This document shows positions 1-64,000 of a stretch of 64,000 nt of DNA, one piece after another. Each line of letters begins with the position of its first letter. Positions within the stretch are counted from its first letter, which is position 1. The notes under the pieces are model-generated. The model worked only from the letters and a program-made list of their open reading frames with translations. It had not been told where the DNA came from and ran no database searches. Both the position numbers and the translations under genes were made by a program. Source of the DNA: Patescibacteria group bacterium (GTDB lineage: Bacteria > Patescibacteriota > Minisyncoccia > Phycocordibacterales > UBA918); the NCBI GenBank assembly GCA_019750255.1, contig JAIEOU010000009.1, positions 5,497-69,496 on the forward strand, written 5' to 3'.

Positions 1-338
1 CGCAACGCATCTTCAAGGACGTGGGCCTGCACCACGGTGCGCGGAAAACCATCAATGAGCAGGTGTGCGAGCGGGTCGAGCTGATCAAGCATCGCTTCGC
101 CCCAGAGAATGTGCGTGAGGAAGTCAGGTTGGAGGATACCGGTGTCCAGAGTCGACGCCACCTTGCGCTCTGCAAAGGTTTCTTGTTTGGCAGCGAGGGC
201 ACGGAACCGACGACCGGTCTGAATATCAACCACCCGACGCAAAGGGTCCCGTTCGACAAGAACGGTGCGCAGCTTTTCAATCTGGGTTCCCTTACCGCTG
301 CCCTGTGGTCCTACAAAAATTACGGTGAGTGGTGCCAT
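1..338 (-). CDS. adk: adenylate kinase, N-terminal part (gene continues beyond the window start)
   Basis: Hand translation of the reverse complement from ATG at 338 gives MAPLTVIFVGPQGSGKGTQI...LLIDGFPRTVVQAHVLEDAL, i.e. the P-loop and NMP-binding GFPRT motif of Adk. Not in the ORF track because it runs off the window edge. Confidence 0.85.
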   Translation of the reverse strand, partial: MAPLTVIFVGPQGSGKGTQIEKLRTVLVERDPLRRVVDIQTGRRFRALAAKQETFAERKVASTLDTGILQPDFLTHILWGEAMLDQLDPLAHLLIDGFPRTVVQAHVLEDAL

Positions 339-340
339 GA

Positions 341-913
341 TTATGCGCTAAGATAAGTAAATATTTTTTCCGTAACCTCGTCTTGCGTTGCCTCGCCGTC
401 GATATCAATTAGGGTACCTTTATCGCGGAAGAATTCAATCGATCGCTCCGTATAGGTATGGTAGGCCTCAAGCCTACGCTCAATGACTGATCCTATGTCC
501 AGCGTATCACGGAGCCGAGTGGCACTACGGGCCCGCACTACGTCGTCGGGGATGATGAGGTTAAAGACTACGTACGGTCGATCGAGTAGTTCGTGAATTT
601 CATGAAATAACTCCGCTTCATTAGGCTTCTTTGCTACCCCCTCAAACACGATACGTGAATCGACGAACTGAGAAGCAAGGGCATGCGCCATCCAGTATGA
701 TGCCACCCACTCGGGCGCAAGCTGGCCGGCCTCATACATCTCCTTCATCTTGCGACCAAATGACGTTGGCAACTGACTCGCCTCACGCACCTTGTCACCA
801 TTTGAATAAAGTGAGCCTCCGAAACGGTCGAGAATGCGATGGGCTTGGGTTCCCTTCCCCGATGCGATTTTACCCATCAGTACTATACTTTGGTAGTTCG
901 TGTGATTATCCAT
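341..913 (-). CDS. divergent adenylate kinase paralog (short form, GFPRT motif replaced)
   Basis: 190-aa ORF with P-loop GKIASGKGTQA and Adk-like layout (SNGD, AGQLAPEW) but VFEGVAKK in place of LDGFPRT and no LID. Sits immediately upstream of adk in tandem. Confidence 0.6.
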   Translation of the reverse strand: MDNHTNYQSIVLMGKIASGKGTQAHRILDRFGGSLYSNGDKVREASQLPTSFGRKMKEMYEAGQLAPEWVASYWMAHALASQFVDSRIVFEGVAKKPNEAELFHEIHELLDRPYVVFNLIIPDDVVRARSATRLRDTLDIGSVIERRLEAYHTYTERSIEFFRDKGTLIDIDGEATQDEVTEKIFTYLSA

Positions 914-973
914 TGCCCCCGAGGGTACCAGTTTTTATACGCCCACGCAACACATATGCTATGCTGTGGGCGC

Positions 974-1600
974 ATGCAAAAGAAGCACATCATCACTATT
1001 TCAGGAAAGCCAGGAAGCGGCAAATCATCGACTGCCGATAAAGTAGCTGAACTCCTGTCATACACCCGCCACTCATCCGGTGACATGGTGCGGACAATTT
1101 TAAAAGAGAAAGGCATGACCCTCGAAAAGTACAACGCCGAAGCTGAGGACGACCACGACCTCGACGCCCTCGTGGACGAACGCCTGCGGGCACTGCGTGA
1201 CATGGAAGACATTGTGGTTGATTCTCGTCTCGGCTTCTATTGGCTGCCAGAGTCTTTCAAGGTCTACCTGGACCTCGATCTGTCAGTGGCAACCGCTCGC
1301 ATCTACAAGGACACGGTCAGTAACAGTCGGCGTAGCGGCGAGGATGCGAGCTCACTTGATGAAGTAGCCCGCATGGTTGAAAAGCGCGTATCGTCTGAAC
1401 GGAACCGTTTTAAGGCAATGTACAACGTCGATCCTTACAACCGTTCCCACTTCGACCTTATTATCGACACCTCAAACCACAGCCCGCAGACCGTTGCCCT
1501 TACGGTGTTTGATACCTATAAGCAATGGCTTAACACCGACACTTGGAAGCAGGTGAACAGTTCAGTCCCGCTTGGGTATTCGTTCAAAAACCAATACTAG
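974..1600 (+). CDS. archaeal-type cytidylate kinase-like P-loop NMP kinase
   Basis: Internal ATG (MQKKHIITISGKPGSGKSST...) avoids overlap with the upstream gene. Walker A plus DSRLGFYW and LDL motifs fit the Cytidylate_kin2/AAA_18 family. Confidence 0.6.
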   Translation: MQKKHIITISGKPGSGKSSTADKVAELLSYTRHSSGDMVRTILKEKGMTLEKYNAEAEDDHDLDALVDERLRALRDMEDIVVDSRLGFYWLPESFKVYLDLDLSVATARIYKDTVSNSRRSGEDASSLDEVARMVEKRVSSERNRFKAMYNVDPYNRSHFDLIIDTSNHSPQTVALTVFDTYKQWLNTDTWKQVNSSVPLGYSFKNQY

Positions 1601-1714
1601 CCGTAGTAAGGATGTTACGGTCGGTTCAGTTTTGTTTATTCATTAATTGTGTGGTATAAAAAATCATCTTAGCTGCTGTGGCTAAGTGTAGAAAAAATTG
1701 CAAGGAGGTATCTG

Positions 1715-2242
1715 ATGGACTTACGTCATCACCCTGGAGTTATCGCTCCAATGCATGGGAGGTACGGGGAGAATGAGGGCCGGCTGAAACAACTCGAAGC
1801 AGAAGACCTCCTCTCCGTCGTGCGCTTCACTCACAGGAAGATGGCACGACATGGTGAAGTGCCTGTCCTTTCGGAAGAAGAAGCGGTGGCTGCACTCCGC
1901 CAATACTACGCGCTGCCAATCCTAGAATACCCGCGACAGCAGTTCGCAATCTCCTCGATTGTCGATACGTACTGGCATACGCATGTACTCGACACTCGTG
2001 GCTGGCGCGACTTCTGCCAGCGGGTATACGGTCGGATGATGCATCACGTCCCGCTCGACCCCGACAACTACCCTGACTTCGCTCGTGTACGCGCGCTCTA
2101 TATCGAGACGCGGACAATGCTGACGGATCACTTCGGTGAACAAGTCAGCGATCGCGCCTACCCGCACATCAAGGGTGACGGTCACGATGTCGTCATCTGC
2201 AGCTACGACTACTGCATTACCAAGGACTTGTTCGACGAATAA
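1715..2242 (+). CDS. hypothetical protein, DUF1399 (glycine-rich domain protein)-like
   Basis: Strong SD AAGGAGG 7 nt upstream of the ATG. Motif D-TYWHTHVL-x7-FCQRVYGRMM resembles the DLIWHTHQL...C..L.GK.L signature of DUF1399. Confidence 0.5.
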   Translation: MDLRHHPGVIAPMHGRYGENEGRLKQLEAEDLLSVVRFTHRKMARHGEVPVLSEEEAVAALRQYYALPILEYPRQQFAISSIVDTYWHTHVLDTRGWRDFCQRVYGRMMHHVPLDPDNYPDFARVRALYIETRTMLTDHFGEQVSDRAYPHIKGDGHDVVICSYDYCITKDLFDE

Positions 2243-2298
2243 TCGGGCAAGTCCACTAGAACTTTGGGAGCGGCCTCAAACCCGCTCCCTCTCTTTTT

Positions 2299-2640
2299 AT
2301 GAAAAATGTCTTATTTAAAGTTTTACCGGATAAACTTCCCGACTGGGAATCATGGTGTTTTGAAGTGCGTAATAGAGAAACAGAAGCTAAAGAAACGATG
2401 CAATATGAGCACTGCGTGTATGAACGATTCATAATTTTTGAACGTGCTGGGGAGTGGTACACAGTAGGCTCAACAGAATTTTTAAGTGAACCGCGACCTG
2501 CAGACATGAATGTTGACATAAACAAGCGACACCATGAGATGCGAGATAAATGCCTCAGTAAAGCACTCGTGGTATTTTTCGGTGAGATAGTGTTACCCCC
2601 AAACTATTCTGTGTTGTACGAGTTTGATTTGAGGAATTAA
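2299..2640 (+). CDS. hypothetical protein
   Basis: 113-aa ORF co-directional with and 56 bp after the DUF1399-like gene, followed directly by an intrinsic terminator. No recognisable motif. Confidence 0.4.
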   Translation: MKNVLFKVLPDKLPDWESWCFEVRNRETEAKETMQYEHCVYERFIIFERAGEWYTVGSTEFLSEPRPADMNVDINKRHHEMRDKCLSKALVVFFGEIVLPPNYSVLYEFDLRN

Positions 2641-2645
2641 ACTAT

Positions 2646-2682
2646 AAACAGCCGGCCCCGTAAGGGGCCGGCTGTTTTCTTT
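2646..2682. terminator. bidirectional intrinsic terminator
   Basis: aacaGCCGGCCCCgtaaGGGGCCGGCtgtttt: perfect GC-rich hairpin with a 3' T-run. Lies between a convergent plus-strand gene and secY (minus). Confidence 0.8.
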
Positions 2683-2820
2683 AAGTTCCGCCATCAGCAC
2701 GTTCAGAAATTCGTTGACCGCGAGGCGCGACTGAGCGATGAGCCGACACGTACTTTGTGGTACGGAGAGGCTCAGAGCAAAGGAAGCAACAAAGCGGTGG
2801 GCGAATTTTGGACGTGCCTC

Positions 2821-4095
2821 TTAATACTCCCGCAACGACACTTGAGCGTCGAGACGGCGAATCAGGTCCAGCACCACCGACACCACAATGAGTACCGCAG
2901 TACCACCAATCGCGAGCGCTGCCACACCGGTCGCGAGTTGCATACCGATTGGAAGAACTGCGACAAGGGCGAGGAAGGTCGCACCAACCAGGGTAAGACG
3001 AGTAATGAGCGCTCCGAGATACTCCACCGTGTGTGATCCAGGGCGAATACCGGGGATGTACGCACCGTTACGCTGAAGGTTCTTTGCGATACCGTCCGGA
3101 TCAAAGGTGACAGCGGTGTAGAAGTAGGTGAAGACGAATACTAGGAAGAAGTACGTCGCACCGTACCAAATTTGATTAGCTAAGAAAGCCTGCACTGCCT
3201 CATTGGCACCTCCGACCCAGGTGAGTGACGGAAACGCCGTGAGGATGTTGAGCACCATCTGCGGAAAGAGCAGGATGGAAAGTGCAAAGATAATTGGAAT
3301 AACGCCTGCCTGGTTAAGGCGTAGTGGCAAATATGATGAGCTGCCACCGTAGGTAGCGCCACCACGACTTTGCTTAGCGTAGGTGATTGGTACGGGACGT
3401 TCTGCTTCAGTCATAAACACTACAGCGTAAATGATACCGAGAGCAACGAGCCCAAAGCCGAGATAGAGTGGCAGCTGCGAAGGGTCATAGCTGAAGATGA
3501 GCTGACTCACAGTCGACGGGAGTGTCGCGACAATACCCGAAAAGATAATGATCGAGACACCATTTCCAATACCGTACTCGGTGATCAGTTCACCAATCCA
3601 CATGAGGAGCATCGAACCAGCGACAATGAGAACAATGTTCACGATGAAGTCGAAGGTCGAAAGTCCCGTCAGTACACCCTGACTCTGGAGGAGGGTAAGG
3701 AAACCGAAACCTTGGAGGATGGCGAGCGGAAGCGTGAGTAAGCGGCTATACTGCGTAAAGCGGGCTCGGCCAGCCTCACCCTCTTCAGTATAGAGACTCT
3801 TCAACTTCGTACTCATCACCGTGAGAAGTTGCATGATAATTGAGGCCGTAATAAACGGACCAACACCAAGCATTACAATCGAAAGGTTTGAAAGTCCACC
3901 GCCAGAGAAGATATTGAGGAGCCCCAGGAATTGATTATTGTCGAAGAATTGCTGGAGCACAGTCTGATCAACTCCAGGAATTGGAATGGTTGCAAGCGCA
4001 CGGAATACCACGAGGGCAGCCAATACGAAGAGAATACGGTTACGAAGAGCTGGTTCGGTAACGATGAGTTTGAGCTTGTGTACGAATGTATTCAT
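2821..4095 (-). CDS. secY: preprotein translocase subunit SecY
   Basis: 424-aa polytopic membrane protein with typical SecY sequence, downstream of rplO in the spc operon. Confidence 0.95.
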   Translation of the reverse strand: MNTFVHKLKLIVTEPALRNRILFVLAALVVFRALATIPIPGVDQTVLQQFFDNNQFLGLLNIFSGGGLSNLSIVMLGVGPFITASIIMQLLTVMSTKLKSLYTEEGEAGRARFTQYSRLLTLPLAILQGFGFLTLLQSQGVLTGLSTFDFIVNIVLIVAGSMLLMWIGELITEYGIGNGVSIIIFSGIVATLPSTVSQLIFSYDPSQLPLYLGFGLVALGIIYAVVFMTEAERPVPITYAKQSRGGATYGGSSSYLPLRLNQAGVIPIIFALSILLFPQMVLNILTAFPSLTWVGGANEAVQAFLANQIWYGATYFFLVFVFTYFYTAVTFDPDGIAKNLQRNGAYIPGIRPGSHTVEYLGALITRLTLVGATFLALVAVLPIGMQLATGVAALAIGGTAVLIVVSVVLDLIRRLDAQVSLREY

Positions 4096-4114
4096 AGACT
4101 AGGGACTATGCCGT

Positions 4115-4564
4115 CTATTTTACACTACCACCTGCCGCTTCAATCTTGGCCTTAGCTGCCGCCGACACCTCGCACCCCTCAACCACAAAGGCTTTGGTAA
4201 GCTCGCCAGTAGCGAGAATTTTCACCTTTGGGTTCTTCTTGCGGATCTGGCTAATCACGTTCGCTGCCACGAGGGACGCTGAAGTAATCACCATACCCTT
4301 TTCAAAGGTAGCCTCGATCACACCGAGGTTTACTACCGTTGGCTTTACCTTCTCGTTGTTAACCGTATCGGCACGGTTCTTGCCGTGACCACGGAGTTTT
4401 GGATACTTCTTGATGATATCGCGCATTTCTGGACGAGTACTGTTACCAGCACGCGCAGTCTGACCCTTATGGCCACGACCCGACATCTTGCCGCGCTTAC
4501 CACCACGACCGATGCGCTTCTCTGTCTTCTGCGGGGTTGCCCGCTTAAGTTCGTGTAGCTGCAT
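4115..4564 (-). CDS. rplO: 50S ribosomal protein L15
   Basis: MQLHELKRATPQKTEKRIGRGGKRGKMSGRGHKGQ: Gly/Arg-rich L15 N-terminus in the expected spc-operon position. Confidence 0.9.
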   Translation of the reverse strand: MQLHELKRATPQKTEKRIGRGGKRGKMSGRGHKGQTARAGNSTRPEMRDIIKKYPKLRGHGKNRADTVNNEKVKPTVVNLGVIEATFEKGMVITSASLVAANVISQIRKKNPKVKILATGELTKAFVVEGCEVSAAAKAKIEAAGGSVK

Positions 4565-4568
4565 ATAA

Positions 4569-5261
4569 TTACTTCTTTAAGAGTTTAAGCGCTTCGACGG
4601 CGGCGCGAGCATTGTTGAGCTTGTTCTTTGAACGAGAGAAAATCTTAGCGGTAACGTCCTTTACACCACCAAGTTCAAGTACGGTACGAACTGACGAACC
4701 GGCCACGAGTCCACGACCCGGCGCTGGCATAATCATCACTTCACTCGAGGCATACTTGGTATGCACGTCGTGTGGAATGTGACTGTCCTTATTCATCGGA
4801 ATCTGAATCATGTGCTTTTTAGCGTCACGCATCGCCTTGTCGATAGCGAGCTGGGTGTCACCGGCCTTGCCGATACCAACACCAACCTTGCCATTCTTGT
4901 CGCCAAGCACCATCGCTACTGAGAAACTGAACCGACGACCACCAGCCATAACACGGGTTACGCGACGGATACTGATGATCTTCTGGTCAAACTCAGGACG
5001 TGCGCGTTCGGGGCGAGCGGTGCGGCGCTGACGGCGCTCTCCGCCACCAGCTCCACCACGTCGGCCACCACCGGCTCCCGCGGTGCGGTTACCTGGACGG
5101 CGATCACGGAAACCTCGTCCTCCCTCGTCCGTAGCAGGAGCGCCTACAGTAACGTCGGCTCCCGCAGCGGGTGCATCGGTAGAAGGTGTCGCTTCCGACA
5201 CTTCTGGCTCTGGTACCACTGGGGTATCAGTTATAGCTTCCTGCTGCTTATCTTCACTCAT
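4569..5261 (-). CDS. rpsE: 30S ribosomal protein S5 with long low-complexity N-terminal extension
   Basis: Core RFSFSVAMVLGDKNGKVGVGIGKA is the S5 signature. About 110 aa of Ala/Gly/Arg-rich N-terminal tail. No L30 gene between S5 and L15, which is typical of CPR. Confidence 0.9.
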   Translation of the reverse strand: MSEDKQQEAITDTPVVPEPEVSEATPSTDAPAAGADVTVGAPATDEGGRGFRDRRPGNRTAGAGGGRRGGAGGGERRQRRTARPERARPEFDQKIISIRRVTRVMAGGRRFSFSVAMVLGDKNGKVGVGIGKAGDTQLAIDKAMRDAKKHMIQIPMNKDSHIPHDVHTKYASSEVMIMPAPGRGLVAGSSVRTVLELGGVKDVTAKIFSRSKNKLNNARAAVEALKLLKK

Positions 5262-5282
5262 ATAATGAATCTATATAATCTA

Positions 5283-5633
5283 TTAGAACTCTAGTCCGCC
5301 AGCTCTTGCCGAGTCAGCAAGTGCTGCCACGATACCCTGGTAACGGAAACCACCACGGTCAAACACCACCTTTGTGATGCCAGCCGCCTTGGCCTTTTTT
5401 GCTACTTCAGTACCAACCACGACCGCACGCTCTACTGGTGTACCCTTCTTGTCGGTACGTGAGTCAACCGCGAGTAATGTCTTTCCTACTGTGTCATCAA
5501 TCACCTGCGCGTAGACGTAGCGGTTACTACGGAATACTGCGAGACGTGGACGCTCTGGCGTACCAATCACGCGAGCACGAATACGGTTGTGACGGACCAC
5601 ACGCTTCTCGTTTTTGTATTGTGTCTTGTCCAT
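5283..5633 (-). CDS. rplR: 50S ribosomal protein L18
   Basis: 116 aa; [18 protein letters not shown] and C-terminal DRGGFRYQG...AGGLEF are L18 hallmarks. Confidence 0.9.
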
Positions 5634-5636
5634 ATA

Positions 5637-6170
5637 CTATGCCGCCTTCTTACCTTGCTTGCGGATAATGAATTCACCTCGGTATCGAATACCCTTGCCC
5701 TTGTATGGTTCTGGCTTACGTACCTTACGGACATTAGCAGCGAACTGGCCAAGCTGATCCTTGTCGTTACCGGTGAGGGTAATAACACTCTTTTCCACGA
5801 GCGCACCGATACCTTCTGGGATATCAAGTGGTACGGGGTGCGAGAAACCAACTGAAAGCACGAGCTGCTTGCCCTTAACTTCAGCCCGGTACCCGACACC
5901 TTCAAGCTCGAGGATACGAGTGAAACCTTCGGTTACACCAGTCGACATGTTGATGAGGTGCGCAGCGTAGGTTCCCCACAGCTTTGCGCCCAACATCGAA
6001 CCGGCCTGTGGTGTAAACGTTACTTCACTGTCTCCAACAGCCACCGTCACTTCCTTACGTACTGGACGTGAGAGCGTGCCCTTTGGTCCGGTCACGGTGA
6101 GTACCCCACTTTCAAACTTTACCGTTACTCCCTGGGGGATGGGGAACGCTTTTTTTCCTAGACGACTCAT
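5637..6170 (-). CDS. rplF: 50S ribosomal protein L6
   Basis: Two L6 repeats, ending ...GKGIRYRGEFIIRK. Start trimmed to MSRLGKK to remove the overlap with rpsH. Confidence 0.9.
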   Translation of the reverse strand: MSRLGKKAFPIPQGVTVKFESGVLTVTGPKGTLSRPVRKEVTVAVGDSEVTFTPQAGSMLGAKLWGTYAAHLINMSTGVTEGFTRILELEGVGYRAEVKGKQLVLSVGFSHPVPLDIPEGIGALVEKSVITLTGNDKDQLGQFAANVRKVRKPEPYKGKGIRYRGEFIIRKQGKKAA

Positions 6171-6172
6171 AC

Positions 6173-6565
6173 TTACCAAATGATGAAGAGCTCCTCACCA
6201 CCGACCTGCTTTTCTTTAGCTTCCTCATTGGTGAGGATGCCAAGCGGGGTCGAAAGGATGAGATGTCCTTTACCAAACTTAACTTTGTGAATATTGGCGA
6301 CCTTGGTGTAGAGGCGACGACCAGGCTTGCTGATGCGCTTTACACCATTAATACGATGCGCGCCGCCGTTGTAGACGAGGGCAATCGAGAGCGTCTTTCC
6401 GACCTTCTTTCCCTGCTCCTTTACTTCACCGACATATCCAGCAGCCGAGAGCTTTAGAGCTACTGCCTGCTTGAGCTTACTGTACGGGAGTTCAACCTGC
6501 TTCTTTCCGACCATACCAGCATTCTTAAGCTGAATGATGAGGTCGCCGATAGCGTCGCTTACCAT
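6173..6565 (-). CDS. rpsH: 30S ribosomal protein S8
   Basis: 130 aa; [16 protein letters not shown]... with an S8-type C-terminus. Confidence 0.9.
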
Positions 6566-6744
6566 GATGACTTCTTAATGCCTGGTATATGTCCTTCGTG
6601 AGCAAGCTCGCGGAAGCAGATGCGGCAGATATCAAAATCGCGCATATACCCTCGCTTACGTGCACACAACTTGCAGCGTCGTACGACGCGGCAAGCAAAC
6701 TTCGGCGTACGCTGTGAGCGTACGATGATTGATGTTCGTGCCAC
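6559..6744 (-). CDS. rpsN: 30S ribosomal protein S14, zinc-binding type Z
   Basis: 61 aa; GTG start; C..C....C..C zinc ribbon ([10 protein letters not shown]...CRICFRE). Confidence 0.85.
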
Positions 6745-6868
6745 TGTATTTAGTTTTAGGGGTGGAGCCGTATCATGGAGAATCCATGACGTGCGCCGTA
6801 ATAATTCCGCATCAGAAACGGTGTTTCTAAGCGTACGGGTGGGTACCTTTTTAAGGAGAAATAAGAAG

Positions 6869-6950
6869 CACGTAGTGCGACTATATTTTCCTTATGCAAT
6901 CGCCTAAGCAGATTCGACCTTTAAGGGGAGAATCTGGTTGCAGCGACTTG
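6869..6950 (+). repeat. structured repeat element, copy A
   Basis: acgtagtgcgacTATATTTTccttaTGCAAtcgcctaa, then hairpin GCAGATTCGACCtttaaggggaGAATCTG, then gTTGCAgcgacttg. Inner and outer stems; 5' flank shared with copy C. Confidence 0.6.
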
Positions 6951-7029
6951 TGAGAGGCAGAGACCCCGACCGCGTAGGCGCAATACTACTAGAATAAGGT
7001 TATTTGTCAAGGATAAATACAGAGGCCGT

Positions 7030-7105
7030 AGGCCGACAATATTTTCCTTGTGCAATCGCCTAACTGTTTTCGACCCCAGAAGGAGAAAACAGTTGCGGCG
7101 ACTTG
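7030..7105 (+). repeat. structured repeat element, copy B (tandem to A)
   Basis: Same architecture as copy A, but the inner stem is CTGTTTTC...GAAAACAG. Every stem position differs from A while pairing is preserved (covariation). Loop cores TTCGACC and GGAGAA are conserved. Confidence 0.6.
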
Positions 7106-7453
7106 CCTGGGATATAAAAATAAGGAGGCCACCATTGCTTTCATCCGTCCTTGCGAGCCTCAGCGAAGCAATCCAAACAATAATCCTAACCCAAAGGCCA
7201 GGCCTTTGTAGCCCGAACCTAGGAAACCCTACTACGGAGGCCAGGTCTCATAGTAGGAACACGAGGCTATAATCCGAGAAATTCTTTCCCAGCACACATA
7301 AAACCCTAGTCTGTTCAATACTTTTCAAAGCGCCAGGAGTTCTCATTGGCGTGAGACGTAAGTACGTTTATACGAAACGCCTCTAAGAGCCCTAGTCCAG
7401 GCTAGCAATGACAGATATACTTTCTATAACGTTACTATCTAAATAAAAATTCT

Positions 7454-8107
7454 ATGGGTTATAAAGTCAAATTTACTGTACTTGCTACACTACTCCTATT
7501 TGCTGTAAACATAAGCCACGCAAGTAGTCATTCAGAAAATTTCTCGTTTGAAGTTAGCAGTAAAAAGGTCATGTCTGGATCACCAGTACTGCTCCAATGG
7601 GTCGCCCCAGAAGGTTCAATCTGTAATCTTAATGGTACAACGATTGAAAATAGGTACGTTGTTCGTCAAGACTATTATTTGACTGAGAACCCTATAGTGG
7701 ATACGCGATACACCCTTACGTGTAGCAACGGCTTGATTACAAGCAAAATTGTACAGAAAGTGAACGTGGTGCCCGAAAGGAAAAAATCACCCACTGTTAC
7801 CACATCCATCACAGACACAGTGATTTCATATGGTCCAGGAGGTAGGAATAAATCTATTACCGCGAATCTCAACTGGACTTCAACGAATGTAGAATCCTGC
7901 ACACTTAACCAATACTTTAATAACTTTAGGACGGTAAATTTTCTGGAAGGGAGCTCCACACTAGACACTCAAGGTGCACTGGGTATGAGAGTAAGCAATG
8001 GTTCTTTTAGTTCACCAACTGAACGAACGTATCTCATAACTTGCCAAAATAAAAATGGAGTTTCAGCAGGTTCTGAGGTGGTATTTAACTCATCAATTGA
8101 TCTCTAA
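7454..8107 (+). CDS. secreted tandem-repeat protein (signal peptide, two ~90-aa beta-rich repeats)
   Basis: N-terminal signal peptide (LATLLLFAVNISHASS). Internal duplication L.W....C.LN...TY.LTC.N..G appears twice. Markedly AT-rich compared with the surrounding DNA. Confidence 0.6.
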   Translation: MGYKVKFTVLATLLLFAVNISHASSHSENFSFEVSSKKVMSGSPVLLQWVAPEGSICNLNGTTIENRYVVRQDYYLTENPIVDTRYTLTCSNGLITSKIVQKVNVVPERKKSPTVTTSITDTVISYGPGGRNKSITANLNWTSTNVESCTLNQYFNNFRTVNFLEGSSTLDTQGALGMRVSNGSFSSPTERTYLITCQNKNGVSAGSEVVFNSSIDL

Positions 8108-8139
8108 TTCCCTACTCCAAAGAATGGGACTTCGTAGTC

Positions 8140-8409
8140 CTACCTGTAGACATCCTTTCTGTGTTTGATTGTTAATACAATCAGTACCACAATGCCTCCC
8201 TTACCATCGTAGGTAAAAACTACTCGATAGTCACCAATTCGGTATCGGTACTTCCCCGATAACCTCCCTTGCAGAGCTTTGGCCCGAGCCAGCGGTTCAG
8301 CTTGAGAAGCATTATCAGCTATCTTAAGTACAATTCTCTTAGCAATTAAGGGACTCAGCTTTTTTAACTGCTGAAGAGCATCATCTGAGTAGATGACCGT
8401 AGCGCTCAT
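8140..8409 (-). CDS. RelE/ParE-family type II toxin
   Basis: 89 aa; YRYRIGDYRVVFTYDG....IVVLIVLTIKHRKDVY matches the RelE/ParE signature. Confidence 0.8.
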   Translation of the reverse strand: MSATVIYSDDALQQLKKLSPLIAKRIVLKIADNASQAEPLARAKALQGRLSGKYRYRIGDYRVVFTYDGKGGIVVLIVLTIKHRKDVYR

Positions 8410-8414
8410 TGAGA

Positions 8415-8663
8415 TTATGTAATACCAAGTTTTTTAAACACTTCTTCTTGGGTGTGGAAATTACCCCGAACAACATTGGCTTCAGCTTTTACCACATCAG
8501 CAACAAAGGTATCGAGGTACTCATCGTCAACAAACGCTTTAATTTCAAACAACGGCTTGTTTCGATTCATAACAATATAACGAACATCACTCTTTCGGGC
8601 ACGCTTAGCATAATCAGAAATATTCTGACGAAAATCTTTTACTCCGATAAATTTAGTATTCAT
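8415..8663 (-). CDS. Phd/YefM-family antitoxin
   Basis: 82 aa, directly upstream of and abutting the toxin gene. N-terminus MNTKFIGVKDFRQNISDYAKRAR...YIVMNRNKPLFEI is Phd/YefM-like. Confidence 0.7.
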   Translation of the reverse strand: MNTKFIGVKDFRQNISDYAKRARKSDVRYIVMNRNKPLFEIKAFVDDEYLDTFVADVVKAEANVVRGNFHTQEEVFKKLGIT

Positions 8664-8841
8664 ATATTTAAAGTGTACACTTAAGTGTACACTTTTGTCA
8701 AGTATTTATTGAACAGTAGTTTCGAACCGAATCCAGCCCCTTCTCGTGTCTACACAGACTGAGTGCACTTCACCCGCTCCTGCAGCAATTCTTTCAGGCA
8801 GTAACAATCATTGACATCATTAGTCACAGTTGCGTTAATTA

Positions 8842-10137
8842 ATGTATATGCACTTCGGTCTACGGACGTCTGAAGTTACTCCCCAGCGAGATATTCGCTC
8901 TGAGCCTGATTCACCGTCCTCACTTAAGACACTACTCTCTGCGCCTGGCCCACTCTCCATCATTACACTTGTAGAAACCTGTCTTCGAGAGGCACACCAC
9001 CAACACGCTTCCGACATTCATATCGAACCAAACGAACACGCCATCCGTGTTCGTTTTCGTATTGACGGCATGCTCTGCGACATCGTCACCCTTCCACGCA
9101 CTATACATTCGGAAATAATTTCTCGTATTAAAGTACTCTCCCATCTGCGGACCGACGAGCACCAAGCGGCACAGGACGGCCGCTTTCGCGCAACTTTTGC
9201 CACCACTGCGGTTGATATACGCGTTTCGATTGCCCCGACCCATCATGGGGAAAATGCCGTACTGAGACTACTTACTGAACACGCCACCCCGCGCACACTT
9301 AGCACACTCGGACTACATGAGAACGATCAAGCAAAAATTGAGCGGGCGGTCGCCTGCCAGAGCGGCATGATACTGGCAACCGGGCCAACCGGATCGGGAA
9401 AGACCTCAACGTTATATACCCTTCTCAAGTTACTCAATCACTCAGAAATCTCTATCGTCACAATTGAAGACCCTATTGAGTACGCAGTAGCTGGGGTTAC
9501 CCAAATGCAGATCAACCCGAGGTCTAACCTCACTTTCGCCAATGGGCTGCGTACCGTCTTGCGCCAGGACCCCAACGTTATTATGGTTGGTGAAATTCGT
9601 GATGCCGAAACCGCTAACATCGCTATTAATACGGCTCTCACCGGACACCTCCTCCTCTCCACCCTCCATACGAATGACGCTGCCACCACACTACCTCGAC
9701 TGCTCGATATGGGGGTAGATGCCTATCTGGTAGCGTCAACAATAAACATTGCCATCGGCCAACGCCTTGTGAGAAAAATCTGCCTACACTGCCGCACCAA
9801 GCACACGCCCACTGAAGCCGAGACACGCCACCTTAAATTGTCCTCACACACAACAACTGAGAAGTACGAAAACGTACCAAACAAATTTTTTCACGGCGCT
9901 GGCTGCCCTGCCTGCAACCACTCGGGCTATGCCGGGCGAATTGGCATATACGAAGTCCTCGTCGTGTCACCTACCATTCGCGAAGCAATCTTACAACGAG
10001 CTTCAGCTGCGACCATACATACCATCGCTCAAAGTGAAGGCCTTACCTCAATGTTTGAAGATGGCTTACGAAAAGCCGCGAAGGGTGACACAACGATAGC
10101 GGAAGTCTTGCGCGTGGTTGGGACACCAATTTCCTAA
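8842..10137 (+). CDS. pilB: type IV pilus/T2SS assembly ATPase, GspE/PilB family, short form lacking the N1 domain
   Basis: Walker A GPTGSGKTST, Asp box VGEIRD, His box ALTGHLLLSTLHTN and tetracysteine motif CLHC...CPAC. True start codon uncertain. Confidence 0.85.
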   Translation: MYMHFGLRTSEVTPQRDIRSEPDSPSSLKTLLSAPGPLSIITLVETCLREAHHQHASDIHIEPNEHAIRVRFRIDGMLCDIVTLPRTIHSEIISRIKVLSHLRTDEHQAAQDGRFRATFATTAVDIRVSIAPTHHGENAVLRLLTEHATPRTLSTLGLHENDQAKIERAVACQSGMILATGPTGSGKTSTLYTLLKLLNHSEISIVTIEDPIEYAVAGVTQMQINPRSNLTFANGLRTVLRQDPNVIMVGEIRDAETANIAINTALTGHLLLSTLHTNDAATTLPRLLDMGVDAYLVASTINIAIGQRLVRKICLHCRTKHTPTEAETRHLKLSSHTTTEKYENVPNKFFHGAGCPACNHSGYAGRIGIYEVLVVSPTIREAILQRASAATIHTIAQSEGLTSMFEDGLRKAAKGDTTIAEVLRVVGTPIS

Positions 10138-10145
10138 AGCCCTAC

Positions 10146-11327
10146 ATGAAATCTCTTTTCATAATGATATGGAACTTTGTCCGGCCCCATGACCAGCCTC
10201 GGCCGGCGCCAGGAAATACCCCACCGCCCGGACCACCACCCACCGTTACTTCAGCACCAAGTTCCATACTTTTTGTTCGCTTCACCACCAAAGACCGGGT
10301 ACTCTTTGCCCAGCGCTTATCTTTTCTCCTGCGAGCGAATGTAAGTTTAGTTGAAAGTCTCACGCTCATTCATAATCAAACCAAATCACAGCGTCGACAA
10401 CATCTCTACGCTACCGTCATCTCAGATATTCAAGCTGGACACACGCTTTCAAACAGCCTCCGTAAGTACCAATCGTTATTTGGCGAGTTTACCATCAACA
10501 TAATCAACGTTGGTGAGCAGGTCGGTGCACTCTCAGAAAATCTCGCCTATCTGGCCGATGCGCTCGCTAAAAAACACGCACTGGGGCGCAAAGTACGCAG
10601 CGCCCTCATTTATCCTCTATTCATTTCAGTCACCACGCTCGGGGTAACGGGATTTCTCGTGATGTATCTATTCCCAAAAATCATGCCAATTTTTGTTTCA
10701 CTTTCGATTGATCTACCACCTACCACCCGAGCTCTCCTCGCACTTAGTGAGTTTTTACGCGCACACGGTGGTGCGACAGTTGTACTCGGATTATGTATCT
10801 GTGTAACTTTTCTTGTGCTACGCACCAAGATTACCTCTTTGCGATTTGCTACCGACCACCTCATACTGACCACTCCGGTCGCCGGCCCCATTGTCCGTTT
10901 GTATAATTGTGCGAACTTTTGTCGGACGCTCGCACTTTGTCTTCACTCTGGTATCAGTCTTTCTGAAGCCCTTACCATTACCGCACAGACGACTCCTAAC
11001 CTCGTCTTCAAACGGGCATACGGGGCGTTCGCGGAGTCTGTGGCACGTGGTGAAAAAATCTCTAGGGCGATGTCGTCGTATACTTCACTCTTTCCCGAAC
11101 TGCTTCCACAACTACTGCTAATTGGAGAAACAACCGGTACTCTATCTAAAACCCTAACGTATGTCACGGAACTGTACGATACAGAGGTTGATGAAGTAAC
11201 AAAGAATCTCTCAAGCACCATTGAACCGGTTCTCCTTCTCACCATGGGAGTGTTTATTGGGTTGATTGCGGTTTCCGTAATCGCACCAATCTACGAGGTT
11301 ACTCAGCACCTTAACCACTCTTACTAA
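10146..11327 (+). CDS. pilC: type IV pilus platform protein, GspF/PilC family
   Basis: 393-aa polytopic protein with two GspF repeats (KDRVLFAQRLSFLLRANVSLVESL...). Pro-rich N-terminus, so the start is uncertain. Confidence 0.8.
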   Translation: MKSLFIMIWNFVRPHDQPRPAPGNTPPPGPPPTVTSAPSSILFVRFTTKDRVLFAQRLSFLLRANVSLVESLTLIHNQTKSQRRQHLYATVISDIQAGHTLSNSLRKYQSLFGEFTINIINVGEQVGALSENLAYLADALAKKHALGRKVRSALIYPLFISVTTLGVTGFLVMYLFPKIMPIFVSLSIDLPPTTRALLALSEFLRAHGGATVVLGLCICVTFLVLRTKITSLRFATDHLILTTPVAGPIVRLYNCANFCRTLALCLHSGISLSEALTITAQTTPNLVFKRAYGAFAESVARGEKISRAMSSYTSLFPELLPQLLLIGETTGTLSKTLTYVTELYDTEVDEVTKNLSSTIEPVLLLTMGVFIGLIAVSVIAPIYEVTQHLNHSY

Positions 11328-11341
11328 TTCCCCAAGCAATC

Positions 11342-11794
11342 ATGGCCACTACTAGCGGATTTACTCTCATTGAACTGCTCATCGTCATGAGCCTGCTTGC
11401 GGTGATTGCAGCGTTTAGTGCCCCTTTAAGCTTAACGAGTTTGTCACACTCTACCCTGCTTCAAGAGCGTGATGTGTTAGTTTCTCTGGTCCTCATGAAC
11501 GCAAGATCTGCTGCACTAGTGAATAGAGACCGCTCGGCTCAGGGTGTTTTTATAGATCAAACAAATAGACAGTACGTGCTTTTTAATGGCAGTACTTACA
11601 CGCAAGGAGCGCCGAGTAACCGCCTCATACCCTTTATTAGCCAATCGGTTGCGGTCAGTAACAGTGGTGGCGATACCATTATTTTTGCCCCTCACACCGG
11701 AACCATTATCAAGGGTGCCGGTACCATCAGCGTCGGGAGCGGTATTGCTACTCATACTGTTACCACAAACGACGTCGGGATGATTGACTGGTAA
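11342..11794 (+). CDS. type IV pilin-like protein (class III signal peptide)
   Basis: MATTSG|FTLIELLIVMSLLAVIAAF: canonical G-F-T-L-I-E prepilin cleavage and methylation motif. Confidence 0.8.
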   Translation: MATTSGFTLIELLIVMSLLAVIAAFSAPLSLTSLSHSTLLQERDVLVSLVLMNARSAALVNRDRSAQGVFIDQTNRQYVLFNGSTYTQGAPSNRLIPFISQSVAVSNSGGDTIIFAPHTGTIIKGAGTISVGSGIATHTVTTNDVGMIDW

Positions 11795-11797
11795 CGT

Positions 11798-13357
11798 ATG
11801 CATACGAACCCTACCTACAGCGAAGTTTCACCCTCGACGCACGCTGCCGGCTTTTCTACCATTGAAATACTTTTATCTTTTACCGTCGGCACACTGTTTC
11901 TCACCGCTGCCCTCATGCTGGTAGTGAGTGGACCTGGGCTAAATACCCGGTATTCACTAGACAGCAGTAACACCCTTGTGCTCGATGCGGCGCTTGATAC
12001 TCTTGGACTCTCTCTACTCACCCAAAGCCTTACCTCTACCACCGCTGCCCTACAAACTCAGTGGCACCGATCGATTTCTGGTTCAATTCGAATCGACCAA
12101 GGCTATGCAAAAAACCCACCATACATAACTGACATATCACCATGCCTTAAGGTTGTCACTAATGAAATAAGTTGGCTCCTGGGTGGTGGGCGTGTCCGTA
12201 ACAGCAGCCTCAGTGGAGTAGTGAGTAACGAACAGATTACTGGGGCTCTTGGAGGCGACTGCGATAGTGTACCGACGAGCGCAGACTGGTTTGCCCCACA
12301 GGTGCTTAGTCGGCACTCAATCACGTCCGGCACTCCGGTAGCACTCGACGTTCTAGGCGGGGCGGTCTACCTAAGTGACGCTGCCGGCATGTTACACATA
12401 ATTAACTTACAAGGTAATGCTATTAATGAGAACGGTGATTTTATTACTCCCCCGTTTGCAGCTGGTGCTACTTTGTTTGATGTTGATGTGGCAGACCACG
12501 TGGACCCCACAACCGGGGACCGTCACCGGTACGCATACACCGTACGGAACAGCACCTCAGACCAGTTGCAAGTAATTGACGTAGACAATCACACCGCACC
12601 CACGAGCACACCAGGAATGATAGTTACGTTTGGTGGCGCTAATCCTCCTCGCGGCAGCTTTCCCCAGGGATGGAGGCTCACCTACTATGACCGCATGGTC
12701 TACGCGCTCTCGCGTGAGACCGCCGGCTTTGAGTTTCATATTTTCGACGTCGGCGACCCTACTCGTCCCCGCGGGGTCGGACCCGGTTTCGAGGTAAACG
12801 GTACCGCAAACGACATCGCAGTTACTGATGTTTTTTTACCAACCACAACACAGCGAATAGCTATCTTGGGAACCGAACGTTCGGCACACGAAATTATGGT
12901 ACTGAACGTATCAAACCCACTCACACCGACGCTCATCACGAGCCTCGACCTACCCACGACGTTTGATGTGCGCTCCCTCTACCTTATTGGTAATCGTCTC
13001 TACGTCGGCCGCAATCGTACAACCGGCGGACCTGAATTGCTTGTATTTGAAATGACCTACAGCTCGACCTTACCCCTACAGTTAACTCTCACGCAACTTG
13101 GTACGGGAGTCGAAATTGGCGCCGATGTCACGAGCATCAAAGTAAGTGGGGTACAGGCATTTATTACCACCGCCAACGCAAATGACGCCTTCCAAATTTT
13201 TACTATAGAAAAGCCGACAGAAAACATAACCAGGATTGATACAGCCCCACTGCGACTCAGCGGCACTTTTCCGGCCGGGCTCGATTATTCCTCCCCATAC
13301 GTCTTTGTAGTAAGTAATGCCCTTCAGTCACTGCAGGTTATTCAGAGCTCACCATAA
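11798..13357 (+). CDS. large pilin-like protein fused to an LVIVD-repeat beta-propeller (candidate pilus tip/adhesin)
   Basis: N-terminus AAG|FSTIEILLSFTVGTLFL is a prepilin motif. C-terminal 350 aa carry repeated hydrophobic-x-(V/I)-x-(D/N)-(V/I)-(S/D/G)-(N/D)-P-x-x-P units (EIMVLNVSNPLTP, HIFDVGDPTRP, QVIDVDNHTAP, FQIFTIEKPTE), typical of LVIVD repeats. Confidence 0.6.
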   Translation: MHTNPTYSEVSPSTHAAGFSTIEILLSFTVGTLFLTAALMLVVSGPGLNTRYSLDSSNTLVLDAALDTLGLSLLTQSLTSTTAALQTQWHRSISGSIRIDQGYAKNPPYITDISPCLKVVTNEISWLLGGGRVRNSSLSGVVSNEQITGALGGDCDSVPTSADWFAPQVLSRHSITSGTPVALDVLGGAVYLSDAAGMLHIINLQGNAINENGDFITPPFAAGATLFDVDVADHVDPTTGDRHRYAYTVRNSTSDQLQVIDVDNHTAPTSTPGMIVTFGGANPPRGSFPQGWRLTYYDRMVYALSRETAGFEFHIFDVGDPTRPRGVGPGFEVNGTANDIAVTDVFLPTTTQRIAILGTERSAHEIMVLNVSNPLTPTLITSLDLPTTFDVRSLYLIGNRLYVGRNRTTGGPELLVFEMTYSSTLPLQLTLTQLGTGVEIGADVTSIKVSGVQAFITTANANDAFQIFTIEKPTENITRIDTAPLRLSGTFPAGLDYSSPYVFVVSNALQSLQVIQSSP

Positions 13358-13362
13358 TACGT

Positions 13363-13899
13363 ATGCCACTTCATCACGATCATCAACAAGATGGAGTTAC
13401 TCTCCTTGAAGCCATCATTTACGTCGCTCTCTTTAGTGCTCTCACTACCGGTGTTTTGATGAGTGTCTATCCCCTCTTTACCGGAGCCGCTCGTCATACC
13501 GAACTTATTGCAACCCATAGTGACATAGTGTTTATTTTGAAAAAAATTGAACAAACACTTAGCGACAGTATCACCACACCATCCTCCACAATTCTTGTAC
13601 CGCCTTCCGGCCAAAGCGCCGAAACACTCGCTATACAAAGCACGACTGGCAGCATATTTACTTTTACTATTGATACAGCCCCGTCTGGCTGCACACCGCC
13701 GCGTCTCTGCGCCACCCTTACCCTCAAGACCAATAGCGGCCCGGCATTATCGCTTAATAGCAGGAGGATTCACATTAGTGATTTTACGGTGACTCACACT
13801 GAGCAAGGACTCGATTGCTCGAGTGTTCGCTGTCTCGACATATCATTTGCAGCTAACGGACAAGCGGTCGGACCACTCCGTTACTATCTCCGTTTCTAG
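13363..13899 (+). CDS. minor pilin-like protein
   Basis: QQDG|VTLLEAIIYVALFSAL: prepilin N-terminus with Glu at +5. Confidence 0.65.
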   Translation: MPLHHDHQQDGVTLLEAIIYVALFSALTTGVLMSVYPLFTGAARHTELIATHSDIVFILKKIEQTLSDSITTPSSTILVPPSGQSAETLAIQSTTGSIFTFTIDTAPSGCTPPRLCATLTLKTNSGPALSLNSRRIHISDFTVTHTEQGLDCSSVRCLDISFAANGQAVGPLRYYLRF

Positions 13900-13901
13900 T
13901 T

Positions 13902-14303
13902 ATGAAAAATCATTTCGCACCCCGAGGATTCATAGCCCTTCTAACCATGATAATAATTTCATCGGTGTTGCTCGTCACTACTCTGTCTCTAGCACAATTT
14001 GGCCTTACCCATCGCTATTTCATACTTGATCTTGAACATAAGTCCGTGAGTACTCATTTAGCTGAGGCGTGTGTCCACATCGCTCGCGTCCTCATCATGA
14101 ATAGCCAGAGTGATAGCCTGACCTTTCCCCACCCCTTTCCCGTTCACCAAGAGTTCTGCACGATCCATTTAATAACCCGAGCGGGCACGACCAGCGCCGT
14201 AGAAACAGAGGGAACGCATGAAGGTATATCGACACACTACTCCGTCACCGTCGACAACAACAACGGTAGCTTTCTCTCCTGGGAGGAGATAATTAACCCC
14301 TAG
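13902..14303 (+). CDS. pilin-like hydrophobic-N-terminus protein (no Glu+5)
   Basis: APRG|FIALLTMIIISSVLLV is pilin-like but lacks the +5 Glu. Operon context only. Confidence 0.4.
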   Translation: MKNHFAPRGFIALLTMIIISSVLLVTTLSLAQFGLTHRYFILDLEHKSVSTHLAEACVHIARVLIMNSQSDSLTFPHPFPVHQEFCTIHLITRAGTTSAVETEGTHEGISTHYSVTVDNNNGSFLSWEEIINP

Positions 14304-14410
14304 CTATAAACAGAACTATTAATCCAAAAAATTTTAAGCACCCCCTACCGTATATAATTTAGATAACGGAAAGATGCTTCACGCAACTATACTTATCTAT
14401 AATTTATTGT

Positions 14411-14899
14411 ATGAAAAATCACACACAGAGGTCCACCCAAGGATTTACGTTGATTGAGATTCTTATCGTTATTGCAATCTTGGCTGTGCTGGCCGCCATC
14501 GTACTGGTCGCCATTAATCCAGCCCGCCAATTTCGTCAGGCCAATAATGCCCAACGCGTGAGTAACGTTAATGCTCTATTAAATGCCGTTAGCCAATACA
14601 CCGTCGACGAGAAGGGCGCCATTCCGTCCGAAATTGAAGCTGATGCTGACGAGATTAATGGCACGAGTGGTAGCGACCACGCTGATCTCTGCGCACTACT
14701 AGTACCAAAGTATCTCCCCGCCCTACCGGCCGACCCAAGCAAGAGTGACCAAAGTATTACCGAAGACAAGTGCGGTAGCGCATACTCAACCGGCTATGAA
14801 ATTAAAGCTGAGAACGGTCGCGTCGTCGTCTCGGCACCGCTCACCGAGGATGAGGATACCGGGGCGATAGCGAGTGACATCATTAGCGTAACGCGCTAA
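14411..14899 (+). CDS. pilA: type IVa major pilin candidate
   Basis: STQG|FTLIEILIVIAILAVLAAIVLVAI: textbook T4a pilin N-terminus; 162 aa. Last gene before the terminator. Confidence 0.8.
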   Translation: MKNHTQRSTQGFTLIEILIVIAILAVLAAIVLVAINPARQFRQANNAQRVSNVNALLNAVSQYTVDEKGAIPSEIEADADEINGTSGSDHADLCALLVPKYLPALPADPSKSDQSITEDKCGSAYSTGYEIKAENGRVVVSAPLTEDEDTGAIASDIISVTR

Positions 14900-14967
14900 T
14901 AGGACCAACCGCGTAACTCGCCCCACGGCTGAGACGCCGGTCTCTACATCCGCATCGTCAGCTAACA

Positions 14968-14998
14968 CGAAAAAACACCCATTTGGGTGTTTTTTCGT
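14968..14998. terminator. bidirectional intrinsic terminator
   Basis: aaaaaACACCCatttGGGTGTtttttt. Confidence 0.75.
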
Positions 14999-15011
14999 AA
15001 CCAGAAGACAG

Positions 15012-15323
15012 CTACACAAAAAAGGAATATAGCACCTCTGCTTTTGAAACCCGTTCAAGACACTCCTCCTTCATCTGCTTGTGCTTTTGATTAACCTGCC
15101 TATCCGTGTTGGCTGGTAGACACTCACCCACCATTTCACCCAACACATAGGTAGTGCCATCAATAATGAAACTAAACACCGCCTCATGCACCAACCCCTC
15201 TTCACGTAAAGATGCTTCAGCTTCAGTACGAAATTGTGTTGTGAGTTCGACACACCACTCTCTCCAAGCTGCCTCTTTACCTGATTTCACCCTGAATACA
15301 TTGGCCACGGTTTTACTACTCAT
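15012..15323 (-). CDS. hypothetical protein (DUF6176-like pattern, weak)
   Basis: 103-aa ORF flanked by terminators on both sides. VFRVKSGKEAAWREW...EG...E.VF is loosely DUF6176-like. Confidence 0.4.
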   Translation of the reverse strand: MSSKTVANVFRVKSGKEAAWREWCVELTTQFRTEAEASLREEGLVHEAVFSFIIDGTTYVLGEMVGECLPANTDRQVNQKHKQMKEECLERVSKAEVLYSFFV

Positions 15324-15375
15324 ATATCTTTACCACCCATCATATGTCTTACCAAATAAAACTCAATGTGCATGA

Positions 15376-15412
15376 TAACAAAACCGCCACCCTTTCGGGT
15401 GGCGGTTTGTTG
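15376..15412 (-). terminator. intrinsic terminator closing the rpsS-rplE unit
   Basis: On the minus strand: CAAACCGCCACCCgaaaGGGTGGCGGTTTTGTT. Lies downstream of rplE. Confidence 0.7.
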
Positions 15413-15482
15413 TTGCTGCTTCTTCAAGCCTGATTCAAAATTTTCAGATACCAGGAGCCAAGGATGAGCAGAAATAAGGAAC

Positions 15483-15551
15483 ACGTAGTGTGACTATATT
15501 TTGCTGAAACAAAAGCTTGGTTGTATTCGACTTAATTAAGAGAATAGAACC
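15483..15551 (+). repeat. structured repeat element, copy C (right flank of the island)
   Basis: acgtagtgtgacTATATTTTgc matches the copy A flank at 20 of 22 positions. Hairpin GGTTGTATTCGACttaattaagaGAATAGAACC has conserved TTCGAC and GAGAAT with a new covarying base stem. Confidence 0.55.
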
Positions 15552-15645
15552 GTAGCTTTTGAGCGAGGACAGGAGGCGTACATATTGTACGATAACTGTC
15601 CGAGCGAAGTATGCGACAAAGTATCTGGAGATTTTGGGCAGGCGA

Positions 15646-16182
15646 CTACGCGGCCTGGAGAGGTACTCCGATGTGCCGCAAGAAAGCCTCAGCTTCCTTC
15701 TTCCCTTTCGCAGTAGTCACAATCGTGATACCGAGTGGGAACACATCCTTGATTTCTTCTTCACCACACTCCGGGAAAATAGTGTGCTCTTTGATACCGA
15801 TTGAGTAGTTACCCATAGCATCGATAGAGGAACGCTTAAGACCCTGGAAATCGCGCGTCTGTGGGAGCGCAAGGTGAACGAGCTTATCGAGGAAGTGGAC
15901 CATACGAGCGCCGCGCAAGGTAATCTGGTAGCCGATGATATCACCCTTACGTGACTTAAACGACGCCACTGACTGCTTGGCTGGACGTGGTGCCGCCTTC
16001 TGACCAGTGATAAGGGCGAGACGATCGCGGATGAGCGCGAGCTTTGCCTTATCCTGAACGCGGCCGGTACCGACCGAGATAACCACCTTCTCTACCTTTG
16101 GTGCCTGCATCACATTTTTGTAACCAAACTCGTCTTTGAGGGACGCGTAGGCTGACTTGATGCGTGTATTAACTGATTCCAT
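15646..16182 (-). CDS. rplE: 50S ribosomal protein L5
   Basis: 178 aa; NVMQAPKVEKVVISVG and ITLRGARMVHFLDKL are L5 motifs. Confidence 0.9.
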   Translation of the reverse strand: MESVNTRIKSAYASLKDEFGYKNVMQAPKVEKVVISVGTGRVQDKAKLALIRDRLALITGQKAAPRPAKQSVASFKSRKGDIIGYQITLRGARMVHFLDKLVHLALPQTRDFQGLKRSSIDAMGNYSIGIKEHTIFPECGEEEIKDVFPLGITIVTTAKGKKEAEAFLRHIGVPLQAA

Positions 16183-16191
16183 ATATAGTGG

Positions 16192-16503
16192 TTATACCTT
16201 TTTACCGGTAGGGCGAGCCACGCGCACCTTGGTGCGCTTGTCTCCCTCACCTTCAATCTGGTAACCGGTTCGAACTGCCTTGTCGCCCACCATCAGGCCT
16301 ACGTTAGAAATGTGGATCGGCATGCTTTTTTCGATAATCTGTCCCTGGCTGCGCGCGCGGCGGCTCTTCTGGTGACGCTTGACCACATTGAGACCCTCAA
16401 TCACAACCGCGTCGGATTTTACGAGAACAGTCAGTACAGTCCCCGTCTTGCCTTTGTCCTTGCCGGTGCGCACGATGACGGTGTCGCCTTTACGAATTTT
16501 CAT
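16192..16503 (-). CDS. rplX: 50S ribosomal protein L24
   Basis: MKIRKGDTVIVRTGKDKGKTGTV is the KOW motif. Start trimmed to the internal ATG (the ORF-track N-terminus overlaps rplN). Confidence 0.85.
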   Translation of the reverse strand: MKIRKGDTVIVRTGKDKGKTGTVLTVLVKSDAVVIEGLNVVKRHQKSRRARSQGQIIEKSMPIHISNVGLMVGDKAVRTGYQIEGEGDKRTKVRVARPTGKKV

Positions 16504-16519
16504 ACGATTTGACTTGAGA

Positions 16520-16888
16520 CTAGACGACCTCGGGAGCGAGGTTGACGATTTTCTGATAATTAGCCGCGAGCTCGCGTGGAATTGGACCAAACACACGGTT
16601 TGCCTTTGGTTCCTTCTTTACCTTGTCCACAAGCACAACAGCATTATCGTCAAAGCTCACGTACGAACCATCCTTACGACGGAATGGCTTGCGCTGACGA
16701 ACGATTACGCCATACACGACATCCTTCTTCTTTACCGCTTTGCGCGGCTCAGCAGTCTGTACTGAGAGTACGACCATTTCACCAATTTCAGCGTACCGCT
16801 TTTTTGATCCGCCAAGAACCTTGAACACGCGGCCCATCTTGGCACCCGAGTTGTCAGTGATCTTTACGATTGATTGTGGCTGAATCAT
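16520..16888 (-). CDS. rplN: 50S ribosomal protein L14
   Basis: MIQPQSIVKITDNSGAK is the L14 N-terminus. Start trimmed to abut the rpsQ stop. Confidence 0.9.
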   Translation of the reverse strand: MIQPQSIVKITDNSGAKMGRVFKVLGGSKKRYAEIGEMVVLSVQTAEPRKAVKKKDVVYGVIVRQRKPFRRKDGSYVSFDDNAVVLVDKVKKEPKANRVFGPIPRELAANYQKIVNLAPEVV

Positions 16889-16889
16889 A

Positions 16890-17141
16890 TTAGGCGGTCT
16901 TAATGAGTTCGAAACGCTTACGCTTTGAAAGCGGGCGCGTCTCACCAATATCGACAATCTGGCCTACGGTCGCAGTGTTGCCCTCGTCATGCACGAGGAA
17001 CTTCTTGGTGCGGCGCATGAACTTTTTGTACTTTGGGTGCTTCACGTATCGTTCAACCGCAACCGTGATGGTGTCCTTCATTTTTGAAGCCACCACGCGA
17101 CCACGGAGAATACGACGCGTCTGTGTAGTTTCTGGTGTCAT
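16890..17141 (-). CDS. rpsQ: 30S ribosomal protein S17
   Basis: 83 aa; RGRVVASKMKDTITVAVERYVKHPKYKK. Confidence 0.9.
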   Translation of the reverse strand: MTPETTQTRRILRGRVVASKMKDTITVAVERYVKHPKYKKFMRRTKKFLVHDEGNTATVGQIVDIGETRPLSKRKRFELIKTA

Positions 17142-17143
17142 AC

Positions 17144-17344
17144 CTATTTCGTGATTACGTTACGGCGGCGCAGGGAGAGCTCGGTGAGCGCCTGGGCAAT
17201 CTCGAGCTTCGCCTTGCGGATGATGCCAGCCTTGCGACTGAACGCATCCTTGAAGCGCTCTGCTCGTACAGCCTCACGCGCCTCCATGACGATCTCCGCG
17301 AGATCGCGGTCACTCTTTTCCTTGAGAGAGATTTTCTTTGCCAT
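17144..17344 (-). CDS. rpmC: 50S ribosomal protein L29
   Basis: 66-aa helical protein in the L16/S17 context. Confidence 0.85.
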   Translation of the reverse strand: MAKKISLKEKSDRDLAEIVMEAREAVRAERFKDAFSRKAGIIRKAKLEIAQALTELSLRRRNVITK

Positions 17345-17353
17345 ACGTATGTA

Positions 17354-17788
17354 TTAGACGCGCGTTTCCTCGCGGGTCACGAACTTAGCTTGTAATGGGA
17401 GCTTCTTGGTCGCCTTACGGAAGGCTTCACGAGCGATAAGCTCACTCACGCCTTCAATTTCGAAAATGATGCGGCCGGGACGTACTTCAAACACAAAGTG
17501 ATCTGGATCACCCTTACCCTTACCCATCGGTACTTCAGCCGCCTTGCGGGTGACTGGTCGGTCCGGGAAGATACGAATCCATACCTTTCCTGCTTTACCG
17601 AGTGTACGTGAGATAACACGACGCGCCGCTTCAATCTGATTACTCTTTACGCGACACGCGGAGGTAGCCTTGAGGCCGTACGAACCAAACGAAACAGTGA
17701 TGCCGCGCGTCTCAGGAAGAGAACGCTTGGCCTCGCTGCGGCGGCCAGTTTGCCACTTGCGGTGCTTAACTTTTTTCGGGAATAACAT
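17354..17788 (-). CDS. rplP: 50S ribosomal protein L16
   Basis: MLFPKKVKHRKWQTGRR is the L16 N-terminus. Confidence 0.9.
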   Translation of the reverse strand: MLFPKKVKHRKWQTGRRSEAKRSLPETRGITVSFGSYGLKATSACRVKSNQIEAARRVISRTLGKAGKVWIRIFPDRPVTRKAAEVPMGKGKGDPDHFVFEVRPGRIIFEIEGVSELIAREAFRKATKKLPLQAKFVTREETRV

Positions 17789-17798
17789 AGCAGATTAC

Positions 17799-18563
17799 TT
17801 AGGCGGTGCGGTTAGTAGGACGTGGGCTGCGGGGTGTCCGAGACGCTGGAGCTGACTCACGTTCGCGAGTAGACGCTGGTGCCTGGGCAGTTTGTCCGGC
17901 CTTGCGGTCGGTAAACACTTCACCCCGGTAAATCCACACCTTGATACCGATAGCACCGTACGGAAGGCGGGCAGTAACGCGAGCAAAGTCGATGTCGGCT
18001 CGAAGAGTTTGGAGTGGAATACGACCACGCTTCAATTCTTCGTTACGAGCCATGTCGGCGCCACCGAGACGACCGGCCAAAGCCATACGTACTCCGATAA
18101 CGTCACGATTCGCCATCACCTTCTCAATCGTCTGCTTCATCACGCGGCGGAAGGTCATACGCTTCTCAAGACCGTCAGCAAGCATGAGTCCAACAATGCG
18201 AGCGCTCGATTCTGGTGAGCGGATCTCTTCAATGTCGAGCTTGATCTCTGGCTTTGAGGTGAGCTTCATCTTGCGGAACATCATGTCGAGCTCCTTCTTG
18301 AGCGCGACGGCTCCTTCTCCACTGCGACCAATAACGAGACCAGGTCGTGCAGTCTTGATAATAATACGTACTTCCTTTTCGTTGCGCTCAATTTCTACCG
18401 TGTCGACTGACATCGTGCGGAGCTTCTTTTCGAGATGCGCGCGGATGGCAGCGTCGGTGCGAATGTATTCACGAAACTTCTTTGGGTCGGTGGTGTACCA
18501 GCGACTGCGCCAATCTCGGTTGATACCGATACGCTGTACATAAGGATGTGCTACGTGTGTCAT
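17799..18563 (-). CDS. rpsC: 30S ribosomal protein S3 with low-complexity C-terminal tail
   Basis: KH and S3-C domains; roughly 30-aa Pro/Arg/Ser/Thr tail. Confidence 0.9.
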   Translation of the reverse strand: MTHVAHPYVQRIGINRDWRSRWYTTDPKKFREYIRTDAAIRAHLEKKLRTMSVDTVEIERNEKEVRIIIKTARPGLVIGRSGEGAVALKKELDMMFRKMKLTSKPEIKLDIEEIRSPESSARIVGLMLADGLEKRMTFRRVMKQTIEKVMANRDVIGVRMALAGRLGGADMARNEELKRGRIPLQTLRADIDFARVTARLPYGAIGIKVWIYRGEVFTDRKAGQTAQAPASTRERESAPASRTPRSPRPTNRTA

Positions 18564-18568
18564 AGATA

Positions 18569-18889
18569 TTATTCGCTTAACTCCACGACGATGTGGCTAC
18601 TGCGCTTATTAATACGTGAGGCAGAACCACGGGCGCGAGGCATAAAACGCTTCGCGACTACACCCTTCTGTACCATTACCTTAGCAATTTTGAGCTTAGT
18701 CTCATCCTTCCCTGCCTGCTTGGCATTGGCCATCGCTGACTCAATTACTTTTGCAAACGGCAGAGCGGCACGCTTGTCAGCAAACCGAAGGGTAGAAAGC
18801 GCAACCGAAACCTTCTTTCCACGCACGAGATCAGCGAGCAAGCGAACCTTGCGCGGTGACTGACGGTAGTTCTTAAGAATTGCTTTCAT
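18569..18889 (-). CDS. rplV: 50S ribosomal protein L22
   Basis: 106 aa; MKAILKNYRQSPRKVRLLADLVRGK. Confidence 0.9.
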   Translation of the reverse strand: MKAILKNYRQSPRKVRLLADLVRGKKVSVALSTLRFADKRAALPFAKVIESAMANAKQAGKDETKLKIAKVMVQKGVVAKRFMPRARGSASRINKRSSHIVVELSE

Positions 18890-18891
18890 AA

Positions 18892-19242
18892 TTATTTCTT
18901 CTTAGCTGAAGCAGACGGTGACGCCTTTGCAGCCTTCGCAGCAGCAATATCTGCTACTTGCTTCTTCTGCTCGAGTTCCTTCTGCATCTTACCGCCGTGA
19001 CGATGGAACTTCTTGGTCGGTGAGAACTCGCCGAGGCGGTGTCCTACCATTTCTTCAACGACGAGTACTGGGATGTGGTCTTTACCGTTGTGAACGCCAA
19101 AGGTGTGTCCAACCATCTCGGGAGCGATTTGCGCATCGCGAGACCAGGTCTTCACTACACCACTCTCTCCGGGTTTTTTACCGGCGATTTTTTTGAGCAG
19201 ACGCTCGTCAACGTAAGGTCCTTTATAGAGTGAACGTGACAT
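18892..19242 (-). CDS. rpsS: 30S ribosomal protein S19 with Lys/Ala-rich C-terminal tail
   Basis: [19 protein letters not shown]...[20 protein letters not shown]. Start trimmed to the internal ATG at 19242. Confidence 0.9.
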
Positions 19243-19710
19243 TAAATGATGAAAGGAGTGTAACGACAATTACGAATTTCGCCACAAGGGCATTTCCATT
19301 TTTATGGTCGAGCAAAGCTCTTCCTAAAAATTGGTCAGTTCCGAATCTGCCCTTTCCTTAGGCAGATTCCTGGAACAACTACTCTTCCTTGTCGCGTATG
19401 CTCCAGTTAGTTTTTAATAAACCGCATAGATTGGGATTTTCTTATACATAAAACCCCGCTCGCAGTGGCGGTGAGGTGAGAACCTCTTGTAAAGAAAGGT
19501 AACGGCCTTGCTTAAAAGAGGTACCCACACGTCCGGTAGTTGTTCGGCCTACTTCCTGTGTGTTTCCTGCTCGTAGATAGCGAGCACTCGACACAGCGAC
19601 ATGAGGATTGGAACGGGGCCAATACTAATGGAAATTGGGCGAAATGTCAACGGAATTCGGATACTACTGTCAGTGAAACGTTCCCGACCCACCCGGGGTA
19701 CAATAGACCC

Positions 19711-20022
19711 ATGAAACACCGCGGGCGCAGCCACACCACCCTCACCGATACCGCCAAAGAAGTGGTGACCGTCCTCGAGAAAATCCCTGGCGTGAAAATG
19801 ATTGCGCCTGGCATCATCGACGGGAAACGTAATGCTAGCAAGCGTCATATCACCGCGGTCTTTACCACCGCGGGCATGGAACTGATCATTTCGGGCCAGG
19901 GGGTCCAGAAAGTAGCGGTCCATACTACTGCTAATTCCCTCTCGGTATTCAGGACTCTTGCCGAGTCAAAATCACTCTCTCATTTTAGCTTTAAGCACCG
20001 TGAACGGATGCCGGGCCGATAG
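19711..20022 (+). CDS. hypothetical small protein
   Basis: Roughly 100-aa plus-strand ORF (MKHRGRSHTTLTDTAKEVVTVLEKIPG...) inside the insertion between rpsS and rplB. Amino-acid composition looks like coding sequence, but nothing recognisable. Confidence 0.35.
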   Translation: MKHRGRSHTTLTDTAKEVVTVLEKIPGVKMIAPGIIDGKRNASKRHITAVFTTAGMELIISGQGVQKVAVHTTANSLSVFRTLAESKSLSHFSFKHRERMPGR

Positions 20023-20186
20023 CGCTGCGATTATGTTTATCAGGGTCTGAAGGTCGCGCTGTCTTCTCTCTTTCATATATGAAAGCGATACTTCAACCTT
20101 CTTAGGATGTATCACACGGTACGTGGCAGGCAAACACACGACCGCGTTTTATGTGAGACTGTACTAAAACTTACAGGCAGAGACCT

Positions 20187-20822
20187 CTACAACGAATCAT
20201 TTTGCTTCACACCCTCTTCTATAATCTTCCCCACCAGACCACGCTCTTTCCACCTTATGTACCGGTACCCGCTGACTGCTATCACTAAAGCTCCGACAAT
20301 TGAAATCATTAAGTCAGTCATAGTATCGGTGTTACTCAGTTGCATGAGCGGGTCAGGCGCGAAGAGGATATCGATGAGAAACTCATACACCTCCCACACT
20401 ACGGCGAGAGCGAGGGCAAAGGACACCGACAAAATAGTCGCTACGAGGGTTTTAGATTTAAGTTCGCTATGAGAAAAAATTAATAGCAGCAGTATAAACC
20501 CAATCAAGGTGAGGCCAGCGGTTGCTGCGCCATGAAGCACAATGTCCCACCAGGCAAAGGTGGTGTAGAAACCAACAATTTCACCGAGAATCAGTGTCAT
20601 AAACATGAACACACTGATGCCGATACGCAGTACATGTGGTATATGGATGCCAGTTTTGGATTTTAGAATATAAGGAAGTGCACTCACGACCATGGCCTGC
20701 ACCACAACAAAGATTCCGATCCAATCTTTTTCCCATAACTTGTACATTCCCACCGCCAGAAAAATAAACTGGGATATGTGCATGCTCGTGCGCGAGCACC
20801 ACGCAAGCTTTTGTTCGGACAT
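20187..20822 (-). CDS. polytopic inner-membrane protein, unknown function
   Basis: 211 aa with 5-6 hydrophobic helices and WWD..LH / WEVYEF motifs. Confidence 0.6.
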   Translation of the reverse strand: MSEQKLAWCSRTSMHISQFIFLAVGMYKLWEKDWIGIFVVVQAMVVSALPYILKSKTGIHIPHVLRIGISVFMFMTLILGEIVGFYTTFAWWDIVLHGAATAGLTLIGFILLLLIFSHSELKSKTLVATILSVSFALALAVVWEVYEFLIDILFAPDPLMQLSNTDTMTDLMISIVGALVIAVSGYRYIRWKERGLVGKIIEEGVKQNDSL

Positions 20823-20884
20823 ACTAATCAGTGTAGCAAAAATTGTGTGCCCCGGTTAACTAGTCGTATACATAATCAGGCACA

Positions 20885-20924
20885 CAAATACCCCGCGACT
20901 GTAGTCGCGGGGTATTTGTCATTT
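20885..20924. terminator. intrinsic terminator after rplB
   Basis: CAAATACCCCGCGACtgtaGTCGCGGGGTATTTG with T-rich flanks, immediately downstream of the rplB stop. Confidence 0.6.
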
Positions 20925-20936
20925 TTCTCTCTCTTT

Positions 20937-21800
20937 CTACCTTCCGCCAATCGCCATGAGGCGGCCTGGCTTGCGGCGAGAAACAATTGAGCCGTTCGAG
21001 TACTTCTTTGGTGAACGGGTCTTTTGTCCCTTTCCGGTCGGACGTCCCTGCTTGGTACGTGAGCGGCGGTGACCACGTGGTGAGCGGCCTTCACCACCAC
21101 CGTGTGGGTGGTCTACGGCGTTACGCGCAGTACCACGGTTCTTTGGGCGGAGGCCTTTGTGTCGCGCACGACCAGCCTTACCGAGATCAACGAGACGATA
21201 CTCTTCGTTTGAGACCGCACCGATTGATGCCCACGAGTGACCAATAATCTTTCGGATTTCCGTTGATGGCATCTTGATGAGGGTGTAGGCACCGTCTTGG
21301 GCTACCACTTCAGCATAACTACCAGCACTCCGAACGAGCTGCGCTCCCTTCCCTGGCTTGATTTCGATGTTGTACACGAATGCTCCAACCGGGATAGCAG
21401 TGAGCGGGAGACGGTTACCAATTTTTGGCTTGGCGTCTGCTGCTGTCACCACCTCATCACCCTTGCCGAGACCCTGTGGGGCAATCACGTAGCGGCGTTC
21501 ACCGTCACGGTACACGATTAGGGCGATAAAGGCGTTGCGGTTTGGATCGTATTCAATCGCCTCTACCTTCGCTGGTACACCTAGCTTGTTGTACTTGAAG
21601 TCCACCATACGGTAGGTGCGCTTGTTTCCGCCACCACGATAGTGGTTAGTCGTACGACCCTGGCTGTTTCGGCCACCAGTCGAACGCTTTCCCGCTACGA
21701 GTGCCTTGTGCGGCTCACTCTTTGTAGTCGTGAGCTTCTTTTTGTACTCGACGACCGATCCATCGCGACGGCCGGCCGAGGTTGGTTTATAGAATTTCAT
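20937..21800 (-). CDS. rplB: 50S ribosomal protein L2
   Basis: 287 aa; KPTSAGRR...YRMVDFKYNKLGVPAKVEAIEYDPNRNAFIALIVYRDGERRYVIAPQGL. Confidence 0.95.
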   Translation of the reverse strand: MKFYKPTSAGRRDGSVVEYKKKLTTTKSEPHKALVAGKRSTGGRNSQGRTTNHYRGGGNKRTYRMVDFKYNKLGVPAKVEAIEYDPNRNAFIALIVYRDGERRYVIAPQGLGKGDEVVTAADAKPKIGNRLPLTAIPVGAFVYNIEIKPGKGAQLVRSAGSYAEVVAQDGAYTLIKMPSTEIRKIIGHSWASIGAVSNEEYRLVDLGKAGRARHKGLRPKNRGTARNAVDHPHGGGEGRSPRGHRRSRTKQGRPTGKGQKTRSPKKYSNGSIVSRRKPGRLMAIGGR

Positions 21801-21802
21801 AA

Positions 21803-22174
21803 TTAGACGAGATTAATGGTGTCGCCTTTCTTAAGGTACACGTACGCCTTCTTCATGCCGGCAACCTTGACCATACGGTTACGTGAACCTGATGGACGAA
21901 CCGCTGGTGCCTTGGTAACGGTGCGAATCTTTTCTGGCGTTACCTTGTAGAGTTCCTTGATAGCGTCCCGGACATCAAATTTAGTTGCGCCTTGGCGAAT
22001 GAGAAACGTGTACACATTTTGGTCTGACTTACTTACTGCCTTTTCAGTTACTCGCGGCCGGATGATGACACCACGGAGATCACGGTCGGTTGCGAGTGGT
22101 CCAGCTCCTTTGTTACTTACCTTGGCTGCAGCCTTTGGGGCTTCAGCCTTCTTTGTTCGTGTGAAGAGTCCCAT
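21803..22174 (-). CDS. rplW: 50S ribosomal protein L23
   Basis: VIIRPRVTEKA...YTFLIRQGATKFDVRDAIKELYKV. Confidence 0.85.
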   Translation of the reverse strand: MGLFTRTKKAEAPKAAAKVSNKGAGPLATDRDLRGVIIRPRVTEKAVSKSDQNVYTFLIRQGATKFDVRDAIKELYKVTPEKIRTVTKAPAVRPSGSRNRMVKVAGMKKAYVYLKKGDTINLV

Positions 22175-22175
22175 A

Positions 22176-22856
22176 TTACTTTGCCTTAGAGGTTGCTACC
22201 ACGCGCTTCTCAAGTACCTCGATGGCACTTATCGGCTCCGCGACAATAACGTACTTATAAGTAAGCAGGTCAACTGGACTCACATCCTTAGCCTGCATGA
22301 CGGTCATGTTACCGAAGTTTCGGAACGAAAGTTCGGTGGCTTCGTGACGAGCTGGCAAGAGCACGAGGGCAGCATTCTTGCGCTTCGTTGCTAGTTGCGC
22401 CTGTCCGCTTCCCTTGGCCACAGCAGCAATCACGGCCTTGGCATCCTTTGCTTTTGGTGCACCCACGCCGAGAGATTCGACAAAAAGAATCTCACCGTCG
22501 GTCAGTTTTCGAGAGAGCACGCAGGCGAGCGCCTTTTGGCGTACTTTCTTATTAATCTTTACCGAATAGTCTTTGTCACTCCGTGGTCCGTGTGAGATAC
22601 CACCACCAGTCCAGATTGGACTACGCGTGGAACCATGTCGTGCGCGACCAGTACCCTTCTGCTTCCATGGCTTCTTACCACCACCACGTACTTCTCCACG
22701 AGTTTTTGTGTTCGCGGTTCCAGCGCGCGCGTTGGCTTGCATGCCGACCACCACTTCATGAACGAGGTCGTCGTTCCAGGCCACACCAAAGAGCGTCTCA
22801 GGGAGGTTGACCATTCCCTTCTCTACGCCGTCGTGTGTATATACTTTTGCATCCAT
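22176..22856 (-). CDS. rplD: 50S ribosomal protein L4
   Basis: 226 aa; GGGKKPWKQKGTGRARHGSTRSPIWTGGG. Confidence 0.9.
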   Translation of the reverse strand: MDAKVYTHDGVEKGMVNLPETLFGVAWNDDLVHEVVVGMQANARAGTANTKTRGEVRGGGKKPWKQKGTGRARHGSTRSPIWTGGGISHGPRSDKDYSVKINKKVRQKALACVLSRKLTDGEILFVESLGVGAPKAKDAKAVIAAVAKGSGQAQLATKRKNAALVLLPARHEATELSFRNFGNMTVMQAKDVSPVDLLTYKYVIVAEPISAIEVLEKRVVATSKAK

Positions 22857-22874
22857 ATAATATTAGTAATTAGG

Positions 22875-23480
22875 TTAGATGCTACGCACCTCGACTAAGG
22901 TTCCTGCTCGACCTGGAACGGCACCGGAAACGAGGAGGAGATTTTCCGCCGCATTTACCTGGAGAACCTTGAGGTTCTTTACCGTGATAGTATCGCCACC
23001 CATACGGCCGGCCATACGCATACCCTTGGCAACGCGACCGCCAGCGCGGCCACCACCACCAATTGATCCTGGTTCACGTTCTGAGTGCTTCTGACCATGA
23101 GTGCGCCGCCCACCGGCAAAGCCGTGACGCTTTACTACACCCTGGAAACCCTTACCCTTTGAAATAGCCGTCACCATAATGGTGTCGCCAGGGACAAAGA
23201 CTGAAACATCAAACTGCGCACCCTTCTCAAGATCACCTGAGATTTCCATTTCACGAACGTGCTTAAACGCGCCGCCAAAGGCAATCCGCTGAGCCTTTGC
23301 TACACGCTCTTCTTTCTGTACACCACTGGCTACCTGCGCGCTGTGGTATCCATCTTTTTCAACCGTCTTTATCTGAGTGACTACCTGTGGTGCGACACGG
23401 AGAACCGTACCTGCCCACGCGCGGCCAGTCTCATCGAAGACTTGGGTCATGCGCTCTTTGGTTCCGAGAACGAATTTCAT
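22875..23480 (-). CDS. rplC: 50S ribosomal protein L3
   Basis: 201 aa; MKFVLGTKERMTQVFDETG...GKGFQGVVKRHGFAGG. Confidence 0.9.
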   Translation of the reverse strand: MKFVLGTKERMTQVFDETGRAWAGTVLRVAPQVVTQIKTVEKDGYHSAQVASGVQKEERVAKAQRIAFGGAFKHVREMEISGDLEKGAQFDVSVFVPGDTIMVTAISKGKGFQGVVKRHGFAGGRRTHGQKHSEREPGSIGGGGRAGGRVAKGMRMAGRMGGDTITVKNLKVLQVNAAENLLLVSGAVPGRAGTLVEVRSI

Positions 23481-23757
23481 AGTTGCTTATAAGTGATAAA
23501 TGCTCGCCATTTATAACAAAACCACGACCAGGGACAGTGCCCCACGGACGTGGTATTGCAGCTGCCCATTGGTTCTCCCGGGGTAATTAGCCCTAGGGGG
23601 ACGTAGGTCTTATATGAATGTCCCCGGTACTATACGTGGGTTTGCTAAAAATGCAAGGCTAAGGAAGGCTCCACTTTTTGCCTTAAGCTCTATAAAAGGT
23701 GAGGACCGCTGTCATTACTGACAGCGGTCCGGGATTTTGTGCCCCGAGAGGCCTAAT

Positions 23758-23934
23758 TCAGTTCTTATTCGGCTTGGCTGCAAGCCTGAACAGGCTCCGC
23801 GCTCGGCGAATCACCGCCGAGTCGTCTGAGCCTGTCATTTGTTTACTCTGCTTCTCGAGAAACTGGACTGCCTCGTCAGAGGAAATTTTGAATGGTGGGC
23901 GCGCAGTCGGTTCAGGAGTCGGCTTTTTTGCCAT
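23758..23934 (-). CDS. hypothetical small basic protein
   Basis: 58-aa ORF from the internal ATG (MAKKPTPEP...). Hairpin-flanked; weak. Confidence 0.3.
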   Translation of the reverse strand: MAKKPTPEPTARPPFKISSDEAVQFLEKQSKQMTGSDDSAVIRRARSLFRLAAKPNKN

Positions 23935-23976
23935 TGGAGTGTCCTTCGGGTTGCTTCCGCGCTGGAGAATACTCCA

Positions 23977-24020
23977 ACAAAAAACAGCCGTCAACGACGG
24001 CTGTTTCTCCTTTCGTTTTA
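23977..24020 (-). terminator. intrinsic terminator after the giant surface protein gene
   Basis: On the minus strand: AAACAGCCGTcgttGACGGCTGTTTTTTGTTGG, 10 nt after the stop. Confidence 0.75.
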
Positions 24021-24026
24021 GCGGGA

Positions 24027-27000
24027 TTATTGCTGGGTGCCGAGCAGCAGGCGTGTCTGCGGTCCCACGATGCCAAGGGCATCAAGGGCATGGGCAGCCT
24101 GGAATGATCGTACCGCAGCTTCGGTAACCGGTCCGAAATAACCGGTAGCCTCCCCACTAAAGTAGCCAAGACGCTTGAGGGCTGCTTGCAGGACACGGAC
24201 CTGTTCGCCTGAAGAGCGAAGTGAGAGACGGTCAGATATCGTGAAGCGTATGTCGTTGATTCCTAATACAGATCCACTCGCAGGAACATTCGGAAAACGA
24301 GCCGGTGTAAAATCAGTGAGCACCTTGTTAACGAACGTTAACGTCTCACCATTCTTGAATGTCAGTACTACGTTCGAGCCGACCTGAGTCAACGCTGCCC
24401 TTAGCTCTGTCCAGTTATTAAAGGCTCCACTTGAAAGGATTATTTCGTCCGGACGAGTGCTTCCTGTAGCAAAACCGATAATAGTGTCTGATCCATTACC
24501 TGATGAAACTGTAATTTCTTCAGCCTGGTTTCTCGCAACAATCGTATCGTTTCCACCCATACCATTAATCCTGAACCTTGTATCAGATGTATTTTGTGAG
24601 CCAACCAAAATATTTGCACTCGCATTGCCTTCGATGGTTAAGTTAGACGTCGCGTCTCCGCCATAGATAATAGTATCGATGGCGCTTGGAAGCGTGTACA
24701 CTCCCCAGCCGTGACGGGTAATTACGGCAGTGTTAGCGCTTACATCCACTCCCTCTATGACTTCAGAACCTCCGACATAGAACACATCGTTACCGCCACC
24801 ACTAACGAACGTAGCTCCTCCACCAAATTCGACAGCTTCAAACACATCGTTCGCGGTAGTACCAACAAGACGTGGCACCCAGGCACCGCGCTCCGCAGCA
24901 ATCGTGACGGTTGGCAGCGTGAGGGGATTGAGCAGGTTCTGACTTGTCCCTGCCAAGGTAATGGTGTAGCTGGTGGGAGTTACAATAGTTGGTTCTACAC
25001 TCGTTCGCGGGTCGCTTACTTGTTTCCAAGCACCATTACTATATTCATACCAGACGCTTGTGTTGTTGAGCGTATAGAGCTTTCCGCCATTAAGCACATG
25101 AAGTTCAACACCTCCACCTCCGACAGCCGATGCTCCGTTAAGAAGAACCAGATTACCGCCGGGTACTGTCTGGGTGCTAAACGACCACGTTCCTGCGGCT
25201 GTAGTTAGACTACCACCACTGGACACTGAAATGACTGCTCCATCTGGACTCAATCCAGGAGTAGTAGGTGGCGGGAGTGAGGTTTCTGGGTTTATCGTTC
25301 GACTCCACGTCGCAGCAGCTACATCCCGGAGATACCAGACACCCTTACTGTTGCGTGCGTACAATTTTCCACCATTGAGTACCACCATCCGATTCCCGGT
25401 CAACAGAGCGGATTTACCATTCAGGTTAATCCTCCAACCACCACTTATTCTACTAGTACCGAACGACCACGTTCCTTCAGGAGTTATCAGGGTAGAACGT
25501 GAACCTCCACCGACCGACGTACCATCAGAACTGATTGATACGGTTGAGGTTGGTGCTGTGCTGGCTAACTTGAAGTAACACGCCTTAACAACGCCTGGCA
25601 ACGGATCACCAAACACTGCATTGGTGCAGGCGGTACTGGCTGTTATTGAGCGGTAATTGAAGGCTCCGTTAGCACCATAAGCAACACTTGCGGTACCGGC
25701 AAACGAACAGGTACCTCCCTCCTCTGCACACTTGGTATACCCCGTAGGACCGCCAGCATCTGCTTGTGCTACTGGTGCAGATACAGCTACTACAACAGAC
25801 TTCTGTGCGGAGCCGCCAGTGCCAGTGCAGGTGAGTGTATAGGTGGTTGTAGTTTCTGGAGAAAGGCTTTGTGAACCAGCAGTCGCTCCAGCGGTAAAGC
25901 CGGTACCGGTACACGCAGTGGCGTTCGCGCTTGACCAAGTCAGCGTTGTAGTTTGACCCCTAACAATACTAGAGGAAGTGAGACTCAGCGTTACGGTCGG
26001 TACCAAGGTTGGAATTGGGGATGGAGTAGGTGTGGATGCACTACTTTTTGTCATGTACATATCAACACTGTAACCATCAAGCCCAGAATCATAATCGACA
26101 CTCCACCAATTGTACCCACCAGCACTGATCGGACCAGAGCGAAGCGTTCCAAGGGCTCCAAAAGGCTGCGTGCCGAGGATGGTACCGTTAGCGGTCGCAC
26201 GGACATTCGTACCAGTGGTTAGACTAATTCGGTCACCAGTAATGAAACCTAGTGCTGGCAGAGCGGGGAGTGGAGCTGGTTCTGGAATTGGAGTTGTCGG
26301 TACAGAAATCATTCCTGAGCGGCGTGGAGTAACTCTAAACTGAAAATCTTTTTGATACGACTCAACATCAGTAAATTTTGGTTTGAGGGCCAACATTTTG
26401 TCGTAGGTCTGCAAGGCTTCACTAGACCCCGTGACATTATAGACGTTTGCGAGAGACATAAGACCACTTGGACCGTAGGTGCCTTCCCCACCATCGTACT
26501 CCACGTTTAAGTTCGAGATTCCTAACCACGTAGTAACCGGCTTACCATTAGCGTACATGGCAAAACCGTAGTTAAAGCCCACTAATGGATTGTTCATTTT
26601 ATTGTAGCGGTTGATAACGTAGTTAGACATTATCCCGACCACCTGTTTTGCTTTGGCACTACCACGATTTGCAGACGCAGCCAAAGAACTCAACAGATAA
26701 TCTTGTTGCCACGGCTTAACGGCCGGAGGAAAATCACCGTCTACACCCGTGAAGTAGCCACGCGCCTCACCTTGTGCAGGACCCTCGGCGGCGGCTCGAC
26801 TAATTAAGTGGTCAAGATTATTGTTTAGAATTTTTTGCCAATAATTTTTAGCTGTCGTTCCATCAGGATTAGCCCACGCTGCCTCATCAATTTGTCGAAG
26901 ATCCCAGCCAGCACCTCTAACCTGGTTCATATCATGAACAACCAAACCAAGTCCATCTTGCCGAGGCGCATTCCACCCAGCCATCACTGTCCAAGATGCT

Positions 27001-28253
27001 TGGGCATTTATTTGATCAAGATGATAGCGGCTACCAGTAAACAGGTACGGAATGAAACTAAGCGCAGGCTGATGGGCATTTTCAGGTGACCACACATCAT
27101 CTTTCGTGAATTGAGTTAGAGTTGGGTAGCCTCGACCATCAGCCCAGAGGGTCGGATATTTATCAAGAGAAAGATAATCCTTAGTGGTTGGGTCGTAGTA
27201 GTGCCACGGCACACTCCCTGCGGCATCGGCTTGAGCGAGCGCTGACTTGGCCGCAGTATCACTTTGAGTCAGCAACCACGCACCATTTGTGCCGGTAATT
27301 GGACCAATGTCCTGGCGTCCACCAGTCCCAGGCATGTAGGTAGCGATACCTCCAATTCCTAGTGGCTCATAGGTATTACTAGGCATGTGGTTACTATCAA
27401 CCCCAAATGATGTTTCGAAGTTGAGAATTGCACCTGTAGACATAAGGTACGGGATATCACGCTGCACATTCACCCGCGTCTCTTGCCCGGTACTGTAAAT
27501 CATCTTGTGCCAGGTTTGATACTGGTGGTGGGTGAGACTGCCACTGTTGTACACCGTCGAACCATTCTGGGCGATAGTGGCCGTGTAGTTTAAAGTGTCT
27601 CCACTACTCGTCATTGCATGATCATTGTTGAAGTGCACATCAGTCGTGTACGTACCATCAGCAAACTTCGAGACGTCGAATACAAGGCGCATTGATGAGA
27701 CAACCGGTACCTCAAACCGACCTTCAGTTACCACTGGCCCTTGGCGCCAGTAGGTAACCCGTCCCGCAGTGAGCTCAGTCGCAAGCAGCTTGGCGGCATC
27801 AAACGTATAGGTATTACTAGAAGTTTTCAGAGTCACGACCACAGAGTAGTTCGGCATGGTAGCGAGCGAGAGTGGAGTACCACTTTGGGAAGCAGGATTC
27901 AGCATGGCGTTGCTGCTTGAGTTGGCCGCAATACTCGGTGCCAGCATGGTGACGACACCAAACCGGACCGAGCCGTCGGGATACTTGGTCTTAACGTCGA
28001 TTTGGGTAGGGACATTATTTCCTCGTACTTCCGCGACTACTCCTGAATTCCCGGGAAGATCCCCGGCCACGAAGGCCTGCCCCATCTGCACTGGCCCGGC
28101 TGGGATACTGCTTGAGGTAGGGTTTTGGAGGATAAAACCGACAAGCTCGCCAGTAGCAGGCTGCGGGATGGTTGGTAGGTTAATTATTTGTGCGGCAGCG
28201 AGCGCTGGCGCCATGAACAGCAGACAGACAGCTCCAATAAGTCTTGAAATCAT
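24027..28253 (-). CDS. giant secreted multidomain surface protein with C-terminal peptidoglycan-binding domain, RTX-like Ca-binding repeats, Ig-like domain and central alpha-helical (putative glycan-active) module
   Basis: Start set at the ATG preceding signal peptide MISRLIGAVCLLFMAPALAAAQ; the ORF-track start is an upstream GTG. C-terminus GEQVRVLQAALKRLGYFSGEATGYFGPVTEAAVRSFQ...GIVGPQT is PG_binding_1. GGGNDVFYVGG, GMGGNDTIV and SGNGSDTII are RTX-like. Duplicated ~80-aa GTWSF...LNGGKLY domain. Thr-rich Ig-like linker. Confidence 0.8.
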   Translation of the reverse strand: MISRLIGAVCLLFMAPALAAAQIINLPTIPQPATGELVGFILQNPTSSSIPAGPVQMGQAFVAGDLPGNSGVVAEVRGNNVPTQIDVKTKYPDGSVRFGVVTMLAPSIAANSSSNAMLNPASQSGTPLSLATMPNYSVVVTLKTSSNTYTFDAAKLLATELTAGRVTYWRQGPVVTEGRFEVPVVSSMRLVFDVSKFADGTYTTDVHFNNDHAMTSSGDTLNYTATIAQNGSTVYNSGSLTHHQYQTWHKMIYSTGQETRVNVQRDIPYLMSTGAILNFETSFGVDSNHMPSNTYEPLGIGGIATYMPGTGGRQDIGPITGTNGAWLLTQSDTAAKSALAQADAAGSVPWHYYDPTTKDYLSLDKYPTLWADGRGYPTLTQFTKDDVWSPENAHQPALSFIPYLFTGSRYHLDQINAQASWTVMAGWNAPRQDGLGLVVHDMNQVRGAGWDLRQIDEAAWANPDGTTAKNYWQKILNNNLDHLISRAAAEGPAQGEARGYFTGVDGDFPPAVKPWQQDYLLSSLAASANRGSAKAKQVVGIMSNYVINRYNKMNNPLVGFNYGFAMYANGKPVTTWLGISNLNVEYDGGEGTYGPSGLMSLANVYNVTGSSEALQTYDKMLALKPKFTDVESYQKDFQFRVTPRRSGMISVPTTPIPEPAPLPALPALGFITGDRISLTTGTNVRATANGTILGTQPFGALGTLRSGPISAGGYNWWSVDYDSGLDGYSVDMYMTKSSASTPTPSPIPTLVPTVTLSLTSSSIVRGQTTTLTWSSANATACTGTGFTAGATAGSQSLSPETTTTYTLTCTGTGGSAQKSVVVAVSAPVAQADAGGPTGYTKCAEEGGTCSFAGTASVAYGANGAFNYRSITASTACTNAVFGDPLPGVVKACYFKLASTAPTSTVSISSDGTSVGGGSRSTLITPEGTWSFGTSRISGGWRINLNGKSALLTGNRMVVLNGGKLYARNSKGVWYLRDVAAATWSRTINPETSLPPPTTPGLSPDGAVISVSSGGSLTTAAGTWSFSTQTVPGGNLVLLNGASAVGGGGVELHVLNGGKLYTLNNTSVWYEYSNGAWKQVSDPRTSVEPTIVTPTSYTITLAGTSQNLLNPLTLPTVTIAAERGAWVPRLVGTTANDVFEAVEFGGGATFVSGGGNDVFYVGGSEVIEGVDVSANTAVITRHGWGVYTLPSAIDTIIYGGDATSNLTIEGNASANILVGSQNTSDTRFRINGMGGNDTIVARNQAEEITVSSGNGSDTIIGFATGSTRPDEIILSSGAFNNWTELRAALTQVGSNVVLTFKNGETLTFVNKVLTDFTPARFPNVPASGSVLGINDIRFTISDRLSLRSSGEQVRVLQAALKRLGYFSGEATGYFGPVTEAAVRSFQAAHALDALGIVGPQTRLLLGTQQ

Positions 28254-28667
28254 AATACTTTTTAATTCGCGATAATGAATTAAGTATACTCCATAAAAAA
28301 AACGCCATGTTTGTTTCCCACAATTAGTAGCATTCACCACTACGACACATACAAATTATTTGGTAAAGATTATACAAAATTGATTGACCCCCCGGTAAGG
28401 GGTACGGTCGGAGTAAGAGCAGCGGCTAGCGCTCCGATATTTTTCTGTAAGAACATTTCCTTTCTCATACTAAAGAATATCGAGACCATGTGTACCGCGC
28501 ACCATGGCTTGGAGTGGTTACTCACTCGATGGAGATGCTGGGCGCAGTCAGGCAACAAAATTTTTGTGGCTCAGCTCGCATTAAAGCAGCCAGGATTACC
28601 ACCGTCTTGACTTCAAATAAAGACCTCCCCAATCGGGCTCGTGTGGCACCATCGGCTACTCGTCCAT

Positions 28668-28698
28668 GCAAAAAAAACGCCGGGATAAGCCCGGCGCT
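28668..28698 (-). terminator. intrinsic terminator
   Basis: On the minus strand: CGCCGGGcttatCCCGGCGTTTTTTTT, downstream of the 28723-29358 gene. Confidence 0.7.
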
Positions 28699-28722
28699 GA
28701 GGCGCACCTGTTTGTATGTTTA

Positions 28723-29358
28723 TCATTCAGTCGAAAGGAGTTCGTTCCAGTAGGCGGTTACCGCCACTACAGAAAGCCCCAACATATCGGCTACCATATC
28801 GGCTGATACTCCCGCCATCTTGGTGCGCATGGCAAAGTACCCAGCAACCTGCCGGCGCTCCCCGAGAGTTAAAGTAGTCTTGTTCGACTTTTGTTCAGTG
28901 GATTTCTGAGACGGCGGCAGAGGCGACGGTCCAGCGGTTTCCGTCTTCGGCCTGGTTTTTTTCTGACGGTTACGCTTCCAGTCGTCCCGCTGAAGCTCAA
29001 GCTTCACTACGTCGTTTCGCGCCACAAACGGTTGGGCGGCACCCACCCGCCAAGGCTCGTCACGCTGCACTTGAGGCATCGGGCGCCTTGGTGGGACGTC
29101 CACTTTTCGAACATCTCGCGCATGGTCAGTACAAAGAGTTGATTCTCTTGAGCTCAGATTAACCGCGTAACAGTGGCGCGGAGACTCTTTTACACACAGG
29201 GCACAGGCTCGGTTTACTGAGGGACACCGGAATTCATGGCAGCTCAGATTAATGCTTGGCCTTACCGTCAGCTCCTTACATTCACCCAGAGTCATCGAGC
29301 GACGATTCGGGAAAATTGGGCAGAAAATAAAGCTATCTGGGGATCCTTGACTACTCAT
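28723..29358 (-). CDS. hypothetical Cys-rich protein with C-terminal HTH-like segment
   Basis: 211 aa (the start may be an internal M). CHEFRCPSVNRACALC...C..C cluster. C-terminal GVSADMVADMLGLSVVAVTAYW looks like a helix-turn-helix. Has its own terminator. Confidence 0.45.
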   Translation of the reverse strand: MSSQGSPDSFIFCPIFPNRRSMTLGECKELTVRPSINLSCHEFRCPSVNRACALCVKESPRHCYAVNLSSRESTLCTDHARDVRKVDVPPRRPMPQVQRDEPWRVGAAQPFVARNDVVKLELQRDDWKRNRQKKTRPKTETAGPSPLPPSQKSTEQKSNKTTLTLGERRQVAGYFAMRTKMAGVSADMVADMLGLSVVAVTAYWNELLSTE

Positions 29359-29464
29359 CGCGGCTCTCCTTTACAGATTGTGAAGAACGTATTGCATCAC
29401 CGTACTGTATCGGACATTAGATGTAAAGGTAGCAAAACGCCGCCCCATGAGAGGGCGGCGCTCT

Positions 29465-29710
29465 TTACCACCAGGAATTCCAACGAGCGACTACGTCAAA
29501 ATATGATGGTCGCTCGTGAAAGGTGGTAGGCTCGATGTGGGGGTGAGGCTCTTGCTGCTGACGGAGAAGTATTAGTCCATCGCGGATGACCTGGGCTTCA
29601 GTTTGTCCGCGCACGCGCGCTGTCTGCTTAATCCAGCGTGCCAACTGTTGATCAAGTGTCAGCTCCATGCCTTCGCGTGGCTTATGGCAGAGTTCAAAAT
29701 ACGGATCCAT
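29465..29710 (-). CDS. ribbon-helix-helix (CopG/ParD-like) small protein
   Basis: 81 aa; LTLDQQLARWIKQTARVRGQTEAQVIRDGLILL fits the RHH beta-alpha-alpha pattern. Confidence 0.4.
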   Translation of the reverse strand: MDPYFELCHKPREGMELTLDQQLARWIKQTARVRGQTEAQVIRDGLILLRQQQEPHPHIEPTTFHERPSYFDVVARWNSWW

Positions 29711-30164
29711 AATCGGATTCCTTTCTTCTCGGATGTACTATTCCTGAATACCCTAGCACAGGAATGTGGTATTAAAAAACACAACAAATTTTTTAAAGCC
29801 TCGCACGCACTCCACCCGAACCAGCCAAGTACTTCGCCTAAAAATTTAGGCTCCACTCATATATATGAGTGGAGCCTTAGGTTAAGGAGCGTTAAGGGAA
29901 CAGGTACTCACGCACATGAAGTGAGGCAATTAAAAACAGTGATGACATTTTTTTATTTGCGAACAAACGTAGACAGCAACAACCAAAAAGAACCCCGGCG
30001 AAAGCCGGTAGTTCTTTGTAGTTCGCTGTCGGAGCTAATTCCTCTTTGAGGAACAATGCATACCGAGCGATACGAGCGAATTTAATGCACGTGATAGCCT
30101 CTATTAATTTCCGAGTAAGCGAAGGGAGTAAGCTTAAAACGTAGTTAACGTATTTCTAAATAGC

Positions 30165-30192
30165 AAAAACCCCACCGAGGTGGAGTTTTTAC
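30165..30192. terminator. hairpin with U-tail in ORF-free region
   Basis: aaaaaCCCCACCgagGTGGAGttttt. Confidence 0.45.
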
Positions 30193-30247
30193 TTTGCTGT
30201 AACTTCGTAAAGAAGTTTTGAGCTTACTACCAAACGAAGTGAGAGAA

Positions 30248-30283
30248 GCAAAAAAACCTCTGCCAAGCAGAGGTTTTTTTTGC
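30248..30283. terminator. bidirectional intrinsic terminator immediately downstream of rpsJ
   Basis: aaaaaaACCTCTGCcaaGCAGAGGTttttttt. Confidence 0.8.
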
Positions 30284-30326
30284 TTCCGAGCAAGTGCTGG
30301 GAGGAATAATTTGCCTAAGCAAATTA

Positions 30327-30698
30327 TTACATCATCTTCACGTCCACATTCACGCCTGATGGGAGTGAGAGGTTCGTGAGGGCTTCAATGATCTTTGGTC
30401 CAGGATTGAGAATATCGATTACTCGCTTGTGCATACGCATCTCGAACTGTTCTCGCGCGTCTTTATGCACGAAGGTCGAGCGATTAACCGTGTACTTCTT
30501 AATCTCGGTCGGGAGTGGAATGGGTCCCACTGCCTTCACGTCGAAGCGTGCAGCGGTGTCTATGATTTGCTTTACTGACGCATCGAGAATCTTGTGCTCG
30601 TAGGCACGGACTCGGATCCGCAGCTTGCTGATTTCACCAGGCACTGCCTTAGGCTCCTTTACGGCCTTGGCTTCCTTTTTTGAGGTATCAGTGGCCAT
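30327..30698 (-). CDS. rpsJ: 30S ribosomal protein S10 (N-terminal extension)
   Basis: LRIRVRAYEHKILDASVKQIIDTA...RSTFVHKDAREQFEMRMHKRVIDI. Confidence 0.9.
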   Translation of the reverse strand: MATDTSKKEAKAVKEPKAVPGEISKLRIRVRAYEHKILDASVKQIIDTAARFDVKAVGPIPLPTEIKKYTVNRSTFVHKDAREQFEMRMHKRVIDILNPGPKIIEALTNLSLPSGVNVDVKMM

Positions 30699-30734
30699 AA
30701 CAGATTGGTAATTAATCTAGAAGAAGCGTTGCGG

Positions 30735-31925
30735 TTAAGCGACGATCTTAGTTACGACACCGGCACCTACCGTCTTACCACCTTCACGAATCGCGAAGTT
30801 CTGCTGGTCTTCGAGAGCGACTGGAGCTACGAGTTTTACCTTGAACTTTGCAGTGTCGCCTGGCATAACCATTTCAACACCTTCTGCCAATGTTACGTCA
30901 CCAGTTACGTCCGTAGTACGGATGTAGAACTGCGGCTTGTAGCCAGTAAAGAACGGGGTGTGACGACCACCTTCATCCTTCGAAAGTACGTATACTTCCG
31001 CCTCGAACTCAGTATGTGGAGTAACAGAACCCTTCTTCGCGAGTACCTGACCACGGTGCACTTCTTCCTTCTTTGCACCACGGAGGAGGATACCAGCATT
31101 GTCACCAGCCTGGGCAGCATCGAGCTGCTTGTTGAACATTTCAACTCCAGTAACAGTGGTGTTTGCGGTTGGCTTTATACCAACGATTTCTACTTCCTCA
31201 CCTACCTTTACTTTTCCTCGCTCTACACGACCAGTCACTACCGTACCGCGACCTTCAATTGAGAAGATGTCTTCGATCGGCATAAGGAATGGCTTGTCGA
31301 GGTCACGTACTGGCATTGGGAAGTACGAGTCCATAGCATCAACGAGTTCGATAACCTTGTCGCCCCATGGTGAGGTTGGGTCGTTGAGGGCCTGGAGGCC
31401 TGAACCCTTGATCACTGGTGCGTTTGCGCCATCAAAGCCGTTCTTGGTGAGGAGCTCTCGGAGCTCTTCTTCTACAAGCATCACCATTTCTTCGTCATCA
31501 ACCATGTCTACCTTGTTGAGGAACACGATGATGTTTGGTACACCCACCTGCTTTGCGAGGAGAACGTGCTCACGTGTCTGTGGCATCGCACCGTCGGTTG
31601 CAGCCACCACGAGTACAGCACCATCCATCTGGGCAGCACCCGTAATCATGTTCTTGATGTAGTCAGCGTGACCTGGCGCGTCGATGTGCGCGTAGTGTCG
31701 ATTTGGAGTTTCGTACTCAGAGTGTGAGAGCGAAATAGTAATACCGCGGGCCTTTTCTTCTGGGGCCTTATCGATATCTTCTACAGCCTTAACGTTAGCA
31801 GCGTATCCACCACCACGCTTGTTGAGCGTATTGAGGATCGCAGCGGTCAAGGTGGTCTTTCCGTGGTCAACGTGGCCAATAGTACCTACGTTGACGTGTG
31901 GCTTTGTACGATCGAAATCTGCCAT
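30735..31925 (-). CDS. tuf: elongation factor Tu
   Basis: [26 protein letters not shown]. Start trimmed to the canonical ATG. Confidence 0.97.
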
Positions 31926-32413
31926 AAAATTAAGTAAATGACGTTGATAATTACCGTACACAGCTGCTTACGAAAAAGCCGGGCTAGGCGTGCAAGCGAC
32001 GCGGCGCGAGAACAAGCGCGCGTCGACTACACACCACAGCGGTGTAAAAGAGCAGTATATATTCGCTCCTTCGCAATCCTGTAAGGACTGTGACGGTGCG
32101 GCAATAGTACCAGACGAGCGTAGATTTGCAACCTGAGAAAGCCGCCACGGTAATTAGGTGGCGGCTTTGCCTTCTTCTATCCCCGACAACGTCCCTTCTG
32201 ATGTAATTTGCACGACCAGGATAACATCTGGTCTGATTATCCCCCGCTTTTGCTGCAGCTTGAGATACTCAAAGATAATGCCCGGTTCGACCACTACGGT
32301 CTTTATGACTCCGTCCATGGCGTTTCTCCTTCCCTACTTCCAGCATACACCCGAAGGAGATGCAGAAACCCCGCCGTACCCACGACTGTAACTACCGATA
32401 GTCTCTAGTGATT

Positions 32414-32452
32414 ACAAAAGCAGCGCGGGCCTCTGGCCCGCGCTGCTTTTGC
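32414..32452. terminator. bidirectional intrinsic terminator after fusA
   Basis: aaaaGCAGCGCGGGCCtctGGCCCGCGCTGCtttt. Confidence 0.8.
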
Positions 32453-32469
32453 TTCCAGCCTATTAACTT

Positions 32470-32555
32470 AGGCTTACAAACACTAATGGCTAGATTCTCC
32501 CCTTGAAGGTCGAATCTAGCCAAGTGTTTGCCTAAATAAAATATAGTCGCCGTAA
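32470..32555 (-). repeat. structured repeat element, copy D (inverted orientation, in the fusA-tuf spacer)
   Basis: The reverse complement reads cggcgacTATATTTTatttaggCAAACACTtggcTAGATTCGACCttcaaggggaGAATCTAgccattAGTGTTTG. The inner hairpin matches copy A apart from the closing-pair swap (C-G to U-A) and one loop substitution (tttaa to ttcaa). The outer stem is recoded (CAAACACT/AGTGTTTG versus TGCAA/TTGCA). Confidence 0.6.
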
Positions 32556-32685
32556 ACGGCTCCTTATTTCTAGACATCTTCTTCCACATCCTTCACCGCC
32601 TACAGCGGCCAGCACACCTTGTGGCCACTTTGTTTCGCTTCACTCACAAAGTAGCTCACAAGATTCGTAAAAGACTTGCGTCGGC

Positions 32686-34857
32686 TTAGGCCTCCTCTTC
32701 AACGTCTTTTACGCCTCGCGCCTTCCGAATCTCCATAGCCACGTTTGGTGGTACCACTTCGTAGTGGTCAAACGTCATCGTCATTGATGCGCGGCCCTGG
32801 GTCATTGATCGGAGGTTGTTCGTGTACCCAAACATTTCCTTAAGCGGCACAAGCGCGGTAATCACCTTCTTGTCACCGAGCTCGCTCATACCTTCAACCT
32901 GACCTCGCTTACTTGAGATGTTTCCGTTGATGTCACCCATGAACTGCTCTGGAGTACGCACTTCAATCTTCATCACTGGCTCAAGGAGCACGGCGCCGGC
33001 CTTGTTGGCTGCCTCCTTAAAGGCATAGATAGAAGCGAGCTTGAAGGCAATTTCTGAAGAGTCCACATCGTGGAAGGAACCGTCATAGAGCTCAACCGTA
33101 ACGTCTTCCATCTTGTACCCAGCCACAAATCCACGAGCCATCGCTTCTTTGGCACCCTTCATAACGGCTGGAATAAACTCGTTTGGAATCGCACCACCCT
33201 TAATACTGTTGATGAATTCGAAGTGATCTTCACGAGTGACGTTCTTGGCAGTGGTCTCACCTTCCTCGAGCGGCTGCATTGGGCGAATCTTAATCTTTAC
33301 GTGACCATACTGACCACGACCGCCTGACTGCTTGGCGTACTTGTAGTCAGCTTCTGCTTCGCGCTGAATGGTTTCTCGGTAGGCCACCTGTGGTGCGCCG
33401 ACGTTTGCTTCTACGCCGAATTCTCGCTTCATGCGGTCAACGAGAATTTCAAGGTGGAGCTCACCCATACCAGCAATAATGGTTTCCATGGTCTCTTCGT
33501 CGGTTGAAACTTTGAACGTAGGGTCCTCGTCAGAAAGACGCTTGAGCGCAGTACCCATCTTCTCCTGGTCGTTCTTTGTCTTTGGCTCAACCCGCATCGC
33601 TACCACTGGGTTTGGGAAAGTAATCTGCTCGAGCACAATTGGCTTTGCTTCGTCACAGAGGGTGTGTGAGGTCTTCACTTCCTTAAACCCGACACCGGCA
33701 GCAATTTCACCAGCATACACTTCTTCAATTTCAGTACGCTTGTCAGCCTGGAGGCGAACGATGCGACCAACGCGCTCTTTATTTCCGGTCGTTGAGTTGT
33801 AGATGTAACTCCCGGCCTTCACGGTACCTGAGTACACGCGGAAGAACACGAGCTGACCGACAAACTTGTCGTCCTGGAGCTTAAAGGCGAGCGCTGAAAG
33901 CGGCTCGTCGTCAGAGTGCTTGCGGGTAATGTCATCGCCGCTGTCTGGGTGAGTGCCCTTAATGTCAGCAAGATCGGTTGGCGCCGGAAGGTAGTCCACC
34001 ACACCGTCGAGCACGAGCTGTACGCCGATATTCTTAAGCGCTGAACCGGTAAACACGGGGAAAATTTCATTTGCGAGCACCGCCTTGCGGAGGGTTTTCA
34101 TGAGGTCTTCGAGCGTTGGCTCTACGCCACCGAGAAAAGCTTCCATGAGCACATCATCGTGCTCAACTACTTTCTCAATAAGCTCAGCTCGGTACTTCTT
34201 AGCGTCAGCGAGAAGTTCATCTGGAATTTCTACTTCGGTAATAATGGTACCCATTTCACCAGAGAACGTGTAGGCCTTCATTTTCACGAGGTCAACCACC
34301 CCCTTAAACTGGTCTTCAGCACCCCAGGGAAGCTGCACACGCACCGCCTTCTTTGAAAGACGCTCGAGGATACTCTTGTATGACTTTTCAAAGTCTGCCC
34401 CCATACGGTCCATCTTATTGATGAAACAGATACGTGGCACCTTCGCTTCGTCCGCATAGCCCCAGTTGGTTTCACTTTGTGGCTCTACACCAGCAACCGA
34501 GTCGAACACAACCACTGCACCGTCGAGCACGCGCATAGACCGCTTAACCTCGGCAGTAAAGTCGATGTGACCTGGAGTGTCGATGATGTTGAACGTGTAC
34601 ATCTGTGACTTGTCCTTACGGTCAACCACATTTGTCTTTGACCAGTTACACGAAATTGCAGCAGCCGTAATCGTAATACCTCGCTCACGCTCTTGCTCCA
34701 TCCAGTCGGTAACGGTGGCACCATCGTGCACCTCACCAATCTTGTGACTCATACCCGTGTAAAAGAGCACTCGCTCTGAAGTGGTGGTCTTTCCGGCATC
34801 AACGTGCGCAACAATACCAAAGTTACGTAGTCGCTCTAGGGGGAATTCTCGGGCCAT
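32686..34857 (-). CDS. fusA: elongation factor G
   Basis: 723 aa; [31 protein letters not shown]. Confidence 0.97.
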
Positions 34858-34993
34858 ACTTATATATGTATTAAATAAAATAATGTGTTTGTAATTCCTT
34901 CTTTTTCACCTCGCTGACGCGCTTAGAGAAAAGAAAAAGCCTTGCGGCCGAAACGCGAGTACTATACGACACTGGGGCAAAAACGGCAACCAG

Positions 34994-35677
34994 CTAGAGG
35001 TCACTGAAAACGGTTACTTTTGGTAACCTGTGCCACAGGGCGGCCGGGTACATCTCGGGGTCAGTCGTTGCGGTCAGTTTGTGGAGGACTGTCCGCTTCT
35101 CGTTCCCGACGACCAGTGCTATCGCACTCTCAATCTCGCTTGTGAGAAACCGCGGGGTGACAGTCACCCGTACCGTGAAAGGATTCATACTCGATGGCAC
35201 CCCATAGGCAGCCACCCACTCCCCCGCCGCACTCAGTACCTCGACATAGCCCGGAAAGATTCCAGCTGTATGTCCATCAGCCCCCATTCCAAGCGTGGCA
35301 ATCACGACACCATCCAGATTGGTGGCACGCCAGGTGCGCAAAAATAATTCATACCGAGCAGCCAGAGCAACCGCTGTCTCATCTCTGTGGGGGCGTGAGT
35401 CGAAAAACGTTGCTCCGGCCGCACGGCCACGTTTATAAAAATCGGTCGTCATGAGCTGCGCGTAGTTGTTAATCGTCTCGTCGTTACTCCACCGCTCGTC
35501 GAGCATGGCAATTGCGAGATCAGGGCCAAACACGCTGTCGGGGAGCTGATCTAGCAGAGCAAGAGCAGAACCTCCTGACAGCAAAAGCAGCACTGCATTA
35601 TCACTACTGGCTCTTAAAACATCCTCGAGGGCTTTCACGGCTCCACTTACGGGATCGCTGTGAGTTTTAATGTTCAT
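34994..35677 (-). CDS. pgl: 6-phosphogluconolactonase
   Basis: LLLSGGSALALL, glucosamine-6-P isomerase/6PGL fold. Start trimmed to MNIKTHS to remove the 100-bp overlap with zwf. Confidence 0.75.
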   Translation of the reverse strand: MNIKTHSDPVSGAVKALEDVLRASSDNAVLLLLSGGSALALLDQLPDSVFGPDLAIAMLDERWSNDETINNYAQLMTTDFYKRGRAAGATFFDSRPHRDETAVALAARYELFLRTWRATNLDGVVIATLGMGADGHTAGIFPGYVEVLSAAGEWVAAYGVPSSMNPFTVRVTVTPRFLTSEIESAIALVVGNEKRTVLHKLTATTDPEMYPAALWHRLPKVTVFSDL

Positions 35678-35685
35678 AAGAAATT

Positions 35686-37116
35686 TTATTGAGCGATATT
35701 CGTATCCGAAACATCGTCGGGATTTTCGCACCCCACCGCGTAGTAGCGTAGCGGCGCTTCGCTTGCCAGCAGTGGTGTAATAAACTGCCAAGCGGCGGTC
35801 ACTTCTTCGCTGCTCACAAACCGGGTTTGGTCGCCGGCTATACAGTCATACAGAACCCGGGCATAGGCTTCGGGTGAGTAACTATCGGCGGCCAGTGTGT
35901 GCGTAAGCTCAAGCTCACGGGGTTCAAGCGCAAACGCAAAACCGGGTTTCTTTACATAGACACGTAAGGTAATACGTACTTCTGGGGCAATCGTTATAGT
36001 GAGCACATTATGATGAGGCACCCCATCCGTCGCCGACAGCTGCTTCGCCTTAAAGGTAATCACCGCGTCAATCCGGTTTTCTTTAAGTGCCTTACCCGCC
36101 TCGAGAAATATCGGCACCCCCTGCCACTGCGGCACATCGATAGTGGTTACTACTTTGAAGTACGTTTCCGTACGTGAGTCGGTAGAGACGCCTTCGGTAT
36201 CGAGGTACCCATCATATTGACCTCGCACAAAAATGGTTGGAGACGTGAGCGCTCCTAAGACCCTGGCCCGAGCCCGACGCATTGCCGCTACGTCTCCAAG
36301 GGCTGTCGCTTCCATGGTGATGAGTGCCAATATTTGCAGAACGTGATTTTGCCCAACATCACGGAGTGCGCCGATGCCATCATAAAAAGATCCACGAGTG
36401 GCAACATCCTTCGTTTCATGGACGCGTATCGCTAGACTCTCTACTTCACCTCTATGCCATGAGTCCGCAAGGACTCGATTGCCAAAGCGGAGGGCCAAAA
36501 TATTTTCAATCGCATCTTTCGCTAGATAATGATCAATGCGATAAATTTGGTCTTCGGAAAATTGCTCGGCAAGCTGCGCCTCAAGCGCCTTCGCGGTCTC
36601 GAGGTCACGCCCAAAGGGCTTTTCCACCAAGACCCGCGACCAGGCCTCGTACCTATTGCAGAGCGTCATCACGCCTGAGGTCGCCAGCTGGGTAAAAATA
36701 CTGCTATAAAATTGTGGTGGTACGGCGAGGTAAAATAGTTTGTTTGTACACTGACCAAAACCTGCGTCGGCCAAGGTCAAGGCCTCCTTAAGCGCTTCAT
36801 AGGTGAGTGCGTCGTCAAAGGCCCCGCGTCGATAGCGCGCCAGTCCGGCAAAATCTGTAAGGGCTGACTGAGCAGCGTGCGGCCGAGCGAGCGACACCGC
36901 CTCCCTCACATAGCGCTGATAGTCAGCATCCCCCCAGGCCTTACGGGAAAGTCCGATGACCACAAAAGCCGACGGTAAATCTTTACGTACAAATAAATCA
37001 AAGAGCGCCGGCAGGAGTTTCGTTTCCGCTAAATTTCCTGTACCCCCTAAAATAACAATCGCGGTGGGCGGCACGCTGATTACCGATGCTGCATTCATAC
37101 CATTTAGTGTACGCAC
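35686..37116 (-). CDS. zwf: glucose-6-phosphate 1-dehydrogenase
   Basis: N-terminal GGTGNLAETKLLPALF dinucleotide-binding motif and the RIDHYLAKDAIENI signature. Confidence 0.9.
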   Translation of the reverse strand: MRTLNGMNAASVISVPPTAIVILGGTGNLAETKLLPALFDLFVRKDLPSAFVVIGLSRKAWGDADYQRYVREAVSLARPHAAQSALTDFAGLARYRRGAFDDALTYEALKEALTLADAGFGQCTNKLFYLAVPPQFYSSIFTQLATSGVMTLCNRYEAWSRVLVEKPFGRDLETAKALEAQLAEQFSEDQIYRIDHYLAKDAIENILALRFGNRVLADSWHRGEVESLAIRVHETKDVATRGSFYDGIGALRDVGQNHVLQILALITMEATALGDVAAMRRARARVLGALTSPTIFVRGQYDGYLDTEGVSTDSRTETYFKVVTTIDVPQWQGVPIFLEAGKALKENRIDAVITFKAKQLSATDGVPHHNVLTITIAPEVRITLRVYVKKPGFAFALEPRELELTHTLAADSYSPEAYARVLYDCIAGDQTRFVSSEEVTAAWQFITPLLASEAPLRYYAVGCENPDDVSDTNIAQ

Positions 37117-37159
37117 GAAACGCCTACGCGTCCACGACTGTGGTACGCTACGAAGGACT

Positions 37160-37882
37160 ATGCGCTTGGCTTCCGTATTTAAAACCAGTCGCTTTCACAT
37201 CCCCGCCACCTGGGTAGCGGCGGCTTTGTGGTGTATAGCCATCTTTTGTCTGTATTATTACTACGGTACTCACGGCCTTTCCATGAAAGACATGCTGTAT
37301 GAACTATTTGTCTTTCTTTCTACAGACCCACGTGCACCCCTCTTATATATCATCGCCTATACGTTGCAACCGTTTGCGTTTTTACCAAGCACCGTCTTTA
37401 CCGTCCTTGCCGGTAGTATTTTTGGGTTTTGGCCAGCCCTCGTGTATACGCTCATCGGGGCCAACCTTTCTGCCAGCACCGCCTATGGCGTCGGGCGCGT
37501 CTTGGCCCGACCGGCGCCCGGACTCATGAACCAGCTTGCCCGCTGGATTGGACCACTGCAGCGTGCACCCTTTGAAACCATTCTTTTTATGCGCCTCGCC
37601 TATTTTCCCTTTGATGTAGTAAACTTTGTATCGGGAATTTTAAAACTACGTTACCTGCCGTTCGTTATTGCTACCGCCGTTGGGTCCGTCCCTGGCATCG
37701 CTACTTTGACCGCGCTGGGCACAGCGGTAAGTCTCAAAAGCTTACTTGCAGAAGGTCTCTCTTTTTCGATGATTGATATCCGCCTGGTCGGTGTTTCAGT
37801 GGTCTTATTCGTCGTTTCAATTGTTATCGCTGAAGGGGTTCGTCGGGTCCAAAAGCGCTCTCTTAAAGCCGGCCAACAGTAG
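37160..37882 (+). CDS. DedA/TVP38 family membrane protein
   Basis: Start trimmed to MRLASVF after the zwf start. VLAGSIFGFWPALVYTLIGANLSASTAYGVGR is the DedA core. Confidence 0.7.
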   Translation: MRLASVFKTSRFHIPATWVAAALWCIAIFCLYYYYGTHGLSMKDMLYELFVFLSTDPRAPLLYIIAYTLQPFAFLPSTVFTVLAGSIFGFWPALVYTLIGANLSASTAYGVGRVLARPAPGLMNQLARWIGPLQRAPFETILFMRLAYFPFDVVNFVSGILKLRYLPFVIATAVGSVPGIATLTALGTAVSLKSLLAEGLSFSMIDIRLVGVSVVLFVVSIVIAEGVRRVQKRSLKAGQQ

Positions 37883-37918
37883 CCTTTCGGCCACCCGAGA
37901 CTGTGGTATACTTAATAT

Positions 37919-38638
37919 ATGTTTGCATTTACCGGAGGCCGCATCTTGGTTGCTAGTATCATCGCTGCGTTTATCGGTCTCAGCAGTTACGTCATGCAGG
38001 TAGAGGTACCTGCGACCAGCATGGCAATTTCTCCAAGCAGCGCAATGAGTCTCGCTGGTGCAGAAATAGTTGTGCAGGTGGTCGTCGAATCATCCATACC
38101 CGTTAACGCCTTTGCGGGAGAACTGCAATTCGATAGCACAAAGCTTGAAGTTGCCCGTATTGATTACAACAATTCCATCGCCGACCTATGGGCCGAAGAA
38201 CCGTGGTATAAAAACAGTGACGGAACTGTCGGCTTTGCCGGTGGTAGCACAAGAGCCGGTGGCTTCACAGGGAGCGGTACTCTCATTACTATCACCTTCA
38301 AAAGCAAAGTGGTAGGCGTGAGCGCTATCGAAATTACCCGTGCTCAAATTCTTAAACACGATGGGCTTGGCTCCGACGCAACGATTCCTCCCCCTATCGA
38401 CGCTCTCTTTACCGTCACTGCCGAGGCAACACCAATCGTACATATGGATCAGCGCACGACCCAGGTGGTGGTAACGAGTACAGCCGTAAACATCGACCTC
38501 TCCGGCGACGGACAGCAATCGCTGGCTGACGTCAGTGTCTTCCTGCAACACTTCGTGGCCGGCAACCTCGCCGGCGACCTAAACGAAGACGGTCGGGTAT
38601 CACTCTCAGATATGAGTATTCTACTTGAATCGTTTTAA
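37919..38638 (+). CDS. cohesin-domain protein with C-terminal dockerin (two Ca-binding repeats)
   Basis: N-terminal TM/signal, cohesin-like beta-sandwich, then DLSGDGQQSLADVSVFLQHF and DLNEDGRVSLSDMSILLESF (D.N.DG.V...D...L). Confidence 0.65.
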   Translation: MFAFTGGRILVASIIAAFIGLSSYVMQVEVPATSMAISPSSAMSLAGAEIVVQVVVESSIPVNAFAGELQFDSTKLEVARIDYNNSIADLWAEEPWYKNSDGTVGFAGGSTRAGGFTGSGTLITITFKSKVVGVSAIEITRAQILKHDGLGSDATIPPPIDALFTVTAEATPIVHMDQRTTQVVVTSTAVNIDLSGDGQQSLADVSVFLQHFVAGNLAGDLNEDGRVSLSDMSILLESF

Positions 38639-38666
38639 CTGACACATACACTAATGTTAAAGCGTA

Positions 38667-38712
38667 TCAAAACCCCTCCTACTACCAGGCATGGTAGTAG
38701 GAGGGGTTTTCG
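38667..38712. terminator. bidirectional intrinsic terminator
   Basis: aaAACCCCTCCTACTACCaggcatGGTAGTAGGAGGGGTTtt. Confidence 0.85.
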
Positions 38713-38737
38713 GACACTGACTGTATTAGATAGTCGA

Positions 38738-40225
38738 TTATTTTTTAGTTGAAAGCTTGGCAAGGTCGAGGGTATCGTCAATACGAATCTGCGAAACAAA
38801 ATCAGGGACGTGTGACACCAAAATCATTGCGCCCTTATATTCATTCAGCGCTGCGGCAATCACCGGCAGGTGCCTAAAGTTTACGTGGTTTGTAGGTTCG
38901 TCGAGAATGAGGAGGCCCGGTTTTTCCATCGTAAGCTTACAAAACGCGAGGAGCGCCTTTTGTCCTTCCGAGAGATTCCCCACCTTAGTCTTCATTACGT
39001 TTCCAAACAAGAGGAAGCCGGCCGCGATTGAGCGCATTTCTTCTTCAAGCTTCTTTTGCATCGAGGCCATCAGGGTTTCAAATACAGTCTTATCAAAATC
39101 AAGGTTCGAAAAGTCCTGGCGATAGTAGCCAATCTTTACCCCGGGTGTTACATGCTCACCCTTAGCATGTCCTGAGGCCAGCTTTTCTAAGAGAGTTGTC
39201 TTTCCAATACCGTTTGGTCCGACAATCTGGAGATGCATCGCACGCTTGAGAACTAACTGCACTTCCGCTTCTTTGGCTTCGTGGTTTTTGATGACGGTCA
39301 CTGAAGTTAGCTTCACTACCTCAAGCGGAATATCCTGGTGTGGTTCAATAGTGAATGGTCGGATAGTTTTATCTTCTCGTCGCACATCCACTTTATTCTC
39401 TTCGGCTTCTTCAATCTCATCACGCATGCGCTTGGCTACCAGACGCATCTTGCCTCCTTTGTTCGAGAAGTAGTTAACCTTATCCTTATTTGCCTGAATT
39501 TCTTTCTCAAGCTGGGCATTTTGGCGCTGCTCTTTCTCTACCTGCGCGGCGATGTCGCGAACCACCGTATGGTAGTTCCCGTTGTACTGCTCGACCTGGC
39601 GACGCTGAGTGTTGAGGTATAAAACGCCGTGAGTAAAGGCATTAAGGAAGTCAGCATCGTGCGAAATAACGAGAACGGTTTTTTTGTACTCTTTTAGAAA
39701 AGTAGTGAGGTGTTCAATACCACCTACATCGAGGTTGTTAGTTGGCTCGTCTAGCAGCAAAATGTCGGGGTCTTGAATGAGGGCCTGCGCAAGGAGGAGG
39801 CGCGCTTGCTGTCCACCAGAAAAACTGCCGATGATGCGCTCTTTAAACGTCTCGCGCTGCTTTTCGGTCGGGGTCAGGTTCACCACCTCAAGTACCGCTT
39901 CAATCCGCGGGTCAATGTCATAAACTTTTTCAGAGAAGCACTTGAGGAAGAATTCCCGGACAGTGAGGGTCATCTCTTCCCGCGGAATAATCTGGCGCGC
40001 GGTCGCGATGGTGGTGCGCGGCTCGAGGTTAACCATGCCGGATTCGGGTTTGAGAGTGCCCGTGATAAGACCAAAGATAGTACTCTTCCCCGCGCCATTT
40101 TGCCCCATGAGGGTGAGTTTCGCACCCCGGCGCACCACAAAATCGGCCTCTTTAAGAATAGGCCGCGTGGTGTCGTATTCAAACGACACCCCTTTAAATA
40201 CAATGATACCGTCGCCGCGTGACAT
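38738..40225 (-). CDS. ABC-F family ATPase (two tandem ABC domains, no TMD)
   Basis: Two Walker A motifs (GQNGAGKST; GPNGIGKTT), two LSGGQ-like signatures and a charged inter-domain linker. Confidence 0.85.
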   Translation of the reverse strand: MSRGDGIIVFKGVSFEYDTTRPILKEADFVVRRGAKLTLMGQNGAGKSTIFGLITGTLKPESGMVNLEPRTTIATARQIIPREEMTLTVREFFLKCFSEKVYDIDPRIEAVLEVVNLTPTEKQRETFKERIIGSFSGGQQARLLLAQALIQDPDILLLDEPTNNLDVGGIEHLTTFLKEYKKTVLVISHDADFLNAFTHGVLYLNTQRRQVEQYNGNYHTVVRDIAAQVEKEQRQNAQLEKEIQANKDKVNYFSNKGGKMRLVAKRMRDEIEEAEENKVDVRREDKTIRPFTIEPHQDIPLEVVKLTSVTVIKNHEAKEAEVQLVLKRAMHLQIVGPNGIGKTTLLEKLASGHAKGEHVTPGVKIGYYRQDFSNLDFDKTVFETLMASMQKKLEEEMRSIAAGFLLFGNVMKTKVGNLSEGQKALLAFCKLTMEKPGLLILDEPTNHVNFRHLPVIAAALNEYKGAMILVSHVPDFVSQIRIDDTLDLAKLSTKK

Positions 40226-40308
40226 AGCTTTAGAGCACTACCTTACACTATTCTAAGCTTATTTTCCATAAGGTAGAGACGTGCTCATGGCTCTTTACAT
40301 TCCACACT

Positions 40309-40653
40309 CTACGGACGGTTATCAGCTTCGGGTTTTTCCGGTCCCCACTGCCAGTGCGGTGACTCTCCCTTCACGTAACAGGTAAGCAGCAACAGGAGTG
40401 TGAGGATGGCAAACGGTAGTGCAATGGCACGTGGCGCCGCTTCGTTTGGCACCACGGTGTACTCTACCCACAAAGCCATAACTAACACCGCCACCAGATA
40501 GCCACCAAGTACCGCCCACCCTTGCCACCTGGCTGGCGTCCAGCCCCACCCGTATAGTTTCCGCTTAAACCAATAGCCCTCTGGGTTATCTTTAAGATAG
40601 GCTCGGTAGGATGAAAATATACTCATGTACCTATTGTACGCCCCTACCCGCAC
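40309..40653 (-). CDS. small Trp-rich membrane protein, hypothetical
   Basis: YWFKRKLYGWGWTPARWQGW followed by a TM helix. Confidence 0.4.
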   Translation of the reverse strand: MRVGAYNRYMSIFSSYRAYLKDNPEGYWFKRKLYGWGWTPARWQGWAVLGGYLVAVLVMALWVEYTVVPNEAAPRAIALPFAILTLLLLLTCYVKGESPHWQWGPEKPEADNRP

Positions 40654-40659
40654 CCCGCA

Positions 40660-40694
40660 ACAAAAAGACGACCGTGGTGGTCGCCTTTTATTTA
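40660..40694 (-). terminator. intrinsic terminator after the Gmad2 gene
   Basis: On the minus strand: GGCGACCaccacGGTCGTCTTTTTGTTG. Confidence 0.6.
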
Positions 40695-40981
40695 GGTGAT
40701 TTTTCGATTCAGACTAGCAATTCTCCTTTCGCAGGTCGCTGCCACTCGTTTTTTCGCTATGATGCTCAAAACGAGTGAAGCGACTGCATAAGGGAAATTT
40801 AGTCGGGCTAGAGCCCTCCTAATTTACCCTTATCTTTTTTTGGTTTCTTCTTCTCTTTCCGCATATCGGTGCCTTTGGCCATATAATGATGTTAGTTAAT
40901 TAACGTCTGATCTTAAAATTAATTGCGCATGGTGAGTTACTTATACTTTTCGGATACTCTCAGTATAGAACGGACAATGAC

Positions 40982-41566
40982 TTATGGTGCAAACTGGACG
41001 GGGATTTCTAGGGCGTCATCGTGCTCAGGCAAACCAGAGGGATTATCTTTTTTAAGAATAAGAGTCCCTCGCTTCATGAACTCGGGATCACCTTCCTTAT
41101 ACGGATTCACAAAATCAAGCTCGGCTACAAAAGGTACAAAGTCCTCAGTCATCCAATCTCCCTGCGCGGCTGCGACAGTTTGTGAAATAATGAGACCGTC
41201 CCAGTTGGTGAGAAAAATTGGAAAGGACGCTTCAAAGTACCACGGTCCGCGAGCTTGACCACTGATGGTAAACGGATTAATCACTACCGCCAGAGGAGCG
41301 GGTCCAGTCAGCTTAATTTTGTCGCTCTTTGCGTCAATCTGCGCCGCGATGTCGCCTGGTACTTCTGGTGCAGGTGGGCACGCAAACTCGCAGTTTGGTC
41401 CCGACCGCCCAACCATGCTTCCATCAGCACACACCATCGCGTCCATCGTACACGCTATTATTTCTTCCTCCTTTGGGGACAGAAAGGTACTAGCAATTCC
41501 AGCAATAAGGGCCAGCGCAATTAGTCCGAACAGTGCGTATTTCATACATGCCATTGTACCAAACAT
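40982..41566 (-). CDS. secreted Gmad2 immunoglobulin-like domain protein
   Basis: Signal/TM, then ISGQARGPWYFEASFPIFLTNWDGLII, typical of Gmad2. Confidence 0.6.
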   Translation of the reverse strand: MFGTMACMKYALFGLIALALIAGIASTFLSPKEEEIIACTMDAMVCADGSMVGRSGPNCEFACPPAPEVPGDIAAQIDAKSDKIKLTGPAPLAVVINPFTISGQARGPWYFEASFPIFLTNWDGLIISQTVAAAQGDWMTEDFVPFVAELDFVNPYKEGDPEFMKRGTLILKKDNPSGLPEHDDALEIPVQFAP

Positions 41567-41572
41567 CTCTCG

Positions 41573-42622
41573 CTACCCTAAGTCGCGTACTTTTTTAAGT
41601 GCCACTACGTACATGCTAACCGCCCACCCGAGAGGCGTATGATCATTCCATTTGTCCGTATGAGAATAATAAAGCTCGGGCACCATCCCGTCGGGGGTAA
41701 CCGTTGCTTTGGCCCGCCTCAGGTAGTAAAAGGCTTTATCCTTTTCACCGCGCTCAGCGTAAATTATGGCTAGCCATGAGAGACCAAAACACCACTCGGC
41801 CTCTTCGCTCCAGCCATCACGATTGTTATTGAAGTAACGGTCGCACTTATAACGGAGAACACCCTTATCCCGGACAAGGTGGTACTCAACGTTGCGGAGA
41901 ATTTCTTTGGTTTGTTCTTCGGTCGTAATCTGGAAGGGGTAGATGAGTGACATGAGGGCCAAGTCACAAAACTTGCTCTCCGATTCGCGCGGAAGCAATG
42001 CAGTGAGCGCGCGCTCACCTTCAACCAGCGCGTAATCTGGAACGGTCAGCCACGGAATCTCAGCCGCTTTTTTAAGCGCAGCGAGTACTGAGCCAATCGA
42101 AGAAGCATGCACTTCCATCGCCTCTTCCCAAATACCATTGTCAGGATCTTGCCAATACTCTAGACGTACCAGGTAGTCAATAATGGTCTGCACCATCGCG
42201 CGCTCATCATCAGTTTCAACGACACTCCAGCCCATCTGTTCGAGAGTAACAAGCAGGTTAAGCACCTCCCCGACAGCATCATTCTGACTATTACCCCACT
42301 CCTCCCAATACTCCTCAAACGTCTCTGGGTGAAACCTAGCGTGGATGTATTGCCAGGCCGCATGAGGCTTATGCTCGACTGCCCAATTGATTTTGTCCTG
42401 GTGTTTTACAAAGACCGTAAGGAGAGCCTTGGCTGCTGAGCGGGTTACCTCTTTATCGCCCGTCTCAAGGAAGGCCAGGGTGGTGAAATAGATATCACGG
42501 AGCCACGCTTTTCCGTACCACGTCTCCATTGGAGCGGCGGTAAAGACACCATTGGGGCGACGGAGGGTAAGAATGACGGAGAGGTGGTGTTTTATTTCGG
42601 CATCAAAATCAAATGAGGACAT
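41573..42622 (-). CDS. glycoside hydrolase family 15-like (alpha/alpha)6-barrel protein
   Basis: YGKAWLRDIYFT (W.RD motif), YWEEWG and abundant aromatic residues. Only 349 aa. Confidence 0.4.
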   Translation of the reverse strand: MSSFDFDAEIKHHLSVILTLRRPNGVFTAAPMETWYGKAWLRDIYFTTLAFLETGDKEVTRSAAKALLTVFVKHQDKINWAVEHKPHAAWQYIHARFHPETFEEYWEEWGNSQNDAVGEVLNLLVTLEQMGWSVVETDDERAMVQTIIDYLVRLEYWQDPDNGIWEEAMEVHASSIGSVLAALKKAAEIPWLTVPDYALVEGERALTALLPRESESKFCDLALMSLIYPFQITTEEQTKEILRNVEYHLVRDKGVLRYKCDRYFNNNRDGWSEEAEWCFGLSWLAIIYAERGEKDKAFYYLRRAKATVTPDGMVPELYYSHTDKWNDHTPLGWAVSMYVVALKKVRDLG

Positions 42623-42661
42623 GGGTGAAAGAACAAAGGAACAAATTGATAAGTGGGCAGT

Positions 42662-43021
42662 CTAGGCAGCGACTCTACTTTGCTCGACACTATTGTCGTT
42701 CGCAATTAGGTCAGGGATGGGTACATTTTTGAGGCGACTTACAAGACTCTTATACGTTTTTTGGGCGTCAGCCATGGCCTCATACATCTTACGGGTACAG
42801 GCCACTTCTTCGATTCTATCTAAGTCAGACATTTCGAGCACACCGCCATTATTGTTGGCCTTTTTCTCGTATGACTTAAGGACGGTAGCAGTTGCCTCGA
42901 GCACTTGAGTGACGGTGGCTTCTTTCATCGAAAGACCGAGCTCCGCTTCTATGAGTTCAACACCAGACTTCTGCACTAACTGCTCTTGAGCTCTCCCGTT
43001 TTCAAAATTCATGCGCGACAC
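42662..43021 (-). CDS. hypothetical protein
   Basis: 119-aa helical ORF; no motif recognised. Confidence 0.35.
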   Translation of the reverse strand: MSRMNFENGRAQEQLVQKSGVELIEAELGLSMKEATVTQVLEATATVLKSYEKKANNNGGVLEMSDLDRIEEVACTRKMYEAMADAQKTYKSLVSRLKNVPIPDLIANDNSVEQSRVAA

Positions 43022-43115
43022 ATAACTAGGATAATGGTGTCATTTTAGCATGGCCAGTATTCATCCACGAAATACGTCCTGCCCGAAGAAGGCCTATCTC
43101 TGGTACTATGACTAT

Positions 43116-43466
43116 ATGAAAACATATACTGGCAGTTGTCACTGCGGAGCGGTGGCCTATACGGTAGAAGGTGAGTTTACGGAAGGCATGCGCTGCAACT
43201 GTTCCCACTGTAGGCGAAAGGGGTTTTTGCTCGCATTTGCTCCTGACTCAGCCTTCACCCTTTTGCGCGGAGCTGACGCACAGACGATCTACCACTTCAA
43301 CAAACATCACATCGATCACACCTTTTGCAAAACCTGCGGCGTCCAGTCATATGGGCACGGCCAAGACGGCAAGGGTAACTACATGACCATGATTAACCTA
43401 AACTGCCTCGAAGACTTTGACCTCTCTACCGTCAAAGTCAATGAGTTCGACGGCGCGAGTTTGTAA
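43116..43466 (+). CDS. GFA-family (CENP-V/glutathione-dependent formaldehyde-activating enzyme-like) zinc protein
   Basis: GSCHCGAV...CNCSHC...C..CG Cys pattern; start trimmed to MKTYTGS. Confidence 0.7.
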   Translation: MKTYTGSCHCGAVAYTVEGEFTEGMRCNCSHCRRKGFLLAFAPDSAFTLLRGADAQTIYHFNKHHIDHTFCKTCGVQSYGHGQDGKGNYMTMINLNCLEDFDLSTVKVNEFDGASL

Positions 43467-43498
43467 GCTTTTTGATACATACACCAGGGGTTCAACTG

Positions 43499-43625
43499 TA
43501 AAGAAAAAGCTAAATCGAGATGAGTCACGCGAAGCACAAGAAAAAAGACCCGACTGGGACAAATGTCCAGGGAGGGTCTTTTTTCGTAGTGCGACAAAGT
43601 GAATCGCTCGATTTAGCTTTTTCTT
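43499..43625. repeat. 127-nt nested palindrome/terminator overlapping the rpsG 3' end
   Basis: Outer arms aaagaaaaagctaaatcgag ... ctcgatttagctttttctt, enclosing the hairpin aaaaaAGACCC...GGGTCTttttt. Confidence 0.6.
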
Positions 43626-44097
43626 ACCAGGCGAAGTGAGCAAAGGCACGGTTAGCCTCAGCCATCTTGTGCGTATCCTCTCGCTTCTTCACAGCGTTTC
43701 CTTCTTCCTTCGCTGCGAGGATGAGCTCTTGCGCGAGGGCCTTATGCATTGGCACTCCCTTTTGATTTCGGGCTGAACCGATAATCCAACGGAGGGCAAG
43801 GGCGGTGCGGCGCTCTGGGCGCACCTCACGCGGTACCTGGTAGTTTGCTCCACCAACGCGACGTGAACGAACTTCCATGAGTGGACCGGCGTTTCGCATC
43901 GCTGTGTTGAACACTTCAAGTGGCTCGACAGCCTCCTTGTTCGCCTTCTTAATTTCTTCAAAGGCGCCGTATACAATCTTGCGTGCGGTTTCCTTCTGAC
44001 CACGGAGCATGATGTAGTTGATCAAACGTTCTACTTCCACCGATGAGTGCACAACGTCTGGCTGCACAACTGGGCGCTTCTTAATTGGTCGTCGCAT
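43624..44097 (-). CDS. rpsG: 30S ribosomal protein S7
   Basis: [14 protein letters not shown]...[13 protein letters not shown]. Start trimmed to the internal ATG at 44097. Confidence 0.9.
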
Positions 44098-44365
44098 AAT
44101 AATTTTGTTTAACTGTGTAATTAAATACGTACGCGACTCTCTATTGTTTCGACAAACTAGAATGGGCTCAAAGGAGCCGTGCGCTTGGGCGCTCATTCTT
44201 CGCATAATGCCCTAGGGATGTACCCTGGCACTCATGATCTGTAGCGAATATAGACTATTTTGATATCGCGTGTCCGCAAGCACTCACTAGCCCATGTGGC
44301 CACTGAACACTTCAGGAAACACAATTGTGTTTCTGGTAGCCCGCCCTGCCGGGTGGCGACACTTC

Positions 44366-44800
44366 CTATTTCTTTTTAGCTGCGGTAGCTCCAGCCTTTG
44401 GCTTCTTAGCGCCGTAGCGTGAGCGGCCCATGCGGCGTTCTGCAACACCAGTCGCGTCGTACTTTCCACGAACGATTGTGTACTGAACACCAATGTCCTT
44501 TACGCGACCACCGCGAACAAGTACCACTGAGTGCTCCTGGAGGTTGTGTTTAATACCTGGAATGTATGCAGTAATTTCCTGACCATTTGAAAGGCGCACA
44601 CGAGCAATCTTACGGATAGCTGAGTTTGGCTTACGTGGAGTCTTCGTAGTAACACGCGTACACACACCACGCTTAAAGGGTGAATTGTACTTGTTTGGGT
44701 GGTTTTCAATTTTGTTGAAACCAGTATGGAGCGCTCCCGTCTTACTCTTACGAATAGGGTCGCGGCGCTTGTTCTTTGTGAGCTGTTGAATGGTGGCCAT
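44366..44800 (-). CDS. rpsL: 30S ribosomal protein S12
   Basis: [28 protein letters not shown]...[10 protein letters not shown]. Confidence 0.95.
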
Positions 44801-44874
44801 AAATGTAGCCCGCGTAGCATACTACAGGCTTATTTTTTTGCAAGCCCGACCGGCTAATGCCTCCCCCGTTTCAC

Positions 44875-45510
44875 CTACGCAAAGGCCAGGAAGTACGCCA
44901 TAAGCTGGGTCAGGTAAGCCAGTGGCTCGCCCAAAAACATGACAAACACCAAAATAACGACACCGAATGAGAGCATGACGTTGTGCTCCATCACGCGACG
45001 AAGACTCTCATACCGCACGGATAAAGCATATGGCAAAAGGCGCGGGAGGATTTTTGACCCATCAAGTGGCGGAATCGGTATCATGTTAAAGAGTGCCAAA
45101 AAGATGTTTAGGGCAATGATGCCAATAGCCAACTCTACGAAACTGGCCGATAAACCAAGTACGTCCGCACTTCGAATCAGACCAGCAAAAATAAGTGCTA
45201 TCACTATATTAGAGAGTGGCCCAGCCACCGCCACAATGGCCTCGCCCCAGCGCTGATTGCGGAAGTTGTACGGGTTATAGGGTACGGGCTTGGCAGCTCC
45301 AAACAGGATGGGCGATCCGCTCAAAATGAGGAGGCCGGGAATAATGACCGACATGAGAGGGTCAAGGTGTACGAGGGGATTAGGGGAAAGGCGACCGGCG
45401 AGCCTAGCTGTTGGGTCACCAAGCCAGTTGGCAGCATGACCATGCGCCATTTCGTGAATAACTACGGAAAGGATAAGGGCAATGATGAGAGCAATCTGTT
45501 GTGGTTCCAT
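44875..45510 (-). CDS. M50 (site-2 protease) family membrane metalloprotease
   Basis: HEMAHG (HExxH) in a TM helix; start trimmed to MEPQQIA. Confidence 0.75.
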   Translation of the reverse strand: MEPQQIALIIALILSVVIHEMAHGHAANWLGDPTARLAGRLSPNPLVHLDPLMSVIIPGLLILSGSPILFGAAKPVPYNPYNFRNQRWGEAIVAVAGPLSNIVIALIFAGLIRSADVLGLSASFVELAIGIIALNIFLALFNMIPIPPLDGSKILPRLLPYALSVRYESLRRVMEHNVMLSFGVVILVFVMFLGEPLAYLTQLMAYFLAFA

Positions 45511-45587
45511 AGTGCTTTGTATACTACGTAAGCTCTCTTGCAATATCAAGCGCGCGTGGTAGTATAGCCCCACTAAAACAATCCTTT

Positions 45588-45830
45588 ATGGCAAAGCAAT
45601 GCGACATCACCGGAAAGAAGACACAAATCGGCGGCGGCTATAGTAACCGTACTCGTGCTACCCAATTTAACCCTGTAGGCAAAGTACGTCGCTCACCGAA
45701 CCTCCAGAAGAAGCGAATCTACGTACCAGAGCTCGGCAAGACCGTTACTGTAAAGGTATCGACGAAGGGTCTCCGCACGGTTGCGAAGAACGGCGCCTAC
45801 CAGACACTGAAGAAGGCGAAACTTATCTAG
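45588..45830 (+). CDS. rpmB: 50S ribosomal protein L28
   Basis: MAKQCDITGKKTQIGGGYSNRTRATQ is the L28 N-terminus; 80 aa. Confidence 0.8.
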   Translation: MAKQCDITGKKTQIGGGYSNRTRATQFNPVGKVRRSPNLQKKRIYVPELGKTVTVKVSTKGLRTVAKNGAYQTLKKAKLI

Positions 45831-45835
45831 AAACA

Positions 45836-45880
45836 AGAAAAACAGCGGCCGGTCCCTAGGGACCGGCCGCTGTTTTTTAT
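45836..45880. terminator. bidirectional intrinsic terminator
   Basis: aaaaACAGCGGCCGGTCCCtagGGACCGGCCGCTGTtttttt. Confidence 0.85.
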
Positions 45881-45918
45881 ACTTCATTCTGATCAGCTGC
45901 TTTGGTGCGTAAAATATT

Positions 45919-46506
45919 CTAGCTACCTGATGGCGCTGCTTGGGCAGTCCCGCTACCCACACCTTGTGCAGTTATTCCTAAACTCTGTTCACTTATGAGC
46001 TTCGGTGAAGAGTTACGGGCAGCCAATAAATCTCTTACCTGAGTCGCGAGATCAATGACGTGTTTCTTTAACTCATCATCATTACTGGTCGACACACCCA
46101 GCACGCTCGTTTTCACTGCTCGAGTGCTCGAGGCCTTTTCTTTCAATTTTTCTCGCTTATCAATGCTACCCCGAGTAGAACTTGCTGTACCCTCTGCCGC
46201 TTTCAGACGCTGTAAAAGTCCCTCGTAGCGTTCAACATGTTTCTTGAGCTCGGCTATCCGCCGCTCTACCTGTTTGATCTTCATGGCGACGGCGCGCTTA
46301 TCGCGCATATTTGTCCCTTTTTCAACAAAGGCTTTGAGTTCTTTTTCAAGCTTTTCAGGAGCCACCGTCACGCTACTTGATGGTGTCGTAGTAGTAGCCT
46401 CCTCTGCATGCGCGAATGGTGCATACAAGGCCAGCACGAGTGCCGCGAATACTCCAGCAAAAAGTAATGACGGAAGTGTGACGGCCATGGTTCTAGCGTT
46501 GTTCAT
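45919..46506 (-). CDS. secreted coiled-coil protein, hypothetical
   Basis: Signal peptide, then a Lys/Glu-rich heptad region and a Ser/Thr tail. Confidence 0.5.
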   Translation of the reverse strand: MNNARTMAVTLPSLLFAGVFAALVLALYAPFAHAEEATTTTPSSSVTVAPEKLEKELKAFVEKGTNMRDKRAVAMKIKQVERRIAELKKHVERYEGLLQRLKAAEGTASSTRGSIDKREKLKEKASSTRAVKTSVLGVSTSNDDELKKHVIDLATQVRDLLAARNSSPKLISEQSLGITAQGVGSGTAQAAPSGS

Positions 46507-46624
46507 AGTAAAATTTATGTTGGTTATTAACGCAACAAAAATGACCCGTGTTGCTCGGGCCCTCCATGACTATGAATATACTCGTTTACAGACCAACACA
46601 AAAGCGCGCTCTGGGGATAAGCAC

Positions 46625-47512
46625 CTACGGTATCAACTGCACCGTCTTCCCATCACTTCGAAATACAAGTGTCCCCCTTTCGGCAGTGCTCACGAGGGAC
46701 GCACTCACCGCCTCAACTCGCTCTACCACCTCGCTGTGCGGATGACCGTAGTCGTTATCCTTTCCGGCGGACACGACCGCGTACCGAGGCGCTACCGTTT
46801 TCATAAAGATCTCACTCGATGAAGTGCGTGAACCATGATGTCCGAGTTTAAGCACATCACTCTCAAGAGTCGCACCATACCGCTCTACTAAATAGTGTTC
46901 CGTTCCCTCTCCAGCATCCCCCGTTAAAAGGAATTCGGTCTGGCCATACCGCAACAAAGCCACTATCGACGCCGCGTTACTCTCCCACTCTTTTGGGTTG
47001 GCTGCGGGAGAAAGAATGGTGAGCGTGGTCGATGCCCCTAACTGCCACACCTGCCCCGCCCGCGCGTACGTTACCTGTGCCCCTTCTGTTTCTACCGCCC
47101 GATTAAACGCTTCGGAGGGTGCGGTATCGTTTATATTTTCGGTACGAATAACCTGGGCGACCCGGTAGCGCGCAAGCACATCGACCAACCCCGCCACATG
47201 ATCCTTGTCGGGATGGGTCCCCACCACCACATCAATCGCTCGGTCGCCGATGCTCATTACGTCGCCAAGCGATCGCAAGACAGTTGCGTCCGGCCCACCA
47301 TCAATGAGCACCTGGATACCCTCAGGGGTCTCTATAAAAATCCCATCACCCTGCCCCACAGCTAAAAAGGCGACCGTTAACTCCCCTTCGGCGCCCGCAG
47401 ACCGCGCCACTCCTTGTGTAAACGGAAGCAGTGGCAACCACAGCAAAACCGTCACCGCCGCCACAATAGCCAGCCCAATCTTTCGCCTCCGCATAAACTG
47501 ATCTTCCATCAT
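46625..47512 (-). CDS. ComEC C-terminal metallo-beta-lactamase module, encoded as a separate ORF
   Basis: N-terminal TM helix, then VLIDGGPDATVLRSL...VVGTHPDKDHVAGL, the MBL H.H.DH motif of ComEC/Rec2 domain 3. Confidence 0.75.
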   Translation of the reverse strand: MMEDQFMRRRKIGLAIVAAVTVLLWLPLLPFTQGVARSAGAEGELTVAFLAVGQGDGIFIETPEGIQVLIDGGPDATVLRSLGDVMSIGDRAIDVVVGTHPDKDHVAGLVDVLARYRVAQVIRTENINDTAPSEAFNRAVETEGAQVTYARAGQVWQLGASTTLTILSPAANPKEWESNAASIVALLRYGQTEFLLTGDAGEGTEHYLVERYGATLESDVLKLGHHGSRTSSSEIFMKTVAPRYAVVSAGKDNDYGHPHSEVVERVEAVSASLVSTAERGTLVFRSDGKTVQLIP

Positions 47513-47586
47513 TACATTCTAATACACGACAAAGCGGTAGCGTGATAGGATACGTAAACATTTAGCCACGTAAATACGAGACACTT

Positions 47587-48165
47587 ATGAAATACGAACC
47601 TTTAAATTTTGAAATTGGTGAGCTTGACGGTATCTCGAGCGAGACTGTTGCTGAACACCTTGGTCTCTACCAAGGCTACGTAAAGCACGTAAACCTCATT
47701 AGCGACAAAATCTCTGCCTTTGAGATGGACCTTGAAAACAACGCCTACCCCATTGCCGAAATGCAGCGTCGCTTGGGGTTTGAGTTTGGGGGAATGCGTA
47801 ACCACGAGTACTACTTCTCGCAGCTCGAGGGCGGCCCCAAAGAGCTCCCTGATGGCACCCTCAAAGAAAAACTGATGGCCGAGTGGGGAACGATTGAAGG
47901 GTTTATAGAAAAGTTTACCCGCCTCGCCCTCACGCGCGGCGTCGGCTGGGCCATGCTCTACCACGATCCGCACACCGACCAACTGGTAGCAGCCTGGGTG
48001 GACGAGCAACACCTTGGACAACTGGCCGACCTCGATATTGTCCTTGCGCTCGATATGTGGGAACACTCGTACATGCTTGATTACCCGCCAAGCAAAAAGA
48101 AGGAGTACGTCGCCGCCTTCTTTGCGAACTTAAACTGGGAGGTAGTGGCCGGACGGTTGGTGTAA
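47587..48165 (+). CDS. sodA: Fe/Mn superoxide dismutase
   Basis: DMWEHSYM and the Fe/Mn-SOD fold; 192 aa. Confidence 0.85.
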   Translation: MKYEPLNFEIGELDGISSETVAEHLGLYQGYVKHVNLISDKISAFEMDLENNAYPIAEMQRRLGFEFGGMRNHEYYFSQLEGGPKELPDGTLKEKLMAEWGTIEGFIEKFTRLALTRGVGWAMLYHDPHTDQLVAAWVDEQHLGQLADLDIVLALDMWEHSYMLDYPPSKKKEYVAAFFANLNWEVVAGRLV

Positions 48166-48180
48166 CATTTTGACTGATGT

Positions 48181-48228
48181 AAAAGCAGCCGTGTAACTCA
48201 CCTTACACGGCTGCTTTTCTTTTTTCTA
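48181..48228. terminator. bidirectional intrinsic terminator
   Basis: aaaAGCAGCCGTGTAActcaccTTACACGGCTGCTtttcttttttc. Confidence 0.8.
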
Positions 48229-49810
48229 CCCGTGCCACCACAGCACTTTCCTCTTCAATTACCCAGTCCGAGTATTGCTTAGTATCCTCGGCTGTTATGT
48301 CCGTTTTCTCTATTCGAGTGAAACGGTACACCACATAGCCAAGTACCGCGTACGCCACAATCACCCACCCGAAAGAAAACTGTGGTACCGGTACCGCGGC
48401 GTAAGGAACCGTCGCAAACAGCTGAGCTGTTTCAATGATGTAGGTAAGCACCAGAGTGGTTGGGTAGGCACTTACGGTTGCTACCGCGGGAACTACGAGC
48501 GCAGCCACGCCAGTGATAAAGGTAAGCATCATGGCAAAGGGTACGGCTGGTAACACCAAGACGTTAACGAGAAGCGCAATTAGTGAAACCTCGCCGATGT
48601 GATAGAGCAAAAGTGGAGTCACCGCCACCTGAGCGGCCAGGGTAGCGATAAAAAACTGACGCGAACTCATCATCCACTTCCCCTCAACAAACAATGTTTC
48701 AAGTTGGGGCGCTACCAGAATAAGTCCGAGCGTTGCCAGAAATGAAAACTGAAAGCCAATATCATACATAAGAAGCCACGGATTCCACACGAGCATGAGC
48801 ACACCCGCAAAAAGAAGCCCACGCAGGATGATGTAGCCTCGGCCAAAGGCCTGGGCAATGAGCGCGAGGGCGGCCATGGTAGCTGCCCGCACTACGGTGG
48901 CCGACAGACCAACAAGCAGCGTAAAGAGCGCAAGCGCAAGCAAGGCCAATACCACCCGCGGGCGCGGTGTGAGCAGGAAACTTAACAGGACCGTCACAAA
49001 GGTAACCACAAGCGCCAGGTTATATCCCGAGAGCACCACAATATGAATAATGCCGGTGGTGCGAAACGCATCCTCAATCTCTTCACCGAGTGACTGCTTT
49101 ACCCCTAAAAGTAGACCGACCCCCAGCCCCAGCGCTGGCTCAGGAAGCACGCGGGCAAGCGCAGATATAAATGTCTCTTTGAAGGAGTAGAGTCCCGCCA
49201 ACACGGTATTGCCTTGGGCCGAATTCAGCACCACTACCTCGTCAGGGAAGCTCATGCGGTACTCTACGCCACGCGCGCGTAAGTAGCCGGGATAGTTAAA
49301 CGTTCGCCCGAGATCGGTGGTAAATGACTCAGGAACTAAGAGCTGGCCGGTGACCAACACACGGTCCCCGAATGCAATTGCTTCATACCGATCGGTGGTA
49401 ACCAAGATAAGATTGTCCCCCATTTTGATATAAACGTGCAACGACTGTTCGCGCCGCTCCGGCTCGCGCGCCACGACACCCTCTAGGGTTATTTTGTTCC
49501 CCACCGCGGCCACAAGTGGTGAAACCCCCAGCTGCGACCACGCGTAATCTGTACGTACAACCCCGAGCGAAAAACCAACCCCAGCAGCACAGATCAAAAG
49601 GAGCGCAGGAGAAGCACCGTAGCGTCGGATGATAACGAGAAGCGCTGCACCAATAACGACGAGGAGACCCGCGAAAGCCAACGGTACCGCCAGAACTGTC
49701 CGTAGCGCCACACCAAGAGTAAATGCGAGCACTGTCGTATAAAAAACCTGGACGGCCGCCATACGATAATTATAGGGGAAGTATATAAAGAAAGCGCCGG
49801 CCTTGCGCAA
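48203..49810 (-). CDS. comEC: ComEC/Rec2 competence channel, membrane module (DUF4131 + Competence domains)
   Basis: 535-aa polytopic protein with the HIVVLSGYNLALV region characteristic of the ComEC competence domain. Confidence 0.8.
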   Translation of the reverse strand: MRKAGAFFIYFPYNYRMAAVQVFYTTVLAFTLGVALRTVLAVPLAFAGLLVVIGAALLVIIRRYGASPALLLICAAGVGFSLGVVRTDYAWSQLGVSPLVAAVGNKITLEGVVAREPERREQSLHVYIKMGDNLILVTTDRYEAIAFGDRVLVTGQLLVPESFTTDLGRTFNYPGYLRARGVEYRMSFPDEVVVLNSAQGNTVLAGLYSFKETFISALARVLPEPALGLGVGLLLGVKQSLGEEIEDAFRTTGIIHIVVLSGYNLALVVTFVTVLLSFLLTPRPRVVLALLALALFTLLVGLSATVVRAATMAALALIAQAFGRGYIILRGLLFAGVLMLVWNPWLLMYDIGFQFSFLATLGLILVAPQLETLFVEGKWMMSSRQFFIATLAAQVAVTPLLLYHIGEVSLIALLVNVLVLPAVPFAMMLTFITGVAALVVPAVATVSAYPTTLVLTYIIETAQLFATVPYAAVPVPQFSFGWVIVAYAVLGYVVYRFTRIEKTDITAEDTKQYSDWVIEEESAVVARVEKRKAAV

Positions 49811-50144
49811 GTAAGCGCAAGGCCGGGTATGTTGGTCGGCATCTCACCGACTGGTACTAAGGGGAAGGCGTCTCAGTCCCACGAGACCTGCGTGTTGATA
49901 TCGCGATCAGGGTCAAAGACACCCTCGATGTTCTTTTGTTCTGAATCAAAATTGTTCCGAGCGGACATATTTGGCGCTCCAGCGGGTTGTCTCACAAAGC
50001 ACGTTTGATACATCTGCGTCGCCCGGTGGCGGCGTCGACGACAGCCTGTTCTTAGTGCTGCTTTCAGACTACAAGCCGCACCGCTATCCGTCAACTGATC
50101 CCCACTGCGCAAGCAAAAAACCACCCCGCAGGATGGCTCGTAGT

Positions 50145-50178
50145 GGAGGCGGCCACATGGCCGCCTCCCATCTTTTAG
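50145..50178 (+). terminator. orphan hairpin with a T-tract, no upstream plus-strand gene
   Basis: GGAGGCGGCCacatGGCCGCCTCCcatctttt. Confidence 0.4.
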
Positions 50179-50194
50179 TAAGGTTCTGGTCAAC

Positions 50195-50443
50195 CTACAC
50201 GGGCTGGGTACCCGGAAGGTCCTTCATCTCGATGACACGGCCGCGGGGAATGATGCGCTTGTTCGCGCGACCGTTGGTCCCCACGACCACGATAGCGGCC
50301 TGGCCAGCCCTCCGCTTGGTCAGAGGCACACCCGTGCCCACCCTTCCGTCGCGCAGAATCACTTGCTTCTTCAATGAAACTGATCCTTCCCTCGGTTTTC
50401 CCCAATACAGTATCGGGGAATAAGCCACGAAAAACAGTAGCAA
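50195..50443 (-). CDS. hypothetical small basic protein
   Basis: 82-aa ORF between rnhA and comEC (..KKQVILRDGRVGTGVPLTKRRAGQAAIVVVGTNGR..). No confident family match. Confidence 0.3.
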   Translation of the reverse strand: MLLFFVAYSPILYWGKPREGSVSLKKQVILRDGRVGTGVPLTKRRAGQAAIVVVGTNGRANKRIIPRGRVIEMKDLPGTQPV

Positions 50444-50449
50444 GAGAAG

Positions 50450-50869
50450 CTACTTCCCGTCAAGGGCTTCATTCACCAGTCGATCGGCCTCCTTATTAAG
50501 CGCGCGTCGCACGTGGGTAAGCGTAAGGTGCGGGAAGTTGTCGACTCGTTCGTTATGAACCGCCAAGAATAGCGCCATGAGGCTTGGCTCTTTTACGCGA
50601 TACTCTCCGGTTATCTGCTTTTTCACCAGCTCACTATCAAGGCGCAATTCAAATTCCATAGTGGCAGTAGCCTCACCATAGAGTTGACGAAGAATATCGA
50701 GCGCGACAATCACCGCCTGGTACTCGGCATAGTTATTGGTGGCGTTTCCAATCGTCTGCTTATGCTCTCTTATCACTACGCCACTCGCGTCAGTGATGTA
50801 CACCCCAATCGCTGAGGGTCCGGGGTTTCCACGCGCGCCGCCGTCAGTATAGATGATTACTTTTTCCAT
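50450..50869 (-). CDS. rnhA: ribonuclease HI
   Basis: MEKVIIYTDGGARGNPGPSAIGV plus the DEDD residues. Confidence 0.85.
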   Translation of the reverse strand: MEKVIIYTDGGARGNPGPSAIGVYITDASGVVIREHKQTIGNATNNYAEYQAVIVALDILRQLYGEATATMEFELRLDSELVKKQITGEYRVKEPSLMALFLAVHNERVDNFPHLTLTHVRRALNKEADRLVNEALDGK

Positions 50870-50889
50870 AATTTAAAAGGTACCACGGG

Positions 50890-52560
50890 TTATGCTATCG
50901 CACCACCAGCCACATCTGTCGACAAGATATCTATAATCCGTAAGCGGACCTGCCGACGGTTCATGAAATACGATTCCTCAACATGGGCAAGGAGCGAGAT
51001 CGGTACACCGGCTTGTGGCCGCACAGTAAAGCTGTCAAGGCCAGCAAAAAACGCAATCGCTTCAAGAGTCCCGCGGTCACGCTGAAAGACGAGCTTAAGA
51101 TGATCTTTAGCTTTACCAAAGACTTCTACCTTTTCTGGTAGTACCTTTGAAAAGGAAAACAGGGGCTTTGGGTTACCGGTACCATAGGGCGCTAGAGTAC
51201 GGAGCATGGACACGAGCGAATCGTTAACCTCACCAAGAGTCAGGTCTGCCTCGGGTAGGCGATCTTGTTTTATAAGTACCGCCTCACCAAGCGCAGCGTA
51301 GTGTTCATTAAGTAGTTCACCGAAGGTAAAAATGTGTTCGTCTCGGACCGAGAAGCCTCCGGAAAAGTGGTGGCCCCCATGCTCGTGAAAGAGGTGCGCA
51401 GCGGCTTCCATGAGACGCACGACGCTCGCTCCTCCGCCTGACCGGCAAGAACCCTTGTAGACATCATTACCATCTCGCCCCCAGAGAAAAGCCGGCCGAC
51501 CATATTCCTCGGCGAGCTTATTCGCTGCGAGCCCTACGAGTGCCGGCCGCCAGTCAGGAGAACCGAATACCAGCACGGGCGGTAGCGGATCAGTATGTGA
51601 CTTGAGACGCTCGTGGATTTCGCGCGTCATCAATGCCACCGCCGCTTTGCGCTTTAGGTTCAGTTCTTCCAGATGATTGACCCGCACACCGGCATCAAGC
51701 TCATCGGTCGCCGCTAGCATATAAAAGGCCTCTTTTGGTTCACCCATACGCGAGGCGGCGTTAATCCGGGGTCCAATGGAAAAGCCAATATCATCTTCCG
51801 TCAAAAGTCGCTGGTCGAGTTTCTGCTTACGAAGAAGTTTTTGTAGTCCTGGTCGCCGAGACTTCCGGAGGACCATAAGGCCATAGTGTGCGAACACCCG
51901 ATTCTCACCAATGAGCGGCACCATATCAGCAATCGTGGCGATACCCACCATATCAAGCAGCCACTTCTCTTTTCCGGGAGGGAGTGCAAAGCCGCCACGA
52001 GCAATAATCGCCTGAACAAGCTTGAACACCACCGCACTGCCACACAGTTCGGTAAACGGATAGGTGCCAAGTTTTGGGTTTACGATCGCCACTGCCGCAG
52101 GCAACTCATGGCCAGGTTCATGATGGTCAGTAATAATCACATCAATACCAAGTAAGCGTGCGTGCGTTACCGCTTCACTATTTGTAGTTCCACAATCAAT
52201 CGTAATTACGAGGGCTGTGGAACTTTTGTGTAGGGTATCGATGGCGCTCGTAGACAGTCCAAATCCCTCGAAGTGTCGATGTGGAATATAGTTCTCAAAA
52301 TTAGTGTACCCAATCGCCACAAAAAAATCGTGGAGCACCACTGCACCTGGAATTCCGTCACAGTCATAATCACTAAATATTGCAATGTGCTCGTCGGCCG
52401 CTATAGCAGCCAGAATGCGCGCGACCGCTTTCTCCATATCATGAAGCAGAAACGGGTCGTGCAGGTGTTCGTCAAACAAAGGCGTAAGAAATCGCTCAAT
52501 GTCGGTCGGATCAGTAAGGTTGCGGTTCTTTAGGAGCGTATCAATAAGCGAGGAGGGCAT
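50890..52560 (-). CDS. recJ: single-stranded-DNA-specific exonuclease RecJ (DHH/DHHA1)
   Basis: IAIFSDYDCDGI, ITDHHEP and the DHHA1 GGGH region. Start trimmed to MPSSLID to avoid convergence with the HIT gene. Confidence 0.8.
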   Translation of the reverse strand: MPSSLIDTLLKNRNLTDPTDIERFLTPLFDEHLHDPFLLHDMEKAVARILAAIAADEHIAIFSDYDCDGIPGAVVLHDFFVAIGYTNFENYIPHRHFEGFGLSTSAIDTLHKSSTALVITIDCGTTNSEAVTHARLLGIDVIITDHHEPGHELPAAVAIVNPKLGTYPFTELCGSAVVFKLVQAIIARGGFALPPGKEKWLLDMVGIATIADMVPLIGENRVFAHYGLMVLRKSRRPGLQKLLRKQKLDQRLLTEDDIGFSIGPRINAASRMGEPKEAFYMLAATDELDAGVRVNHLEELNLKRKAAVALMTREIHERLKSHTDPLPPVLVFGSPDWRPALVGLAANKLAEEYGRPAFLWGRDGNDVYKGSCRSGGGASVVRLMEAAAHLFHEHGGHHFSGGFSVRDEHIFTFGELLNEHYAALGEAVLIKQDRLPEADLTLGEVNDSLVSMLRTLAPYGTGNPKPLFSFSKVLPEKVEVFGKAKDHLKLVFQRDRGTLEAIAFFAGLDSFTVRPQAGVPISLLAHVEESYFMNRRQVRLRIIDILSTDVAGGAIA

Positions 52561-52608
52561 ACGCGAGTAGTGGTTGCTATGGTACCATGTCCCACATAAT
52601 TTTATTGT

Positions 52609-53010
52609 ATGACTACGATTTTTGAAAAAATTATCGCCCGTGAGGTACCGGCTGACATTATTTATGAAGATGATACGGTACTGGTATTTCTGGATATAAA
52701 GCCAGTCCATCTGGGACATGCCCTCGTTGTACCTAAGGTACCCTTTGTTAATATCTTTGATGGCGATTCAGAGGTGCTTGCGCACATGATGAAAGTTGCG
52801 ACTCAAGTAGGTCAGCGCCAACAGACGGTACTGGGGGCTCATGGCGTTAATTTTATTATGAACAACGGTGCTGCTGCCGGCCAAGAAGTTTTTCATGCTC
52901 ACCTCCACGTCATCCCTCGCTTTATGGGTGACAAGGTCTTTACACCCCCGACGCACGAAAACCTGACCCCCGAGGAGATTACCGCGGTGGCAGCAAGGCT
53001 ACAAATGTAA
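52609..53010 (+). CDS. HIT-family hydrolase
   Basis: HAHLHVIPR histidine triad. Confidence 0.85.
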   Translation: MTTIFEKIIAREVPADIIYEDDTVLVFLDIKPVHLGHALVVPKVPFVNIFDGDSEVLAHMMKVATQVGQRQQTVLGAHGVNFIMNNGAAAGQEVFHAHLHVIPRFMGDKVFTPPTHENLTPEEITAVAARLQM

Positions 53011-53048
53011 CCTGACAAAAACAGCCGAGACACTAGTTCGTGTCTCGG
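53005..53048. terminator. bidirectional intrinsic terminator
   Basis: aaaaACAGCCGAGACACtagttcGTGTCTCGGCTGTtttt. Confidence 0.85.
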
Positions 53049-53067
53049 CTGTTTTTGTAGAAATTTT

Positions 53068-54195
53068 TTACTTTTTCAATAGATCAATCGCTTCGGTACT
53101 CCCATGCTCGAGATACGTGAGCATCGCGCCACCACCAATGGAGACGAAGCCTAGATTGTCGTTAAGCCCAAGCTTTTCAATAGCCGCCACGGTATCGCCA
53201 CCACCTACCACCGAGAAAGCAGTCACCTCTGCAAGTGTCTGTGCAGTCAGCTCAGTGGTTTCAACAAAACCCGCTTCATAGTTTCCAAACGGCCCATTCC
53301 AGAGCACAGTCTTTGCCTGTTTCATCAACTCAACCAATTGCTCCATTGTTTTGGGTCCAGCATCCATAATTTTATCGGTACTTTGTACCGCATCAATGAA
53401 ACGCACCGCTCGCTCACCAGCGTCCGTCAACACCACCACATCAATCGGAATAATGAGTTTCGGATTATTAAGAAACGGAGCACCGACCAATGAAACATCA
53501 GAAACGAGAGAGGTTCCTACTTCGTATCCCCGAGCCTTCATGATGTCGTGCACAAGTGCGCCGCCGATAAATACCTGGTCATAATTAGCGAGGTACTTCT
53601 CCACCAATGGCATCTTCGTTTCAAACTTCGCCCCACCCAGAAGAAATAAAGAGGGGTGCTGCGGAACCATTGCTTTCGCGAGCTCGACCACCTCTTGTGC
53701 CAGCGTGATGCCAGCGTACGCCGGGAGTAGTGTTGCTACGCCCACAGTGGAGACGTGCGCACGATGCGCTTCAGCGAAACCATCATTTACATACACCTCA
53801 CCAAAGGACGCAATGAGAGACGCGAGCGTCACATCATTTTCTTCCTCTCGGCCGTCCTGTCGCAAATTTTCGCACAAGACAATATCACCATCGTTCATAG
53901 CATCATGCGTCGCACTAAATTCTGGCGCAGTGATTGGTCCGCCCCAAGTAAGGGGCAGCCGTGACTCTAGGGCTTTGAACACCGGATAGAGGGTTTCATC
54001 GTCCTTCCGGCCAATGTGAGAAATTACAATCGTCCGTGCTCCTTGTGCGCGTAAATACTCGAGCGTAGGCAGTGCGCGCAGCAGACGAAAGAGGTTGCGC
54101 GGTTTTCCCTCTTCAAGGGGGATATTAAACGAGGAGCGAACGATGACGTATTTCGATGCGAGGTCAGTGCGGGAAGTCAATAAGCGTAACTCCAT
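53068..54195 (-). CDS. pgk: phosphoglycerate kinase
   Basis: 375 aa; PGK N- and C-domain motifs (SHIGR, GGGDT). Confidence 0.9.
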   Translation of the reverse strand: MELRLLTSRTDLASKYVIVRSSFNIPLEEGKPRNLFRLLRALPTLEYLRAQGARTIVISHIGRKDDETLYPVFKALESRLPLTWGGPITAPEFSATHDAMNDGDIVLCENLRQDGREEENDVTLASLIASFGEVYVNDGFAEAHRAHVSTVGVATLLPAYAGITLAQEVVELAKAMVPQHPSLFLLGGAKFETKMPLVEKYLANYDQVFIGGALVHDIMKARGYEVGTSLVSDVSLVGAPFLNNPKLIIPIDVVVLTDAGERAVRFIDAVQSTDKIMDAGPKTMEQLVELMKQAKTVLWNGPFGNYEAGFVETTELTAQTLAEVTAFSVVGGGDTVAAIEKLGLNDNLGFVSIGGGAMLTYLEHGSTEAIDLLKK

Positions 54196-54198
54196 AAA

Positions 54199-54978
54199 TT
54201 ATTTAGAGACTGAACGGACAATACTTATAAAATCATCCGGCTTGAGACTCGCGCCTCCAACCAGGAAGCCATGCATCCCGCCGCCCTCATGGAGCGCCTT
54301 CGCATTATCGGGCTTAACTGATCCTCCGTAAATAATACGTACCCGTTTTCCGGTGGGGCGATCGTAGAGTTTGGTGAGGACGGTAGTAATAAACAACTGC
54401 ATCTCCTTCACATCGTCTGGAGTCGCCGTCTTCCCGGTACCGATAGCCCAGATTGGCTCGTAAGCAATAACGACCTGTGCCATCTGACGCGCAGTGAGTC
54501 CGGTCGCCAAGGAACGGAGCTGGGCTTCCACAAAACCATAGAACTTTGCCTGACCGTCACGTTCACTCTCACCAATACACACGACGGGCACCAGCTTGCG
54601 TTTCAGTACAGCGTGGATTTTTTTATTGATAACCTCATCAGTTTCCCCTTTTGCGCGCCGTTCTGAATGTCCAATAATGACATGCGATACACCAAATGAA
54701 GCGAGCATCGTCGCCGAAACCTCGCCCGTATGCGCACCGCTCTCTTCATAAAATACATCCTGGGCCGCTACAGGAAGGCGACCGGCCGGTGATAGCCGCG
54801 TAAGGTCAGGAATAAATGGAAATGGTGGTGCTACGACGACGGTCACTGACTCATCCTTCTTTAGCTGCTTGCGGACAGCCAAGAACAAAGCCTTGGTTTC
54901 AGCACTGGTGGTCGGATTTAGCTTCCAATTGCCAATAACAAGCGGGGTTGGTGATGACATACAGAACAATCTTAGCAT
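54199..54978 (-). CDS. tpiA: triosephosphate isomerase
   Basis: IGNWKLN, GHSERR and GGASLK. Confidence 0.9.
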   Translation of the reverse strand: MLRLFCMSSPTPLVIGNWKLNPTTSAETKALFLAVRKQLKKDESVTVVVAPPFPFIPDLTRLSPAGRLPVAAQDVFYEESGAHTGEVSATMLASFGVSHVIIGHSERRAKGETDEVINKKIHAVLKRKLVPVVCIGESERDGQAKFYGFVEAQLRSLATGLTARQMAQVVIAYEPIWAIGTGKTATPDDVKEMQLFITTVLTKLYDRPTGKRVRIIYGGSVKPDNAKALHEGGGMHGFLVGGASLKPDDFISIVRSVSK

Positions 54979-55204
54979 GTCGATTCATCAACAATCAGCA
55001 CCTAAAGTCGATTTATTAATTAGCTACAAAACACCCTAGGTAAGACTAACTGAAGCAGGGGGTAGATTTATACGTACCATTTTAAAACTAAGTGGAAGAC
55101 CGGTGCAGCTGCGCGGCGTCTAAGAGCAGAAATATGAGGCGTACTTCTTGTACGATGATTATTTCTGCGATTCAGACTACAAAGCAGATGTGCCGGTGTT
55201 GCAC

Positions 55205-56638
55205 TTAGTCCGCTTCGCGCCAATCGCGAAAGACATACACATCCGAAGTCTGCGGCACCAGCGGGGGTGGGTTTTCTACCAGGTCACGGTCGTAGGTATT
55301 GAAACGAAAACGAAAACCCGAGTTGTAGCCACCAGTACAACCAGATCCAGTCCATTGGGTACCGACACGTCCATTTGAAACTATCGTACCGTTCATCGTG
55401 AGCGAGTTACGACAGCGACTACCACCGTTACTGTTGACCACGTATTGATTGCGGCCAAACTTACCGTTTTGAGCAATAAAAATACCATTTATGGTCATAT
55501 CATTAGGCACATCGTAGCCAACAAGCATATCTTGCTCCGCCACCGCGAGGAGGCCGGACGAGGAACTGTTGTAGGTAATATTTCCGTTTAGTACCATCGA
55601 GTAATCATTCCCAGGAGTATCAGGGTCAGCTGCCGCAATGGTAACTCGTTGGTTTACCACACTGTCTTCGATCCACACTTTGTCTTCAGCAAAAATTAAA
55701 GGGCAGTCGGGATTAATAGTATAGATGGTCGCAGTATTAAGCGTACGAATCAGATTATTAGCGGTATACCACACCCCCGCTTCAGTGGAAAATTCATCAT
55801 GACTCCAGGTTCTGTCTACCACGCGCACCGAAATGGTACCGTTGGAGTTAAAATTAATTTGGTAGCCCTCATCACCAGAGTCCGGTAAATAAATTCCACC
55901 GGCGTTTTGCGCCCGGTCCTTCATCTGGGCAATGCCAATCATCAAGCCGGTAAAGTTAATAGGTGCTGAAGGAAAAGAAAACAGTGCCTGATTCGCATTG
56001 GCGGTCGTGGTAAAGACACCATTGCGATTGCCACTTGGGGTGCAGCCGAATGATCCCGTACAACTCCACGTCGCTTGGCCGCTTGTCACCGTAGAGAGGT
56101 TGGTGCCGTCCATGCGAATGCCGCCATTGCTGTGATAGGGCCCAATAATATTTAAACTTGGCCCCGCCCACACATTACTATTAATAATGTACGCGTATTC
56201 GGCGACGGTTGGCCTCGAATAAAGGACGCTCACCGTACGCTTGAGTGCTGGCCGGGCGTACGTATGACCGGTCGACTCCACAAATATTGAAGCGACCTGC
56301 CCACAGTAGGTGCTACTCGCAACCTCTAGCGAGAACTCACCTATCGCCGCCCCCTCAGGGTCAAAGTACTGCTGCACATACGGTCCTGGTGCATTGGTGC
56401 CATTAGTGACGTCACCGGGATAGTGCGCGAGAAACCAGCGGTAATAATTTAGTCCCGCCTCGGCAATATCAACCGCCCGTTGTACCTCGAGCCGCGCCGT
56501 CACTACCTGACTCTGCCCGACGACATACCCAAGGGTCGACGATAGAACAACAAACAGGATGGAGCCAAACACGAGCACGAGCACGAGCAAGTACCCTCCT
56601 TTTGTCCGCCACGACTCTGCATTAGAAGAACACATCAT
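55205..56638 (-). CDS. PilX N-terminal domain protein (pilus-associated, large beta-rich C-terminal region)
   Basis: TM helix, then QVVTARLEVQRAVDIAEAGL is the PilX_N consensus. Last gene of pilus locus 2. Confidence 0.55.
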   Translation of the reverse strand: MMCSSNAESWRTKGGYLLVLVLVFGSILFVVLSSTLGYVVGQSQVVTARLEVQRAVDIAEAGLNYYRWFLAHYPGDVTNGTNAPGPYVQQYFDPEGAAIGEFSLEVASSTYCGQVASIFVESTGHTYARPALKRTVSVLYSRPTVAEYAYIINSNVWAGPSLNIIGPYHSNGGIRMDGTNLSTVTSGQATWSCTGSFGCTPSGNRNGVFTTTANANQALFSFPSAPINFTGLMIGIAQMKDRAQNAGGIYLPDSGDEGYQINFNSNGTISVRVVDRTWSHDEFSTEAGVWYTANNLIRTLNTATIYTINPDCPLIFAEDKVWIEDSVVNQRVTIAAADPDTPGNDYSMVLNGNITYNSSSSGLLAVAEQDMLVGYDVPNDMTINGIFIAQNGKFGRNQYVVNSNGGSRCRNSLTMNGTIVSNGRVGTQWTGSGCTGGYNSGFRFRFNTYDRDLVENPPPLVPQTSDVYVFRDWREAD

Positions 56639-57249
56639 AGATTGTCTTTAAGGTTACGTGGTGCCGCGCTTGAACGCAAGACGAATTCTCCCGGCGAGCG
56701 GATAGGGTCAATGTTTACAATCAAGTGCACCTGGATATAACGAACATCGGTTAAGAGACCGGTTGGCGCAACCGCCACTCCAGCAGCATTAAAGTAGCGA
56801 AAGGTCGAGGTGGCCTGTACCAGATTTTGGACGAACTCAGAAATAATAAACGTCCGGCTCGGCGTTGAGGTTGAATATGAGGACGTAGCGCTTGGCTCGT
56901 ACGTGTATTTATACAGCGTGGTTGAAGCGAGCGAATAAACCACGTACTCAATGACACTATCCTTATCAACATCACTGTAAAAACCGATCCGGTTTGGCTC
57001 CATGATGGCAACGGGCCAGGTACCCTCTGCCGACGGAATCATTTCACGCGCATCTTTTGTCCAAGTAGTGAGACCACGCCGGGCGGTATCCACCTCTTGC
57101 GCCTGGGCTACGGCATACGAGTTTGTTTGGTATAAAAAACTAACGGTGCTGGTGACGGAAATCATCAGTACCGCGTAAATCGCAATCACAACAATTACCT
57201 CAACCAGAGTCATTCCACTACGATATAGATACGGTCGAAACACATTCAT
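56635..57249 (-). CDS. pilin/pseudopilin-like protein
   Basis: YRSG|MTLVEVIVVIAIYAVLM prepilin motif. Confidence 0.7.
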   Translation of the reverse strand: MNVFRPYLYRSGMTLVEVIVVIAIYAVLMISVTSTVSFLYQTNSYAVAQAQEVDTARRGLTTWTKDAREMIPSAEGTWPVAIMEPNRIGFYSDVDKDSVIEYVVYSLASTTLYKYTYEPSATSSYSTSTPSRTFIISEFVQNLVQATSTFRYFNAAGVAVAPTGLLTDVRYIQVHLIVNIDPIRSPGEFVLRSSAAPRNLKDNL

Positions 57250-57250
57250 A

Positions 57251-58990
57251 TTATGGTGTCAGTGTCACAGTTACTGACGTGTCACCATTAATCGCTACCG
57301 GGTTTATGGTGCTCGCGGTAAAACCAGGCGCACTTACCTCAAGTTCATAGTCGGGCTCCGGGGCTATACCGCTACTAAAGAAGGTTTGGCCACAGGCATC
57401 AGCAGTATCGGTCTCAGAAAAAGCGCCGCGTCTAAGCTCTACGGTCGCCACCGGTACCGGTACCCCCGTACCATCGACCACACTCACGCGCAGATTATCT
57501 GCAGGAGCGTTAACAGCGAGCACCTCGTAGGTACTCGTACTCCCCGGCGCGACCCCAAGTGGATTACCTCCACACGCAGCGGCGATCGTAAAGCTTGGCA
57601 GCGTGAGCGTATAGGTATCCCACTCAATATTATTAAAAGAATAACTCCCACTCCCGTCCACGCTCCCACTCACACTGGTTTTATAGATTGGTTGCGTGAA
57701 CGCGTCCGAACCAATGACCTTCGTGCCACGCAGTGAAAATGCGGTACCGGCCCTTAGTGTCGAAGTCTCTCGATAATGAAATGCCGTTTCGAGCACTTGC
57801 GGAGTTAGGGTGGTATTTGCTGTGCGTAGCGTCAGTCCCACCACCAGTGCTGGATAGGTCGTCACCGAAAGATCGCGCACATTAATTACGCGAGCGTCAA
57901 AGCCGGCAGCGTTGCCGGGCAGGTCGCTTTCAGGAATGAGCGTGGGGGTCGTGGTGCCAGTATAAAACCGAGTTAATACGGACGTCCCCGGCGGAAGCTC
58001 GGTGGCGATACTAAACACCTCCCAGCGTTCAAGAGTTGTTGGTGTGAGCTCATTTAAGTACACACTACCGACTGACTCGTATACTCCGGCAGTATCATTA
58101 AGGACCAGTTCGCCAGCCACTACCCCTGCCGCCGTTGCTGATGCTACACCAGTCATATCCGCAAAGTCCTCAATCACCGTCTGCTCGGTAATGCTTGAGT
58201 ACGTCTTTAGTCGCAAGGTCGCGAGACGGTCAATCTGAAAATTCATAGTCGAGACATCAGATTCAAGTACGGAAACGGTGGGAGTTACGGGATTCGGATT
58301 ACTCGTGGTTGCCACATACGTTTGGTCAGTCGAGTAACCAGTATCGGTAACAAAAATCTGATAGTTAGAGCCCGCTGGTGCTCCGGCAAAGAGCGCCACT
58401 CCCGTTGCATCAGTGAGTCGCGTTATATCAATGGTTGAAGTACCACTAGTATTGAGCAACCGAACCGATGCTCCCGGCAGAGGGGCCGTAAACGCATCAA
58501 CCACATTCACCCGAATCGTGCCACCGCCAGCTGTCGTCTCAATTGAACGGGGCACAATGTTACTAATAAGCGCAATAGAGCTCGTAGCGCCAGATACATT
58601 CCACGATATCTCCACCTTAACCTGCTTGTAGTCAGCCACAATGCCGTTACTATCGATCGCTCCTACCCCATCGGCATCGTCATCAACGTACTGGATGAGT
58701 ACCCGCTCATAGAGTGTGTAGTTATTAAGGGAAGTAGTACGGTTTTGCGGAATCGCACCCGGAGGAACACCGGCAACCGTTCCTACCGCATCGTACGAAA
58801 GCGAACGAATATACTCGACCCGCTCTTGCGCAAGCGACAGTGCCGATAGCCTTACCCGGGCGTTCGTGAGTACATCAAGCATGTACGTAACAAGAGTAAA
58901 AAGACCGGCAAAGAATAACAACATCACCGCCGATACGACGAGCACCTCAACCATCGAGAAGCCACGGCCTTGAGGGTGTCGCTCATTCAT
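57251..58990 (-). CDS. large PilV-like minor pilin with Ig/CarboxypepD_reg-like repeats
   Basis: GRG|FSMVEVLVVSAVMLL prepilin motif; the 550-aa C-terminus is Thr/Val-rich and beta-sandwich-like. Confidence 0.7.
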   Translation of the reverse strand: MNERHPQGRGFSMVEVLVVSAVMLLFFAGLFTLVTYMLDVLTNARVRLSALSLAQERVEYIRSLSYDAVGTVAGVPPGAIPQNRTTSLNNYTLYERVLIQYVDDDADGVGAIDSNGIVADYKQVKVEISWNVSGATSSIALISNIVPRSIETTAGGGTIRVNVVDAFTAPLPGASVRLLNTSGTSTIDITRLTDATGVALFAGAPAGSNYQIFVTDTGYSTDQTYVATTSNPNPVTPTVSVLESDVSTMNFQIDRLATLRLKTYSSITEQTVIEDFADMTGVASATAAGVVAGELVLNDTAGVYESVGSVYLNELTPTTLERWEVFSIATELPPGTSVLTRFYTGTTTPTLIPESDLPGNAAGFDARVINVRDLSVTTYPALVVGLTLRTANTTLTPQVLETAFHYRETSTLRAGTAFSLRGTKVIGSDAFTQPIYKTSVSGSVDGSGSYSFNNIEWDTYTLTLPSFTIAAACGGNPLGVAPGSTSTYEVLAVNAPADNLRVSVVDGTGVPVPVATVELRRGAFSETDTADACGQTFFSSGIAPEPDYELEVSAPGFTASTINPVAINGDTSVTVTLTP

Positions 58991-58993
58991 ACA

Positions 58994-60223
58994 TTAACTC
59001 ATGCCGTTTGAGATTGAGTAAATTGGGGCAATGAGTGCAAGGGCAAAGAAACCGACACCTGCACCAATGACCACCATTAAGAGCGGCTCGATGATGGTCG
59101 ACAAGTCTTTTGTCTTTCGCTCGACCTCTGTTTCATAAAACTGCGCGAGTTCACTGAGCATCCCCGAAATTTGTCCAGTCTCTTCACCAACCAAAATCAT
59201 TTCTCCAACCAGGACCGGGTACAGTGTTGAATTAGCAACAAACACTTCTGAAAGCGGCGCTCCTGTCTCTACTTTATTTCTCGCTTCCCGCACAATTTTT
59301 TTGTAGTAGACATTCTGAACTACCTCTTCCGTAATCTCGAGCGACTGGATAACGTCCACTCCGGAACGAAGCAGTGAAGACAAGGTTCGGGCTGTGCGAG
59401 CGGCGTTCGTCTCCTTCGCCATAGTGCCAATGACCGGTATGCGCGTAACTGAAAAGGAAATAACAATTTTACCCATCTTGGTTTTAAAGAAGTACATCAA
59501 TCCCAGAAACGTCGCCACCATGCCGCCAATCACAAACAGAGTGTAGGCGGTCATCACATGCGTAAGCCAAATCAGGAATTTAGTCGTGGCCGGAAGCTCC
59601 ATTTTCCCACCCTCAAACACAGCGATGATTTGCGGCATTACGAATATCATCATGAGAACCGCAATCACAATCATGACCAGTATTACGATACTGGGATACA
59701 TCATCGCGCCCTTAATCTTTTTTTTCAGATTGTTAGCACGCTCAATTTGCATCGACAGTGTCGAGAGAGCCTCCGCTAAATTACCACTCTCCTCCCCTGC
59801 CTTCACCATCGCCACGTACAAATTGTTAAATTCTTTTGGAAACTCTTTAAGCCCTTCAAAAAATTGGTCACCTTTATTAATACGCTCAATAAGACGCTTA
59901 ATCACGAGCTTAAGGCGAGGGTTAGTGCTCTGCCGCTCAATCACCGACAAGGCTCGACTAACGGTAAGTCCGGCGGTAATCATCGAACCCAAGTTGCGAG
60001 TGATCATTACAATTTCATCATCCTTTACGCGACTTATCATCGCATTGATGCGATCCATGGTTAACCCACCTCCGAGCGAAAAACCACCTCCTTCTTTAAT
60101 TGAGCTTACCGTATGGCCGTTCTGACGAGCGATCGCGTACACAGCAAAGCGATCATTAGCGGTGACTGTCTCGGTGACAGCAACCCCTTCTCTGTCTTCG
60201 CCACTATAGATGAACGTAGCCAT
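58994..60223 (-). CDS. pilC: type IV pilus platform protein PilC/GspF family
   Basis: 409 aa with two GspF repeats. Confidence 0.85.
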   Translation of the reverse strand: MATFIYSGEDREGVAVTETVTANDRFAVYAIARQNGHTVSSIKEGGGFSLGGGLTMDRINAMISRVKDDEIVMITRNLGSMITAGLTVSRALSVIERQSTNPRLKLVIKRLIERINKGDQFFEGLKEFPKEFNNLYVAMVKAGEESGNLAEALSTLSMQIERANNLKKKIKGAMMYPSIVILVMIVIAVLMMIFVMPQIIAVFEGGKMELPATTKFLIWLTHVMTAYTLFVIGGMVATFLGLMYFFKTKMGKIVISFSVTRIPVIGTMAKETNAARTARTLSSLLRSGVDVIQSLEITEEVVQNVYYKKIVREARNKVETGAPLSEVFVANSTLYPVLVGEMILVGEETGQISGMLSELAQFYETEVERKTKDLSTIIEPLLMVVIGAGVGFFALALIAPIYSISNGMS

Positions 60224-60229
60224 ACCCTA

Positions 60230-62017
60230 CTATTCGTTTATCACACGAAGCACTTCTTCCACACTCGTTAGTCCCTTGGCTGCTTTGTAGATGCCGTCTT
60301 CAAGCATGGTAAGCATCCCCTCTTTACGCGCCTGTGCCTCAATGTCATCACTTGACTTGTGTGATAGTACGAGCTCTTTAATTGTCGGAGTAATCTCGAG
60401 CACTTCGTGAATGCCGATACGCCCCTTATATCCATCTTCGGTTTCGCCATTTTCTTTCGGCCGGTAAAAAGTGATGTCATTCCAGGTAGCGCTCTCTTTC
60501 ACAATTTTTTCCTCCTTTAAAACAGCGAGCACATGCGCCATGTCGGCATGAACGGCAAGCTCATCGCGCTCAGCCTTAGTAAGGATGTATGGCTCTTTAT
60601 CGTCCGCGAGCTTACGTACCAGTCGTTGCCCAATAGCGACACGTAGGGTTGATACCATTAAAAACGCCTCCGCTCCCATATCAATAAGACGAGCGACCGT
60701 CCCCGAAGCTGAGTTGGTATGCAGGGTGGCAAGCACGAGGTGACCAGTAAGCGCTGCATTAATTGCGAGACTGGCAGTTTCTTCATCACGAATTTCTCCT
60801 ACCATGATGATGTCGGGATCCTGGCGCATGAGTGCGCGCAGTCCGGCTGAAAAGGTAAACCCAATTTCCGGCTTTACTTGACTCTGGTTCACGCGTGGCA
60901 TCTGGTACTCAATCGGATCTTCAATCGTTGAAATATTAACTTCAGGGGTATTGAGTAGGTCAAGAACGGTATACAGTGTGGTCGACTTACCTGAGCCAGT
61001 CGGACCTGTGACAAGAATGATTCCAGTTGTCGCCCTTGTCGCCTTGTGCACACGCTCGAGAGTAGAGCCGTGAAAGCCAATCCCTTCGAGCGAAAAGCCA
61101 CTGCGACTTTCACGCAAAAGACGCATCACCACCTTTTCACCATAAAACACTGGCAACAGTGAGACACGGAACGATACTTTCTGTCCGTCCATCTCCATTT
61201 TAAAACGACCGTCTTGCGGTAAACGTTTCTGGTCTAGCTTGAGATTAGAAAGCACCTTCAATCGCGCCACAATAGTGCCTGAAACATGCTTGGGAAGCTT
61301 CATTGCGTCACTCAAAATGCCGTCGATACGATAGCGCACAATTACTTCTTCTTCAGCGGGCTCTATATGAATATCAGACGCGCCCTGAATGATGGCGTGT
61401 CGAAGCAAAGTGTCCACGATACGCACCACCGGCAAGTCTTCTGCCAATTTCTTGAGGTCGCTCTCACTCATTTCTTCCTTACCCTCTTCTCCAATCACCT
61501 TAAGAGCCGAAGCGTCCTTCATGATGATGTCGCCAAACTCATCTTTAAGGGTTTTTTGGTATTGACGAAGCGCGGTACGCATCGATTCCGTATCAGTGAG
61601 ACGCGGCAAAATACGCAAACCAACCTTCTTCTTCACAAAATCGATAGCCGGGAGATCGGCAGTATCAAGCATCGCCACCTCAAGCGCATCAGCTGTCTTT
61701 TTGAAGGCAATAATGTTGTGGGTGCGGGCAACCGGTTCGGGGATGAGGGTGAGAATGTCAAATGCGACCTTAATATTCTTCAGCGAAACAAACGGAATAC
61801 CCATCACATAGGATTCCACTCGACGCATATCATCTTCTGTCATGTGCCCCTGTGCAATCAATGCCTCAGCGAGGGTGCGACCTTCCGTTTCTGCTATCTT
61901 TTCAGCCGCAGCAATATCACCCTTTGTGAGAAGGTTGGCGTCTAAAATAAAACGCTTTAGTTGGTCATTAAGAATACGCACGGTACAAGAAAGATCACAC
62001 CCGCAAGCAGCACACAC
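60230..62017 (-). CDS. pilB: type IV pilus assembly ATPase PilB/GspE, full length with N-terminal GSPII_E_N domain
   Basis: Walker A GPTGSGKSTT, VGEIRD and ALTGHLVLATLHTN, plus the N1 domain. GTG start in the ORF track, so the true start is uncertain. Confidence 0.9.
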   Translation of the reverse strand: MCAACGCDLSCTVRILNDQLKRFILDANLLTKGDIAAAEKIAETEGRTLAEALIAQGHMTEDDMRRVESYVMGIPFVSLKNIKVAFDILTLIPEPVARTHNIIAFKKTADALEVAMLDTADLPAIDFVKKKVGLRILPRLTDTESMRTALRQYQKTLKDEFGDIIMKDASALKVIGEEGKEEMSESDLKKLAEDLPVVRIVDTLLRHAIIQGASDIHIEPAEEEVIVRYRIDGILSDAMKLPKHVSGTIVARLKVLSNLKLDQKRLPQDGRFKMEMDGQKVSFRVSLLPVFYGEKVVMRLLRESRSGFSLEGIGFHGSTLERVHKATRATTGIILVTGPTGSGKSTTLYTVLDLLNTPEVNISTIEDPIEYQMPRVNQSQVKPEIGFTFSAGLRALMRQDPDIIMVGEIRDEETASLAINAALTGHLVLATLHTNSASGTVARLIDMGAEAFLMVSTLRVAIGQRLVRKLADDKEPYILTKAERDELAVHADMAHVLAVLKEEKIVKESATWNDITFYRPKENGETEDGYKGRIGIHEVLEITPTIKELVLSHKSSDDIEAQARKEGMLTMLEDGIYKAAKGLTSVEEVLRVINE

Positions 62018-62316
62018 TGCGCACCACTTACTTATGTTTTTATTGTATCACCACGTATGAAAAAATAGGTGTCATGCTGCCCACAGCCACTCCTTGGCTT
62101 TGCGAGCCGGACGGAGAAATCTATGATTACGTCATCTTGTTTTTACATTAATTGAACCGCATTACCATGTCCCGCAGCGTCATAAAAAGTTTTTGATTTT
62201 GACAATTCACCCCACCTCACATACTATGTAATAACTACTGAATGCTCGGCCTGCGCCGGGCATTCTTGCGTAGTCTGAGAGCCATTATTTCAAAAATACC
62301 CTTAATTAATAACTAT

Positions 62317-63729
62317 ATGTTGTTTGACCTCAAAGCCATGAATGCCGTCCTCCAAGAACTAGAGGAGGAGCGGGGCATCGCGAAAGCCAAGATGATTGAC
62401 GCTATCGAGCAATCACTTGCTACCGCCTACAAAAAGGAGTTCGGAAAGCGCGGCCAAATCATTAATGCCACCTTTGACCTCGCAAGCGGAGCGACCGCCT
62501 TTAATCAAGTGAAAATCGTCGTGGATGAAAGCATGCTAAAGTCTGAAGACGAAAGCCACGACGAAACTGAAGGCATTACCGGCGCCAGCCCCGACGACGC
62601 CGCGTCGACTGACACCCGCGTACGCTTTGATGATGAGAAGCACATCATGATTGGAACTGCCCGCATGATCAAGAAAGATGTACAGCTCGGTGAAGAGCTT
62701 GTTTTCCCCCTTGAACCCAAGGATGAATTTGGTCGCATCGCCGCTCAGACTGCTAAGCAGGTGATTGTTCAGAAAATTCGTGAGGCGGAGAAGGAATCTG
62801 CTTTGGCTGAATTTGGTCAAAAAGCGGGCGATATCATCATTGGCCATGTACAGCGATTTGAACGCGGGAACCTCTATGTTGACCTTGGTCGCGTCACTGC
62901 CATCATGCCGTATGACGAACAAATTCCTGGCGAACGGTACCGCCCGGGCGAACGCGTGCGTGCCCTCCTCTTGGCGGTAGAAGAAACGCCGCGGGGTATT
63001 TTCCTCAAACTCTCTCGCTCGCACCCCGATTTCTTGGCTGCCCTGTTTGCCATTGAAGCACCCGAACTTCAGTCGGGTGCCGTTGAGGTAAAGGCGATCG
63101 CTCGCGAAGCGGGCGGCCGCTCAAAGATTGCGGTTCACGCCACTGACAGTCATATTGACCCAGTCGGATCACTCGTGGGCCAGCGCGGGGTTCGTGTATC
63201 AACCGTGATGAGCGAGCTCGGTGGTGAAAAAATTGACATTATTGAGTGGTCATCGAGTTCAGCTGCATTTATTGAAGACGCTCTCTCGCCCGCCCAAGTA
63301 CTTAAGGTCACCATCGTGGCTGAACCTGACGCAGAAAATCGTGAGCGTGGTCACGCCATTGCCGAAGTCCTCCCTGAACAGCAATCACTGGCGATTGGAC
63401 GTGGCGGCCAGAACGTTCGCCTCGCTGCCAAGCTTACTGGCTGGAAAATTGATATTGTCTCAGCCCAAAATGGCGAGCAGCTCGCGGAAGCGACAGCCGA
63501 AGGCGAGGTAGACCTCGACAGCACCGACACCATCTCTCTCGATGAAGATATTGATGTACTGGAAAGCGAAGACGCTACCACCACGAAAGTTGCGCTTCCA
63601 GAGGAAGACGAAGCTACCAGCGACCGTGATGTGAACCCGGACGATGAAGAAGCCGACGAAATCGATACCCCTGAAGAGGCAGAAGCGCTCGTCGACGCAG
63701 AAAAAGCAGTCAACGATAAAACGGCTTAG
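62317..63729 (+). CDS. nusA: transcription termination/antitermination factor NusA
   Basis: NusA N-terminal, S1 and 2xKH domains plus an acidic tail. Start trimmed to MLFDLKAMNAVLQELEEERGI. Confidence 0.9.
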   Translation: MLFDLKAMNAVLQELEEERGIAKAKMIDAIEQSLATAYKKEFGKRGQIINATFDLASGATAFNQVKIVVDESMLKSEDESHDETEGITGASPDDAASTDTRVRFDDEKHIMIGTARMIKKDVQLGEELVFPLEPKDEFGRIAAQTAKQVIVQKIREAEKESALAEFGQKAGDIIIGHVQRFERGNLYVDLGRVTAIMPYDEQIPGERYRPGERVRALLLAVEETPRGIFLKLSRSHPDFLAALFAIEAPELQSGAVEVKAIAREAGGRSKIAVHATDSHIDPVGSLVGQRGVRVSTVMSELGGEKIDIIEWSSSSAAFIEDALSPAQVLKVTIVAEPDAENRERGHAIAEVLPEQQSLAIGRGGQNVRLAAKLTGWKIDIVSAQNGEQLAEATAEGEVDLDSTDTISLDEDIDVLESEDATTTKVALPEEDEATSDRDVNPDDEEADEIDTPEEAEALVDAEKAVNDKTA

Positions 63730-63753
63730 TAGTATTCTTTAATCTACACACTC

Positions 63754-64000
63754 ATGAATTTACTCCACGATGTCCCGGCCGGCACAGCCGAAGTGATGAA
63801 TGTAATAATAGAGATTCCTAAGTTCTCAAAGAACAAGTACGAAATCGACAAAGAAACTGGACTGATTGCCCTCGACCGCGTAATGCATACATCTCAGGAC
63901 TACCCTTTCGACTACGGTTTTGTGCCCCAAACTCTCTTTGACGACGGAGACGCCCTCGACGTAGTGGTTCTGACTACTTACCCGCTCGCCCCTGGTATTT
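63754..64000 (+). CDS. ppa: inorganic pyrophosphatase, N-terminal part (runs off the window)
   Basis: Hand translation from ATG at 63754: MNLLHDVPAGTAEVMNVIIEIPKFSKNKYEIDKETGLIALDRVMHTSQDYPFDYGFVPQTLFDDGDALDVVVL, the family I PPase signature. Confidence 0.8.
   Translation, partial: MNLLHDVPAGTAEVMNVIIEIPKFSKNKYEIDKETGLIALDRVMHTSQDYPFDYGFVPQTLFDDGDALDVVVLTTYPLAPGI

Follow-up and report, generated by a model that had tools for sequence, protein, structure and literature searches.

Most Patescibacteria are uncultivated, and their way of finding and holding hosts is largely obscure; to our knowledge, genetic tests of CPR pili have so far been confined to Saccharibacteria. The window analyzed here, i.e., the whole 64,000-nucleotide stretch of DNA, raises the question of whether a pilin that carries a beta-propeller could serve as an attachment device of such a cell and, if so, where in the filament it would reside. 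The open reading frame concerned (11798..13357, plus strand) encodes 519 aa, and its extent agrees with the first-pass annotation, which had proposed the fusion of a type IV pilin with an LVIVD-repeat propeller. The source record has the locus tag K2Q16_03545. The fusion was borne out, as a pilin-like N-terminus is joined to an LVIVD-family beta-propeller.

The leader peptide (11798..11851, plus strand; residues 1-18, MHTNPTYSEVSPSTHAAG|F) ends with Gly18, and the prepilin motif G|FSTIEILL at residues 18-26 has Gly, Phe, and Glu at positions -1, +1, and +5, respectively, ahead of a stretch of about 24 hydrophobic residues; the predicted cleavage site reads AAG|FSTIEILLSFTVGTLFLTAALMLVV, a class III signal of type IV pilins. 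Among 40 aligned full-length homologs, Glu23 never varies and the conservation of Gly18 amounts to at least 90%, so the motif, which was correctly recognized before, is under selection and no chance match. Cleavage is predicted after Gly18. Apart from this residue, the leader is variable among the homologs, and that of the propeller pilin contains no basic residue. The N_methyl and IV_pilin_GFxxxE HMMs (PF07963 and TIGR02532) did not match the window protein at an E value of ≤1, and N_methyl was matched by 8 of the 40 homologs. The pilin module (11852..12295, plus strand; residues 19-166) has the pilin fold, in which a long alpha-helix at the N-terminus packs against an antiparallel beta-sheet, and in the subclade of the window protein a flexible insertion of about 12 residues is located between alpha1N and alpha1C. 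A PDB sequence search with the single window protein returned nothing, and the search with the family profile yielded weak matches to pilin N-termini, a marginal YncE match at an E value of 0.2, and nothing else. The linker (approximately residues 156-166) is short, conserved (GGDCD, W164, and P167), and confidently modeled; the pTM of the full-length model is 0.82, and the propeller appears to be rigidly coupled to the pilin head. With a pilin module, a short linker, and a grafted domain, the protein fits the modular type IV pilins sensu Raynaud et al. 2021.

The grafted domain is a seven-bladed LVIVD-family beta-propeller (12296..13357, plus strand; residues 167-519 plus the stop codon). Its 353 C-terminal residues comprise seven repeat units, which are arranged in tandem, are about 45-60 residues long, form the blades of the propeller, and each close with a hydrophobic strand (LHIINL 199, LQVIDV 257, FHIFDV 313, IMVLNV 366, LLVFEM 414, FQIFTI 465, and LQVIQ 512). 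The first-pass annotation had counted at least four LVIVD-type repeats with a (V/I)(S/D)NP..P turn; the repeats are indeed present, and there are seven of them, but the exact turn is found only once (VSNPLTP), next to two near variants (VGDPTRP and VDNHTAP). The check that it had suggested, a search of residues 170-519 against Pfam LVIVD (PF08309), failed: no match was obtained for the whole protein at an E value of ≤1 or for the propeller and two blade-pair fragments at an E value of ≤10, and the window protein, which has no Pfam match of any kind, does not reach the PF08309 gathering threshold of 20.2 bits. This is the very outcome that the annotation had named as refuting its proposal, and the family assignment was nevertheless retained via the full-length homologs. 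PF08309 is matched at an E value of ≤0.01 by 27 of the 40 homologs, and 8 of the 10 homologs with listed scores exceed the 20.2-bit cutoff (e.g., P0030, 86.4 bits; P0041, 60.7; P0031, 56.1; P0017, 35.6; and P0002, the nearest relative, 21.2). The alignments of the window protein with P0030 (E value, 2.5e-43) and P0041 (2.0e-23) each span 97% of the query. Judged from these comparisons, the LVIVD label of the window protein stands solely through its homologs, i.e., at the level of the family. The propeller is uniformly acidic in charge and more conserved across lineages than the pilin head, with blade 3 as the most conserved part. The positions conserved in the family include G286-W292, R306-H314, and P321 of blade 3 as well as Q256 and R405. 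Such conservation across lineages with presumably different hosts is unlike that of a fast-evolving, host-specific adhesin and would fit a shared ligand or a structural function.

The genomic neighborhood is a tight cassette of seven genes with conservation across Patescibacteria, and the propeller pilin takes the second of its four minor-pilin slots. All genes are located on the plus strand in the order ATPase, platform protein, four minor pilins, and major pilin, with intergenic distances of 2-14 nt and a gap of 107 nt before the major pilin only. The cassette starts with a PilB/GspE/ComGA-type assembly ATPase of the short form (8842..10137, 431 aa; Pfam T2SSE, 404 bits), for which the NCBIfam scores of 493 bits (GspE) and 454 bits (PilB) are both under the equivalog cutoffs. 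The gene of the PilC/GspF/ComGB-type platform protein (10146..11327, 393 aa; Pfam T2SSF, 165 bits in two stretches) begins 8 nt past the ATPase gene, and its place in the gene order is the same in L001 and L003. Slot 1 is occupied by a GspH/ComGD-like minor pilin (11342..11794, 150 aa, G|FTLIE; N_methyl, 27 bits; TIGR02532, 28.6 bits); among its 15 orthologs, 12 match GspH (best, 4.4e-9) and 10 match ComGD, all under the curated cutoffs, and the PDB profile search found type IV pilins. For slot 2, the fold is the sole evidence, and the comparison of the pilin module gave 7.9 for GspK and 6.6-6.9 for GspI. The minor pilin of slot 3 (13363..13899, 178 aa, G|VTLLE) has Glu5 and a sub-threshold N_methyl score of 17 bits; Glu at +5 is invariant in its orthologs (consensus GFTLxExxIYIALF), and its NCBIfam matches are mixed (ComGE, GspH, ComGF, and GspJ). 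Slot 4 harbors a Glu5-less pilin-like protein (13902..14303, 133 aa, RG|FIALL) without a match in Pfam, NCBIfam, or the PDB sequences; all 20 of 20 orthologs share an invariant Gly-1 and an invariant Cys57/Cys86 pair and never have Glu at +5. PDB and NCBIfam profiles gave no clear placement of slots 3 and 4 in the J and K families, and the hhalign comparison of the propeller pilin's own pilin module with slot 4 (60% probability) was limited to the helix. The region 11342-14303 contains four tandem minor-pilin genes, one of them without Glu5, and the propeller pilin shares its locus with further pilins, a platform protein, and an assembly ATPase. The major pilin candidate (14411..14899, 162 aa, G|FTLIEILIVIAILAVLA...INPARQF; N_methyl, 34.8 bits; TIGR02532, 32.5 bits; GspG-like, 35.6 bits) is strongly conserved between loci in its N-terminal half.

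A Peptidase_A24 prepilin peptidase, PilT, and PilMNO were not found among the window ORFs scanned, with the peptidase scan covering 19 further window ORFs. No secretin is present, and a T2SS identity was rejected on the basis of this absence and of a presumably monoderm cell. Scanning the cassette gave promoters (10 found, 8.5 expected) and terminators (5 found, 5.8 expected) in numbers no different from chance, and the inserted region had no tRNA or Rfam match.

The same gene order is present in L001 and L003 at 26-32% identity, and synteny extends over about 40 GTDB genomes, in which the propeller pilin is single copy and syntenic with the core minor pilins. The ATPase, counted as a Walker A-bearing ORF upstream of the propeller pilin, was found in 37/39 cases, slot 1 in 35/44, slot 3, counted as a canonical pilin motif downstream of the propeller pilin, in 37/41, and the Glu5-less slot 4 in 33/41. 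The propeller-pilin family comprises about 40 species representatives from many CPR lineages and 2,227 cluster representatives at an E value of ≤1e-30 (clusters at 50% identity). Orthologous fusions in other CPR pilus loci, for which a search had been recommended, are thus numerous, and the gene does belong to a CPR pilus locus. The notion of an unusual architecture had to be abandoned in view of these cluster representatives, about 30 catalogued N_methyl+LVIVD proteins, and a CPR propeller-pilin that has already been tied to host binding. The family is very large, conserved, and so far undescribed, and the N_methyl+LVIVD architecture itself is already catalogued.

Which role would such a protein have? 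We interpret the 519-aa protein as a minor type IV pilin of modular build and, by analogy with known filaments, consider it fairly probable that it is part of a tip complex and that its exposed propeller gives the pilus its attachment specificity. The hydrophobic helix would insert the prepilin into the membrane, and a prepilin peptidase encoded elsewhere would cleave it after Gly18. The H-like pilin, the propeller pilin, the slot-3 pilin, and the Glu5-less slot-4 protein may then form a priming complex on the platform protein, with the slot-4 protein as the topmost subunit and Glu23 of the propeller pilin pairing with the N-terminus of the subunit above. Polymerization of the 162-aa major pilin beneath this complex by the ATPase would bring it to the distal tip and expose the propeller of about 350 residues, which could bind to other cells or surfaces, the ligand probably being a conserved glycan or protein of the envelope. 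Four core minor pilins are known to form a tip complex with a Glu5-less cap subunit (PMC10191384), and the Com tip complex is functionalized for ligand capture (PMC12153270). Since the cap is Glu5-less according to this rule, the slot-4 protein is the candidate for this position, and the propeller pilin, which keeps Glu5 and has the conserved Glu5-less subunit 13902-14303 as its neighbor, probably belongs to the tip complex without being the cap that the first-pass annotation had considered. Its use in adhesion is plausible by analogy with TM7x PilX2, the PilB and PilC proteins of S. sanguinis, and PilY1. The failure of the N_methyl and LVIVD HMMs, the leader without a basic residue, the lack of a peptidase, PilT, and PilMNO in the window ORFs tested, and the conservation pattern of the propeller are points against this best explanation. 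It is a tentative and rather doubtful extension that the LVIVD-propeller pilin represents the ligand-recognition tip module of a minimal, Com-like type IV filament and that CPR bacteria of the Parcubacteria/Paceibacteria type use this filament as their main attachment organelle.

The strongest competing explanation, which we nevertheless regard as unlikely, is a structural or priming role, with the propeller as a conserved plug or stabilizer that starts or caps the filament and binds no external ligand. A parallel is known from Myxococcus, where PilY1 serves the priming of type IVa pili. The conservation of the propeller, and of blade 3 above all, is expected of an intramolecular or inter-subunit interface, and the rigid, conserved linker and the membership of a single-copy gene in the syntenic minor-pilin core of about 40 genomes point in the same direction. 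However, Com pili and T2SS pseudopili assemble from small H-I-J-K subunits without any propeller (PMC10191384, PMC12153270), TM7x makes pili without its propeller pilin (PMC12206443), and an exposed domain of 350 residues would be costly for a reduced genome as a mere plug.

Quite improbable is a minor pilin that decorates the shaft, i.e., one that enters the filament here and there, as non-core minor pilins do, and presents its propeller laterally and not at the tip. The filament rise is roughly 10 A according to established pilus geometry, and a propeller of about 350 residues that is rigid on its head would be hard to fit between filament neighbors, even though the flexible insertion between alpha1N and alpha1C in the window subclade could let the head swing out. 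The retained Glu5, as in shaft subunits, and the location in the filament body that Raynaud et al. 2021 allow given a flexible linker (PMC8179133) have to be weighed against the position of the gene within the core four-pilin block and not apart from it. Less probable again is a Com-like competence pilus with a propeller that helps to capture extracellular DNA for ComEC-dependent import, as the uniformly acidic charge disfavors DNA binding. The least credible explanation, that of no filament subunit but a pilin-like membrane anchor of a surface LVIVD propeller or a secretion-type pseudopilin, would accommodate the missed N_methyl HMMs, the leader devoid of basic residues, the prepilin peptidase not seen in the window, and the general occurrence of LVIVD and choice-of-anchor B proteins on cell surfaces, but it is countered by the invariant Glu5 and near-invariant Gly-1, which belong specifically to filament assembly and to cleavage by the peptidase, by the genuine fold of the pilin head, by the strict synteny with assembly ATPase, platform protein, and major pilin, and by the absence of a secretin.

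With respect to the wider relevance, the family places a defined, soluble-looking domain of 350 residues at a predictable position of the pilus. If this domain is a ligand-binding tip, the recombinant propeller would provide a handle on the host receptors of uncultivated Parcubacteria, and the strong conservation of blade 3 would mark where a ligand shared by many hosts is bound. Should the propeller have a structural role only, its value would be limited to annotation. Modular minor pilins are already established as adhesins, and the window protein extends known biology and overturns nothing.

The closest precedents in domain composition are the approximately 30 proteins with IPR012902+IPR013211 (N_methyl+LVIVD) and 1 to 13 LVIVD matches in Dataset S1 of Raynaud et al. 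2021, who singled out an 860-residue protein of Candidatus Falkowbacteria for a "motif of unknown function" (PMC8179133). They have the same domain architecture as the window protein and represent a catalogue entry alone. The family far exceeds the 30 proteins listed, and the window protein would escape this survey because neither HMM detects it. The modular pilins PilB and PilC of Streptococcus sanguinis carry vWA and lectin domains, respectively (PMC8179133; PMC9934059), whereas the graft in the window is a seven-bladed LVIVD-family propeller, and the machine in the window has no adjacent PilMNO and PilT genes. LVIVD-repeat proteins are known from archaeal and bacterial cell surfaces, and these LVIVD/choice-of-anchor B proteins (PF08309; TIGR04312; Adindla et al. 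2004, PMC2447325) share their repeat family with the homologs of the window protein. They are anchored by sorting signals or S-layer association, the window protein by its pilin module, and the LVIVD copy in the window is too diverged for the HMM.

Among tip proteins, PilY1/PilC of diderm type IVa pili likewise combines a seven-bladed propeller with four core minor pilins and has roles in adhesion and priming. It is, however, a non-pilin docked on minor pilins with a propeller of another family (IPR008707), whereas the propeller in the window is a covalent part of the pilin; a PilY1/PilC-type tip adhesin was rejected, as the window protein lacks a PilY1-family Pfam match and has a pilin N-terminus. 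The likeness in sequence to the T2SS tip pseudopilins GspI and GspK (PDB 3ci0, 2ret, and 5bw0) is limited to the N-terminal helix; GspK has an inserted alpha-domain and no Glu5, and GspI is a bare subunit of about 100 aa.

A CPR counterpart is PilX2 of Nanosynbacter lyticus TM7x (Saccharibacteria T4P-2), a proposed tip adhesin, the deletion of which reduced host binding from 10.6% to 4.6% while pili were still made (Grossman et al., ISME J 2025, PMC12206443). Both are CPR minor pilin-like proteins with a C-terminal seven-bladed propeller in a multi-pilin gene block, which for PilX2 (about 500-580 aa) comprises five pilin genes. Homology was rejected (BLASTP E value, 0.85; hhalign probability, 3%, N-terminal helix only), and the precedent therefore serves as an analogy only. 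For the slot-4 family, neither the comparison with the N-terminus of PilX2 nor that with a 477-aa Glu5-less protein of the window was significant (hhalign probabilities of 8% and below 1%). The PilX2-type protein in L050 has an RCC1 propeller (164 bits), starts with KDG|YSLVL without Glu5, and occupies the fourth slot adjoining the major pilin, whereas the window protein, an LVIVD-family member, has Glu5 and lies in the second slot; RCC1 was found only in the former. The two are independent fusions onto different subunits. If the LVIVD propeller is the ligand module of the tip, this comparison would show a convergence of different propeller families on different tip subunits, and propeller-tipped pili would have arisen independently at least three times: as the docked non-pilin PilY1 in diderms, as RCC1 on a Glu5-less cap subunit in Saccharibacteria, and as LVIVD on the Glu5-bearing, GspI-like subunit of the window.

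The open reading frame at 11798-13357 (+) of the window encodes a protein of 519 aa whose N-terminus, MHTNPTYSEVSPSTHAAG/FSTIEILLSFTVGTLFLTAALMLVV (slashes mark the -1/+1 boundary), carries a class III (prepilin) signal, i.e., Gly at -1, Phe at +1 and Glu at +5, followed by a hydrophobic helix. A database search retrieved 42 relatives, nearly all of 445-531 aa and with a query coverage of 95-99%, whose names, where given, refer to Patescibacteria or "pseudopilin PulG". Among the 40 that were aligned, all share Glu23 and at least 90% share Gly18, whereas the leader is otherwise variable, which argues for a selected rather than accidental motif. The prepilin signal proposed in the first-pass annotation is hence borne out.

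The C-terminal 353 residues comprise seven repeat units with the pattern a.dv.v.g..ayv.....g.l.v.dv..P..P. The repeats, four of which had been recognized before, are therefore real, and the terminal turn then quoted for them occurs in one exact copy and two near variants. Nevertheless, the Pfam scan of the whole protein returned no matches at an E value of ≤1, for pilin or LVIVD alike, and nothing even at ≤10 for the propeller alone and for blade pairs. NCBIfam recognized it neither as a pilin nor as an LVIVD protein, its sole signal being a subthreshold match (17 bits) to a "choice-of-anchor B" model. The LVIVD profile, by whose result the first-pass annotation had let its own proposal stand or fall, thus failed to match the window protein itself. 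The assignment is rescued by the family: PF08309 is matched by 27 of the 40 homologs (N_methyl by 8), with scores above the curated cutoff of 20.2 bits for several of them, including P0030 (86.4), P0041 (60.7), P0031 (56.1), P0017 (35.6) and P0002 (21.2). P0002 is the nearest relative (52% identity), and homology to P0030 extends over the full length (E value of 2.5e-43). Judged from its sequence relatives, the window protein can be classified as a diverged member of a family of LVIVD-propeller pilins.

The AlphaFold2 model based on the family alignment (pLDDT 84, pTM 0.82) consists of a disordered N-terminal leader, two helices (residues 21-42 and 68-87), a five-stranded sheet (residues 98-143) followed by a short helix, and a propeller (residues 167-517) with about 27 strands arranged in seven four-stranded blades. 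The expected N-terminal pilin helix and β-propeller are both reproduced, and the homolog matches and the model together show that the proposed fusion of a pilin and an LVIVD-family propeller was right. A low-confidence segment between the helices (about residues 43-65) includes a Gly/Pro-containing insertion of ~12 residues, SGPGLNTRYSLD (window 11924-11962, about residues 43-55), which separates the hydrophobic α1N from α1C, is restricted to the window's subclade (P0002-P0014, P0031, P0036) and could serve as a spacer or hinge. The protein has just two cysteines, C116 and C155, both conserved and both within the pilin module. Conservation is also seen in the linker (GGDCD...W164..P167), and the model is confident there, which together with the high whole-chain pTM suggests that the propeller would be held in a fixed orientation to the pilin head.

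The propeller pilin is encoded by the fourth gene of a seven-gene plus-strand cassette with spacings of 2-14 nt, apart from 107 nt before the last gene. It is preceded by genes for a T2SSE ATPase (8842-10137), a T2SSF platform protein (10146-11327) and a 150-aa pilin (G/FTLIE; 11342-11794) and followed by those for a 178-aa pilin (G/VTLLE; 13363-13899), a 133-aa protein without Glu5 (RG/FIALL; 13902-14303) and a 162-aa pilin (14411-14899), whose N-terminal half is very conserved and which is likely the major pilin. This order is kept around homologs of just 26-32% identity. A scan of GTDB species representatives yielded 42 loci with the family, every one from Patescibacteria, namely, Giovannoni-, Zambryski-, Kaiser-, Lipton-, Taylor-, Sung- and Nomurabacteria, Paceibacteria and MAGs labeled Saccharibacteria, so that the orthologous fusions to be sought in other CPR pilus loci do exist. 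According to approximate, regex-based counts, an ATPase is present upstream of the propeller pilin in 37/39 loci, a canonical pilin directly upstream in 35/44 and directly downstream in 37/41, and a Glu5-less protein next in 33/41. With an ATPase, a platform protein, five pilins and no other adjacent component, the set of parts corresponds to a Com-type minimal machine, but the major pilin gene comes last instead of third. A prepilin peptidase, PilT and PilMNO were not found among the window ORFs scanned.

The spc ribosomal-protein operon, normally contiguous, is interrupted between rpsN (S14, 6559-6744) and rplE (L5, 15646-16182) by a region (6745-15645) that contains the cassette, on the opposite strand, as well as genes for a 217-aa signal-peptide protein (7454-8107), a RelE toxin (8140-8409) with an adjoining antitoxin-sized ORF (8415-8663), and a 103-aa ORF. 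In other genomes the cassette is found elsewhere, e.g., near ribonucleotide reductase, and both the insertion and the differing location suggest that the pilus block has moved. A noncoding 72-nt direct repeat (6848-6919 and 7004-7075; 76% identity, 156-nt spacing) without a tRNA or Rfam match is located just past rpsN, on the border of the inserted block.

Assembly of type 4 filaments is primed by a complex of the four core minor pilins, termed H-I-J-K or ComGD-GG, which reaches the filament tip with a Glu5-less subunit as its cap; in each subunit, Glu5 pairs with the N-terminus of the one above it (Pelicic 2023, PMC10191384). The four genes ahead of the likely major pilin (slots 1-4) match this pattern, the first being H-like and the last Glu5-less. 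Slot-1 orthologs lean toward GspH (12/15) and ComGD (10/15), albeit below curated cutoffs; for slots 3 and 4, sequence profiles gave no family assignment. The slot-4 protein represents a conserved pilin-like family (G/F-I-A-L-[I, M or L]) without a Pfam, NCBIfam or PDB match, and in 20 aligned orthologs Gly-1 and a Cys pair are invariant and Glu never occurs at +5. With its GspI/GspK-like head, its retained Glu5 and its place in the second ("I") slot, the propeller pilin is best regarded as part of the tip complex, as envisaged, but probably not as the cap, for which the slot-4 protein is the better candidate. In a Minisyncoccia genome (L013, 7992-11936), slot 4 is filled by a protein of 1,314 aa that bears vWA and SpaA-like domains; adhesive modules are thus grafted onto different tip subunits in different lineages.

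For Streptococcus sanguinis PilB, it has been argued that a bulky domain fixed rigidly on the pilin head should be tolerated only at the tip (PMC8179133). By analogy, a propeller displayed there would plausibly act as an adhesin. The main rival is a purely structural or priming role, since conservation of the propeller, chiefly of blade 3 (mean column identity of 0.66 versus 0.42 for the pilin sheet), is unusually high for an adhesin specific to one host. DNA capture would fit the Com-like parts list and the presence of ComEC (Competence and DUF4131 domains; 48203-49810) and RecJ (50890-52719) in the window, but the propeller is acidic in 40/40 members (net charge of -1 to -48, median pI of 4.8), whereas known DNA-binding surfaces of pilins are electropositive (PMC12153270). 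Decoration of the shaft and a non-filament anchor role of the pilin N-terminus are less likely.

The DNA-uptake and -processing genes, including one for a metallo-β-lactamase protein separate from ComEC (46625-47512), are clustered at 46625-52719 (-), closer to a second pilus locus (55205-62017, -) than to the propeller-pilin cassette. This locus encodes PilB with an MshEN domain (60230-62017), PilC (58994-60223), a modular 579-aa pilin (RG/FSMVE; 57251-58990) bearing CarboxypepD_reg and SpaA-like domains, a pilin of 204 aa (56635-57249) and a 477-aa protein (55205-56638) that has no family match and whose start (GG/YLLVL) lacks Glu5. A 1,437-aa protein (24027-28340, -), whose sole recognized domain is a C-terminal PG_binding_1 (residues 1377-1430), may be a further host-interaction factor. 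Weak cohesin (25.8 bits) and dockerin-like matches, unusual in a CPR genome, were obtained for a 239-aa protein (37919-38638, +).

The architecture had been called unusual, which is overstated. In their InterPro survey of N_methyl proteins with extra domains, Raynaud et al. (2021) listed about 30 proteins with IPR013211, the LVIVD repeat, after IPR012902 (Dataset S1) and presented an 860-residue Falkowbacteria example with a motif of unknown function; LVIVD pilins were not discussed in the literature searched, and the architecture is thus catalogued yet unstudied. When 1.84 billion cluster representatives were searched exhaustively with a profile, 2,227 of them matched at an E value of ≤1e-30, and about 135 of the best 150 are full-length, single-stretch matches of 450-560 aa. 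Among P0048, P0081, P0106 and P0128 are longer variants: those of about 800 aa carry added Ig-like (Big_3) regions behind the propeller, and one of 1,998 aa has a pilin N-terminus and 11 LVIVD stretches, which imply several putative propellers on one pilin. The window protein is a diverged addition to the modular minor pilins, and its family is common among CPR.

The closest precedent in CPR is Nanosynbacter lyticus TM7x (Saccharibacteria), which makes two pili and whose minor pilin PilX2, with a heptabladed RCC1 propeller, is required for normal host binding (10.6% reduced to 4.6%), while filaments still form without it (Grossman et al., ISME J 2025, PMC12206443). Two pilus systems are also encoded in the window organism. 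With the genome-specific part of a knockout primer of that study, a TM7x-type locus (L050) was retrieved from metagenomes, with the order PilZ2, PilV2, PilW2, a 576-aa PilX2-type protein (2917-4647) and PilA2. The PilX2-type protein is a clear RCC1 protein (164 bits) that starts with KDG/YSLVLIVLM, i.e., with Gly-1 and a hydrophobic helix but without Glu5, and hence resembles a cap-type (GspK/ComGG-like) subunit. This start may explain why no PilD signal peptide was found for PilX2 (PMC12206443). No similarity of the PilX2-type protein to the window protein or its family was apparent (BLASTP E value of 0.85, hhalign probability of 3%), which indicates independent fusions. The PilX2-type N-terminus has no significant homology to the slot-4 family either, so that the assignment to different subunits is based on Glu5 status and gene order: TM7x carries an RCC1 propeller on a Glu5-less fourth subunit, whereas the window organism carries an LVIVD propeller on a Glu5-bearing second one.

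Follow-up and report, generated by a model that had tools for sequence, protein, structure and literature searches.

Family PL26 is a three-domain family in Pfam and InterPro whose members include the exo-rhamnogalacturonan lyase PcRGLX of Penicillium chrysogenum (PDB 5XQ3, 5XQG and 5XQJ) and YetA of Bacillus subtilis. Toroids also occur in the six-hairpin (alpha/alpha)6 enzymes, such as GH88/GH105 unsaturated uronyl hydrolases, AGE-type epimerases, GH76 enzymes and beta-1,2-glucanases. ExoK and ExsH are secreted glycanases that act on a bacterium's own or its neighbor's exopolysaccharide (EPS), and glycanases of the ExsH/EglC type, which belong to the type I secreted RTX enzymes of Alphaproteobacteria such as Sinorhizobium, have a GH16 catalytic domain. 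Monoderm wall-bound enzymes (SleB, endolysins, Zn DD-peptidase) are held through PG_binding_1 or SH3b anchors, and monoderm-like cells commonly use PG_binding_1 for non-covalent anchoring at the surface as well.

Here we describe a 1408-aa protein, encoded in a 64,000-nucleotide window (the whole stretch of DNA analyzed), that combines peptidoglycan-binding anchors with a large, widespread and uncharacterized enzyme-like module at its N-terminus (the N-module). With somewhat better than even confidence, we read it as a wall-tethered polysaccharide depolymerase of an undescribed PL26-like family.

A secreted multidomain protein

The reading frame is complete (Table 1), and its product matches an NCBI protein (P0001) named 'peptidoglycan-binding protein [Patescibacteria group bacterium]' at 100% identity from end to end. 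Read by eye, without a predictor, its first residues, MISRLIGAVCLLFMAPALAAA, start with a positive n-region, continue into a hydrophobic core and end in an AxA-type cleavage site before Q, in agreement with the secretion proposed in an earlier sequence-only reading. That reading was largely correct in what it observed, although several details, such as canonical GGxGxD repeats and two regulatory neighbors, did not hold. The source is a tiny-genome CPR/Paceibacteria bacterium.

Table 1. Features of the 1408-aa gene and its surroundings, in window positions.
Feature	Position	Strand	Evidence or remark
rplC (L3), downstream boundary of inserted segment	22875..23480	(-)	Pfam Ribosomal_L3, 51 bits; relatives found
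58-aa ORF between 1408-aa gene and rplC, doubtful reality	23758..23934	(-)	strong hairpin after it
Terminator-like hairpin + U-run, just past 1408-aa gene stop	23976..24012	(-)	dG -21.9 kcal/mol, z -4.9
Secreted multidomain protein gene, complete, 1408 aa	24027..28253	(-)	ORF list; stop codon 24027-24029
PG_binding_1, aa 1348-1401	24051..24212	(-)	Pfam E 3e-17, 63 bits (cutoff 23); AF2 pLDDT ~90
Degenerate RTX-like beta-roll + C-terminal cap, aa 1124-1320	24294..24884	(-)	NCBIfam EglC, AF2, Foldseek
GTWSF..LNGGKLY repeat 2, aa 1007-1085	24999..25235	(-)	BLASTP between copies
GTWSF..LNGGKLY repeat 1, aa 913-992	25278..25517	(-)	BLASTP between copies; AF2 confidence low
Four-Cys domain, 56 aa, aa 839-894 (C842, C849, C876, C892)	25566..25751	(-)	AF2 pLDDT ~95
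Ig-like beta-sandwich, Thr/Ser-rich, aa 753-825	25779..25997	(-)	AF2 pLDDT ~82
SH3-like beta-barrel, aa 674-736	26046..26234	(-)	AF2 pLDDT ~96, all-beta
N-module part 2, alpha/alpha-toroid, candidate catalytic domain, aa 268-646	26316..27452	(-)	AF2 helices, Foldseek, conservation
N-module part 1, beta-rich, aa 23-267	27453..28187	(-)	AF2 strands E16-E243, pLDDT >90
Signal peptide, aa 1-21, then Q	28191..28253	(-)	read from sequence by eye
Orphan ORF, 211 aa listed (NCBI: 118 aa, K2Q16_03650)	28723..29358	(-)	own hairpin terminator
Orphan 81-aa ORF (NCBI MBY0310212.1, hypothetical protein)	29465..29710	(-)	singleton cluster; own terminator
Terminator-like hairpin 3' of rpsJ	~30245-30286		dG -24.7, z -5.5
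rpsJ (S10), upstream boundary of inserted segment	30327..30698	(-)	Pfam Ribosomal_S10, 110 bits

The N-module resembles PL26 and other carbohydrate-active toroids

For the N-terminal 620 aa of the window protein, searches of Pfam, NCBIfam and PDB sequences gave no match, nor did a search of the PDB with the profile of the N-module family at E values up to 10. The AF2 model of the module (~620 aa; pLDDT 92.9, pTM 0.94) consists of a beta region, in which the first ~80 aa, corresponding to a PcRGLX-like RIFT barrel match in relatives, are followed by a beta-sandwich, and then an alpha/alpha toroid. The large alpha-rich region of the sequence-only reading is thus folded rather than disordered, but it lies in the N-terminal part of the protein, after a beta region of ~245 aa, and not at its center.

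In Foldseek searches of the PDB with the N-module, PL26 lyase ranked first (E 4.5e-5, probability 1.0; PcRGLX entries E 4.5e-5 to 3.5e-4, probability ~1.0), followed by GH88/GH105, AGE, GH76 and beta-1,2-glucanase toroids, and every meaningful neighbor was carbohydrate-active, with structural matches that are weak overall (TM 0.25-0.44). PL26 and the N-module share their domain order, with beta domain(s) preceding an alpha/alpha toroid, but the N-module is shorter (~620 aa versus ~880 aa) and TM-scores between them reach only 0.25-0.36. The six-hairpin enzymes align to the toroid over 200-450 columns (TMt 0.25-0.44, probability 0.8-0.98), yet at only 10-16% identity, and their Pfam models are unmatched in the window protein. 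Among known enzymes, the N-module family is most closely related to PL26 exo-rhamnogalacturonan lyase and to other carbohydrate-active enzymes with the six-hairpin fold. An earlier likening of the helical region to toroids of the polysaccharide-lyase or heparinase-II/III type therefore stands as to the toroid and the lyase, but heparinase II/III was indicated by no sequence test, and Pfam scans placed neither Hepar_II_III nor any other match there.

A large family with conserved, active-site-like residues

Clustered at 50% identity, the large, undescribed family defined by the N-module comprises at least 2,600 clusters. Of 38 family members, 15 matched PF19501 (PcRGLX_1st, the PcRGLX-like N-terminal RIFT barrel), as did stand-alone members and phage protein gp39, and several of these matches lie above the gathering score of 22.1 bits; the window protein itself gave no match to this model reaching the cutoff. 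Pfam scans of the module returned PcRGLX_1st alone, so sequence comparison detects no PL26 domain beyond the first, and similarity to PL26 is lost past the first ~60-80 residues. The sequence-only reading had suggested looking for enrichment of homologs in CPR, but homologs are not enriched there: the matches with a named source comprised 2 CPR and about 13 Proteobacteria, within a family of thousands of clusters.

Family comparison found Q84, D93 and S95 to be invariant in the beta-rich part, and the toroid to keep M307-G311-R313-D315, H351, H394-P396, Y403, R431, R446, W450, R453 and N479. At 24-27% identity, with gp39 included, Q84, D93, R313, D315, H351, H394, Y403, R431, R446, W450, R453 and N479 are all retained, whereas no conserved Glu was found in the family. 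This Arg/Asp/His/Tyr/Trp pattern fits an active site better than a binding face, and the Arg/His/Tyr/Trp-rich, Glu-less set in the toroid seems to offer no obvious counterpart to the acid/base pairs of six-hairpin enzymes.

The same conservation bears on whether the toroid might only bind glycan, in a non-catalytic, lectin-like adhesin that attaches the cell to a host. CPR bacteria are attachment-dependent, the long modular build (Ig-like, SH3-like, beta-roll) resembles that of bacterial adhesins, and the enzyme role of the N-module is itself predicted. We nevertheless consider an adhesin unlikely, given that R313, D315, H351, H394, Y403, R446, W450 and R453 are invariant at such low identity, that the same residues recur in stand-alone proteins of 600-700 aa and in a phage protein, and that the fold neighbors of the N-module are all enzymes.

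Proteobacterial relatives of the N-module are encoded beside exopolysaccharide genes

Genes for EPS synthesis adjoin the module gene in all four proteobacterial loci examined, two of which come from closely related Acidiphilium genomes; the neighbors include exosortase EpsH, polysaccharide deacetylase, glycosyltransferases, WsaF, Wzy_C and a flippase. PL26, by comparison, serves pectin utilization. The CPR loci of relatives gave no functional context, their neighbors being housekeeping genes. Companion domains in relatives are related to carbohydrates or secretion (CBM60, Laminin_G_3, Beta_helix, Calx-beta, RTX), with RTX, CBM60 or Calx-beta borne by the proteobacterial proteins. The module is found in a phage as well, in gp39 of EBPR siphovirus 1 (E 3e-29), whose gene adjoins one annotated as a glycosyl hydrolase; in addition, a phage protein in BFVD matched the toroid with E 6e-15 and TMt 0.68.

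The combination of module, RTX domain and EPS genes in Proteobacteria recalls the ExsH/EglC-type glycanases, and we propose for the 1408-aa protein a comparable role as a secreted glycanase for the cell's own or a neighbor's EPS, although its catalytic candidate is a toroid unrelated to GH16. The protein carries a Sec signal at its N-terminus, and its degenerate beta-roll is internal and followed by PG_binding_1, so type I secretion is not implied.

A proposed stalk and a peptidoglycan-binding C-terminus

PG_binding_1, already recognized in the sequence-only reading, was clearly identified at the C-terminus, where Zn DD-peptidase, SleB, endolysins and L,D-transpeptidase provided the matching PG-binding domains in the PDB. 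All close CPR relatives end in this domain. The protein shares with the monoderm wall-bound enzymes this C-terminal anchor and its non-covalent retention, but their peptidoglycan hydrolase domains were not found in it by Pfam or NCBIfam.

Such anchors could indicate instead a lytic or remodeling enzyme, guided by PG_binding_1 and the SH3-like domain to cut the glycan, or another polymer, in the wall of its own cell or of a host. PG_binding_1 and SH3b-type domains usually accompany wall hydrolases, and both the C-terminal PDB matches and the retention of PG_binding_1 in close CPR relatives would suit this. We regard it as quite unlikely, because most members of the family have no PG-binding domain but carry RTX, CBM60 or Calx-beta instead, in EPS loci, because the protein bears no likeness to known muramidase, lytic transglycosylase, amidase or peptidase families, and because PG_binding_1 may serve merely as a surface anchor in monoderm-like cells. 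The EPS loci of other organisms suggest that exopolysaccharide, rather than peptidoglycan, is the target, which tells against the cell-wall-remodeling role suggested before.

Between module and anchor, two domains missed by the sequence-only reading were modeled with high confidence. The SH3-like barrel has no Pfam match in the window protein, but homologous segments are present in CPR relatives, one of which (P0002) bears Pfam SH3_3. The four-Cys domain matches no Pfam model and occurs, often in tandem, in beta-helix proteins, S8 proteases, GH18, GH43 and metalloproteases. The Thr-rich Ig-like domain was recovered as a beta-sandwich, with homologous repeated copies in many relatives. The two ~80-aa GTWSF..LNGGKLY copies were likewise confirmed (38% identity, BLASTP E 8e-16); 7 further members of the family combine this domain with the N-module, and a DNA direct repeat with 282 nt spacing is consistent with internal duplication.

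The calcium-binding RTX repeats of the earlier reading held as a fold but not as motifs. Residues 1127-1320 match the N-terminal part of NCBIfam EglC (profile positions 29-208 of 459) with E 1.6e-16, the region is 39-43% identical to blocks in PF00353-bearing proteins, and AF2 predicts short strands about every 9-10 residues (pLDDT 70-96), for which Foldseek returned RTX lipases, serralysins and the CyaA RTX domain as top matches. A motif scan of the protein, however, found no canonical GGxGxD and only two xGxGxDxh motifs, and Pfam HemolysinCabind scored 15.4 bits, under its cutoff of 23.

For the wall-tethered depolymerase that we favor, these features suggest the following course. The enzyme would be exported by Sec and retained on a cell wall, with PG_binding_1, and probably the SH3-like domain too, binding peptidoglycan non-covalently, while the Ig-like, four-Cys, GTWSF and degenerate Ca-type beta-roll domains may act as spacers or extra glycan-binding units. 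Given this stalk and anchor, the enzyme could be displayed on the envelope-poor Paceibacteria cell surface or on the wall of a partner cell. The N-module, with its RIFT-barrel-like domain, beta-sandwich and toroid, would be the working part and most likely depolymerizes a polysaccharide, perhaps a bacterial exopolysaccharide or capsule that is acidic or contains rhamnose. Beta-elimination by the conserved His/Tyr/Arg seems the likelier chemistry, with hydrolysis by the conserved Asp as the alternative. The displayed enzyme could open a polysaccharide layer of the host or neighbor, or release sugars. In outline, the earlier picture of a secreted, peptidoglycan-binding giant with a polysaccharide-lyase-like toroid is thus retained, but not its specific suggestions.

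The gene interrupts a ribosomal protein operon

The genes rpsJ and rplC are normally contiguous; here, as noticed from the sequence, they are split by a segment of 6846 bp that contains the 1408-aa gene. The gap is a lineage-wide variable hotspot, with a DGR in one relative and a ParE toxin also among the cargo of relatives at the junction. The 58-aa ORF in the segment has no family match, and its exact sequence is absent from the protein collection.

The two upstream ORFs had been taken for a Cys-rich HTH and an RHH protein. The first was found only as itself among 5.8 billion proteins, with no Pfam, PHROG or PDB match; the 81-aa ORF had no Pfam or PHROG match, and its best PDB match, VapB26, was non-significant (E 0.12). 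Neither assignment is supported, and since both ORFs are orphans, each with its own terminator, no functional module with the 1408-aa gene is indicated. A perfect 30-nt palindrome lies upstream of the 81-aa ORF.

This palindrome, the interrupted operon and the DGR and ParE cargo of relatives would fit a mobile or defense-type island in the S10 operon, with the large gene and the proposed HTH and RHH ORFs as one regulated unit. It is a very improbable account: the segment shows no integrase, transposase, flanking direct repeats or composition anomaly, the small ORFs are orphans and each gene has a separate terminator, and relatives of the large gene in other CPR genomes lie elsewhere, without the small ORFs (three loci).

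Of the promoter proposed for the 1408-aa gene, the TATACT is present upstream, but a consensus scan detected nothing resembling a sigma-70 site at that position, and promoter-like sites across the region did not exceed shuffles. Its proposed terminator was well supported by the hairpin and U-run after the stop codon, as none of 200 shuffles folded as well.

The protein and its setting in the ribosomal operon

The ORF list reads the large gene from a GTG start (24027-28340, minus strand). Translated from the ATG at 28253, the product is 1408 aa long and shows full-length identity to the NCBI entry 'peptidoglycan-binding protein [Patescibacteria group bacterium]', which is encoded on a 79-kb contig. 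Read by eye, its N-terminus (MISRLIGAVCLLFMAPALAAA, followed by Q) resembles a Sec signal peptide, in keeping with the secretion proposed in the sequence-only reading. The proposed insertion between rplC and rpsJ is real: the genes for S10 and L3 flank a gap of 6846 bp (window 23481-30326), which contains the large gene, ORFs of 211 and 81 aa, and a doubtful one of 58 aa. In the ORF list, tuf and fusA lie upstream of the rpsJ-rplC stretch and rplD, rplW and rplB downstream.

Stable hairpins with U-runs were found 3' of rpsJ, the 81-aa ORF, the 211-aa ORF and the large gene (z-scores -2.5 to -5.5), bearing out the terminator claimed for the latter; the hairpin 3' of the 58-aa ORF is stronger still (z -6.1), and its tail is not U-rich. 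The TATACT motif put forward as the promoter gained no support from the sigma-70 consensus scan; promoter-like matches in the region fell below the shuffle expectation.

Coordinates of features in the window, the 1408-aa protein and compared loci of other genomes
Feature	Location	Strand	Details
rpsJ (ribosomal protein S10)	window 30327-30698		Pfam, 110 bits
rplC (ribosomal protein L3)	window 22875-23480		Pfam, 51 bits
Large gene	window 24027-28253	-	1408-aa product
211-aa ORF	window 28723-29358	-	
81-aa ORF	window 29465-29710	-	
58-aa ORF	window 23758-23934	-	
Palindrome	window 29848-29877		perfect, 30 nt
Type IV pilus / type II secretion genes	window 8842-13357; 60230-62017		two T2SSE ATPases, T2SSF platform protein
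ComEC	window 48203-49810		
RecJ	window 50890-52719		
SH3-like beta-barrel	aa 674-736		AF2 pLDDT ~96, all-beta
Ig-like sandwich	aa 753-825		AF2 pLDDT ~82
Compact Cys-containing domain	aa 835-896		AF2 pLDDT ~95
56-aa four-Cys domain	aa 839-894 (window 25566-25751)		no Pfam model
Beta-roll	aa 1124-1319		AF2 short periodic strands, pLDDT 70-96
PG_binding_1 (PF01471)	aa 1348-1401		E 3e-17
PG-binding helices	C-terminal		AF2 pLDDT ~90
773-775-aa protein, proteobacterial loci	L004 5783-8104; L006 3487-5814		no Pfam family
EBPR siphovirus 1 gp39-gp40	L089 8149-12579		JF412302.1
Tandem CPR-type paralogues, JGI metagenome contig	L088 8001-16408		1357 aa each
Complete DGR, Candidatus Nomurabacteria	L009 1709-4518		JACKGI010000003.1; rpsJ 336-680, rplC 4754-5377
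DGR VR / TR	L009 2337-2511 / 3121-3295		89% identical over 175 nt
ParE-family toxin gene with upstream small ORF, Patescibacteria UBA2135	L017 9311-9894		ParE: Pfam, 32.7 bits

The N-terminal module belongs to a large family with a probably PL26-like architecture

The N-terminal module (residues ~23-646) is shared by more than 100 proteins at 25-56% identity, and a profile run against 1.84 billion representative proteins returned 5617 matches at E<=1e-3, 2612 of them at E<=1e-30, including stand-alone proteins of 600-700 aa. Over the module of the window protein there was no Pfam (to E<=10), NCBIfam or PDB sequence match, and the family profile run against PDB sequences (E<=10) recovered RTX and PG-binding domains only, none over the module. 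The AF2 model of aa 23-660 is nonetheless confident (pLDDT 92.9, pTM 0.94), with ~245 residues of beta structure ahead of a helical toroid. The large alpha-rich, enzyme-like region noted earlier therefore stands as a confidently modelled toroid, with the amendment that a beta part precedes it.

Foldseek comparison of this model with the PDB returned carbohydrate-active toroids only, the top neighbour being the PL26 exo-rhamnogalacturonan lyase (E 4.5e-5, probability 1.0, but TM 0.25-0.36), followed by GH88/GH105, AGE epimerases, GH76 and beta-1,2-glucanases (TMt 0.25-0.44). The heparinase II/III likeness initially suggested was rejected, as Hepar_II_III and other polysaccharide lyase Pfam models gave no match to aa 23-660 at E<=10 and no heparinase chain was present among the PDB fold matches. 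PF19501 (PcRGLX_1st), which models the N-terminal RIFT barrel of PL26, matched 15 of 38 aligned relatives, stand-alone members and the phage protein gp39, several of them above the gathering score of 22.1 bits; it gave no match in the window protein itself even at E<=10, and besides PF19501 no Pfam family was found over the module in any member scanned. Given PF19501 in relatives and the fold, we consider the family to be related to PL26 in its first domain (the RIFT barrel of the relatives) and probably in overall architecture. It shows no sequence similarity to PL26 across the catalytic toroid and has no CAZy assignment; judged by sequence, it is not a member of PL26.

Twelve residues (Q84, D93, R313, D315, H351, H394, Y403, R431, R446, W450, R453 and N479) are kept down to 24-27% identity, the phage protein included. 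This polar and aromatic set has the look of an active site, and we treat it as the predicted one. Sets of His, Tyr, Arg and Asn are typical of uronate-acting toroid-type lyases (PL5/PL8/PL15/PL17).

A modular, presumed stalk leads to a predicted peptidoglycan-binding C-terminus

PG_binding_1 is the sole Pfam family recognised in the window protein (63 bits against a gathering cutoff of 23), and the same residues are matched by PDB PG-binding domains of a Zn DD-peptidase, SleB and endolysins, which confirms the PG-binding C-terminus seen in the sequence. The company of such enzymes might suggest a peptidoglycan-lytic role for the window protein too; we regard that role as decidedly unlikely.

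The remainder of the protein was modelled by AF2 from a fragment alignment covering aa 655-1408. The SH3-like barrel has no Pfam SH3 match in the window protein; homologous segments occur in relatives, and a CPR relative carries SH3_3 at 42 bits, which may be a different stretch from the one aligned to the window protein. The Ig-like domain that had been proposed was modelled as a sandwich. The 56-aa four-Cys domain is a promiscuous accessory module, often in tandem, found on dozens of secreted enzymes (its carriers include beta-helix proteins, S8 proteases, GH18, GH43 and metalloproteases), and is a candidate for an undescribed binding module. The two ~80-aa GTWSF..LNGGKLY copies were recovered as described (38% identical to each other, E 8e-16); they are poorly modelled by AF2, and an HMM built from them found the same domain adjoining the N-terminal module in 7 other family members. 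An adhesin with no catalytic activity could be built from domains of this kind; beside the conserved residue set of the N-terminal module, we consider that reading unlikely.

Of the RTX-like GGxGxD repeats in the sequence-only reading, the fold stood and the motif did not. The window protein has zero GGxGxD motifs and two xGxGxDxh motifs, and HemolysinCabind (PF00353) remained sub-threshold (15.4 bits against a cutoff of 23, E 0.019). The region nevertheless matches NCBIfam EglC over the N-terminal part of that profile (E 1.6e-16), shares 39-43% identity with blocks of PF00353-carrying proteins, and is modelled as a parallel beta-roll with a C-terminal cap, for which the best Foldseek matches are RTX lipases, serralysins and CyaA RTX blocks (probability 0.96-1.0). 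We therefore refer to it as a degenerate RTX-type beta-roll. Type I secretion is not implied, given the Sec-type signal peptide at the N-terminus and the internal position of the beta-roll, with PG_binding_1 after the repeats.

The most economical reading, and in our view probably the correct one, is a Sec-exported, peptidoglycan-tethered polysaccharide depolymerase with a catalytic module of an undescribed PL26-like family. The protein would be exported by Sec and then tethered to peptidoglycan, and its N-terminal module, as the candidate catalytic part, would depolymerise polysaccharide. A modular, wall-bound, glycan-active enzyme is a known type; this one is built on a large uncharacterised candidate catalytic family. 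The earlier observations were mostly sound, and their interpretation held in outline and failed in several details.

Relatives occur beside exopolysaccharide genes, in phages and in CPR bacteria

Relatives with a named source are mostly Alphaproteobacteria (Acidiphilium, Neoroseomonas, Roseomonas, Roseococcus, Sediminicoccus, Rhodospirillales and Skermanella), with others from Beta- and Gammaproteobacteria and just two CPR entries. Since most relatives are proteobacterial, the suggested enrichment of homologues in CPR was rejected. Extra domains in these relatives are RTX, Calx-beta, CBM60, Laminin_G_3 and Beta_helix. Exopolysaccharide (EPS) genes adjoin the module gene at all four proteobacterial loci examined. 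In two Acidiphilium genomes they encode exosortase EpsH, polysaccharide deacetylase, glycosyltransferases and WsaF; Neoroseomonas soli has Wzy_C/DUF5935, glycosyltransferases and a flippase, and a metagenomic contig has Wzy_C/DUF5935, an acyltransferase and a methyltransferase. At two unrelated proteobacterial EPS loci, a 773-775-aa protein is encoded beside Wzy_C/DUF5935 and the module gene.

The module is also present in gp39 of EBPR siphovirus 1 (27% identity, E 3e-29), a hypothetical protein of 779 aa in which PcRGLX_1st is matched too. Next comes gp40, which bears a glycosyl hydrolase annotation, and the two may form an EPS-depolymerase pair of the phage. The toroid is also matched by a BFVD phage protein (E 6e-15, TMt 0.68). 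The closest CPR relatives retain the PG_binding_1 ending, and their neighbours are housekeeping genes, never the ribosomal operon. One JGI metagenome contig encodes two tandem CPR-type paralogues, each running from the N-terminal module to PG_binding_1.

The family ranges over Acetobacteraceae/Rhodospirillales EPS loci, phages and CPR bacteria. Should the module prove catalytic, this would be a large new family of polysaccharide-cleaving enzymes that current Pfam, NCBIfam and PDB do not cover; it would offer a way into the trimming or breaching of exopolysaccharides and supply enzymes that degrade biofilms. In CPR biology, a putative enzyme tethered to peptidoglycan is a concrete candidate for host-surface interaction.

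The rpsJ-rplC junction carries variable cargo in related genomes

Scanning 185,579 species genomes with the window L3 sequence placed its nearest relatives in Paceibacteria, Nomurabacteria and Kaiserbacteria (61-68% identity). In these, the rpsJ-rplC distance was 3560, 4077, 1075, 1035, 912, about 9800 or >10,000 bp (loci L007-L017), compared with 3-400 bp in most farther CPR and other phyla (L018-L086). The cargo varies by genome and is unrelated among these nearest relatives. A Candidatus Nomurabacteria genome carries a complete DGR with a Fib_succ_major target gene, bAvd and an RVT_1 reverse transcriptase, one Paceibacteria genome a 371-aa secreted protein, Patescibacteria UBA2135 a ParE-family toxin gene, and two Kaiserbacteria-like genomes ~10 kb of secreted or TPR-like proteins. 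The small ORF upstream of the ParE gene has the look of an RHH antitoxin.

At the junction in the compared loci of relatives, no homologue of any of the window's four gap genes was present. With variable cargo of which none is shared with the window, the insertion is real but is one case of a lineage-wide variable junction, and is not specific to the large gene; the site resembles a lineage-specific variable hotspot. Most bacteria keep rpsJ and rplC adjacent, and their separation by variable cargo in all the nearest Paceibacteria relatives is a modest but clean finding about how reduced genomes are organised. A strong terminator-like hairpin lies 3' of rpsJ in the window.

A regulated mobile-island unit comprising the large gene and the small ORFs would also place them together here. 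The 6.8-kb segment has no flanking direct repeats, tRNA, Rfam family, GC anomaly or integrase-like ORF, and we hold such a unit to be very improbable.

Taken jointly, these results allow a broader reading, which we offer tentatively and would not expect to hold in every part. The 620-aa module would found a new CAZy-level family of polysaccharide lyases/hydrolases (at least 2,600 clusters at 50% identity) acting on bacterial exopolysaccharides, type I-exported by Proteobacteria beside EPS loci and serving as a depolymerase in phages. The Paceibacteria version might have been given a Sec signal and peptidoglycan anchors and so turned into a surface 'drill' through the capsule or EPS of the cells lived on, and the rpsJ-rplC junction would be a dedicated hotspot in this Paceibacteria lineage for surface-variation and accessory cargo (DGR, toxin-antitoxin genes and secreted enzymes).

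Small ORFs of the gap and other window genes

Neither of the putative regulators assigned to the small ORFs gained support. The 211-aa ORF, of which NCBI calls just 118 aa, had no homologue but itself among 5.8 billion proteins and no Pfam, PHROG or PDB match. The HTH reading gained no support, because against HTH and sigma models its sole match was an NCBIfam sigma factor (E 0.034, 14 bits where the cutoff is 162); it is an orphan. The 81-aa ORF, a singleton cluster with no Pfam, NCBIfam or PHROG match, found no support as an RHH (CopG/MetJ/Arc) regulator; its best PDB match, the VapB antitoxin VapB26, was non-significant (E 0.12). The 58-aa ORF likewise gained no support from Pfam, NCBIfam, PHROG or the PDB. 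The palindrome AGGCTCCACTCATATATATGAGTGGAGCCT, which could be an operator or a terminator, lies upstream of the 81-aa ORF at a distance of about 140 nt and is followed by AAATTTTT.

Elsewhere, the window encodes type IV pilus / type II secretion components, ComEC and RecJ, the usual CPR set for DNA uptake and pili.
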